In this document: positions 1 through 50,438 of the stretch, in pieces
Position numbering within the stretch: position 1 is the stretch's first letter
Layout: the number at the start of each line of letters is the position of its first letter
Assembly: GCA_002269645.1 (NCBI GenBank)
Contig: NIVC01001548.1
Coordinates: 271,976 to 322,413, forward strand
DNA: 50,438 bases
Reading direction: 5' to 3'
From: Macrostomum lignano
Lineage: Eukaryota
The notes under the pieces: model-generated
Seen by the model: only the letters and a program-made list of their open reading frames with translations
Databases searched by the model: none
What the model was told of the DNA's origin: nothing
Made by a program: the position numbers and the translations under genes

Positions 1-3000
1 AGCGTCATGTAAAAATCATCGGAAGCGTCATATAAACAATCATAGAAACGTCATGTAAAATCATAGAAGCGTCATGTAAACAAATCATAGAAGCGTCATG
101 TAAACAATCATGAAGCGTCATTAAAAAATCATAAAGCGTCATATAAAAATCATAAAGCGTCATGTAAACAATCATAGAAGCGTCATTAAAAAATCATAGA
201 AGCGTCATGTAAACAACATAGAAGCGTCATGTAAACAATCATAGAAGCGTCATGTAAAAAATCATAGAAGCGTCATGTAAACAATCATAGAAGCGTCATG
301 TAAACAATCATAGAAGCGTCATGTAAACAATCATAGAAGCGTCATGTAAACAATCATAGAAGCGTCATGTAAACAATCATAGAAGCGTCATGTAAAAATC
401 ATAGAAGCGTCATGTAAACAATCATGAAGCGTCATGTAAACAAAATCATAGAAGCGTCATGTAAACAATCATAGAAGCGTCATGTAAACAATCATAGAAG
501 CGTCATGTAAAAATCATAGAAGCGTCATGAAAAATCATAGAAGCGTCATGTAAACAATCATAGAAGCGTCATGTAAACAATCATAGAAGCGTCATGTAAA
601 AATCATGAAGCGTCATGTAAAAAATCATAGAAGCTCATGTAAACAATCATGAAGCGTCATGTAAAAATCATAAGCGTCATGTAAAAATCATAAAAGCGTC
701 ATTGTAAAAATCATAGAAGCGTCATTTAAAAAATCATAGAAGCGTCATATAAACAATCATAGAAGCGTCATGTAAACAATCATAGAAGCGTCATATAAAC
801 AATCATAGAAGCGTCTTTAAAAAATCATAGAAGCGTCATAAAAAATCATAGAAGCGTCATATAAACAATCACTGAAGCGTCATGTAAAAAATCATAGAAG
901 CGTCATGTAAAAACAATCATGAGAAGCGTCATTTAAAAAATCATAGAAGCGTCATAAAAATCATAGAAGCGTCATTATAAACAATCATAGAAGGCGTCAT
1001 GTAAACAATCATAGAAGGTCATATAAACATCATAGAAGCGTCTGTAAAAAATCATAGAAGCGTCATATAAACAATCATAGAAGCGTCATGTAAACAATCA
1101 TAGAAGCGTCATGTAAAAAATCATAGAAGCGTCATGTAAACAATCATAGAAGCGTCATGTAAACAATCATAGAAGCGTCATGTAAACAATCATGAAGCGT
1201 CATGTAAACAATCATAGAAGCGTCATATAAACATCATAGAAGCGTCATGTAAAATCATAGAAGCGTCATGTAAACAATCATGAAGCGTCATGTAAAAAAT
1301 CATAGAAGCGTCATGATAAACAATCATAGAAGCGTCATGTAAACAATCATAGAAGCGTCATGTAAAAATATAAAGCGTCATGAAAAAGTCATAGAAGCGT
1401 CATAAAACAATCATAGAAGCGTCATGTAAACAATCATAGAAGCGTCATGCAAACAATCATAGAGCGTCATGTAAAAATCAAAGAAGCGTCATATAAACAA
1501 TCATAGAAGCGTCATGTAAACAATCATAGAAGCGTCATGTAAATCAAAAGCGTCATGAAAAAATCATAGAAGCGTCATGTAAACATCATGAAGCGTCATG
1601 TAAACAATCATAGAAGCGTCATGTAAAAATCATAAAAGCGTCATGAAAAATCATAGAAGCGTCATATAAACATACATGAAGTCATAAAAAATCATAGAAG
1701 CGTCTGTTAAAAATAGAAGCGTCATTAAACAATCATAGAAGCGTCATGTAAACAATCATAGACGTCATGTAAACAATCATAAAAGCGTCATGTAAAAATC
1801 ATAAAAGCGTCATGAAAAATCATAGAAGCGTCATATAAACAATCATAGAAGCGTCATGTAAACAACATAGAAGCGTCATGTAAACAATCATAGAAGCGTC
1901 ATGTAAAAAATCATTCGAAGCGTCATATAAAAATCATGAAGCGTCAATGTAAAAATCATAGAAAGCGTCATGTAAAAATCATAGAAGCGTCATATAAAAA
2001 ATCATAGAAGCGTCATTTAAAAAATCATAGAAGCGTCATATAAACAATCATAGAAGCGTCATGTAAACAATCATAGAAGCGTCATTTAAAAAATCATAGA
2101 AGCGTCATATAAAAATCATAGAACGTCATGTAAACAATCATAGAAGCGTCATGTAAAAAATCATAGAAGCGTCATGTAAACAATCATAGAAGCGTCATGT
2201 AAACAATCATAGAAGCGTCATGTAAACAATCATGAAGCGTCATGTAAAAATCATAGAAGCGTCATGTAAACAATCATAGAAGCGTCATGTAAAAATCATA
2301 GAAGCGTCATGTAAACAATCACTGAAGCGTCATGTAAAAAATCATAGAAGCGTCATGTAAACAATCATAGAAGCGTCATGTAAACAATCATAAAAGCGTC
2401 ATGTAAAAATCATAAAAGCGTCATGAAAAATCATAGAAGCGTCATATAAACAATCATAGAAGCGTCATGTAAACAATCATAGAAGCGTCATGTAAACAAT
2501 CATATAAGCGTCATGTAAAAAATCATCGAAGCGTCATATAAACAATCACTGAAGCGTCATGTAAACAATCATAAAAGCGTCATGTAAAAAATCATAGAAG
2601 CGTCATGTAAACAATCATAGAAGCGTCATGTAAACAATCAGAAGCGTCATGTAAACAATCATAAAAGCGTCATGTAAAAAATCGAAGCGTCATATAAACA
2701 ATCACTGAAGCGTCATGTAAACAATCATAAAAGCGTCATGTAAAAAATCATAGAAGCGTCATGTAAACAATCATAGAAGCGTCATTTAAAAAATCATAGA
2801 AGCGTCATATAAACAATCATAGAAGCGTCTTTAAAAAAATCATAGAAGCGTCATATAAACAATCATAGAAGCGTCATGTAAACAATCACTGAAGCGTCAT
2901 GTAAAAAATCATAGAAGCGTCATGTAAACAATCATAGAAGCGTCATGTAAAAATCATAGAAGCGTCATGTAAACAATCACTGAAGCGTCATGTAAACAAT

Positions 3001-6000
3001 CATAGAAGCGTCATGTAAACAATCATAGAAGCGTCATGTAAAAATCATAGAAGCGTCATGTAAACAATCACTGAAGCGTCATGTAAACAATCATAGAAGC
3101 GTCATGTAAACAATCATAGAAGCGTCATGTAAACAATCATAAAAGCGTCATGTAAAAATCATAAAAGCGTCATGAAAAAATCATAGAAGCGTCATGTAAA
3201 CAATCATAGAAGCGTCATGAAAAAGTCATAGAAGCGTCATATAAACAATCATAGAAGCGTCATGTAAACAATCATAGAAGCGTCATGTAAACAATCATAG
3301 AAGCGTCATGTAAAAAATCATCGAAGCGTCATATAAACAATCACTGAAGCGTCATGTAAAAAATCATAAAAGCGTCATGTAAAAAATCATAGAAGCGTCA
3401 TGTAAAAAATCAGAGAAGCGTCATTTAAAAAAATCATAGAAGCGTCATATAAACAATCATAGAAGCGTCATGTAAACAATCATAGAAGCGTCATATAAAC
3501 AATCATAGAAGCGTCTTTTAAAAAAATCATAGAAGCGTCATCTAAACAATCATAGAAGCGTCATGTAAACAATCATAGAAGCGTCATGTAAAAATCATAG
3601 AAGCGTCATGTAAACAATCATAGAAGCGTCATGTAAACAATCATAGAAGCGTCATGTAAACAATCATGAAGCGTCATGTAAACAATCATAGAAGCGTCAT
3701 GTAAACTAATCATAGAAGCGTCATGTAAAAATCATAGAAGCGTCATGTAAACAATCACTGAAGCGTCATGTAAACAATCATAGAAGCGTCATGTAAACAA
3801 TCATAGAAGCGTCATGTAAACAATCATAAAGCGTCATGTAAAAATCATAAAGCGTCATGAAAAATCATAGAAGCGTCATAAAACAATCATAGAAGCGTCA
3901 TGTAAACAATCATAGAAGCGTCATGTAAACAATCATAGAAGCGTCATGTAAAAAATCATCGAAGCGTCATATAAACAATCACTGAAGCGTCATGTAAACA
4001 ATCATAAAAGCGTCATGTAAAAAATCATAGAAGCGTCATGTAAAAAATCATAGAAGCGTCATTAAAAAAATCATAGAAGCGTCATATAAACAATCATAGA
4101 AGCGTCATGTAAACAATCATAGAAGCGTCATGTAAAAAATCATAGAAGCGTCTTTTAAAAAAATCATAGAAGCGTCATATAAACAATCATAGAAGCGTCA
4201 TGTAAACAATCATAGAAGCGTCATATAAACAATCATAGAAGCGTCTTTTAAAAAAATCATAGAAGCGTCATATAAACAATCATAGAAGCGTCATGTAAAC
4301 AATCATAGAAGCGTCATATAAACAATCATAGAAGCGTCTTTTTAAAAAATCATAGAAGCGTCATATAAACAATCATAGAAGCGTCATGTAAACAATCATA
4401 GAAGCGTGATGTAAAAAATCATAGAAGCGTCATATAAACAATCATAGAAGCGTCATATAAACAATCATAGAAGCGTCATGTAAACAATCATAGAAGCGTG
4501 ATGTAAAAAATCATAGAAGCGTCATGTAAACAATCATAGAAGCGTGATGTAAACAATCATAGAAGCGTCATGTAAACAATCATGAAGCGTCATGTAAACA
4601 ATCATAGAAGCGTCATGTAAACAATCATAGAAGCGTCATGTAAAAATCATAGAAGCGTCATGTAAACAATCATGAAGCGTCATGTAAACAATCATAGAAG
4701 CGTCATGTAAACAATCATAGAAGCGTCATGTAAACAATCATAAAGCGTCATGTAAAAATCATAAAAGCGTCATGAAAAATCATAGAAGCGTCATATAAAA
4801 ATCATAGAAGCGTCATGTAAACAATCATAAAGCGTCATGTAAACAATCATAGAAGCGTCATGTAAAAATCATAGAAGCGTCATATAAACAATCATGAAGC
4901 GTCATGTAAACAATCATAGAAGCGTCATATAAACAATCATAGAAGCGTCTTAAAAAATCATAGAAGCGTCATATAAACAATCATAGAAGCGTCATGTAAA
5001 CAATCATAGAAGCGTCATATAAACAATCATAGAAGCGTCATTAAAAATCATAGAAGCGTCATATAAACAATCATAGAAGCGTCATGTAAACAATCATAGA
5101 AGCGTCATGTAAAAATCATAGAAGCGTCATGTAAACAATCATAGAAGCGTCATATAAACAATCATAGAAGCGTCATGTAAACAATCATAGAAGCGTCATG
5201 TAAAAATCATAGAAGCGTCATGTAAACAATCATAGAAGCGTCATGTAAACAATCATAGAAGCGTCATGTAAACAATCATAGAAGCGTCATGTAAACAATC
5301 ATAGAAGCGTCATGTAAACAATCATAGAAGCGTCATGTAAAAATCATAGAAGCGTCATGTAAACAATCATAGAAGCGTCATGTAAACAATCATAGAAGCG
5401 TCATGTAAACAATCATAGAAGCGTCATGTAAACAATCATAGAAGCGTCATGTAAACAATCATAAAGCGTCATGAAAAATCATAGAAGCGTCATGTAAAAA
5501 TCATAGAAGCGTCATGTAAACAATCATAGAAGCGTCATGTAAACAATCATAGAAGCGTCATGTAAAAATCATCGAAGCGTCATATAAACAATAACTGAAG
5601 CGTCATGTAAACAATCATAAAAGCGTCATGTAAAAAATCATAGAAGCGTCATGTAAAAAATCATAGAAGCGTCATGTAAACAATCATGAAGCGTCATTTA
5701 AAAATCATAGAAGCGTCATATAAACAATCATGAAGCTTCATTTAAAAAATCATAGAAGCGTCATATAAACAATCATAGAAGCGTCTTTTAAAAAATCATA
5801 GAAGCGTCATATAAACAATCATAGAAGCGTCATGTAAACAATCATAGAAGCGTCATGTAAAAAATCATAGAAGCGTCATGTAAACAATCATAGAAGCGTC
5901 ATGTAAAAAATCATAGAAGCGTCATGTAAACAATCATAGAAGCGTCATGTAAACAATCATAAAGCGTCATGTAAAAATCATGAAGCGTCATAAAACAATC

Positions 6001-9000
6001 ATAGAAGCGTCATGTAAAAATCATAAAGCGTCATGTAAAAAATCATAGAAGCGTCATGTAAACAATCATAGAAGCGTCATTAAAAAATCATAGAAGCGTC
6101 ATATAAACAATCATAGAAGCGTCATTAAAAAATCATAGAAGCGTCATATAAACAATCATAGAAGCGTCATGTAAACAATCATAGAAGCGTCATGTAAAAA
6201 ATCATAGAAGCGTCATGTAAACAATCATAGAAGCGTCATGTAAAAATCATAGAAGCGTCATGTAAACAATCATGAAGCGTCATGTAAACAATCATAGAAG
6301 CGTCATGTAAACAATCATAGAAGCGTCATGTAAAAATCATAGAAGCGTCATGTAAACAATCATGAAGCGTCATGTAAACAATCATAGAAGCGTCATGTAA
6401 ACAATCATAGAAGCGTCATGTAAACAATCATAAAGCGTCATGTAAAAATCATAAAAGCGTCATGAAAAATCATAGAAGCGTCATATAAAAATCATAGAAG
6501 CGTCATGTAAACAATCATAGAAGCGTCATGTAAACAATCATAGAAGCGTCATGTAAAAATCATAGAAGCGTCATATAAACAATCATGAAGCGTCATGTAA
6601 AAAATCATAAAGCGTCATGTAAAAAATCATAGAAGCGTCATGTAAAAATCATAGAAGCGTCATTAAAAAAATAGAAGCGTCATATAAACAATCATAGAAG
6701 CGTCATGTAAACAATCATAGAAGCGTCATATAAACAATCATAGAAGCGTCTTTTAAAAAATCATAGAAGCGTCATATAAACAATCATAGAAGCGTCATGT
6801 AAACAATCATAGAAGCGTCATGTAAAAATCATAGAAGCGTCATGTAAACAATCATAGAAGCGTCATGTAAAAATCATAGAAGCGTCATGTAAACAATCAT
6901 GAAGCGTCATGTAAACAATCATAGAAGCGTCATGTAAACAATCATAGAAGCGTCATGTAAAAATCATAGAAGCGTCATGTAAACAATCATGAAGCGTCAT
7001 GTAAACAATCATAGAAGCGTCATGTAAACAATCATAGAAGCGTCATGTAAACAATCATAGCGTCATGTAAAAATCATAGCGTCATGTAAACAATCATAGA
7101 AGCGTCATATAAACAATCATAGAAGCGTCATGTAAACAATCATAGAAGCGTCATGTAAACAATCATAGAAGCGTCATGTAAAAATCATAGAAGCGTCATG
7201 TAAACAATCATGAAGCGTCATGTAAACAATCATAAAGCGTCATGTAAAAATCATAGAAGCGTCATGTAAAAATCATAGAAGCGTCATTAAAAAATCATAG
7301 AAGCGTCATATAAACAATCATAGAAGCGTCATGTAAACAATCATAGAAGCGTCATGTAAAAAATCATAGAAGCGTCATAAAAAATCATAGAAGCGTCATG
7401 TAAACAATCATAGAAGCGTCATGTAAAAATCATAGAAGCGTCATATAAACAATCATAGAAGCGTCATTAAAAAATCATAGAAGCGTCATATAAACAATCA
7501 TAGAAGCGTCATGTAAACAATCATAGAAGCGTCATATAAACAATCATAGAAGCGTCATTAAACAATCATAGAAGCGTCATATAAACAATCATAGAAGCGT
7601 CATGTAAACAATCATAGAAGCGTCATTAAAAAATCATAGAAGCGTCATATAAACAATCATAGAAGCGTCATGTAAACAATCATAGAAGCGTCATGTAAAC
7701 AATCATAGAAGCGTCATATAAAAATCATAGAAGCGTCATGTAAACAATCATAGAAGCGTCATGTAAACAATCATAGAAGCGTCATGTAAACAATCATAGA
7801 AGCGTCATGTAAACAATCATAGAAGCGTCATGTAAACAATCATAGAAGCGTCATGTAAACAATCATAGAAGCGTCATGTAAACAATCATAGAAGCGTCAT
7901 GTAAACAATCATAGAAGCGTCATGTAAACAATCATAGAAGCGTCATGTAAACAATCATGAAGCGTCATGTAAACAATCATAGAAGCGTCATGTAAACAAT
8001 CATAGAAGCGTCATGTAAACAATCATAAAGCGTCATGTAAAAATCATAGAAGCGTCATGTAAACAATCATAGAAGCGTCATGTAAACAATCATAGAAGCG
8101 TCATGTAAACAATCATAGAAGCGTCATGTAAACAATCATAAGCGTCATGTAAAAAATCATCGAAGCGTCATGTAAACAATCATAAAGCGTCATGTAAAAA
8201 TCATAGAAGCGTCATGTAAAAATCATAGAAGCGTCATTAAAAAATCATAGAAGCGTCATATAAACAATCATAGAAGCGTCATTAAAAATCATAGAAGCGT
8301 CATATAAACAATCATAGAAGCGTCATGTAAACAATCATAGAAGCGTCATTAAAAAATCATAGAAGCGTCATGTAAACAATCATAGAAGCGTCATGTAAAA
8401 ATCATAGAAGCGTCATGTAAACAATCATAGAAGCGTCATGTAAACAATCATAGAAGCGTCATGTAAACAATCATAGAAGCGTCATGTAAACAATCATAGA
8501 AGCGTCATGTAAACAATCATAGAAGCGTCATGTAAACAATCATAGAAGCGTCATGTAAACAATCATAGAAGCGTCATGTAAACAATCATGAAGCGTCATG
8601 TAAACAATCATAGAAGCGTCATGTAAACAATCATAGAAGCGTCATGTAAAAATCATAGAAGCGTCATGTAAAAAATCATAGAAGCGTCATGTAAAAATCA
8701 TAGAAGCGTCATGTAAAAATCATAGAAGCGTCATGTAAAAAATCATAGAAGCGTCATGTAAACAATCATAGAAGCGTCATGTAAAAATCATAGAAGCGTC
8801 ATGTAAACAATCATAGAAGCGTCATGTAAACAATCATAGAAGCGTCATGTAAAAATCATAGAAGCGTCATGTAAACAATCATAGAAGCGTCATGTAAACA
8901 ATCATAGAAGCGTCATGTAAAAATCATAGAAGCGTCATGTAAACAATCATAGAAGCGTCATGAAACAATCATAGAAGCGTCATGTAAAAATCATAGAAGC

Positions 9001-9780
9001 GTCATGTAAAAAATCATAGAAGCGTCATGTAAAAATCATAGAAGCGTCATGTAAAAAATCATAGAAGCGTCATGTAAACAATCATAGAAGCGTCATGTAA
9101 AAATCATAGAAGCGTCATGTAAACAATCATAGAAGCGTCATGTAAAAATCATAGAAGCGTCATGTAAAAATCATAGAAGCGTCATGTAAAAATCATAGAA
9201 GCGTCATGTAAAAATCATAGAAGCGTCATGTAAAAATCATAGAAGCGTCATGTAAAAAATCATAGAAGCGTCATGTAAAAATCATAGAAGCGTCATGTAA
9301 AAATCATAGAAGCGTCATGCAAAAAATCATAGAAGCGTCTGTAGCAATCATAGAAGCGTCATGTAAAAATCATAGAAGCGTCATGTAAACAATCATAGAA
9401 GCGTCATGTAAACAATCATAGAAGCGTCATGCAAAAAATCATAGAAGCGTCATGTAAACAATCATAGAAGTCATGTAAAAATCATAGAAGCGTCATGTAA
9501 ACAATCATAGAAGCGTCATGTAAACAATCATAGAATCGTCATGTAAAAATCATAGAAGCGTCATGCAAACAATTATAGAATCGTCATGTAAAAATCATAG
9601 AAGCGTCATGCAAACAATTATAGAAGCGTCATGTAAAAATCATAGAAGCGTCATGTAAACAATCATAGAAGCGTCATCAAAAGATCATAGAAGCCTGATA
9701 TAAAAACTAATGGAAGTGTCATTTGAGAAATCATAGAAGCGTCATGGAAGAATAAAAGAAGCGTCATGTCAGACATGAAA
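1..9780. repeat. Tandem satellite, 23-bp monomer AATCATAGAAGCGTCATGTAAAC (~425-435 copies), runs off the window start
   Basis: 23-bp period read directly (TAAACAATC at 301 and 324). Variants include GTAAAA, ATAAAC, TTAAAA, CACTGAAG, CATCGAAG and many 1-2 bp deletions. It decays progressively after ~9540. Confidence 0.99.
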
Positions 9781-9789
9781 GAAGTGTCA

Positions 9790-10900
9790 TGTAAAAATTA
9801 AAAGAAGCTATTGTGCTGTGCTGGGGAGAATTACTAAGATGTCAAGGCTCACGGAGAATAACTGAGATTTTGGGGAGGCGGTTTCTGAGATGCCAGAGAA
9901 GCAAAGTAGCAAACGTCAGAAGCTACTTCAAAGTACATGTAGTTTACTTAATTTTTTATTACATTCTTTGTTGGCTCGCTACGGGGAGGGGGCGCTGATA
10001 GAAGAAGAGTCATGTAAAAAAGAAAAGAAGCACTATGTATACATAAAAGAAGAGTCATTATGTCAAAGTTAAAAGATTCATTTGGGAATTGCTACGATGC
10101 CAAGGCTTGGAGGGAATCGCTATGGTGCTGTGATTCTTAAATAAGGAATCACTAAAATGTCAAGGCTTAGGGGAGAAGAATTGCTGAGATTTAAGGCTTT
10201 AGGTTGGGTTAAAGTTAGGTTTAGGTCAGGTTTTGGTTGATGGTTAGATTTTAGCGGGTTTCAAGATTAACAGGGGATTTTTAAGATATCAAGGTTTATG
10301 GGGGGCATCGCTAACATGACAAGGCTTACGGGGGGAATAGCTGAGATGTCAAGGCTCACGGGGAATAACCGAGATGTCAAGGCTAAATTCACAAGCTACA
10401 TGTAGATGATGTAGTTTATTGAAAAATGTTTTCATTATTTGGCTCTTCACGGGAAGGATCGCTGATAGATAAAGTGTAATGTAAAAAATAAAAGAAGCTT
10501 CATGTCGAAGTTAAGAGATTCATTTGGGAATCCCTACGATGTCGAGGCTTGCAGGGAATCGCTATAATGCTGTAGTGCTATAATGACTCTCGGAGAGAAT
10601 TACTGAAATGTCAATGCTTTAGGGTTAGGGTTAGGGTTAGGGTTAGGGTTAGGGTTAGGGTTAGGGTTAGGTTTAGAAGGTTAACAGATTTTTTAAGATT
10701 TCAAGGCTTATGGGGGGAATTGCTAAGATGTCAAGGGGGAGTTGATATGCTAAGGCTTGTGGGGGGGGGAGGAATTGCTGGCATGTCAAGGCTTACAAGG
10801 GGTTGCTGAGGTATAATGCAAAGAGACGCTTATATGTAGTTTATTAAAAAACTTGTGCTGTATTTTTTGGCTCCCCAACGGGGGGCGCTGATTGCTAGTC
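9790..10900. repeat. Degenerate ~430-470-bp triplicated junction sequence between the satellite and the LINE target
   Basis: TGTAGTTTA...TTGGCTC...CGCTGAT block at ~9938, ~10410 and ~10835. GATTCATTTGGGAAT at 10075 and 10517. Contains relics of the satellite monomer and of a GAATTGCTGAGATGTCAAG minisatellite. Confidence 0.75.
10619..10671 (+). repeat. Interstitial telomeric repeat (TTAGGG)8 + TTAGG
   Basis: Eight perfect TTAGGG units 10619-10666, then TTAGGTTTAG. Confidence 0.97.
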
Positions 10901-10934
10901 CGCTCCTAGATTCCCGAAAATCCGCCCCTAGATT
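10808..10934 (+). repeat. Target-site duplication, left copy (127 bp)
   Basis: GAGGTATAATGCAAAG...TCCGCCCCTAGATT is identical base for base to 16838-16964 and abuts the element 5' end. Confidence 0.93.
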
Positions 10935-11398
10935 GAGCACTCGAAGGCGTATTCAGCATGCCAGTGAAGTATGAGACAGACTAGGCCCATGGGCTAAGGT
11001 CTGCGATGCTTCACGCCTGCCCCTATCTTCAGCAGGTCAAGGCTGGTGGGAGGTCTGCACCCTCTATTTGCCTCTGGCAGCCGCAGACCCCCCCCCCACG
11101 CTGTCTCGCAAGTCGACCCAGGGTACTCGTCCCCGCGTGTGTTCAAGGCAGTCCCTAGGGCTGCTGGACAGACTGGGCTCCGGCGCTGGCGACCCTATCC
11201 AGTGGCTTCGGCCGAATTTGGGTATGCGGGTCTGGCTCGCCAACCTGCAGGCCGTGGTACTGCTCAACGTACTCTCTAATGCCTAAGGTGTTGACCGTGC
11301 CGATGGGCTGGAAGGCCGGGGAGTAGTCCGGTCGCAAGCGGTCCCCCTCCTGGTGTCGGGCCAGCCTTGAGGGTGCTATTGGCCTACTGCCCGGTCAG

Positions 11399-12976
11399 GT
11401 GGAGCGGCCGGGTGGGTACCGCGCCCCTTTGAGGGTAGCCCACCAACCTTTTATCATGGCCTTCGAGCCGACTATGGATAAACAAGCTATTTCTAGGGAC
11501 GGGGACCCTTCTAAACCCCAACCTCAGTCCGAAGGACCGGCCGGCCCTGCTGGCAGATCCCAACCGACTGATTCAACTGTGGCAAAGGAAGGACCGGCTG
11601 GCTCTGCTGGCAGATCCGACCAGAGCTACCAAACTCAAAATACCCTAAGACCTGCCAGCTCCGCTGGTGGATCTAAGGGAACCGCGAGCTCTGAGCCTAA
11701 AGGACCGGCCAAATCTGGCAGATCCGATGAAGCTCAGCGGGCTCGGCTTGAGCGCAAACGCGCTAAACAACGCGCCAAAAGGCAGGCCAAGAAGGGAGCT
11801 GCGGGGGCCAAAGCGGCGGCGTCCACCATGGATGCTGAAGCGACTGGAGTCCCAAGGCAACCAGGCGGGCCGGCCGGTGGAAGCTCCAGTAGTTCAGCGG
11901 CGGCGCTCCCTGGAGCTGCTGCCGCGGCTGCTGAGGCCGAAACCACGGCGCAACAAATGGCCACTGCCAACAAGGAGGTTCCTTCGGGAGCTACCTTTGC
12001 GGCGAAGGCCAAGGCCAAAATCCCGGGAGTGATCATCCAAGGTCGCGACCAGGACTGGACCACTGATCAGCTTCAAAAAGTGTGGAGTGCTGTTGACTCC
12101 TATCTGATTGAGCTGACTGTCGAGGAGGGAATCTCCATCGGCGTTGAGCGGATGGTGCTGCGAAGCACATTCGTTCTTATTGCTCCTAGCAGCGAGGAGG
12201 ACGCTCGGCGGCTGCTCCAGCGGCTACCGACGGTCTCCTTGGATGCTGACCTTGGTGGAGCTCTTTTTCTTCGCGAGGGCCAGCGTCCAAAGACGATACC
12301 CTATGTGGTTTTCGTCCCTGCTAAGAGCACCGCAGCTGGACCAGACGTTATTCGCCGGGTCCTACTGCGTCTGAACCCCGACCTCCCTGCTAGTGGACTG
12401 GTGTATCACCGCAAAGTCCGCAGGGGGGAGACGGGCAACTCAATTGTCCTCGGCCTTTCCAGCACTTGGGCGAGTCGGTACCCTAATGGATCCTCTTTCC
12501 AGCTGGGTGCCCTCAAGCTCAAGTTGCGCCGAGGAAAGTCTGCCAAAGGGAAGGCTACTGCCAACCCCGGCATCTCCGGCAAGAGCGGGGCGCAGTCTAA
12601 GGCCCAAGGAAAGGCGCAAGCCGATCCCAAAGCCAAAGCTGCATCTCGCCCCTCTGCTAGCAGCAGTTCGGCGACCGCGGTAACGGCTCCGGCCGAGCCC
12701 CGGGAACCAAACCTGCCAGTCGGAGAAGGAGTTGAGGACGAGGCCGGGTCTTCGGAATCCGAGCTCTCCTCGGCCACCTTGGTGGGGTCTGAAGGTAAAG
12801 ATGCAGGTGAGGAAGCTTCCTCCATCCTGTCATCGGAGCCTGAGGACTCTGCTGGGGGGCCGGTGGGGGTGAGGAGGCCATGGACGTCGACCAACTCCCA
12901 TCTCCCAGTCAAGCCCCAGCGGCCTGGGACGAGGACGATCTGTTGTCCAAGTCTCCTTGATGGCCCTGGGCTCTAG
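11399..12976 (+). CDS. LINE ORF1 (gag-like), low-complexity basic/acidic protein; first ATGs at 11456 and 11474
   Basis: 525-codon ORF directly upstream of ORF2. Three EGPAG.AGRS-type repeats, a basic RKRAKQRAKRQAKK stretch and an acidic C-terminus. No CCHC knuckle visible. Confidence 0.8.
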   Translation: MERPGGYRAPLRVAHQPFIMAFEPTMDKQAISRDGDPSKPQPQSEGPAGPAGRSQPTDSTVAKEGPAGSAGRSDQSYQTQNTLRPASSAGGSKGTASSEPKGPAKSGRSDEAQRARLERKRAKQRAKRQAKKGAAGAKAAASTMDAEATGVPRQPGGPAGGSSSSSAAALPGAAAAAAEAETTAQQMATANKEVPSGATFAAKAKAKIPGVIIQGRDQDWTTDQLQKVWSAVDSYLIELTVEEGISIGVERMVLRSTFVLIAPSSEEDARRLLQRLPTVSLDADLGGALFLREGQRPKTIPYVVFVPAKSTAAGPDVIRRVLLRLNPDLPASGLVYHRKVRRGETGNSIVLGLSSTWASRYPNGSSFQLGALKLKLRRGKSAKGKATANPGISGKSGAQSKAQGKAQADPKAKAASRPSASSSSATAVTAPAEPREPNLPVGEGVEDEAGSSESELSSATLVGSEGKDAGEEASSILSSEPEDSAGGPVGVRRPWTSTNSHLPVKPQRPGTRTICCPSLLDGPGL

Positions 12977-12999
12977 CCAGATATTGCATTTAATACAGT

Positions 13000-15900
13000 A
13001 TGACTAAGCTCCACGCTGCCAAAGGAGCGACATTCTGTCTGCAAATAAATTTACAGCATTGCGTATCTGCGTCAGTAAATCTGATGAAGATTGCTGAGCT
13101 GTACAGGCCAGGCCTCATCCTGATCCAGGAACCCTGGATGCGCAACGGTAAGTTGCCCAACATTCCCTCTGGCTACTCTGATTTTTATGTGTGTGGCCCG
13201 GGGAACAGCCGCCCTAGAGCGGCTATCCTCGCTGCTAGCCATCTCCAGGCTTGGCTGAGGACTGATCTCTCTGATGGAGACCTTTGCGTCATCCAATCTA
13301 ATCATTTCTCTCCGCGTACGTGTCTTGTTGCCTCGGTTTATATCCCAGGCGACAGAGACCCTGCTCCCGAGAGTTTACTGCGCCTTGCGCAGTACTGCGA
13401 GTCCCAGAACGCTGAGCTGTGCTTAGGGGGCGACCTCAACGCGCACCACAAGCACTGGGGCAGCAAAGATACCAACACTAGAGGAGAGGAGCTTCTGGCC
13501 CTCATCTCTAACACAAACCTCATGCTCTGCAACCGCGGCAGCACTCCTACCTTTAATAATGGCAGATGGACCGAGGTCCTCGACGCCACACTCGTTACCC
13601 CAAGACTCTTTGACAGAGTCAAGGAGTGGAGAGTCTGGTCTGAGGAGCCCTCCCTGTCTGACCACTGCTTTATCGCCTTTAATATCGCGGACACTAAAAC
13701 CCAGTCTCCGATCACTTGGAGACGCAATATCCGCAACACTGATTGGGCGGCCTACAAGGCTGCCCTTGATCTGCACCTGCAGGAACTCACGGACTTACGT
13801 CCGATTGAGACCTGCGAGGATGTGGATCATATGGCTGAGACGCTGACAGGTTGCATTATTGCAGCCTACGAAGCGGCTTGTCCTGCTCGCGCCTACAGAG
13901 GCAAGACCTCGGCGCCGTGGTGGAACCCGGAGCTGGGGAAACTCAGGCGGAAGGCCAAAAGCCTTCATCGCCGTGCCATGAAGACCGGAAACCCGGAGGA
14001 CATGGAGCTTTTCCGGCAAGCCTCCCGCAATTTCAAATCTGAAGTGCGCAAGGCCAAGGAATGTAAGTGGCGCCAATTCTGCAATGAATTGGATCAAGAC
14101 AGACCTACTTCTAGGCTTGTCAAGGCCCTTACAATGGACAAAATGTCCAAATTAGCCATGATCAAAAAAGATGATGGCTCTCTTACTAAAGACCCTGAAG
14201 AAGTGCTTCAGCATATGCTTAGCACATTCTTCCCGAGGGTACCTACTGCTAGACCGGAGCCCAACCATTCGATGGATGGAGCCACCCTAGCGGCGGGCAT
14301 TGTCACTGAAGACCTAATCGCTCGTGCGGTCAGAACCTTCAAACCCTTCAAATCTCCTGGACCTGATGGTATCTACCCTGTTCTCCTTCGTGAAGCAGCC
14401 AAGATACCCTCGTTCCTGAGACTCACCCGCAATCTTATGCGGGCCTCTATCCAGCTGGGATACGTTCCCAAAAGCTGGACTGAAGCTCGAGTAGTCTTTA
14501 TTCCCAAACCTGGGAAGGGTGACTACCAAAGCGTCAAGGCCTTCCGGCCAATTAGCTTAACGTCAGCAATGCTTAAGCTCACTGAGAGGCTTATTCTCTG
14601 GCGGCTGCTCTCCTGCGAGCTGACAGCGATGCCCCTCAGCAATAATCAGCACGCCTTCCGTACCGGGAGGTCGACTGACAGCGCCCTGCATGCGATTGTC
14701 GAAAAGATTGAACGGGCGGTACTGGGTGACGGTTACGCCCTGGCTCTCTTTCTTGACATTGTTGGCGCCTTCGACAACGTTATCTTTGAAGCGTTTCAGA
14801 GGGCCCTTCAAAATCGCAAAGCTCATGCTACCCTCATACGGTGGATCATGTACATGATCTCCAACCGTACGGTCACTGCCCAACTTCTTGGGCAAACTGC
14901 CTCCACCAGAGTCTGTAAGGGTGGACCCCAAGGCGGAGTCCTCACCCCGACGCTCTGGAACCTGGTCATGGACGCTCTTCTGAGTGACTCCCGACCTGAC
15001 CCCGTCTTCAAAGTCGGGTATGCTGATGACGTCACGGCCATTGTGGCAGGACCGTCTCCCAGCACGCTCAGGGATCTGATGCAGAGCTTTATCCGCAAAG
15101 CAGAATCCTGGGCCAATGACAATGGTTTGGAACTCTCTGAGCCCAAAACCGTTGCCATTATGTTTACCAGCAGACTACGCTGGAACATACGTCCTCTGCA
15201 GCTCTACGGCAGAGATATTGCCTTCGCGCACCAGACCAGATGTCTCGGGGTCACACTTGACCACCGGCTCAACTGGTCCTTCCACGTGAAAGCAAAAGCT
15301 AAGCGTGCCTCAGCCATCCTGGCCCAGCTCCGACGAGCACTTGGCACTTCTTGGGGTCTATCCCCAAAGCGGCTTTGGTGGATCTATACTTCCGTAGTTA
15401 GACCTGCCATTACGTACGCCTCTGTTGTCTGGGTTAGCGCTACCCAGGTCAAAAGCCATGCAGACCTGCTCAACACGATCCAAGGCAGAGCGTGTAGGCT
15501 CATCTGCAACGCCACCAGGTCCACGCCCTTTGCTGGCATGGGGGCCTTTCTTAATCTTCCGCCTCTTGACCTCTTCATCAGGGGTGAGGCGGCTAGAACG
15601 ACGCGGCGTCTAATTGATGCCGGCGTCAAATTCATTTACATGAGAGCACCTGCTAAGCGGAACCTTGTCCCGCATAGCGATCTGTGCCTCAACTTTCTCA
15701 ACGAGTGTCAGGCCAATCGCGTCTTCACCGATGGCATTGCCTCAACGCTCAACCTGAGACAGCGCTACTCCGTAGCTATCGACTCGCGCGATAACATCAA
15801 TGACCATTGGAACCCTGGTGAGCTTCATTGCTACACCGACGGTTCTAAGCAGTCAGCCAACACCGGCTTTGGTGTTGGAATCTTTCTGAACGGGAGGGTC

Positions 15901-16740
15901 ATCGCTACCCACGCTCAATACACTGGGGTCAACTCCAGTGTTTTCCAAAATGAAGTTCTGGCCATCAGCTCCTGCACTGCAGAGCTTCTCGCCACTGGCG
16001 TTACTGGTAAGAACATCATTTTCCATTCGGACAGCCAAGCTGCCTTGCACGCCATCAGTGGCTGCAGCACCAACTCTGCTACAGTCCTTGACTGTATCAA
16101 ACTCCTCAATGTGTTGGGTTCCGCCAACAAAATTACCCTTAAGTGGGTTCCGGGGCATGTGGGGATCCGAGGAAATGAGTTGGCTGACACCCTTGCAAAA
16201 GTTGGTGCCTCCGGCTCCTCTCTCGGCCCCGAACCTCTTGTCCCGATTCCTGGCTGTGTCATCGACTCGCGCATCAAAGCGTGGATCAGGACTCAGCACC
16301 GCTCGACTTGGGCGAACCGCACGAACTGCAGGCAATCCAGAGGCGCTGTCCCTCAGCCCTCTCACCAGCTCCGGAAGCTCCTCTTGCGCCTCTCGCGCAG
16401 AGACATCCGGGCTGCCACCATGACCCTCTCTGGTCACGGCTGCTTCTCCAGGCACCAGTACCTGCAGGGCAACGCCACCAACGCCACCTGTAGTTTCTGC
16501 AACTCAGGTGACGAAACCGCTGAGCATTTCGTCAGCATCTGTCCCGCCTTCACGCGGGCCAGACTCACTTACCTCGGGCCACACACATCTATTACTGAAG
16601 CGTGCAAACCCGAAAACTTTAATCAGCTCATGCGCTACCTTCGGGCCACCCGCAGGGCTGAACTCTCCTTTCCAGAGAGCACCATAGCTGCTGGCGACAC
16701 TGGGGGACCTCCCTGGGCGGCGCCAACCCTCCGTCCATAG
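13000..16740 (+). CDS. LINE ORF2 polyprotein: apurinic endonuclease, reverse transcriptase, RNase H, C-terminal CCHC
   Basis: EN motifs QINLQH, LIQEP, GGDLNAHH, SDH. RT motifs KSPGPDG, FRPISL, QHAFRTGRST, FLDIVGAFD, PQGGVLTP, YADD. RNase H motifs YTDGSK, SDSQAAL, WVPGH..I.GNELAD. C-terminal CSFC..ETAEHFVSIC. 1246 aa with no stops. Confidence 0.98.
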   Translation: MTKLHAAKGATFCLQINLQHCVSASVNLMKIAELYRPGLILIQEPWMRNGKLPNIPSGYSDFYVCGPGNSRPRAAILAASHLQAWLRTDLSDGDLCVIQSNHFSPRTCLVASVYIPGDRDPAPESLLRLAQYCESQNAELCLGGDLNAHHKHWGSKDTNTRGEELLALISNTNLMLCNRGSTPTFNNGRWTEVLDATLVTPRLFDRVKEWRVWSEEPSLSDHCFIAFNIADTKTQSPITWRRNIRNTDWAAYKAALDLHLQELTDLRPIETCEDVDHMAETLTGCIIAAYEAACPARAYRGKTSAPWWNPELGKLRRKAKSLHRRAMKTGNPEDMELFRQASRNFKSEVRKAKECKWRQFCNELDQDRPTSRLVKALTMDKMSKLAMIKKDDGSLTKDPEEVLQHMLSTFFPRVPTARPEPNHSMDGATLAAGIVTEDLIARAVRTFKPFKSPGPDGIYPVLLREAAKIPSFLRLTRNLMRASIQLGYVPKSWTEARVVFIPKPGKGDYQSVKAFRPISLTSAMLKLTERLILWRLLSCELTAMPLSNNQHAFRTGRSTDSALHAIVEKIERAVLGDGYALALFLDIVGAFDNVIFEAFQRALQNRKAHATLIRWIMYMISNRTVTAQLLGQTASTRVCKGGPQGGVLTPTLWNLVMDALLSDSRPDPVFKVGYADDVTAIVAGPSPSTLRDLMQSFIRKAESWANDNGLELSEPKTVAIMFTSRLRWNIRPLQLYGRDIAFAHQTRCLGVTLDHRLNWSFHVKAKAKRASAILAQLRRALGTSWGLSPKRLWWIYTSVVRPAITYASVVWVSATQVKSHADLLNTIQGRACRLICNATRSTPFAGMGAFLNLPPLDLFIRGEAARTTRRLIDAGVKFIYMRAPAKRNLVPHSDLCLNFLNECQANRVFTDGIASTLNLRQRYSVAIDSRDNINDHWNPGELHCYTDGSKQSANTGFGVGIFLNGRVIATHAQYTGVNSSVFQNEVLAISSCTAELLATGVTGKNIIFHSDSQAALHAISGCSTNSATVLDCIKLLNVLGSANKITLKWVPGHVGIRGNELADTLAKVGASGSSLGPEPLVPIPGCVIDSRIKAWIRTQHRSTWANRTNCRQSRGAVPQPSHQLRKLLLRLSRRDIRAATMTLSGHGCFSRHQYLQGNATNATCSFCNSGDETAEHFVSICPAFTRARLTYLGPHTSITEACKPENFNQLMRYLRATRRAELSFPESTIAAGDTGGPPWAAPTLRP

Positions 16741-16837
16741 CGACGCGTCGGCCGTTCAGGGACTAGCGGAATGGGCGCCCGCGCCTTCCCGCTGTGTCCC
16801 CTCCGGGACAGCCCTGCAGCTAAGTCAAGTAAGTCAA

Positions 16838-16964
16838 GAGGTATAATGCAAAGAGACGCTTATATGTAGTTTATTAAAAAACTTGTGCTGTATTTTTTGG
16901 CTCCCCAACGGGGGGCGCTGATTGCTAGTCCGCTCCTAGATTCCCGAAAATCCGCCCCTAGATT
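16838..16964 (+). repeat. Target-site duplication, right copy (127 bp)
   Basis: Identical to 10808-10934. The first G may also be the last base of the TAAGTCAAG tail, so the TSD is 126-127 bp. Confidence 0.93.
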
Positions 16965-17995
16965 CCCCGAAAATCCGCCCCTAGATTCCCCGAAAATCCG
17001 CCCCTAGATTCCCCGAAAATCTGCCCCTAGATTCCCCGAAAATCTGCCCCTAGATTCCCTGAAAATCCGCTCCTAGATTCCCGAAAATCCGCCCCTAGAT
17101 TCCCCGAAAATCTGCCCCTAGATTCCCCGAAAATCTGCCCCTAGATTCCCCGAAAATCTGCCCCTAGATTCCCCGAAAATCCGCCCCTAGATTCCCCGAA
17201 AATCTGCCCCTAGATTCCTCGAAAATCTGCCCCTAGATTCCCTGAAAATCCGCTCCTAGATTCCCGAAAATCCGCCCCTAGATTCCCCGAAAATCTGCCC
17301 CTAGATTCCCCGAAAATCTGCCCCTAGATTCCCTGAAAATCCGCTCCTAGATTCCCGAAAATCCGTCTTTAGATTCCCGAAAATCCGCCCCTAGATTCCC
17401 TGAAAATCCGTCCCTAGATTCCCGAAAATCCGCCCCTAGATTCCCCGAAAATCTGCCCCTAGATTCCCCGAAAATCTGCCCCTAGATTCCCTGAAAATCC
17501 GCCCCTAGATTCCCTGAAAATCGCCCCTAGATTCACTGAAAATCCGCCCCTAGATTCCCTGAAAATCCGCCCCTAGATTCACTGAAAATCCGCCCCTAGA
17601 TTCCCTGAAAATCCGCCCCTAGATTCACTGAAAATCCGCCCCTAGATTCCCCGAAAATCCGCCCCTAGATTCCCCGAAAATCCGCCCCTAGATTCCCCGA
17701 AAATCCGCCCCTAGATTCCCCGAAAATCCGCCCCTAGATTCCCCGAAAATCCGCCCCTAGATTCACTGAAAATCCGCCCCTAGATTCCCCGAAAATCCGC
17801 CCCTAGATTCCCCGAAAATCCGCCCCTAGATTCCCCGAAAATCCGCCCCTAGATTCCCTGAAAATCGCCCCTAGATTCCCCGAAAATCCGCCCCTAGATT
17901 CCCCGAAAATCCGCCCCTAGATTCCCCGAAAATCCGCCCCTAGATTCCCCGAAAATCCGCCCTAGATTCCCAAAACATCCGCCCCTAGATTCCTC
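16928..17995. repeat. 23-bp C-rich minisatellite CTAGATTCCCCGAAAATCCGCCC (~46 copies), at the start of GUF1 intron 5
   Basis: 23-bp period (TAGATT at 17643 and 17666). Its first units are part of the TSD. Confidence 0.97.
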
Positions 17996-18050
17996 TAACA
18001 TCCGTCCTAAGATTTACTAAAACCCGCCCAGATTCCCCAAAACCTCTCAC

Positions 18051-19414
18051 CTGAAACGGTGTCAACGGCTCGTCTTTGGAGTTTTCATCACTCGAACCGC
18101 CCCCGCCTACAACAGTATCGCCAACCAGAGCCTCTCTGGTGCTGCGCATACTACTAATTAAGTAGCCAACCAGGCCGCAACTTAGCGAGTCGATGGGCTG
18201 CGGCTCGGGCCTGAACACGCCGACCTCTTTAACCGTGTGAGCAATTTTGGGTTGATGCAAGCTGCGAAATTCGTCACCAGGTTTTAGGAGGCCGGATTTG
18301 GCCGCCACAAGACAGACGGCGCCTTTGTAGGGCTCGAACCAGGAGTCAACGATTAGGCCTTTGAAGCTGGACGAGCGGTGGTCGGCTTGATCAGCAGTGG
18401 AGGGCGGTGGTATTCGGTGAACAATGGCTTCCAGTAGCTGGTCAATGTTGATGGCCTTTTTGGCTGACACCTCAATTACCTGGGAGGAGGGGTTAGGCGA
18501 GGGAGATGGTAGATAAGGGTGAGGGAGATGGTAGATAAGGAAGTGAGGTAGATAACGGAATGAGGTAGATAAGGGAGTGAGGGAGATAACGGAATGAGGT
18601 AGATAAGGGAGTGAGGGAGATAACGGAATGAGGTAGATAAGGGAGTGAGGGAGATAAGGGAGTGAGGTAGATAAGGGATTGAGGTAGATAAGGGATTGAG
18701 GTAGATAAGGGAGTGAGGTAGATAAGGGATTGAGGTAGATAAGGGATTAAGGTAGATAAGGGATTGAGGTAGATAAGGGAGTGGGGTAGATAAGGGAGTG
18801 AGGGAGATAAGGGAGTGGGGTAGATAAGGGATTGAGGTAGATAAGGGATTGAGGTAGATAAGGGAGTGAGGTAGATAAGGGAGTGAGGTAGATAAGGGAG
18901 TGAGGTAGATAAGGGAGTGAGGTAGATAAGAACAAGAAATGGTGCAGGCAATTCTCACCTGGTCAGGCTCAATGCCGAACAAACTCTGGAGCTGTTTTTT
19001 CACCTCATCCGGTTTGGCATTGGGCAGGTCGATCTTGTTAATCACAGGTATGATCGGCAGCTCGGCCGTGAAGGCCAGGAAATAGTTGGCGATGGTCTGC
19101 GCCTGAACACCATCGTTGGCGTCAACCAGCAGCACGACGCCGTCCGAAGCGGCCACCGAACGGTGCACTTCGTGGCTGAAATCCACGTGACCCGGCGTGT
19201 CCACCAGGTTGAGCAGGTAGGTGGACCCAGTGCTGGGGGACTGGTAGAACAAGGCGACCGTCTGTGCCTTGATGGTGATGCCGCGGTCGCGCTCGATTTT
19301 CAGCCGGTCCAGCACCTGCTGGTTCTGGGGACCGGCCTGGATGGCGCCTGGGGGCAGGGTTGGGATGCTGGATGACAGACAGACAGACAGACAGACGGAC
19401 AGACAGACAGGCAC

Positions 19415-19461
<47 letters not shown>

Positions 19462-19866
19462 CACAGCTCACCAGTGCACTCCAGCAGTCTATCAGAGAGT
19501 GTACTCTTCCCGTGGTCCACATGAGCAATGATGCTGAAGTTGCGAATCAAGCTGGTGTCGAACTTGCTGAGGTCAAGCGGTGCGGGCTGCAAGGTGTTAA
19601 TGAAATGCTGAATAGAATTAATTATAAAATCTATTTTTAGAACTCGATGGTCAGAACTAAGCAGAGCGCAGGTCTCACTTTGCTAGCAGGCTTTGAGAAC
19701 AGTCGATGCAGAGGTTTAAAAGCGAATTGCAGGGATCTGAAAGCAGAAAATAACAGGCCAAGTCAATATCGAACAACCTACATACCTGCAGATGAAACTA
19801 TTTTTAAGTTTACACTGTAAATTCTTACCGCAATAACCTTTCACACCTGCCGCATAGATGAATCAT
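18051..19866 (-). CDS. GUF1: Translation factor GUF1/LepA (EF4), mitochondrial; exons 1-5 only (~337 aa)
   Basis: Exons 19866-19847, 19736-19679, 19586-19472, 19347-18959 and 18479-18051, all GT-AG with matching phases. Motifs [46 protein letters not shown] and [10 protein letters not shown]. Downstream exons not found in the window. Exons 1-2 are less certain. Confidence 0.92.
18497..18930. repeat. 17-bp minisatellite GAGGTAGATAAGGGAGT in GUF1 intron 4
   Basis: Direct reading; lies between donor 18958 and acceptor 18480. Confidence 0.95.
19374..19465. repeat. (ACAG)n microsatellite in GUF1 intron 3
   Basis: Direct reading. Confidence 0.95.
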
Positions 19867-20109
19867 AAGTATTGAGTAGGAAACGCAGGCTGCAATGGGT
19901 GCATTGTTGAGGTTACTCGTTGTTTGATTTTTAGTAAATGATTTCCAATCTTATTGCCGAGAGAAAAAAACAAAGAAAAAAGAAAATTGAAAAAATATTT
20001 TTACTCTTATGAGTGCATCACAAGTTTAATAAACAGAAAGGGCTAATTTACAACAGACTTTACAGAGTAGGAATACAAAGTTACAATTAGTTAGATGCCA
20101 TTGCATCTT

Positions 20110-20285
20110 TGTATCAATCAATTGATCAACAAATCAGATCTAATCAATCAATTGATCAATCAAGCTTTATTTCATCAATCAATCAATCAATCAATTGATC
20201 AACAAAGTTTGATTTGATCAACAAAGTTTGATTTCATCAATCAATCAATTGATCATAAAATCATTCAATTCAGATTCATCAATCA
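20110..20285. repeat. (ATCA)n / TCAATTGA low-complexity tract 3' of HMGCL
   Basis: Repeated ATCAATCAATTGATCAAC motifs. Confidence 0.8.
20166..20171 (-). terminator. Candidate polyadenylation signal AATAAA for HMGCL
   Basis: TTTATT on + strand, ~160 bp past the stop codon; position only. Confidence 0.3.
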
Positions 20286-20328
20286 CACCTGGAGCAACGC
20301 ACCAATGCAAACCGGTGGTCACACAAAG

Positions 20329-21837
20329 TTATTTCTTGGTCTCCTCCTTCGCCGCGGCCTCGGCCTTGAGCTGACTCAGCACTCCCCTAATAAAATCCCC
20401 AGCCTCTCCGAGCTTGGTCGCGTCGATCCCAGTCTCGTATCCGTTGCTGTGCAGCATAGCAACCACCGCCTCCGTGGCAACATTGCCCGATGCGCCAGGC
20501 CCGGCGTACGGACAGCCGCCCAGGCCGGCCACCGAAGCGTCGATGGTCCTGAGTTCGAATCTGAGCGCGGCGGAAATATTCGCCAAAGCCTGACCGTTGG
20601 TGTTGTGACAGTGAGCGGCCAGGTGGGTGGGGCGCAGGCCGGAGTTCAGCAGACTCTCGAGCAGGCGGCTCATCGTGTCCGGCGTGCCGACTCCGATGGT
20701 GTCGCCGAGGGAGACCTCGTAGCAGCCGAGCTCGAGGAGGCGGTGGGCCACGGAGGTGACCGCCGAGTGGCTGACCTTGCCCTGGTAGGGGCAGCCGAGG
20801 ACGCAGGAGACATAGCCGCGGAGCGGCACCCTTGTGTATGTGGGGGCGGGGCAGGTGAGGCAGTTGCTAGGGGGGTTCTGTTAGTTACTTTTCAAGTCAC
20901 CACCGCAAGTCGCAAGCAAAGTGTCTGGTCAGGAGTTCTGCTCTCAGGGGATGTTTACTCAGGAGAGAGGAATGTGCTCAGGACTGCGGAGTGTGCTCAG
21001 GAGTAAGGGGTTTTCTCAGGAGTGTGCTCAGAAGCGAGATGTGTGCTCAGAAGTGTGCTCAGGAGTGTGCTCAGAAGCGAGATGTGTGCTCAGAAGCGAG
21101 ATGTGTGCTCAGAAGCGAGATGTGTGCTCAGAAGCGAGATGCGTGCTCAGAAGCGAGATGTGTGCTCAGAAGCGAGATGTGTGCTCAGAAGCGAGATGTG
21201 TGCTCAGAAGCGAGATGTGTGCTCAGAAGCGAGATGCGTGCTCAGAAGCGAGATATGTGCTCAGGAGTAAGGGCTTTTTTCAGTAGTGTGCTCAGGATTG
21301 AGTGTGCTCAGGAGTGAGGAGTGTGCTCAGAAGTGTACTCAGGAGTGAGGAGTGTGTTCAGAACTGTGCTCAGGAGTGAGGAGTGTGCTCAGGAGCCGAC
21401 ACTCACTTGGCCTTCAAAGCAGCCTCGGCCACGGGCTTGAACCGCCGCAGGCTCTCCTCAACATCGCAGTTGACGTTGCGCCTAGAGAAAGCCTCAGACG
21501 CGGCGCCAAAGACGGCCACCTCGTCGGCGCCGGCAGCCAGGGCGGCTTCGAAGCCGCGCAGATTCGGGGTCAGGGCGGCGTACACCACGCCGGGTTTCTT
21601 GGAAATGCCGCCCAGCACCGCGTCGCTGCTGGCCATCTGCGGCACCCACTTGCCCGACACGAAGCTGCCGGCCTCGATTTTTGTCAGGCCACTGGCCGAC
21701 AGCAGGTCCACCAGGCGGATTTTGGCCGCCAGCGGCACCGGCTGCTTCTCGTTCTGCAGCCCGTCGCGGGGCCCCACCTCGTACACTGTGACCCTGCCAC
21801 GGCCCCTGGCCTGCCCGCTTAGCAACCGGCGAAGCAT
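20329..21837 (-). CDS. HMGCL: Hydroxymethylglutaryl-CoA lyase, mitochondrial (2 coding exons)
   Basis: Exons 21837-21407 and 20830-20329 (phase 2, AAG acceptor). Motifs [51 protein letters not shown] and GLGGCPY.....GNVATE. Arg-rich presequence MLRRLLSG. Confidence 0.95.
20930..21395. repeat. 19-bp minisatellite GTGTGCTCAGAAGCGAGAT in the HMGCL intron
   Basis: Direct reading. Confidence 0.95.
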
Positions 21838-21896
21838 GGATGGGGCTTCGGGGAGGGCAAACTGGCTGATGCGGCTGACTGGATGCTGCGGGTTGA

Positions 21897-22032
21897 ATAG
21901 ATAGATAGATTAGATAGACAGATAGATAGATTAGATAGATAGATAGATAGATAGATGGATGGATGGATAGATAGATAGATGATAGATAGATAGATAGATA
22001 GATGGATGGATGGATAGATAGATAGATAGATG

Positions 22033-22124
<92 letters not shown>

Positions 22125-22149
22125 GGATGGATGGATAGATAGATAGATG

Positions 22150-22220
<71 letters not shown>

Positions 22221-22239
22221 TAGATAGATAGATAAATAG

Positions 22240-22270
<31 letters not shown>

Positions 22271-22290
22271 GACACACAGACAGATGGATA
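21897..22290. repeat. (ATAG)n/(ATGG)n microsatellite just upstream of HMGCL
   Basis: Direct reading. Confidence 0.97.
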
Positions 22291-22404
22291 GATAATAAGT
22301 CTCGACAAAAATGAAAGAAACAATAAGCAGCACTCATTGATAATAAATGCATCTGTTAAAGAACAATTTTACGAATTTCACAATAGATGCGTCATATTTT
22401 GATA

Positions 22405-22410
22405 TTTATT
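22405..22410 (-). terminator. Candidate polyadenylation signal AATAAA for the archaemetzincin gene
   Basis: TTTATT on + strand, ~210 bp past the stop codon; position only. Confidence 0.3.
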
Positions 22411-22619
22411 TGGTACATATCATCAATAAATATTGAACTATTATCCAGTGTAAACTGTATAAATATGCTGACACGAGCTAAAAGTAAATCAAATAACTGA
22501 TCTGCAGTCATCGGGGAGGATAGAAGGACTTGAAACAGTCACGCCCAAACCGTTGAACCCTGAGTACAGGGTGCACATCGGCCCCGACTTTCTTATCTCC
22601 AGCTGAGCACACAACTCAG

Positions 22620-24868
22620 TCACACGAAACCATCCAACTTTGAGTAAATCTTCAATCGTTCAACCGAAGCTTGAACAGACTGTTTCAACTGGGATCCCTC
22701 CGGGTGCACATCCGGGCACAGGCAGGTGAGCACAGACTCAGCCCAGGCAGCAGGAGTGAGCAGGCAGCCGCTGAACAGGCGACAGACCTTTGCCAGGCAC
22801 AACGGGCACAGCTCCAGAGGCTGGGTGAGCGCGGCCGCCATGGACTCGCTGCCGTTCATGTTGCAGGCGAAGCAGCAGCAGTGGTCCAGGCCCAGCAGGT
22901 GGCCCAGCTCGTGGCTCAGCACCTTGCGCACCCGCCAGTCGGCGCTGGTCAGCGGGTTGCCGCCGGCTCCGTCCGATTCTCCGTCGTCAAGGACGCCATC
23001 GTTGATAGGCGCCGAGGAGCCTCGGCCGAAGCACACCACCGCCGCTTTGTGCATCGCCGATGACTGGCCGAGAATGAAGGCGCCGTTCTGTCCAGGCCCC
23101 AGCATGTCCGGCCCGGGGTACAGGTCCGTGTGGCACACGCCCACCTGGACTGAGGCACCGGTTGCTGCGGTGGCGGTAGGGTGATGCAGCAGCAGGCAGC
23201 GGAGCAACGAGCCCGCTTCGAAGCGAATGGAGCCTTTGATCTCCTGGGTAAGAAGCGGTGCTTGGGGAATTTAATTTGTGTGAGCAGCTCGGGATCTGCG
23301 AGGCTGGCCCAGCAACTGAGGATCTGGGAGGCTGGCCCAGCAACTGAGGATCTGCGAGGCTGGCCCAGCTACTGAGGATCTGCGAGGCTGGCCCAGCAAC
23401 TGAGGATCTGCGAGGCTGGCTGAGCAACTGAGGATCTGGGAGGCTGTGGCCCAGCAACTGAGGATCTGCGAGGCTGGCCCAGCAACTAAGGATCTGCGAG
23501 GCTGGCCTAGCAACTGAGTATCTGGAAGGCTGGCCCAGCAACTGGGGATCTGGGAGGCTGGCCCAGCAACTGAGGATCTGGGAGGCTGGCCCAGCAACTG
23601 GGGATCTGCGAGGCTGGCCTAGCAACTGAGGATCTGGGAGGCTGGCCCAGCAACTGACACTCTGGGAGGCTTGCCCAGCAACTGAGGATCTGGGAGACTG
23701 GCCAAGCAACTGAGGATCTGGGAGGCTTGCCCAGCAACTGAGGATCTGGGAGGCTTGCCCAGCAACTGAGGATCCGGGAGGCTTGCCTAGCAGCTGAGGA
23801 TCTGGTAATCAAGCAGACACAACCGCACCCTGCGAACAACATCGTCCCGCGCAGCAAGAAAGCCGCACTCGGGCTGCAGCTGCAGGTCCAGGCAGGGAAA
23901 ATAGGCCCTCAGGTAGGGCATGGCGTCCCTCAGGGCGGCCGAGAGCCGAGGCGGCAGCGGCTCCAGCTGGCGAATCAGGACAACCCGCTTGGCGCCTGAC
24001 GAATCCGGGTTGAACCAGCTCAGCAGGTGGTTGAGCTGCATGCTCACCTGCGGGATTGATATTGATCAGAGAAATGGGGTGAGATTGATTAGAGAAATGG
24101 AGTGAGATTGATTAGAGAAATGGAGTGAGATTGATTAGATGGGAAAAGGGGTGAGATTAATTAAGAAATGGGGTGAGATTGATGGGAAATGGGGTGAGAT
24201 TGATTTGGGAAATGGGGTGAGATTGCAGAATGGAGTGAGATTGATTAGAGAAAAGGAGTGAGATTGATTAGAGAAATGGAGTGAGATTGATTAGATGGGA
24301 AAAGGGGTGAGATTAATTAAGAAATGGGGTGAGATTGATGGGAAATGGGGTGAGATTGATTGGGAAATGGGGTGAGATTGATTTGGAAATGGGTGAGATT
24401 GATTGGGAAATGGCATGAGATTAATTGGGAAATGGTGAGATTGATTTGGAAATGGGGTGAGATTGCAGAATGGAGTGAGATTGATTAGAGAAATGGAGTG
24501 AGATTGATTAGAAAAATGGGGTGGGATTGATTGGGAAATGGGGTGAGATTGATTGGGAAATGGGTATGATTGATAGTGTAATAGGGTGAGATTGATTGGA
24601 ACGTGAGATGAGATTGATAGGTTTGTCTCACCTTCCACCGACTGTAGGACTGCATTCTGCGCAGCTCAGCACTGGCTGGCTTCAGCTGCACAGCCAATGA
24701 GCTATCGGCAAGCAACCGCCTGAGTTCAGCCTCATCCTCAGGCTGATCTTCATTTGAGCTCCCAGCCGCCAACAGCCAGCGATGAAATCGGTGCGGCTCC
24801 AAACGCAGCAGGGACCGATTGGATCGATAAAAGCCGTCCCTGGGACAGCAACGGCCGCAGCTGGGCAT
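22620..24868 (-). CDS. AMZ2: Archaemetzincin (peptidase M54, AMZ2-like), 3 exons, ~359 aa
   Basis: Exons 24868-24632, 24047-23829 and 23243-22620, all phase 0. Motifs DLYP, FILGQS, HELGHLLGLDHC..C.MNGS (metzincin zinc motif plus Met-turn) and LELCPLCLAK. Start codon is inferred. Confidence 0.9.
23288..23805. repeat. 28-bp minisatellite GGCCCAGCAACTGAGGATCTGGGAGGCT in archaemetzincin intron 2
   Basis: Direct reading; the same family recurs at 40960-41335. Confidence 0.96.
24055..24620. repeat. ~23-bp purine-rich minisatellite GAGATTGATTAGAGAAATGGAGT in archaemetzincin intron 1
   Basis: Direct reading; variable unit length. Confidence 0.93.
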
Positions 24869-24984
24869 GCAATCAAATTCTGGCACTGAATTACCCGCGT
24901 TTTGATTTGCTGAAAAGCGACAGTTGACTAAATGGTTTGGTCTGACTGGCTGGGGCAACACTTAGCCACTACTGATCTGTCATC

Positions 24985-25570
24985 CTCTAGAACAACTCTG
25001 ATTGGCTAAGGCATTACTTCGCCACATTTACCCCTAGGACAACTCTGATTGGCTAAGGCATCACTTCGCCACATTTACCCCTAGGACAACTCTGATTGGC
25101 TAAGGCATCACTTCGCCACATTTACCCCTAGGACAACTCTGATTGGCTAAGGCATTACTTCGCCACATTTACCCCTAGGACAACTCTGATTGGCTAAGGC
25201 ATCACTTCGCCACATTTACCCCTAGGACAACTCTGATTGGCTAAGGCATTACTTCGCCACATTTACCCCTAGGACAACTCTGATTGGCTAAGGCATCACT
25301 TCGCCACATTTACCCCTAGGACAACTCTGATTGGCTAAGGCATCACTTCGCCACATTTACCCCTAGGACAACTCTGATTGGCTAAGGCATTACTTCGCCA
25401 CATTTACCCCTAGGACAACAATGATTGGCTAAGGCACCACTTCGCCACCTTTACCCCTAGGACAACTCTGATTGGCTAAGGCATCACTTCGCCACTTCTA
25501 CTCCTAGGACAACTCTGATTGACTAAGGCATCACTTCGCCACTTCTACCCCTAGGACAACTCTGATTTGA
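24985..25570. repeat. 47-bp tandem repeat (~12.5 copies), 11 of them carrying an intact CCAAT box
   Basis: ATTGG at 25001, 25048, 25095 ... 25471 at exact 47-bp spacing; reads TAGCCAATCAG on the minus strand. Confidence 0.96.
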
Positions 25571-26514
25571 CTTTAATTATCCAATGCCTACTGCTCAGTC
25601 TAACACTAGAAGACAGCTCTGACTTGCCGCGAGTGTCATAGTGGATGAAATTACTCAGTCACAAGGAGACGTAACGGTGTCAAATTATCGATGAAAACAT
25701 ATTAATTCGGGGGCACAATAAACGAATCAATCAAACTTTAAATCAAAGCCGTTTTACTGTAAGATTTTTATTTGCATTCAGTTTTGCTGTTTAAAAAATC
25801 TCAATAAATTAGTGATCTACTTAAAGTAGCAAGTGCAAGACAAGAAAATTTAATGAAAATTAACTAATGTCTTTCTAAGAAAACAGAAGTGACAGCGTAA
25901 AAAGGGATTAATATTTATTTACAAAGCTAGCGAAGGTGAGCCCAATAAGCAGAAGCAAAACAACAGAAAAGCATAATTTGACTCGGCTGAATTTGTCTAT
26001 CAAGCGATAACAATTTTTACAAGCACTCAGATTTGGAGTAGTTTAAGAGAAATAAGTAAATAAACAACAGCGGTTTAAAAGACTAGATATTCATTTGGTT
26101 ATTAAATAAAATATTACTCTATATTAGGTGCGCCCGGAATACAGCAGAGATAACAAAGGAAATATTTTGTTCATAAATAATACAAGCGGACACACATGCA
26201 TCAGAATAAGGGAACAGTAACAATAAGAAAAAGTTTGCATTGTTCTCAAAGGAAATTTATTCTCTCGCTTACAATCAAGCAGTGTTCGGGTTACTTAATT
26301 TATTAAAACTGCTGCATTTGTTCAACACGAATAAACAATAATTGCATTTTTAATTCATAGTTAATAGTCATAAATCAACTGTGCCGATTATAGGGGTTGT
26401 TAGCAAGTGTTGCAAATAGGTGCAGTGCAGAATCAAGTTGCACTTATACAGGTCACAGGGTGCGCCTTGTGCGACTGCGGAAAGCATTGTGTAGCTGGGT
26501 TGGTGAGGGGGCGG

Positions 26515-27230
26515 GCACAGACAGATACTAAGACAGGCACTAAGACAGACAGACAAAGACAGAAAGACAGGCAGCACAGCACAGAAAGACGGATACTAAG
26601 ACAGACAGACAGTCAGATGCAGACAGCACAGGACAGCACAGATAGACGGGCGGACAGACAGACAGACAAACAGACAGAAACAAAGACAGACAGGCAGACA
26701 GAAAGACAGACAAAGACGGACAGGCAGACATGCAGAGAGACAGACAGACAGACAGACATTCAGAGAGACAGACAGACAGACAGGCAGACAGAAAGACAGA
26801 CAAAGACGGACAGGCAGACATGCAGAGAGACAGACAGACAGACAGACAGACATTCAGAGAGACAGACAGACAGACAGGCAGACAGAGAGACAGACAAAGA
26901 CGGACAGGCAGACATGCAGAGAGACAGACAGACAGGCATTCAGAGAGACAGACATTCAGAGAGACAGACAGCACAGACAGACAGACAGACATTCAGAGAG
27001 ACAGACAGCACAGACAGACAGACAGACATTCAGAGAGACAGACAGCACAGACAGACAGACAGACATTCAGAGAGACAGACAGCACAGACAGACAGACAGA
27101 CATTCAGAGAGACAGACAGCACAGACAGACAGACAGACATTCAGAGAGACAGACAGCACAGACAGACAGACAGACATTCAGAGAGACAGACAGCACAGCA
27201 CAGACAGACAGACAGGCAGAGACAGACAGA
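26515..27230. repeat. Compound (ACAG)n/(AG)n microsatellite with higher-order ACATTCAGAGAGACAG units, intergenic
   Basis: Direct reading. Confidence 0.95.
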
Positions 27231-27470
27231 AAAAAAACTGTAGCCAGTTTAAAAGAGAATAAACAAAAGTTTGTACTAATTGAAACCAACAAAGCAGAGC
27301 AAAGCAGAGTAGAGTGCTCAGCCAGTAAGCGCTGCAGTGACATCATAAGAGAAAATCAATCATATAAAAATGAATCATTTTTACTGTCAAATTAGGCCAA
27401 GCCATGCTAGCCGTCTGTCCATAGTGAAGAAAGTTTTCCAATGGCCACTCACTAGGCAAGTACATTGTTG

Positions 27471-34121
<6,651 letters not shown>

Positions 34122-34689
34122 AAGCAAAAACAGAGTATTTTCTAGGAAAACACAATAACATCAGTTGCAACGCATCTTCAGTACGTCTTTTTTCCACAGC
34201 TTCTGTAAAAATAAATCTTTTTGGGCATAAAAACAAAGTACAAATAAGAGCGAACGCAACGATCAATCAGCAATATTAGTTATCAACTGGACAGGATAGA
34301 ACTGAGCCAAATGCTTGCGATTTTACAGAAAGCAGACACATAAGTAATATCAGATAGCTGGAGCTAGCTCAAGATATACACAACATTGGTCTGATTAAGT
34401 GCAGACAGACAAACCAAAGCTGATATACTTCGAGAAGCTGAATTATATATTTAAATGTTAAATCTTTAATGTGTTTGATTATTATAATTGTTCGATTAGC
34501 GGTTGTTTAGATCTGGATTAAAGACGGAAGTAGCAATTAAGGCACAAAAATACGGCTATAAAAATGCAAAATATTGTTGCCTAGAAAAAAGTACTTAATT
34601 TATTTTGAACTGATATAAATATATATTAATAGGAACACGTACAGTCGCTGTCAAAAATTTGCGACCTCATAAAGAACACTAATAAATGG

Positions 34690-34841
34690 ATAAACAGACA
34701 GACACAGATAGACACAAACGGATACGGTGCACGCAGACCGACGAATCAGAAAGACTCGCTAACAGAGACAGACAGACAGACAGACATACAAACAGACAGA
34801 CAGACAGACAGACAGACTGACAGACAGACACTAAGACAGAA

Positions 34842-34886
<45 letters not shown>

Positions 34887-34925
34887 TACAAACAGACAGA
34901 CAGACAGACAGACAGAGAGACAGAC

Positions 34926-35010
<85 letters not shown>

Positions 35011-35011
35011 A

Positions 35012-35088
<77 letters not shown>

Positions 35089-35089
35089 G
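34690..35089. repeat. (ACAG)n microsatellite starting immediately after the calpain stop codon
   Basis: Direct reading. Confidence 0.97.
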
Positions 35090-38000
35090 TTAATCAAGTG
35101 GCAGCACAGCGTGCAGGCAGCTGACCTCATCGGTCAGAGGCGGCACGTGCATCTGCATCCTGCTAATGTGGTGCGGATGCAGCGGCTGGTGTACAATCCG
35201 GTGATGCACAGAATACCGCTCCGAGCTCTCTAACTGGCTGAGCAGCATCACCACCTGGCGGTGCAGAGGCGGTATGATGTCGGTGGACTCGATGGCGCCA
35301 CGCGTGCTCACAACGTTCTCGGAGCCGTTGCACTCACACTTGACCAGCATGCACTGCCGGGGTCACGGTTGACCACCTGGCCAAAAAAGGGGGATTATCA
35401 ACGCCGATTGTTAACCATTATTGATCCACTTTACTAATAACTCGGTACTATGCAGCGCATACCAGAAATTATAGAGAAGACAATTTTCGCAATGCTTAAA
35501 AATTGATTGCAAATATAGAAATATCGATTCCAAACATGAAAATATCGATTACAAATATGGAAATATGCGTTACAAATATGGAAATATCGATTCTAAATAT
35601 GGAAGAATCGATTCCAAATATGGAAATATGGGTTACAAATATGGAAATGTCGATTCCAAATATAGAAATATCGATTTAAAATAAGGAACTATCGAATCCG
35701 AATAGGAAAATATCGATTCCACATATGGAAAATCGATTTTAAATAAGATCAATATCGATTCCAAATAAAATATTGATTAAAAATATGAAAATATCGATTC
35801 CAAACATGAAAATATCGATTACAAATATGGAAATATGCGTTACAAATATGGAAATATCGATTCTAAATATGGAAGAATCGATTCCAAATATGGAAATATG
35901 GGTTACAAATATGGAAATGTCGATTCCAAATATAGAAATATCGATTTAAAATAAGGAACTATCGAATCCGAATAGGAAAATATCGATTCCACATATGGAA
36001 AATCGATTTTAAATAAGATCAATATCGATTCCAAATAAAATATTGATTAAAAATATGAAAATATCGATTCCAAACATGAAAATATCGATTACAAATATGG
36101 AAATATGCGTTACAAATATGGAAATATCGATTCTAAATATGGAAGAATCGATTCCAAATATGGAAATATGGGTTACAAATATGGAAATGTCGATTCCAAA
36201 TATAGAAATATCGATTTAAAATAAGGAACTATCGAATCCGAATAGGAAAATATCGATTCCACATATGGAAAATCGATTTTAAATAAGATCAATATCGATT
36301 ACAAATAAAATATTGATTAAAAATATGAAAATATCGATTCCAAATACGGTAATATCGATTTCAAATTGGGGTAATATCGACTCCAAATACGTGAATATCG
36401 ATTCTAATTACAGTAATATCGATTCCAGAAACGGTAATATCGATTTTAAATATAGAGATATCGATTTCTTAGTATGCAAATATCGTAATCCAAATATGGA
36501 AATATCGATTTCGTGTTTGGAATCGATATTACCCTATTTAGAATCGATATTCCCATATTTGGAATCGATATTCCCATATTTGGAATCGATATTCCCATAT
36601 TTGGAATCGATATTCCCGTGTTAGGAATCGATATTCCCATATTTGGAATCGATATTCCCATATTTGGAATCGATATTCCCGTGTTAGGAATCGATATTAC
36701 CAAATATAAAAATATCGACTCCAAATATAGAAACACCTATCACAAATACTCGTAAAAGATCATTAGTCTCACCACGCAGATCAGGCCAGCCCAGCCGGTA
36801 GTAAGATAGTAGCTATCCACGCCGGGCCTCAGCTGGCACCTGGGCGCGCATTTCTCGGCCAGTTTGCAGACCAGCTCGGCAAGCCAGTGCTGAGATCCGC
36901 ACTGCATTTGCTCCAACAGCACCGGCTGTTGTGAGCTGTGCACAGCCAGGTTCAGCTTCACTGGCTTGTCCAGAGTCCACTTATTGAATGACAGACAGGC
37001 CACGGTGTACACGCCGGGATCCAGCACGGCTGACAGCATAATGAAGTTGCGCACATATCGCTGGGTCTGGTGGATAATCCGGCCGGGTCTCAGGTCATTG
37101 TCGCCCTGACAGACAACCAGACAGAGGTCGCCAAGCACGATGGAATCGCTGTACCGGTTACACGGCTGCGGGCATGCGGCGCGTGCGATTGAGTGGTGGA
37201 GACGGAATGGAATCTAATGGAAAACATTTTATCTAGATAGATATATAATTGTATATGGATAGATCTATAATTTCATCTAGATAGATCTATAATTGCATCC
37301 AGACAGATCTAATTTGAATCTAGATGGATCTAATTTGAATCTAGATAGATCTATAATTGTCTCTATATGGATCTAATTTGAATCCAGACAGATCTAATTT
37401 GCATCTAGATAGATCTAATTCGCATCTAAATAGATCTAATTCGCATCTAGATAGATCTAATTTGCATCTAGATAGATCTAATTAGAATCTAGATACATCT
37501 AAGTTGCATCTAGACAGATCTAATTAGAATCTAGATACATCTAAGTTGCATCTATATAGATCTAATTTGCATCTAGATAGATCTAATTTGCATCTAGATA
37601 GATCTAATTTGCATCTAGATAGATCTAATTTGCATCTAGATAGATCTAATTCGCATCTAGATAGATCTAATTTGCATCTAGATAGATCTAATTCGCATCT
37701 AGATAGATCTAATTTGCATCTAGATAGATCTAATTCGCATCTAGATAGATCTAATTTGCATCTAGATAGATCTAATTAGAATCTAGATACATCTAAGTTG
37801 CATCTAGATAGATCTAATTTGCATCGCACAATCAGTGCAAGCAGCAGCACCCACCTGGTACAGCACCAGATCCAGAGCAGTCCGCTCCAGCACAGTCATA
37901 GCGAACACCTCCAGTGGCTCCTTCGGTTTCAGCAGGCAGGACAGTCGAACTTCGTGAACCTCTGACTCGTTCAGCGGGCAGTGCGCAATGTCTACCGAGT

Positions 38001-41000
38001 CGAAATAGGCCAACAGATCATCAAATCCGATCCAGAACAGGCCGCTATCCTGTTGATGGTCGCCGCTGCTCAGCACATCCGTGAGCTCCTGCCGGTACTG
38101 AGGCTCCAGCTCTGCCCAGCTGGCACGGTGGCCCGGGCTGAACCGGCCGCGCCATTCGCCACGGCCCCACGGGTTGCGGAGCAGCAGCAGCTGGTGGGGG
38201 CCGGCAGACCGCACCTGTTGGGAGGGTAAGACGCACATCTTAAGGCTAATCCTTATCACAAGGCACATTAGTGAATAAAAGCGTCCACTAGGAAATCTCA
38301 AAGGTATTTAAAGAGTAAAAGTGCACAATGGGGAATAAGAAGTAAAAAAGTGCACAGTGGGGAATCCCAAGAGTAAAAGTGCACAGTGGGGAATCCTAAG
38401 AGTAAAAGTGCACACTGCGGAATCCTAAGAGTAAAAGTTCAGTGGGGAATCCCATGAGTAGAAGTGCACACTGGGGAATCCCAAGTGTAAATGTGCACAT
38501 TGGGAATTCTCAAGAGTAAAAGTGCACAGTGGGGAATCCCAAGAGTAAAAGTGCTCAGTGGGGAATCCCAAGAGTAAAAGTGCACACTGGGGAATCACAA
38601 GAGTAAAAGTTCAGTGGGGAATCCGAGAGTAAAAGTGCATACTGTGGAATCCCGAGAGTAAAAGTGCATACTGGGGAATCCCGAGAGTAAAAGTGCATAC
38701 TGGGGAATCCCGAGAGTAAAAGTGCATACACGAACCTGCAGCACGGAGTAGGCATGCCTCGGATACAATCCCAGGGCTTGATAAGCTTCATCTGGCAGAG
38801 TCATCCGACCGGCGCCGCAACTCGCGCCAATGAGGCAGCCGCGCTCGGCGCCGCTGAGCAGTTTGGCCCAGATCAGCTCGCGCTCCTCCTGGTTGGACTG
38901 CACGGCGTCAGACTGCAGCTCGTAGGACTCGCAGGGGGCGCCAGTGAGAATTGCCAGGCCTTCCAGGCTGCGGCCGGAGGTCAGGGCGGCGTAGGAGCCG
39001 AACTCCTTCGCCAGGGCCTGGGGGGTTAGCGAGATATAGGGGAATATTTTGGAATCTCCTTGAATTTTGGGATCAACAGGAAAGAATTCCTAGATTGAGA
39101 TGCTTAGAATTTAAAACGAGATTGGCAAGACATTTTGGAAACAATAGGAATTTAGGGAATCAAAGTCGGAATCAGAGTTGGAATTGGGAATCAGAGAATG
39201 GGTATTGGATATCACAGAATGAGTATTTGGGGATCACAGAATGGGTATTTGGGGATCACAGAATGGGTAGTTGGGGATCACAGAATGGGTATTTGGGGAT
39301 CACAGAATGGGTAGTTGGGGATCACAGAATGGGTAGTTGGGGATCACAGAATGGGTATTTGGGGATCACAGAATGGGTATTTGGGGATCACAGAATGGGT
39401 ATTTGGGGATCACAGAATGGGTATTTGGGGATCACAGAATGGGTATTTGGGGATCACAGAATGGGTATTTGGGGATCACAGAATGGGTATTTGGGGATCA
39501 CAGAATGGGTAGTATAAAATCGCAATCACAAGTGCCAATTAATTACCTTTTCCACCAAGGCCACCCAGAGCTGCGCGCCTCTGCAATGCGAGTACACCAA
39601 AGTGCGGGTGTCTGCCCGGCAGGGGAAGAAGCCATCAATGTACACAGTTTTCCAGAGCCCGGCAACGCACAGCTGTACAGCGTACACGCCCTCTGGATTT
39701 ACCTAGCAGAATGCAAATTTAAATGAAATTTCAGCATCCTGTTTTTGCCAGTGATTATATTTGATATTGCACGAAAAGGATGTGTCTTATCTTATTTAAC
39801 TGTTTTGCGTGTGCTAAGATACCAAGACAATATTCATAACTTCATACCACAGCAATAATAATGTAGCTATAAGTAAACTTTTAATCTTTACAGATTTCAA
39901 TTCGCTTTCATCCATCTCTTTTATTCTCAATAGATTCTCTTTAATGTACCTCTCTCCCCAAACCCACTTATCTCCCCAAACCTGCTTCTCTCCAAACCTA
40001 CTTCTCTCCCCAAACCTACTTCTCTCCCCAAACCTACTTCTCTCCCCAAACCTACTTCTCTCCCTGAACCTACTTCTCTCCCCAAACCTACTTCTCTCCC
40101 CAAACCTACTTCTCTCCCCAAACCTGCTTCTCTCCAAACCTACTTCTCTCCCCAAACCTACTTCTCTCCCTAAACCTACTTCTCTTTCCAAACCTACTTC
40201 TCTCCCCAAACCTACTTCTCTCCCCAAACCTGCTTCTCTCCAAACCTGCTTCTCTCCAAACCTACTTCTCTCCCCAAACCTACTTCTCTCCCCAAACCTA
40301 CTTCTCTCCCTGAACCTACTTCTCTTTCCAAACCTACTTCTCTCCCCAAACCTACTTCTCTCCCCAAACCTACTTCTCTCCCCAAACCTACTTCTCTTCC
40401 CGAACCTACTTCTCTTTCTAAACCTACTTCTCTCATCAACCTACATGTCCGCTGAAATCTGCCTCCAAAACCTAGCCTCACAACCTTTTTAACCCCTAAC
40501 ATTGACTACCTCTTCTACCCCGATCTCGCCCCCTCCCTGAACCCAGTCGCAAACCTCTCTAGTCAGGAGGATCCTCCTCAGCATGGAGCGCCTCTCGGCC
40601 ACCACAGCCAGAGCGGACAGCAGCCAGCAGTCGCCCAGATACCCCTGCCTGATGTCTGCAGCGGACGCCGTCGCTCGTTCGTCAACAACGATCCAACCGG
40701 TCCCGTGAGTGACCGGGCCCGCCTCCGGTCTGTCCGCCTCTTGACTCATCGCCGCTCCGTTGGTCCTGCCGGTGAAGAAGTTCATCATCTCGTCGACTAA
40801 GTTGAGCTTAGCTGGCGAGCGGAGCTGGGGGAACTGGCAGGGCTGGGAGCGCCAGGCTGGCAGATCCTCGTGCTGTATCTCCTCCAGGCGGCACCAGCGA
40901 ATGCCGCAAGGCAACTGCCTGCGGGCGGTTGTGTGCGATGACTGGGGAGTTAATGAGGGCGGCCCAGCAACTGAGGATCTGGGAGGCTGGCCTAGCAACT

Positions 41001-41710
41001 GAGGATCTGGGAGGCTGGCCCAGCAACTGAGGATCTGGGAGGCTGGCCCAGCAACTGAGGATGTGGGAGGCTGACCCAGCTACTGAGGATCTGGGAGGCT
41101 GGTGGCCCAGCAACTGGGGATCTGGGAGGCTGACCCAGCAACTGGGGTTCTGGAAGGCTGCCCCAGCAAATGAGGATCTGGGAGGCTGGCCCAGCAACTT
41201 AGGATCTGGGTGGCCCAGCAACTGAGGATCTGGGTGGCCCAGCAACTGAGGATCTGGGTGGCCCAGCAACTGAGGATCTGGGTGGCCCAGCAACTGAGGA
41301 TCTGGGAGGCTGGCCCAGCAACTGAGGACCTGGCTGGATCGCAGGCCACGCAGTCAGGAGACCTACCCGCCATCCGGCTGGTCCTCCTCCGCAACCCTCC
41401 GCCGATGCCGACCGCCCAGTCCGTACAGCGCCCTGTCGCCAGGCGGGAACTCATCGTCAACAAAGACCTCACCGGCGCTGCGACAAAGAGCGCGCAATTC
41501 ATCGACGCGTTCCCTGGCGCGCAGCTCCGCTTCACGCTGCACATCGGCCGAGGCGAGGCTGGCCTGCCGGCCGGGATGAGCGACAGCCGATGTTGCTGAG
41601 CCCGAGGACTTGGGAGCATCACAGGCGGAGCAGACGGCATTTTCAGTCTGGTTGATGAGGGTGCATGCCGGGCAGGTCCAGGCAGAGGCTTTAGTCTTTG
41701 TTGATTCAGA
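35090..41710 (-). CDS. CAPN15: Calpain-15 / SOL (small optic lobes): RanBP2 zinc finger, CysPc protease, SOL homology domain; 7 exons seen, 5' end unresolved
   Basis: Exons 41710-41367, 40918-40555, 39702-39547, 39017-38736, 38214-37855, 37165-36773 and 35376-35090. Zn[13 protein letters not shown]. Catalytic triad motifs [14 protein letters not shown] and LRNPWG. SOH motifs NVVSTRG and PPLHRQV. 1-bp frameshift at 35359-35362. Confidence 0.92.
35490..36730. repeat. ~21-bp ATCGAT-containing minisatellite with three 270-bp higher-order copies and an internal inverted block, calpain intron 6
   Basis: ATATCGATTCCAAACATGAA at 35521, 35791 and 36061. Units read in the reverse orientation at ~36512-36699. 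Confidence 0.95.
37228..37825. repeat. 21-bp minisatellite ATCTAGATAGATCTAATTTGC, calpain intron 5
   Basis: Direct reading; each unit holds TCTAGA and AGATCT palindromes. Confidence 0.96.
38305..38730. repeat. ~29-bp minisatellite GAGTAAAAGTGCACACTGGGGAATCCCAA, calpain intron 4
   Basis: Direct reading. Confidence 0.94.
39190..39512. repeat. 22-bp minisatellite GAATGGGTATTTGGGGATCACA, calpain intron 3
   Basis: Direct reading. Confidence 0.95.
39945..40435. repeat. 18-bp minisatellite CCAAACCTACTTCTCTCC, calpain intron 2
   Basis: Direct reading. Confidence 0.96.
40960..41335. repeat. 28/24-bp minisatellite GGCCCAGCAACTGAGGATCTGGG(AGGCT/T), calpain intron 1
   Basis: Direct reading; same family as 23288-23805. 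Confidence 0.95.
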
Positions 41711-41854
41711 CTAAAATTGCGTTTTTTATATAACTATTATTAGCTTGAGCACTCGGTGCACTTTGGCAGATTAAACTGTAAGTAGATAAATTAGTGCAAT
41801 CTGATGGTAGATTGCGCAATAAGATCAGTTTCGTTTTGTAGCTAAGATGTAAAG

Positions 41855-42130
41855 GCTTGGGGAAGAAATTTTGAGATGTCAAGTCTTGGGGAATTGCTGA
41901 GATGTCAATTCTTGTGGGAATTGCTGATATGTCAATTCTGGGGGGAATTGCTGAGATGTCAATTCTTGAGGGGAATTGCTGAGATGTCAAGTCTGGGGGG
42001 AATTTCTGAGATTTCAATTCTTGAGGGGAATTGCTGAGATGTCAAGTCTGGGGGAATTTCTGAGATTTCAATTCTTGAGGGGAATGGCTGAGATGTCAAT
42101 TCTTGAGGGGAATTACTGAGATGTCAATTC
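41855..42130. repeat. 27-28-bp minisatellite GGGAATTGCTGAGATGTCAATTCTTGAG upstream of the first seen calpain exon
   Basis: AATT anchors at 41892, 41919, 41946, 41974, 42001, 42029, 42055, 42083 and 42111. Related units occur at 10290-10810. Confidence 0.9.
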
Positions 42131-42420
42131 CCTCTTATACTCTCTCAGTCTCTCCTTCTCTTGTCTCCTTTCTTCTCTCTCCACTCTCCTCTCTCCTCCT
42201 TTATCTGTTATCTCTCATTTCTAATCACTCCTTACACCTCTTTCATCTCTAAAACCTTATCTCTTCTCTCTTCCCTTTACTCTCTTATCTCTCTTTTCAC
42301 CTCTTTCCTCTCTCCTGTCTCTTCTCTCCTCTCATCTGCAGCTCTCTGCTCTCTTATCTCTACTCTCTTCTCTCTCTTCTCTACTTTCTCCTCTCTACTT
42401 GCTCTTCTCTACTGTCTCTA
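42130..42420. repeat. CT-rich low-complexity tract
   Basis: Direct reading. Confidence 0.85.
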
Positions 42421-45400
42421 CTAATGTACGGTTGAGCAACATTACAATGAATTTAAGCATGGTAGGATAAGCCTTGAAGATGACCCCCATAGTGGATAGC
42501 CTACAACTTACAACTAGCACCAACCAAGAGAAAGTTGAGGTAGTTGCTAAACTCCTTGATGAGGACTGCTAGATTTGAGTTGCTATAAATGTATACACTA
42601 TAGAATTTTAGCTAGGTCAGTGAATGAGATCCTATATTAAATCCTAGTGTACCACAAGTCAGTCCTATAAAGGTAGGTGCCTAGAATGCTTTCATAGGAC
42701 CATAAGCAGAACTGGCTCATTCTTATCTCTACAATGAGAACCTTGGTGGATTTGAGTGACAAATGATAATTGGAGATGAGTACTGAATTTACCACTATGA
42801 CTTCAAGTCTTAATGAGATTCCATAGAGTGTGGTACCCTGAAAAAGGGTAGAGATAGGACAAAATAAAATTTTTAACATTTTCAATCTTAAATATTTGAC
42901 AATTGATTCAAATACCGAATAATACCAAATATGAATATTTCAATGAATAATATCCCTTTAGCAGCACTTGACCAATAAGCTAGCATCTTTACTTCTTGTT
43001 CAATGAAATGTGCCCAAACCAAATGCAAACCCTAACCTTCCAAGTTTATGGGAATCAGTATTTTCCAGCTTTTTCATATTTTATAAACTTAGTTCTAAAA
43101 TACTCTACCACAAAAGTTTCAAGTCTAAGTACTAAGACTGCTTAATCATCCCTGCCTTCTCTCAAGATGTGCCACATGTTGTCCTATTCTCAATTCCCTC
43201 CCCACATGTATGAGTCACAAGCTGCCCACAACCTGTAACACTCTTGGCTATCTAGTATATACTGGTATATTTTATAAATTTACACTTAAAATTAAATAGA
43301 CTTAAATTTAGACTTACTTAGCCCTTAGGCACTTAAATATATATTTATTTAAAAATATGTAGTCTTTAATTAAAAGATTTCCGTTTATGAGTGTAAGTAA
43401 TAAGTAAAAATCATTATTAAGAATACAAGCCTATATAAGCTTATTGCTAAGCCTATAATGCTTTTTGTTAAAGAATCAGCAAATTTTCCAATGCTATTAG
43501 GCCTAATGTTAGATTTGACAAAAGTGTAAACAATCTAGACAGTTAGGCCCTACTGTATCAGGCTGAACTCTGACATTATAATAATAATAAACAACAACTG
43601 CTCGTAAATATTTAAACTCGATTGCTGCGTCGAAAAAGTATGGAATATCCTACGATTCATGAGTAATACATACTCGTGTTATTCATATGATTCATGGTTG
43701 ACAACTTGACATAAGATGAGTACGAAATGCGTACGTATTAAGTACTCGTACGTACGCGCATCGAGAGGTCGAACCAGAAATGGTCGAGAGTACACACCTC
43801 ATCCTCAGCCCACGCCTCCGCGTTACTAAAACAATCAAAAACATATTTTAAAGCATATGTTTATTTTTTTTTTAAACTTTGACGGTAACATAAAAAACTA
43901 TGTATGCAACGCAAAAATACGAATCGCAAAACTTTGTTGTTGTGATTGAACGCGATAATACTTGGCAGGTCCGGGATTTTAAGTTCAATACTATACTGCT
44001 CTAAAATAATAGGATAATTGAGTAATGAAGCGGCTTGCGAGTGGAAGCTTGAGAAGCAGCAAGCGAGCAAAAGATCTTGGGTATATTTGTTTAAGCATAG
44101 TCTTTATACTTGAGAGAATAATAGGGAGGTGTGACTCAGAGCGAACTGGCTGGCTGGGCAAAACTCCCCAGCAGCCAGGCGTACAGGGGCCTGTGCACAG
44201 GCGGGCCCCGCTCTCGACCGTGCACCAGTCTGGCCACCACAGTAAGTAAAATTGAATGTCTTGAAATGGATTCGGCTGTCTTAAATAATTATCCGCCCTT
44301 GGTCGGGGGCTTTTAATTTAGGCCTCAGAGTGCAGAAATTAACCCCTTAGCAATCAGCTGGCTCCCATTTTTGTCAGTTGATTAAGCCCCAAGATAGCTC
44401 GAAAAGATGTGGCAAGCTGCAGCTAGCTGAGACAAACACAGTGAGAGACAATTGCAGGGATTATAGTTCTAAAGGTAGATGCATTACGTACGAAAATGAT
44501 TAGATTAAGCTAACCCACCGCCGCTAAAACAACTGGATTTATTTAGCTGGCAAATACGGACTCACTTACATGTAACATGTACATTAGGAGGTGATGTGCC
44601 TATGTGTCTGCAAACTATACTATAGCTGTCAATCTCGAAGTCATAGCTAATAAAAGAGGACACTTCTAGGATTGGATTGCGGTTCACATAAATGATGTAG
44701 ACCATTGCAGGCCAACAGTTACGATTTCTGCAGGGAGTTTTTACGCTGGCGAGCCCGATCTTATATTATGACATTATTGTGCTTCAGAAATTAAAGTAGA
44801 TGTACATGTACTGCAGCATGTACGAAGACGCACGCGCAAGTACATGTAGCTAAACATAATTATTAAGCTTTAATTGCGACTGAAACAATAGGAAAAGGAG
44901 TGGTCATGACTCAAGCAAACACTATACGCTCGTATATCGCTAGTGCGTGCATGCCGAACCATTCAATGCTTTGACAATGCATATGAAATCACCTCGCAGC
45001 CAACGTTGGACGACTGCGCAAAATTGCCTGCATGTCAATATACGAGGTTATTTGACTGAGTAACAATTGTCTGTATTTCTAATCCGACTCATTGTACCAC
45101 AGCCAAAGCCTGCACCAGTGCACTACTACTTTAAGACTGTTTTCCCGGGTGCACTTGTGGGAGCAACCTCAAAGACGACTAATCCAGGGCTTAGGGGATA
45201 GGGTTGGTTAGGCCGGTTAGAGTTAGGGAATGAAATTCACTCACGAATGCCCTTTAGCTATAGTATGAAAAAATTTAAATTCTATTTCGCGTATCGTTAT
45301 TTTTTCTGGTTTTATAGTATCATCTCAACTGTGTACATTTATGTATAGTTAATGTAGTAATACTACAATTTTTTATCGCATAGTGCGTCTAATATTTGGT

Positions 45401-46415
45401 GAAAATTAAACTAAATCATCTATATTATCTTGCAACGCATGTTACTCGTGTGTTAATGACTAGTATTACTCGTAAATTAATAAGTTTTTGGAGGCTTCGT
45501 ACAATAAGCTTCGAAAGCCTATTTTAAATGTTGAATTGGCAAGTATACTTAGTAAGAGACTGAGTATGAGTCGATCGAGAGTTTTCTAGTTGAGAGAGTA
45601 AGGCGCCTAGAGAGTTTTAGTGGCCAATGTCGCACCAACGTGTACCAATTGTGACTTAGGGATTAGCTATTGACTTTGCATGTAGCTCGTAATGCCTGCA
45701 GTTTCGAATCAATGAGCATTTTACCTCACCGACCAACCCTTCACTGGTTCCAAGTCCGATTCAATAGTCCATTTTACCCCCTCCGCATAGCCACTCGCCT
45801 ACCGCCTTGGCTCTATAGCATATTTCATATTTCAATACTCCGCCTTACCAACGCATGTGACTGATGGTGGCTGGCAAGCGCCACATGAATTTGGGGATCG
45901 ATAAGTGCAAGGGGTGGTTGGTGCTCTGCAAGCAGCTGCAATGGCGCCCCTATTTCTCAGACATTTTCTTATTGCTGATCTGAAAGGCATGGCTACCGGG
46001 GGTTTTTGCATCATAGAAAAGTGAATCGAACTTCTTAATGGTCACAAAAAAGTGCCGGGGGGAGTATTGAGTAGCAACTGCAACTCGCTCAGTATTGGAA
46101 TGACCGGAATGGGTATGTAGTCGATTGACGATTGTAGGAGATCCCATGAGACTCCCTATTGGGAGGGGGGTTAGGAATTGAGTATTTGGTACTAAAGAAA
46201 AAGATAGTAGCGATGAATCCAGAATGCTGCCCACGGGATTGGCATAGCTACTCTATTGTAGACAGCAGCAGGTGGTTTTTCTTTTCCTTGGGATTAAAAG
46301 ACAAGTCAGAAGAAAAGACCCATACTCCCTTCCAATTTTCAATATTCTAGCTCATACTCTGCTCATCATACAGTGCTATTGCTAATAGACAGAAGTTGTA
46401 TTGAATTAGATAAAA

Positions 46416-49400
46416 ATGACAAGGAGACTGCTTGTCACTGCTGCAGTGCTTGCTGTTTTGCTAAACCTGTGCTCCGCTGGTGTGCCTCCCATTGGACCGC
46501 TTCAAAAAGCTGTAAGTGCCTCTTCCACTACTGCTGCGAAAGGCAAAATGTCCGGCAGCACGGGAAAAAAGGCTACCGGCTCATCCGGCGGGTCAGACCC
46601 TAGCAAGTACCAGGGGGCTTTCGACACGATAGGCTCTGCCATCAGCAGTTCGAATGATCGAACAAAGCAACTGCTCGGCGGGCTCATGGACGCAGTGAAG
46701 AATGACCCTGGCCAACTCATCACGAGGAATATGCTTGACAAGCTGGCGCAGCAGAATTCTTTTCTGCCTCAGAAAGCGGGAACCCGTTCCGTCAGTTTGC
46801 AGTCCGAACAAGGATTCAATGGATTCTCGAACTATCAGCCATCCGGATGGGTCATGACCGAGACTATGAGCGGACCTGCTGAAAAAATGCCACAAACAAC
46901 GGACGAAAGTGTTCCTGTCTACACCTATCCGCAAGGACTTGGTCCTGTGTTAATCAACGGTTGCACAGCAAATAGCTACTCTGAAACCAGCCCCTGCTTT
47001 TCCAGCAAACACCTCGGCAGAGGTAAGGGAATCTGTCCAAATCTCATGGACGCAGCTGCCTACGTGGGTGTGGGATTCGACGGCCGAGGCTATTACAAAA
47101 TCGAGAGCCGGAGAGCCAGTTTGGTACAGCGAGCGTGCTTCAATATGGCCAGCTTCTTAGGCAAGGATGTTCCCGACACGATGAACGTGTTCGGAATCTT
47201 CGAGACCACAGCTGAAACAAGGTCTTTTCAGTCAGCCGATGAGTATCTTCGCTTCATCAGAGAGAAGGCTGGTTTATCTGAACAAAGGAATCTTTTCCTA
47301 AGTGAGGCTACTAAACATTCCAAGTCTAGCGGGTTCGGCATGAACCTCGGTGCGATCGGATCCATTGCTGGGGGTGCGATTGGGGCTGCCGTCGGAGGTC
47401 CTGCGGGTGCCCAGGTGGGAGCTTCTCTCGGAAGCGCTGTTGGAGGAGGCATCGAGGGAGGAACGGCGAGCGGCTCCGGAAGTTCCTCATCCACAAACAA
47501 AGGTACGTCTAGATCTAGTGTGACTCAAACCGATAAGTCAAATGGTCAACAGAGTGCTTCTAACAACTTCTTTGCCATTATGTACGTCAATATCATCCTG
47601 TTCGAGATCACACTAGACGAGGTGAAGCCCAAAGACATAAACCTTGCAGCCTTGAAAGACTACATGAGCCTGCCAGAGTCTTACTTTTCAATCGGAGCTG
47701 ATGTGAGTTACCAGAATTTCCTGCTTCGTTGGGGAACGCACTTCATTCGATCTGGAAAATTCGGTGGGCAATTAAAGATTACAAAGACCGCTAAGACAGA
47801 CAAGCTCAAGTCGGCCCAGGAGTTTGCTAGCATCGCAGAGACCGAGTTTCAGTCGATGTTCTCAACGCTGCAGTCGAAATATTCTCAAGAGAGCAGCAGC
47901 TGGAATGTTTTAGGATTTGGTGGAGAAAAGAATTCTGCGTCGCAGAATTCGAATGGAAAATCTACGTCTCAGTACAGGAGCACTTTGGATCAACGGAGAA
48001 AGCTATCCCAAAGCTTCCGTCAATCAGAGTTTACGCATACCACCGTTGAGGCTCAAGGAGGAACGCCTGAGATCGCCGAAGCTCTTGTGGACTTCTACAC
48101 TCCCGCATTTAGACAACTGTACAACAGGTGGATCGACTCCATCAAGGACTACGTGAAACCGTTCGAGTTCCAGTTGAAGTCTATCGACCAACTATTTAAC
48201 ATGAACATGGATGACCTGTTTCCATCCGGAAATCTTGACTTTGGGTGCATGGGAGGAGCTGGCGGTAAAGTAAAATTTCTAGTGGAACCTGGAACAAAGC
48301 GTCGCTATTATTTAGACGTGGAAACGTCATTTGAAAACAATAAAACAACTACCACTATGGTAAAAACATACTGCAAGTACAATAGTCTTAAAGAGTTCAA
48401 AATTTATTTGGTTAGGCGTAGAATTTCATTAGAGAAGGCAGTGGCGGTGTACATGGCGGAGGGACCATTTCCTACTTCATCATTTGAATTGAATGCTGGA
48501 CAACCTGGATGCGACCAAGAGACTCTGGCTGAGCTGAACCTTTTCAGTAAGGGGACTAGACCTTTGAAATTCGCCGAATTAAGCAAGGCTCCCTTTTTAA
48601 TAGCCTTTGATTTGCCAGCGGATATTCCTAACATGCTCAAATCGAGTGCCAAGTATGTCATGCTTCATCGAGCCGACCGATGGTTTGCCACGGAGCCAGG
48701 ACAAATGCACATACATCTGTATGATGGCTGTCAGCTGGTGGGTTACAAGCCTGCGGAGACGAAGATCTGCTTTAAGAACATCATTCTCACCTACGAGGAA
48801 TCTTCAGGCTTCTTTCATATCGATCCTAAAGACTTTGCTGCATCGAAGCGTCGCAACCCGATCCTTCCAGACTGGCTCCGAGGCTCAACTGTAGCGAGGG
48901 CTTCAAAGATAGACTTATCAAACGGCACCTTTGCGAACTCAGCTTCCGTGCCATGCAATGTGAAGTGGATGAATTCGCACAGACTCGATCCAGGAAAAGA
49001 TGAAAACTGCATTCACTTCACGGCAGCGAGTTCAGGTGACATTTTCGTTAACTTTGCATCCATTCCCAAAGATCACACTACTTGGTACTACCTGCAGATC
49101 AACATGGATGGCGTCGCATTCTATAAGGCGATGCATCTGCAGAAACGAGACTACAAGAAGGGAATGGGAACGCTTGGAGACAGGAACCTCTATCAGTCCT
49201 ATTTTGTGTGCGTGAACCAGGCCGATGGCGAGGTGCTGATGCAGTTCGGCAAGGCTGATTCAAACAGCGACGTCGGCACCGTCTACTCTGGTTACAAATT
49301 CGCTCAGGACAGTCAGTACAGCCGATTGACTTTTTACTCATTCGGCTCCGGCTCCAAGTCCGTGTCATTGATGGACATCCGACTCACGAGACAGATGCCT

Positions 49401-50438
49401 AAAGTGGAATGCCTAAATAACGACTACATTTTGAAGAACGGTCATTGCGTTCTCAACTGCCATAAAGAGTGCATCGACTGCAATCTGGCTAAAGACGACA
49501 AGTCTTGCTTTAAGTGCCGAAATGTGCGGATTGAAATAGCAGGCACTGGAAGTAAACTGAGTAACAAAGTAATTCAGTGCTTGCCAGAGTGTCCGAAAGG
49601 CTACGAGCTGAGTAACAAGGATAAGAAGCTGTGCCAACCTTGCAGTCCTGGTAAATTCAAGGATTCAGTTGGTAATCAAAAGTGCAACACCTGTTTTCCC
49701 GGAAGCTTTAGCGCGTCGGGTGCTTCAAATTGCAGCATATGCAGTCCAGGAACATTCAGCGCAAAGCCGGGATCCGCAGAGTGTGAGAAGTGTCCCGCAG
49801 GATCCGCGGCCAAGTCAAAGGGATCAAGAACGTGCAGTAAATGCAGTGCAGGAACATTTTCTAAAATTGGACAGGTGGAATGCACGCCATGTCCAGTTGG
49901 TCATTTTATTGGAAAAACAGGTCAATCCAAGTGTCAGTTGTGCCAGGCAGGCTTTTATGCTGCAAAGCAGGGCATGCAAGCGTGCACAAAGTGTCCTGCC
50001 GGAACATCGAGCACCGAGGGTTCAGTAAGTTGCGATAACAACTGCAAGAGAGGCGAGTTCAGTCCGAAAAAGGGAGTCGCATGCAAGAAGTGTCAGGCAG
50101 GAACATTCACTCCAAGCTCAGGATCGAGCAGCTGCACACTTTGCCCGACAGGCTCCTTCCAGGCGCAGGAGGGTCAGGGGTCGTGCAGAACGGCCCCAGC
50201 AGGATCGTACGCTGCAGGTCCGGGTGCCAAACGCAGCACACCATGTCCAGCGGGGACCTATAACCCCAAGACAGGAAAGTCCAGCTCATCAAGTTTGTGC
50301 CATGCTCTGCAGGAAGCTATTCAAAGTCGGCTGGCTCTACTGTCTGCACCCGTTGTCCCAAAGGCAGTTACCAACCGCTGAAGAACCAGAAGGAGTGTAA
50401 GAGCGCCAGTCCTGGACGGTTTGTCGAATTAGAAGGTC
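46416..50438 (+). CDS. Secreted MACPF-domain protein with glycine-zipper insertion, furin-like Cys region and >=16 GCC2/GCC3-like (ephrin-receptor-like) Cys repeats; runs off the window
   Basis: Signal peptide MTRRLLVTAAVLAVLLNLCSA. VGVGFDGRG motif and MACPF signature WGTHFIRSGKFGG (W-G-T-H-F-X6-GG, 47730-47768). C..C.PG.F repeats from ~49636. The repeat frame continues after a 1-bp shift at ~50295. Confidence 0.9.

What the first reader, a model, noticed from the sequence alone, without database searches (positions are those of the whole stretch)
10808..16964. APE-type (LOA-like) LINE with a perfect 126-127-bp target-site duplication
Seen: 10808-10934 and 16838-16964 are identical and abut both element ends exactly. 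Established: TPRT elements usually make TSDs of about 5-20 bp, and a ~126-bp TSD is known for R9 of bdelloid rotifers, which is a restriction-like-endonuclease element. Inference: an APE/RNase H element placing its second nick ~126 bp (12 helical turns, near a nucleosome wrap) from the first would be an unusual integration mode. Zero mismatches mean a recent insertion.
Basis: partly seen in the sequence, partly recalled or inferred. Interest (0 to 1): 0.82.

Follow-up and report, generated by a model that had tools for sequence, protein, structure and literature searches.

The report
Young flatworm LINE with 127-bp duplication
An intact, recently inserted 5.9-kb LINE retrotransposon of a Macrostomum flatworm is flanked by a perfect 127-bp duplication of its target site. 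That is about ten times the usual length, but one copy cannot show whether it is a one-off or a habit of this element family.

Summary
Window 10808-10934 and 16838-16964 are identical (127/127) and abut a 5903-bp element (10935-16837). This is the only dispersed exact repeat in the window. The element is a full-length two-ORF LINE. ORF2 (1246 aa) is uninterrupted and carries APE, RT (YADD), RNase H (D-E-D-H-D) and a C-terminal CCHC. The upstream repeat copy continues the upstream ~440-bp repeat units and the downstream copy runs in phase into a 23-bp satellite, so the 127 bp is target DNA, a true target-site duplication. The host is Macrostomum lignano or a very close relative, and the family is multi-copy and young there. 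No other genomic copy, empty allele or read was reachable, so "an unusual integration mode" is not shown. Six distant relatives (28-32% ORF2 identity) with both ends readable have TSD candidates of 13-20 bp, and none of 54 loci tested has a flanking repeat longer than 20 bp. APE-type L1 is already known to make occasional long TSDs (92 bp in neurons, "several hundred" in reviews). "LOA-like" is untested: the domains only place it in the RNase-H-bearing I group. Verdict: a real, long TSD on an ordinary LINE, of moderate interest until more copies are measured.

The parts
10808..10934 (+). Upstream copy of the 127-bp target-site duplication. It is contiguous with the upstream ~440-bp repeat units. 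Positions 1-62 are 29% GC and positions 63-127 are 60% GC.
10935..16837 (+). Full-length LINE (non-LTR retrotransposon), 5903 bp, 57% GC, lying in 43-52% GC flanks.
10935..11455 (+). 5' UTR (521 nt, 63% GC). Homology to the sister family L001 starts at about 10968. The L001 contig starts 34 nt upstream of that point, and the window element starts 33 nt upstream of it.
11456..12976 (+). ORF1, 506 aa from the first ATG (525 aa from an upstream GTG at 11399). It has no Pfam domain and no CCHC knuckle. A conserved core (residues 180-357) is 39% identical to L001 ORF1; the flanks are low-complexity.
13000..16740 (+). ORF2, 1246 aa and uninterrupted. APE: residues 13-230 (nt 13036-13689). RT: residues 501-752 (nt 14500-15255), with YADD at 674. 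RNase H: residues 942-1070 (nt 15823-16209), with D947/E985/D1011/H1053/D1063. CCHC: residues 1164-1181 (nt 16489-16542).
16741..16837 (+). 3' UTR (97 nt). A hairpin at about 16760-16799 is conserved with L001, with one compensatory pair.
16819..16837 (+). 3' terminus GCTAAGTCAA plus one extra GTAAGTCAA unit. The shared terminal motif CCCTGCAGCTAAGTCAA is also the end of homology in L001.
16838..16964 (+). Downstream copy of the 127-bp target-site duplication. It runs in phase into the 23-bp satellite at 16929-18004.

Best explanation
[quoted passage not shown] Inferred course of events: the ORF2 APE nicked the bottom strand opposite 10807|10808 (top strand ...GGGGTTGCT|GAGGTATAAT...). That 3'-OH primed cDNA synthesis on the RNA 3' end (...GCUAAGUCAAGUAAGUCAA, with up to 1 nt of microhomology). 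The whole 5.9-kb RNA was copied. The top strand was then broken 126-127 bp downstream, inside the second unit of the 23-bp satellite (...CCCCTAGATT|CCCCGAAAAT...). Filling the two 127-nt single-stranded gaps produced the perfect duplication. Shown: the duplication, its exact abutment to both element ends, its origin as target DNA, the intact element and its youth. Inferred: the order of events and who made the second break. I judge this most likely a single event at the long tail of the second-break distance, as documented for the APE-type L1, rather than a fixed property of the family. The first 62 bp of the interval are AT-rich (29% GC), which may have let the target unwind until the GC-richer satellite; that point is speculative.
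For: The repeat is perfect at 127 bp and the flanks outside it are unrelated. It is the only dispersed exact repeat in the window. Both copies are continuous with their own flanks. The element ends are defined independently by a 57%-identical sister element: the same 3' terminal motif and 3'-UTR hairpin, and a 5' start within 1 nt. ORF2 is intact with all APE, RT, RNase H and CCHC motifs. Its APE is most similar to the TRAS1 endonuclease among solved structures (2.5e-16). The family is young and multi-copy: M. lignano gene models contain pieces 96-100% identical to ORF2 and 92% identical to ORF1, fused to unrelated domains (annexin, lipocalin, piggyBac transposase), so the copies lie in different contexts. 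Distant relatives with both ends readable have short TSD candidates: L076 17 bp, L074 14, L072 14-20, L031 14, L106 13, L083 13. None of 54 loci tested has a flanking repeat longer than 20 bp. [quoted passage not shown] Somatic L1 insertions include TSDs over 40 bp and one of 92 bp, and long TSDs were seen with engineered L1 in HeLa cells (PMC4398972).
Against: Only one copy of the family could be examined, and no empty allele or reads were available. The relatives with short TSDs share only 28-32% ORF2 identity, so they say little about this family. TSD length is reported to be clade-specific (PMC6007223). A sporadic 127-bp TSD is rare for any single insertion. The length matches R9's constant 126 bp, which could hint at a shared ruler rather than chance.
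Confidence: 0.57

Rival explanations
1. Long TSDs are the family's rule. The ORF2 protein, or a dimer or chromatin-bound complex of it, places the second-strand break at a fixed distance of about 126-127 bp, as the RLE element R9 does. This would be an APE-type LINE with a built-in long stagger.
For: A 127-bp TSD is far outside the usual range of 20 bp or less and equals R9's 126 bp. Families with regular very long TSDs exist: R9, and Dualen-4b_cRei with a median of 900 bp. A rare event is a priori no more likely to be seen on a single inspected copy than a rare type of family.
Against: No second copy was measured. The wider clade has TSDs of 13-20 bp. ORF2 has the ordinary I-group domain set with no extra nuclease domain. 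The contig of the closest relative, L001, runs 530 bp past the element's 3' end without the break that a repeat of 31 bp or more would be expected to cause in a de Bruijn assembly. This is weak evidence, and void if that contig is a transcript.
Confidence: 0.28
2. The target already carried a tandem duplication of the 127-bp segment, and the LINE inserted exactly at the junction of the two copies without making a TSD of its own.
For: The region is built from tandem repeats of many periods. No empty allele was available to exclude this.
Against: No 127-bp periodicity exists nearby; the local periods are about 440 bp upstream and 23 bp downstream. The insertion would have to hit one exact phosphodiester bond out of 127 and also leave neither a TSD nor a deletion. 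The two copies are identical, whereas neighbouring repeat units differ by 10-40%.
Confidence: 0.04
3. It is an assembly artefact: a false join or false duplication in a satellite-rich region created the second copy of the 127 bp.
For: The surroundings are highly repetitive. No reads could be inspected.
Against: Untrimmed overlaps give adjacent duplications, not copies separated by precisely one complete element. The boundaries coincide to the base with element termini that were defined independently from another species' copy. Each copy is continuous with a different unique flank.
Confidence: 0.05
4. The second break was not made by the element. The cDNA was primed at an APE nick, but the top-strand discontinuity was a pre-existing nick, an Okazaki-fragment end or a stalled fork in the satellite, so the 127 bp reflects host DNA metabolism.
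For: The top-strand break lies inside a tandem satellite. The two break sites share no motif. Long L1 TSDs have been linked to chromatin state (PMC4398972).
Against: Nothing in the sequence distinguishes this from an element-made second nick. The complete 3' end with its tail and the full-length 5' end fit normal endonuclease-dependent TPRT.
Confidence: 0.06

Closest known systems
I-group non-LTR retrotransposons (clades I, Loa, Nimb, R1, Ingi, Tad1, Loner, Outcast)
   Same: It has two ORFs. ORF2 carries an N-terminal APE, an RT, an RNase H downstream of the RT and a C-terminal CCHC. It has a structured 3' UTR and a short tandem-repeat tail, and it makes a TSD on insertion.
   Different: The clade is not resolved. 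ORF1 lacks the CCHC knuckles that I recall for I and LOA ORF1s (the recollection was not verified). The TSD of this copy is about ten times the 13-20 bp seen in distant relatives.
R9 of bdelloid rotifers (Gladyshev and Arkhipova 2009, cited in PMC9977147)
   Same: The TSD is 126 bp there and 126-127 bp here.
   Different: R9 belongs to the R2-type elements with a restriction-like endonuclease, is specific for rDNA, and the paper title attributes the long TSD to the elements as a class. The element here has an APE, sits in a satellite and repeat junction, and a single copy is known.
Dualen-4b_cRei of Chlamydomonas reinhardtii (PMC9977147)
   Same: It is a LINE whose new insertions are flanked by very long target duplications.
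   Different: Dualen encodes both RLE and APE, and the duplications are variable with a median of 900 bp. Here only APE is present and the duplication is 127 bp.
Sporadic long TSDs of human L1 (PMC4398972; PMC1291365)
   Same: It is an APE-type LINE inserting by TPRT. Its usual TSD is under 20 bp, with occasional TSDs over 40 bp, one of 92 bp, and 'several hundred' nt. This is the best functional analogy for a one-off event.
   Different: It belongs to a different clade (L1, no RNase H in animals) and has a poly(A) tail. The frequency of such events in I-group elements is unknown.

Membership tests
APE-type non-LTR retrotransposon, I group | N-terminal apurinic/apyrimidinic-like endonuclease domain | tested here: met
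   Pfam Exo_endo_phos_2 at 8.4e-21 and Exo_endo_phos at 5.3e-14, residues 15-225. Best PDB match is the TRAS1 EN at 2.5e-16. The QEP, GDLNA and SDH motifs are present.
APE-type non-LTR retrotransposon, I group | Reverse transcriptase with a YADD active site | tested here: met
   RVT_1 at 9.8e-28, residues 501-752. YADD is at residue 674.
APE-type non-LTR retrotransposon, I group | [quoted passage not shown] | tested here: met
   RNase_H at 1.3e-10, residues 942-1070. D947, E985, D1011, H1053 and D1063 are invariant in an 18-sequence alignment.
APE-type non-LTR retrotransposon, I group | No LTRs; the insertion is flanked by a target-site duplication and has a defined 3' end | tested here: met
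LOA clade | RT domain groups with Loa, Lian, Baggins and Bilbo in a phylogeny with named references | not testable with these tools
   No named reference LINE sequences (Repbase) were available. All close database relatives are unnamed metagenome or Logan proteins.
LOA clade | ORF1 with CCHC zinc knuckles (recalled from memory, not verified here) | tested here: not met
   ORF1 contains only two cysteines, adjacent at its C-terminus, and has no Pfam hit even at E<=10.
R9-like long-TSD elements | Restriction-like endonuclease and rDNA target specificity | tested here: not met
   The endonuclease is APE, and no further nuclease family was hit in Pfam. The target is a junction between a repeat unit and a 23-bp satellite, not rDNA.
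R9-like long-TSD elements | The same long TSD in all copies | not testable with these tools
   No other genomic copy was reachable: exact-protein look-ups of ORF1, ORF2 and a neighbouring gene found nothing.
Dualen/RandI | Both RLE and APE endonucleases in one protein | tested here: not met
   Only APE was detected; the C-terminus after RNase H holds just a CCHC motif.

The most novel reading that the evidence does not exclude
This Macrostomum LINE family regularly places its second-strand break about 126-127 bp from the first, the same distance as the unrelated RLE element R9. That would point to a chromatin- or complex-geometry ruler for second-strand cleavage that is independent of the endonuclease type. 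It would also give an APE-type system in a transgenesis-capable animal in which the poorly understood second half of TPRT could be dissected.
Probability: 0.25. Interest if true: 0.75.

Novelty: new member of a known kind. Interest (0 to 1): 0.36.

Why it matters
How LINEs cut the second strand and finish integration is the least understood step of target-primed reverse transcription. TSD length is the genomic read-out of that step. A family that regularly made 127-bp TSDs with an ordinary APE would be a useful natural experiment, especially in M. lignano, where transgenesis exists. As it stands, the data show one well-preserved example of a long-stagger insertion by an active I-group LINE. 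It is a good, cheap lead (a genome-wide TSD survey would settle it), but not yet evidence for a new integration mode.

Tried and rejected
1. Other genomic copies. Exact-protein look-ups of ORF2, ORF1 and the neighbouring MACPF ORF found nothing on record, so this genome is not in the contig collection. The closest M. lignano hits are UniRef or metaclust gene models without DNA.

2. Closest relatives. P0001 (56%) has no retrievable DNA. P0002/L001 (57%) starts at the element's 5' end, so it has no upstream flank.

3. Scans of metagenome, prokaryote-genome and viral contigs with an 18-sequence ORF2 profile. These returned 80, 10 and 12 loci. The viral hits were phage RNase H only. The others are distant relatives at 21-40% identity, used only for the TSD survey.

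4. Clade placement. No named references were obtainable. The PDB gives only the TRAS1 EN and the L1 and R2 RTs. Papers on M. lignano repeats do not classify LINEs. A search for DUF4780, found in a relative's ORF1, was uninformative.

5. Known RNA families in the UTRs, including HDV-like ribozymes. Nothing reached a meaningful score.

6. The idea that the 127 bp belongs to the element (LTR-like or terminal repeat). Rejected, because each copy is continuous with its own flank and has no homology to L001.

7. A tandem duplication of a 6030-bp unit. Rejected, because only 127 bp is repeated.

8. The R9 paper itself is not held; its result is cited through PMC9977147.
Full report
**Observation**

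A repeat search over 9500-18500 returns one two-copy family of 127 nt at 100% identity: 10808-10934 and 16838-16964, spaced 6030 bp apart. A direct string comparison confirms 127/127. The 30 nt outside the repeat are unrelated (30% and 23% identity). A self-comparison of the whole window shows this is the only dispersed exact repeat that is not part of a tandem array. The stretch between the copies, 10935-16837 (5903 bp), occurs once in the window.

The length is 126 or 127 bp. The first G could also be templated by the element's terminal TAAGTCAA(G) repeat.

**What lies between the copies**

The interval is GC-rich (57%, against 43-52% in the flanks) and has two long ORFs on the + strand.

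- **ORF2** (13000-16740, 1246 aa) is uninterrupted.
  - It hits Exo_endo_phos_2 and Exo_endo_phos (residues 15-225), RVT_1 (501-752) and RNase_H (942-1070).
  - The motifs QEP, GDLNA, SDH, YADD and TDGS, and a C-terminal CX2CX8HX4C motif, are all present.
  - In an 18-sequence alignment the RNase H residues D947, E985, D1011, H1053 and D1063 are invariant.
  - Among solved structures, the endonuclease part is closest to the TRAS1 EN (2.5e-16).
- **ORF1** (11456-12976, 506 aa from the first ATG) has no Pfam match even at E<=10 and only two cysteines, so it has no CCHC knuckle. A core of about 180 aa is 39% identical to the ORF1 of the nearest relative.

**Host and family**

Several Macrostomum lignano gene models (UniRef or metaclust) contain pieces 96-100% identical to ORF2 and 92% identical to ORF1. 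These pieces are spliced to unrelated domains: annexin, lipocalin and a piggyBac-type transposase.

The window is therefore from M. lignano or a very close relative. The family is multi-copy, dispersed and young.

**Are 10935 and 16837 the true element ends?**

The closest full-length relative is P0002 (57% aa identity), on Logan contig L001.

- At the 3' end the two share a 3'-UTR hairpin, with one compensatory pair, and the terminal motif CCCTGCAGCTAAGTCAA. Homology stops there. The window copy has one extra GTAAGTCAA unit and then the repeat begins.
- At the 5' end, homology begins at window position ~10968. L001 starts 34 nt upstream of that point and the window element starts 33 nt upstream of it.

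So the repeat abuts a complete element at both ends.

**Is the 127 bp target DNA?**

Yes. The upstream copy continues the upstream repeat units: family D3 runs across the boundary (10767-10812), and the D10 motif recurs at 9937, 10409 and 10834, keeping the ~440-bp period. The last 36 nt of the repeat are the first 1.5 units of the 23-bp satellite (16929-18004) that follows the downstream copy in phase. L001 has no homology to the 127 bp.

The reconstructed empty site is ...GGGGTTGCT[127 bp]CCCCGAAAAT.... This is the structure expected of a target-site duplication from breaks staggered by 126-127 bp.

**Rival explanations for the repeat**

- **Pre-existing tandem duplication hit exactly at its junction.** There is no 127-bp periodicity nearby. 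The two copies are identical, whereas neighbouring repeat units differ by 10-40%.
- **Assembly artefact.** This would not place the copies exactly one complete element apart.

Neither can be formally excluded without an empty allele or reads. I give them about 4% and 5%.

**Is the long TSD a property of the element?**

This could not be tested directly. ORF2, ORF1 and a neighbouring gene are not on record in the contig collection, so no second copy of the family could be examined.

I surveyed more distant relatives instead. An ORF2 profile retrieved 80 metagenome loci and 10 loci from prokaryote-labelled assemblies, and three more contigs came from protein look-ups.

- Of 54 loci with some flank on both sides, none has a flanking direct repeat longer than 20 bp.
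- Six show TSD candidates: L076 17 bp, L074 14 bp, L072 14 bp (20 bp with one mismatch), L031 14 bp, L106 13 bp after a poly(A) tail, and L083 13 bp.
- In four of them a shared 5'-end motif (AACCTC) follows the upstream copy directly.

These six relatives are only 28-32% identical in ORF2. They show that the wider group behaves ordinarily, not how this family behaves.

**Literature**

- TSDs from TPRT are mostly 20 bp or less, and their length is reported to be clade-specific (PMC6007223).
- R9 makes 126-bp TSDs, and Dualen-4b_cRei makes duplications with a median of 900 bp (PMC9977147).
- APE-type L1 also produces occasional long TSDs: "several to several hundred nucleotides" (PMC1291365). 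Somatic neuronal insertions include TSDs over 40 bp and one of 92 bp, and long TSDs were seen earlier with engineered L1 in HeLa cells (PMC4398972).

A long TSD on a single APE-LINE copy is therefore unusual but has precedent.

**Clade**

[quoted passage not shown] The domain set places the element in that group and no further. "LOA-like" remains untested, because no named reference sequences were available. The cysteine-free ORF1 argues mildly against it, on my unverified recollection of LOA ORF1s.

**Mechanism proposed**

This is standard TPRT.

1. The first nick is on the bottom strand opposite 10807|10808.
2. cDNA synthesis starts from the RNA's (G)TAAGTCAA tail.
3. The full-length RNA is copied.
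4. The top strand breaks 126-127 bp downstream, inside the second satellite unit.
5. Gap fill-in completes the duplication.

The duplication and its junctions are shown by the sequence. The order of events and the agent of the second break are inferred. The first 62 bp of the interval are 29% GC and the rest 60%. Easy unwinding up to the GC-richer satellite might have shifted the second break; this is speculation.

**Verdict**

| Reading | My probability |
|---|---|
| A real TSD of any kind | about 0.85-0.9 |
| A one-off long stagger | about 0.57 |
| A family-typical long stagger (the novel case) | about 0.25-0.28 |

The match with R9's 126 bp is intriguing, but it is a single data point.

Noticed in passing
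window 1-9795: A 9.8-kb AT-rich 23-bp satellite (AGCGTCATGTAAACAATCATAGA, about 434 copies, 91% matches) runs off the left end of the window.
   Followed up: no
window 10619-10676: An interstitial vertebrate-type telomere repeat, (TTAGGG) x 9-10, sits 130 bp upstream of the LINE insertion site. It lies inside ~440-bp units that carry the motif GGGGGAATTGCTAAGATGTCAAGG. The same motif forms a 28/54/82-bp array at 41872-42130.
   Followed up: partly
window 17985-19592 (- strand): Exons of an EF-Tu-type GTPase lie on the minus strand (GTP_EFTU_D2 at 17985-18470, GTP_EFTU at 19122-19592), with a 17-bp minisatellite (18530-18930) between them. The LINE and its 23-bp satellite lie just beyond the 3' end of this gene, convergent to it.
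   Followed up: partly
window 37804-40998 (- strand): Calpain (Peptidase_C2) exons at 37804-38301 and 40489-40998 are separated by several minisatellite arrays with periods of 29, 22 and 18 bp.
   Followed up: no
window 18000-42200: More than 15 different minisatellite and microsatellite arrays (periods 4, 17, 18, 19, 21, 22, 23, 28, 29, 33, 34, 40, 41 and 47 bp) fill most of the non-coding sequence. The 28-bp unit GGATCTGGGAGGCTGGCCCAGCAACTGA forms two arrays 17.6 kb apart (23292-23805 and 40961-41333, about 86% identical). (AGAC)n tracts recur at 26543-27230, 30512-31138 and 34766-35089.
   Followed up: no
window 46416-50381 (+ strand): An uninterrupted 1321-aa ORF has a MACPF/perforin domain, six ephrin-receptor-like cysteine-rich repeats and a TNFR/ELAPOR-like module. 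It is an apparently intronless gene for a pore-forming-type protein.
   Followed up: no
window 16760-16837; L001 5880-5962: The 3'-UTR hairpin and the terminal motif CCCTGCAGCTAAGTCAA are conserved between two LINE families whose ORF2 proteins are only 57% identical. This suggests the RT recognises a specific 3' RNA structure (a 'stringent' type LINE). No Rfam family matches it.
   Followed up: partly
L105 759-1916; L082-L084: The ORF1 of a 36%-identical relative carries Pfam DUF4780 (1.6e-31), so that domain of unknown function is a LINE ORF1 domain in at least some I-group elements. Several such eukaryotic LINEs sit in contigs deposited as bacterial MAGs (Gammaproteobacteria, Pseudomonadota, Opitutia), which indicates contamination in the binning.
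   Followed up: no

Follow-up and report, generated by a model that had tools for sequence, protein, structure and literature searches.

What does a glycine zipper do inside a membrane-attack domain? To our knowledge, every MACPF/CDC protein of characterised structure crosses the membrane by two amphipathic beta-hairpins per subunit. An open reading frame near the end of a 50,438-nucleotide stretch of Macrostomum lignano DNA (contig NIVC01001548.1; the whole stretch is called the window) encodes a MACPF protein with a ladder of regularly spaced glycines in TMH1, the first of the two hairpin regions. If the ladder is a helical zipper at the hairpin tip, it would be a new mode of bilayer engagement for the MACPF superfamily, whether it anchored the protein, zipped neighbouring protomers together side by side or itself spanned the membrane, and it would link animal pore-formers, by convergence, with the bacterial glycine-zipper modules of SlyB and of T6SS/T7SS toxins. 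RNAi works in M. lignano, which is kept as a laboratory model, so the biology of the zipper protein is testable.

The host protein and its MACPF domain

The gene and the parts of its product are listed below (window positions, strand, feature).

46416..50381, +, ORF of 1321 aa for a secreted MACPF protein (ORF list; Pfam MACPF and Ephrin_rec_like)
46416..46478, +, predicted signal peptide, aa 1-21, MTRRLLVTAAVLAVLLNLCSA, more hydrophobic than any other part of the protein (KD 2.36, Hessa-scale sum -0.08 kcal/mol)
47067..47090, +, GVGFDGRG motif, aa 218-225, start of the MACPF domain, kept across the family
47184..47219, +, core sheet strand beta1, aa 257-268, NVFGIFETTAET (AF2 model residues 121-132; aligned with C9 IYETKAD)
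47274..47564, +, TMH1/CH1 region, about aa 287-383: polar N-arm, zipper and Ser/Thr-rich C-arm, between beta1 and beta2 (in alignment it falls on TMH1 of C6 and C9)
47349..47462, +, glycine zipper, aa 312-349, inside the TMH1/CH1 region
47394..47402, +, GGP turn joining both zipper segments, aa 327-329 (zipper alignment)
47565..47612, +, core strand beta2, aa 384-399, NFFAIMYVNIILFEIT (AF2 model residues 244-259; second most hydrophobic 17-mer of the protein)
47730..47768, +, MACPF signature WGTHFIRSGKFGG, aa 439-451, running into strand beta3 (motif and alignment)
47790..48026, +, TMH2/CH2 region, about aa 459-537, length 79, between beta3 and beta4 in the AF2 model
47901-47924, +, hydrophobic tip WNVLGFGG of TMH2/CH2, aa 496-503
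48279..49595, +, conserved post-MACPF module of ~440 aa, galectin/ConA-like beta-sandwich with a Cys-rich end (phmmer, AF2, Foldseek)
49632..50279, +, Ephrin_rec_like (GCC2/GCC3-type) Cys-rich repeats, at least 6 in frame (Pfam PF07699, E = 2e-27, 6 stretches)

Signal peptide cleavage would follow aa 1-21. The last ~33 codons of the ORF are apparently out of frame. In another frame the Cys-rich repeat goes on as far as the window end, and the gene probably extends beyond that point.

The Pfam MACPF profile (PF01823) matched aa 383-597 with 49.1 bits against a gathering cut-off of 21.5 (E = 1e-12); the match begins only after the zipper because the insert disrupts the profile alignment. The signature (Y/W)-G-(T/S)-H-(F/Y)-x6-G-G is satisfied by WGTHF-IRSGKF-GG at aa 439-451, and alignment A1 shows no variation at the signature G, T and H or at the F-G of its closing FGG. 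The AlphaFold (AF2) model, of low confidence (pLDDT 49.9 and pTM 0.38 for the whole model, pLDDT 23-31 over TMH1), gives the MACPF order of beta1, helices, zipper, beta2, helix-turn-helix, beta3, CH2 and beta4. Foldseek with this model returned C9, perforin, C6 and GNIP1Aa as top matches, 6CXO first, and assigned probability 1.00 to C9, perforin, C6, TgPLP1 and MPEG1 with TM-scores of only 0.2-0.35; a profile search against the PDB also recovered C6, C9, C8alpha and perforin. The domain, the signature and the beta1-CH1-beta2-HTH-beta3-CH2-beta4 order are shared with the solved MACPF proteins C9, C6, perforin-1, MPEG1, GNIP1Aa, Plu-MACPF and TgPLP1. Thus, the preliminary description of this DNA was right to call the product a MACPF protein.

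The accessory modules set the protein apart. Solved MACPF proteins carry TSP1, LDLa, EGF, C2 or P2 domains, whereas the window protein has a galectin/ConA-like module, located where the P2 domain follows MACPF in MPEG1/perforin-2, and Ephrin_rec_like repeats. No Pfam family matched the ~440-aa module; by phmmer it reached E values down to 1e-88 in amphioxus relatives and 1e-77 in Lingula, and its AF2 model (pLDDT 79.5) matched galectin CRDs in Foldseek with target-normalised TM of 0.55-0.62. Pfam detected no TSP1, LDLa, EGF or C2 domain in the protein, and our literature search returned nothing joining MACPF with Ephrin_rec_like. The top hydropathy peaks of the ORF include no C-terminal TM-like segment of the MPEG1 type; since the 3' part of the ORF is missing, a distal TM helix may still lie beyond.

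A conserved glycine ladder within TMH1

The zipper (aa 312-349, 38 residues, GAIGSIAGGAIGAAVGGPAGAQVGASLGSAVGGGIEGG) is built of two parts, each of ~17 residues, around a GG(P) turn. Its ladder glycines, at 315, 319, 323, 327, 331, 335, 339 and 343, form eight rungs of exact i+4 spacing, with segment 1 ending at G327-G328 and segment 2 spanning aa 330-346. Eight rungs were reached in just 94 of 100,000 shuffles of the zipper's own 38 residues and in just 4 of 100,000 shuffles of aa 290-395. Tandem Repeats Finder found no DNA-level repeat in 47250-47600, so recent slippage or duplication is without support. The preliminary description had read this sequence correctly, with an end (47463) one base too far for the true 47349-47462; the wider interval it gave, 47330-47520, begins on a base out of the coding frame, which is that of the ORF.

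As that description also had it, the zipper is flanked by Ser/Thr-rich stretches between the GFD motif (GVGFDGRG, aa 218-225) and WGTH (WGTHF, aa 439-443). The topology of the low-confidence AlphaFold model puts it between core strands beta1 and beta2, and profile alignment to C9 and C6 puts the insertion point mid-TMH1, at C9 'EKGAG-EVSP'. About 30 alignment columns occur in zipper carriers only and are missing from zipper-less relatives. The claims of a TMH1 location and of an insertion, with the model and homologue alignments named as checks, are therefore upheld. The same description gave the second region a normal short tip, WNVLGFGG, but TMH2 as a whole is not of that kind: it has ~79 residues, and its length co-varies with that of TMH1. 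Zipper-less members have TMH1/TMH2 lengths of 26/43, 65/75, 70/85 and 82/99 (r = 0.97), whereas zipper carriers have 98/79, leaving ~33 surplus TMH1 residues with no TMH2 counterpart. Because TMH lengths otherwise co-vary, we do not read these residues as ordinary barrel strand. The stepped lengths (26/43, 65/75, 98/79) offer a natural series for hairpin length, tip chemistry and pore architecture.

The long TMH arms of the family (65/75 class) are of C9-like length. Unlike those of solved MACPF proteins, the arms of the window protein lack clear amphipathic alternation: they are polar, with a low beta moment of 0.08-0.54, and hydrophobic at the tips only. Since the alternating pattern is nearly missing, the family might build neither a classical transmembrane barrel nor a pore of any kind.

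In residue-by-residue alignment, C6 and C9 have no glycine zipper in TMH1, unlike the window protein, and we know of none in TMH1 of perforin-1, MPEG1, GNIP1Aa, Plu-MACPF or TgPLP1. Our literature search found nothing joining a glycine zipper or GxxxG with MACPF, and the Macrostomum MACPF literature it found concerns MPEG1 and adhesion, not the zipper-bearing family. A TMH1-tip zipper was thus not found in any described MACPF protein or solved MACPF structure, which speaks against its being a common feature of known families.

Among relatives the ladder is well kept. At least 10 sequence clusters, from Macrostomum lignano and marine metagenomes, carry the zipper (the window protein WIN, P0006, P0007 with cluster members P0153 and P0154, P0001, P0010, P0017, P0055, P0068, P0042 and P0045), and it persists at 44-67% overall identity. 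Nine Gly columns are invariant across four DNA sequences whose third codon positions differ. Among nine zippers compared, eight MACPF-borne and one bacterial stand-alone, six Gly positions are invariant, the GG turn is present in all nine and the Pro in most. The invariant Gly register despite synonymous codon changes shows that the zipper is under selection rather than drift.

Periodicity and possible roles of the zipper

Conserved hydropathy and Gly occupancy both peak at 90-95 degrees per residue in the two halves and are lower at 170-180 degrees, which gives hydropathy a period of 3.8-4.0 residues. In a ranking of 17-mers of the protein by hydrophobicity the first half comes third, with a Hessa-scale sum of +5.1 kcal/mol, and the second is only mildly hydrophobic (KD 0.72-0.96, +9.5 kcal/mol). 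DSSP assigns helices at aa 320-326 and 328-343 of the AF2 model, which is weak evidence because pLDDT there is below 35. The helix hairpin suggested earlier thus has the conserved periodicity in its favour, and the AlphaFold confidence and the Pfam scores are too low to establish it.

The suggested HMMER comparison did yield matches to glycine-zipper families, all below gathering score. The window zipper scored 13.8, 11.6 and 11.0 bits against PF05433, PF13488 and PF13441 (cut-offs 28.9, 24.2 and 25), and the best E value among the nine zippers scanned was 6.3e-05, also below the gathering score; up to six of the nine gave near full-length sub-threshold matches to Gly-zipper_YMGG, Gly-zipper_Omp and Glycine zipper 2TM. 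With scores below the curated cut-offs, homology to bacterial glycine zippers is not established. A phmmer search of the PDB with the zipper alone gave no match, and a zipper profile gave chance-level GxxxG helices only (ARH3, LolC), with no SlyB and no solved glycine zipper. The PF05433, PF13488 and PF13441 proteins (SlyB, YfgH, OsmB) nevertheless share with the window zipper two (G/A/S)xxxGxxxG ladders and a short turn, although they are small stand-alone lipoproteins and the window zipper sits within an animal MACPF hairpin. Repeated GxxxG motifs at the N-terminus of VacA are needed for membrane permeabilisation or translocation. A similar need for GxxxG repeats is described for glycine-zipper membrane toxins (PMC10240207, PMC5380434), a group with TelE and EsxX (T7SS), Tde1 (T6SS), Caulobacter CdzC/D and A-beta, and the 2TM glycine-zipper helices of SlyB/YfgH are alpha-helical, membrane-embedded and ring-forming (bioRxiv 10.64898/2025.12.22.696046). 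These toxins are unrelated proteins, none of them joined to a beta-pore-forming domain, and their sequence homology with the window zipper is not established.

We propose that the zipper is a two-helix, membrane-inserting and self-packing element at the TMH1 hairpin tip of a secreted MACPF protein, and give this proposal about an even chance; we infer that its two helices form a hairpin, enter the membrane and pack side by side, and that the protein forms pores. The protein would be exported in soluble form, because the zipper is too weakly hydrophobic for Sec61 stop-transfer. The lectin-like and Cys-rich C-terminal modules would bring it to the target surface, and the MACPF domain would mediate oligomerisation. 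TMH1 and TMH2 would then unfurl, their long polar arms making the solvent-exposed part of the barrel, and the zipper would enter the bilayer as an alpha-helical hairpin with an aliphatic and a glycine stripe on each helix. Hairpins of neighbouring protomers would pack glycine face against glycine face, in a manner resembling the SlyB 2TM hairpin ring or the zippers of TelE, Tde1 and EsxX. A bolder extension, which we hold to be rather doubtful, is that the oligomer is an alpha/beta hybrid pore, in which zipper hairpins, one per protomer, form a SlyB-like palisade at the end of a tall, polar MACPF beta-barrel, so that helices and not strands would cross the bilayer; by a rough geometric estimate, the two helices of a protomer would take up about as much arc as its four strands do in the barrel above.

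It is quite unlikely, in our judgement, that the zipper is instead a longer glycine-rich beta-hairpin tip forming transmembrane strands, as in stems of the staphylococcal alpha-haemolysin type. MACPF TMHs are established beta-hairpin formers, i+4 glycines would also share one strand face, and the Gly/aromatic-rich TMH1 tip of zipper-less relatives (GAGGGAFGLGWSAGGG) could have expanded into the zipper. However, TMH2 lacks the matching 33 residues (98/79), so surplus strands would be without partners; two strands of ~19 residues would measure ~60 Angstrom, about twice the bilayer; the hydropathy period is not 2; and neither strand face would be polar. We give a comparably low likelihood to a latch or brake of the soluble state, in which packed GxxxG helices hold TMH1 on the MACPF sheet with no membrane role. 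Soluble MACPF proteins have a helical CH1 that packs on the sheet, C9 reportedly uses its TMH1 to restrain self-assembly (the 6CXO paper), and GxxxG helices do occur in soluble proteins, those of ARH3 being among the PDB matches of the zipper profile. Yet the first half, which lacks a polar face, reaches the hydrophobicity of a marginal TM segment, the nearest sequence families (sub-threshold) are membrane glycine zippers, and a latch would have no use for a second aliphatic stripe.

We disfavour, as improbable, the view that the zipper is just a low-complexity spacer of Gly, Ala and Ser that neither adopts a specific structure nor serves a function. Its Ser/Thr/Gly-rich surroundings, pLDDT below 35, and the lack of a tandem DNA repeat and of a significant family match would suit such a spacer, but the register of nine Gly, and that of the aliphatic positions, is kept at 44-67% identity while synonymous codons differ, and the ladder is rare even for its composition. 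Two hydrophobic segments around a turn of 2-3 residues also resemble a helical-hairpin anchor, and MPEG1 is a membrane-anchored MACPF protein; a co-translational 2TM anchor that would hold the protein in the producer cell's own membrane or in that of a secretory granule is nonetheless very improbable here, as the +5.1 and +9.5 kcal/mol of the halves, against -0.08 for the signal peptide, are far from Sec61 integration.

Distribution and origin of the zipper

The homologue set that proved useful came from an exhaustive search of representative sequences; word-indexed searches, dominated by low-complexity words, gave 5 matches, 11 with a profile and 0 with a zipper-free 121-aa query. An exact look-up in public assemblies returned no record of the window protein. 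Metazoan homologues (Branchiostoma LOC118430059 and C3YB58, Lingula LOC106160199, Nematostella A7S0A0, Glandiceps LOC144439719, Macrostomum lignano PAA49111.1) share 35-64% identity across the MACPF domain and the 440-aa C-terminal module. The M. lignano family proteins carry the zipper, like the window protein, whereas the amphioxus, Lingula, hemichordate and cnidarian homologues lack its ~30 residues. The zipper thus sets apart one part of a large uncharacterised metazoan family with MACPF and lectin-like modules, found in amphioxus, brachiopods, hemichordates, cnidarians, rotifers and flatworms.

In a neighbour-joining tree of flanking MACPF columns, zipper carriers were monophyletic in 0 of 200 bootstraps and fell, with 95% support, into one clade together with three sequences that lack the zipper. 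The zipper may be an old element with losses, P0016 retaining a short remnant, GPIGGLSAGHGSG, or may have been gained twice. An unspliced intron was rejected as its source, since the amino-acid pattern persists while synonymous sites change, and since a single ORF of 3846 nt encodes the M. lignano orthologue without interruption. A bacterial non-MACPF protein of 258 aa (P0150) is 46% identical over the zipper. Because the similarity sits in a low-complexity segment, this likeness probably reflects convergence rather than horizontal origin from a bacterial zipper.

A glycine zipper in a MACPF protein

The sole long ORF at the zipper site in the ORF list is 46416..50381 on the plus strand, encoding 1321 aa. 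Pfam found a MACPF domain in its product (49.1 bits versus a cut-off of 21.5) together with six Ephrin_rec_like repeats, and the landmarks named in the preliminary description were all recovered (GVGFDGRG at aa 218-225, WGTHF at aa 439-443, and WNVLGFGG at aa 496-503). Since profile, signature and fold order all agree, the window protein is a MACPF member. No part of the protein is more hydrophobic than its N-terminus, which resembles a signal peptide. Translation in the ORF frame placed the glycine zipper, GAIGSIAGGAIGAAVGGPAGAQVGASLGSAVGGGIEGG, at aa 312-349 (nt 47349-47462). The segment had been described as 47349-47463; it is present in the frame and ends one base earlier, and the first base of the wider interval 47330-47520 is not in the ORF frame. 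Glycine accounts for 15 of the 38 residues, and an eight-rung i+4 ladder (Gly 315/319/323/327/331/335/339/343) runs unbroken across GGP. Shuffling produced eight rungs only 94 times in 100,000 for the zipper itself, and 4 times in 100,000 for aa 290-395.

An exhaustive homologue search returned 226 relatives. The closest are Macrostomum lignano proteins (64% identity) and one other assembly contig (67%); those at a greater distance (35-41%) belong to Branchiostoma, Lingula, Nematostella, the hemichordate Glandiceps and a rotifer, and each is annotated as 'uncharacterized'. By these similarities the window most likely derives from a flatworm of macrostomid type or a related animal. One 56%-identical fragment of this animal family, P0002, is deposited as 'MAG: Kangiellaceae bacterium' (locus L005, GCA_036350755.1, a 1250-bp contig) and was most likely binned with bacterial contigs as a eukaryotic contaminant. 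Following the MACPF domain, a module of about 440 aa (aa 622-1060, window 48279-49595) is conserved family-wide, with E down to 1e-88 against amphioxus, and matched no family in the Pfam scan. Its AF2 model (pLDDT 79.5) contains a galectin/ConA-like/legume-lectin beta-sandwich according to Foldseek (target-normalised TM 0.55-0.62 to galectin CRDs), making the modelled module a candidate carbohydrate-targeting domain. At window 50280-50438 the last ~33 codons of the ORF (…SSSSSLCHALQEAIQS…*) depart from the Cys-repeat pattern, and a different frame continues …KFVPCSAGSYSKSAGSTVCTRCPKGSYQPLKNQKECKSASPGRFVELEG stop-free up to the window end. The apparent frame change within a poly-Ser run is either an assembly indel or real, and the gene very likely extends past the window end; its relatives measure 1281-1685 aa.

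Position of the zipper in TMH1

To place the zipper relative to the membrane-inserting regions TMH1 (between beta1 and beta2) and TMH2 (between beta3 and beta4), aa 140-660 were modelled with AF2, with low confidence (mean pLDDT 49.9, pTM 0.38). The element order was canonical: beta1 (about aa 260-271), helices, zipper, beta2 (about 383-398), a helix-turn-helix with the signature, beta3 (444-461), two long helices and beta4 (539-547). The best 16 Foldseek matches of the model were all MACPF structures, including C9, perforin, GNIP1Aa, C6, TgPLP1, Mpf2Ba1, Plu-MACPF and MPEG1 (probability 1.00, with TM-scores of only 0.2-0.35). A profile of the family alignment A1 matched C6, C9, C8alpha and perforin-1 in the PDB at E = 1e-8 to 1e-7, and the zipper insertion point fell opposite 'EKGAG-EVSP' of C9, midway between its beta1 and beta2. 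This C9 stretch is TMH1, with the hairpin tip at its centre in the complement pore (MAC). Model, Foldseek and PDB profile thus agree from three directions that the zipper lies within TMH1, as had been proposed; the model order and the C9 alignment both place it there. The zipper divides TMH1 into arms of ~25 and ~35 residues, and therefore sits at or near the TMH1 tip.

The alignment of homologues bore out the claimed insertion: about 30 A1 columns, absent from zipper-less relatives, are occupied solely in the window protein, P0006, P0007, P0001, P0010 and P0017. Proteins of amphioxus and Lingula carry a short Gly/aromatic tip, GAGGGAFGLGWSAGGG, at this site, and cnidarian-type proteins lack ~70 residues. 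TMH1 and TMH2 lengths were measured between fixed landmarks.

Table. TMH1 and TMH2 lengths (residues) in the family.
Cnidarian, hemichordate, some amphioxus: TMH1 26, TMH2 43
Amphioxus, Lingula: TMH1 65, TMH2 75
Other members: TMH1 64, TMH2 80
Other members: TMH1 70, TMH2 85
Other members: TMH1 82, TMH2 99
Zipper carriers: TMH1 98, TMH2 79

With the zipper clade left out, the two lengths correlate at r = 0.97 (n = 21), as expected if both hairpins pair in one barrel. P0016, a relative of the carriers, measures 65/79 versus 98/79 in carriers; the zipper thus represents ~33 extra TMH1 residues with no TMH2 partner. Across animal phyla the lengths (A1, window 47274-48026) form discrete co-varying classes (26/43, 65/75, 70/85 and 82/99), which suggests barrels of differing height in one family.

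Carriers and conservation

The zipper is not confined to the window and marks a sub-clade of the family. Fragments P0055, P0068, P0042 and P0045 likewise bear it, and carriers make up at least 10 clusters, sampled chiefly as anonymous metagenome contigs and mostly marine, including Tara Oceans. The consensus is G.NLG.IGAIAGAAIGA.AGGPAGA.MGA.LG.A.GGSI, with six Gly invariant in nine sequences. A comparison of the DNA of the window, the second assembly contig, M. lignano and one contig from Tara (n = 4) showed nine invariant Gly columns, nearly every one of which mixes GGA, GGC, GGG and GGT; the same residue is written with different codons at least two to three times as often as with identical ones. 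Invariant Gly with differing codons reflects purifying selection on the residues, not common descent of a DNA repeat, and TRF found no DNA repeat over the zipper region. The zipper is not an intron, because the M. lignano gene is a single uninterrupted ORF.

In an NJ tree on ~150 columns, carriers and three zipper-less sequences formed a 95%-supported clade in which the carriers are not monophyletic, so that the zipper is either old with losses or was gained twice. P0016, zipper-less inside this clade, still has a brief ladder, GPIGGLSAGHGSG, at its TMH1 tip (aa 97-109), which could be the remnant of a deleted zipper. The nearest stand-alone look-alike of the MACPF zipper is P0150 (locus L008, 6001-6777), a bacterial 258-aa protein with no MACPF domain, encoded near, among others, an AraC regulator and a molybdopterin oxidoreductase. 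Its very similar zipper, IGTIAGGALGTVIGGPAGTAIGAKLGGTLGG, includes the GGP turn and is likely convergence in a low-complexity motif.

Proposed mechanism and genomic setting

In both zipper halves, alignment-averaged hydropathy and Gly occupancy peaked at 90-95 degrees per residue, a period of 3.8-4.0, and were lower at 170-180 degrees; each half carries a single aliphatic stripe (I/L/V/M) and a single Gly stripe. AF2 placed helices at aa 320-326 and 328-343 (pLDDT below 35). By hydrophobicity the first half ranks third among the protein's 17-mers (KD 1.61), and the second half is milder (KD 0.96). Simple Hessa-scale sums were +5.1 and +9.5 kcal/mol for the halves versus -0.08 for the signal peptide. 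The zipper is expected to cross the translocon and be exported, in the manner of toxin segments that insert post-translationally. In Pfam, Gly-zipper_YMGG, Glycine zipper 2TM and Gly-zipper_Omp aligned near full length but at 11-14 bits versus cut-offs of 24-29, and at most six of nine scanned zippers matched such families at E <= 1 (best E 6e-5). The likeness to bacterial glycine zippers noted earlier therefore stands as resemblance, below the curated threshold for membership.

SlyB and YfgH 2TM glycine zippers are described as membrane-embedded, ring-assembling helices (bioRxiv 10.64898/2025.12.22.696046), and the membrane action of Tde1, TelE, EsxX and CdzC/D requires glycine zippers (PMC10240207, PMC5380434). 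The window zipper may work like the bacterial 2TM families: we give an about even chance to a helical hairpin at the TMH1 tip that would enter the bilayer and pack sideways with hairpins of adjacent protomers, while the polar TMH arms, which lack the usual alternating pattern, would form the solvent-exposed section of a putative barrel. Delivery to the target would plausibly involve the C-terminal part with its lectin-like 440-aa module. A Gly-rich extension of the beta-stem is unlikely, given the unmatched TMH1 length and the observed periodicity, and a soluble-state latch on TMH1 is similarly doubtful. Conservation of the zipper speaks against a functionless spacer, which we consider quite improbable, and the insertion energetics make a co-translational 2TM anchor the most improbable of all. 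The helical hairpin would also be new among described MACPF families: the aligned TMH1 segments of C6 and C9 have no glycine zipper, and the literature search found no paper joining a glycine zipper or GxxxG with MACPF. The accessory domains of the window protein are unlike those of MPEG1 and of complement/perforin.

The window is eukaryotic, and its setting is probably subtelomeric or heterochromatic. A 23-bp satellite (AGCGTCATGTAAACAATCATAGA) fills 1-9795 (~435 copies, 9.8 kb) and is followed by ~10 TTAGGG telomere-type repeats at 10619-10676; more than 25 further satellite arrays lie across 16.9-42.4 kb. Other coding features include:

11399-16740, plus strand: non-LTR (LINE-type) retrotransposon with an intact 1246-aa ORF (AP-endonuclease, reverse transcriptase, RNase H)
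18476-19528, minus strand: 350-aa ORF with an EF-Tu-type GTP-binding domain (E = 2e-36, profile positions 39-164 of 188)

Ahead of the 1246-aa ORF lies one of 525 aa without a Pfam match, possibly ORF1 of the non-LTR element. The 350-aa ORF adjoins a 17-bp tandem array; it probably represents an exon of a translational GTPase or a fragment of such a gene.
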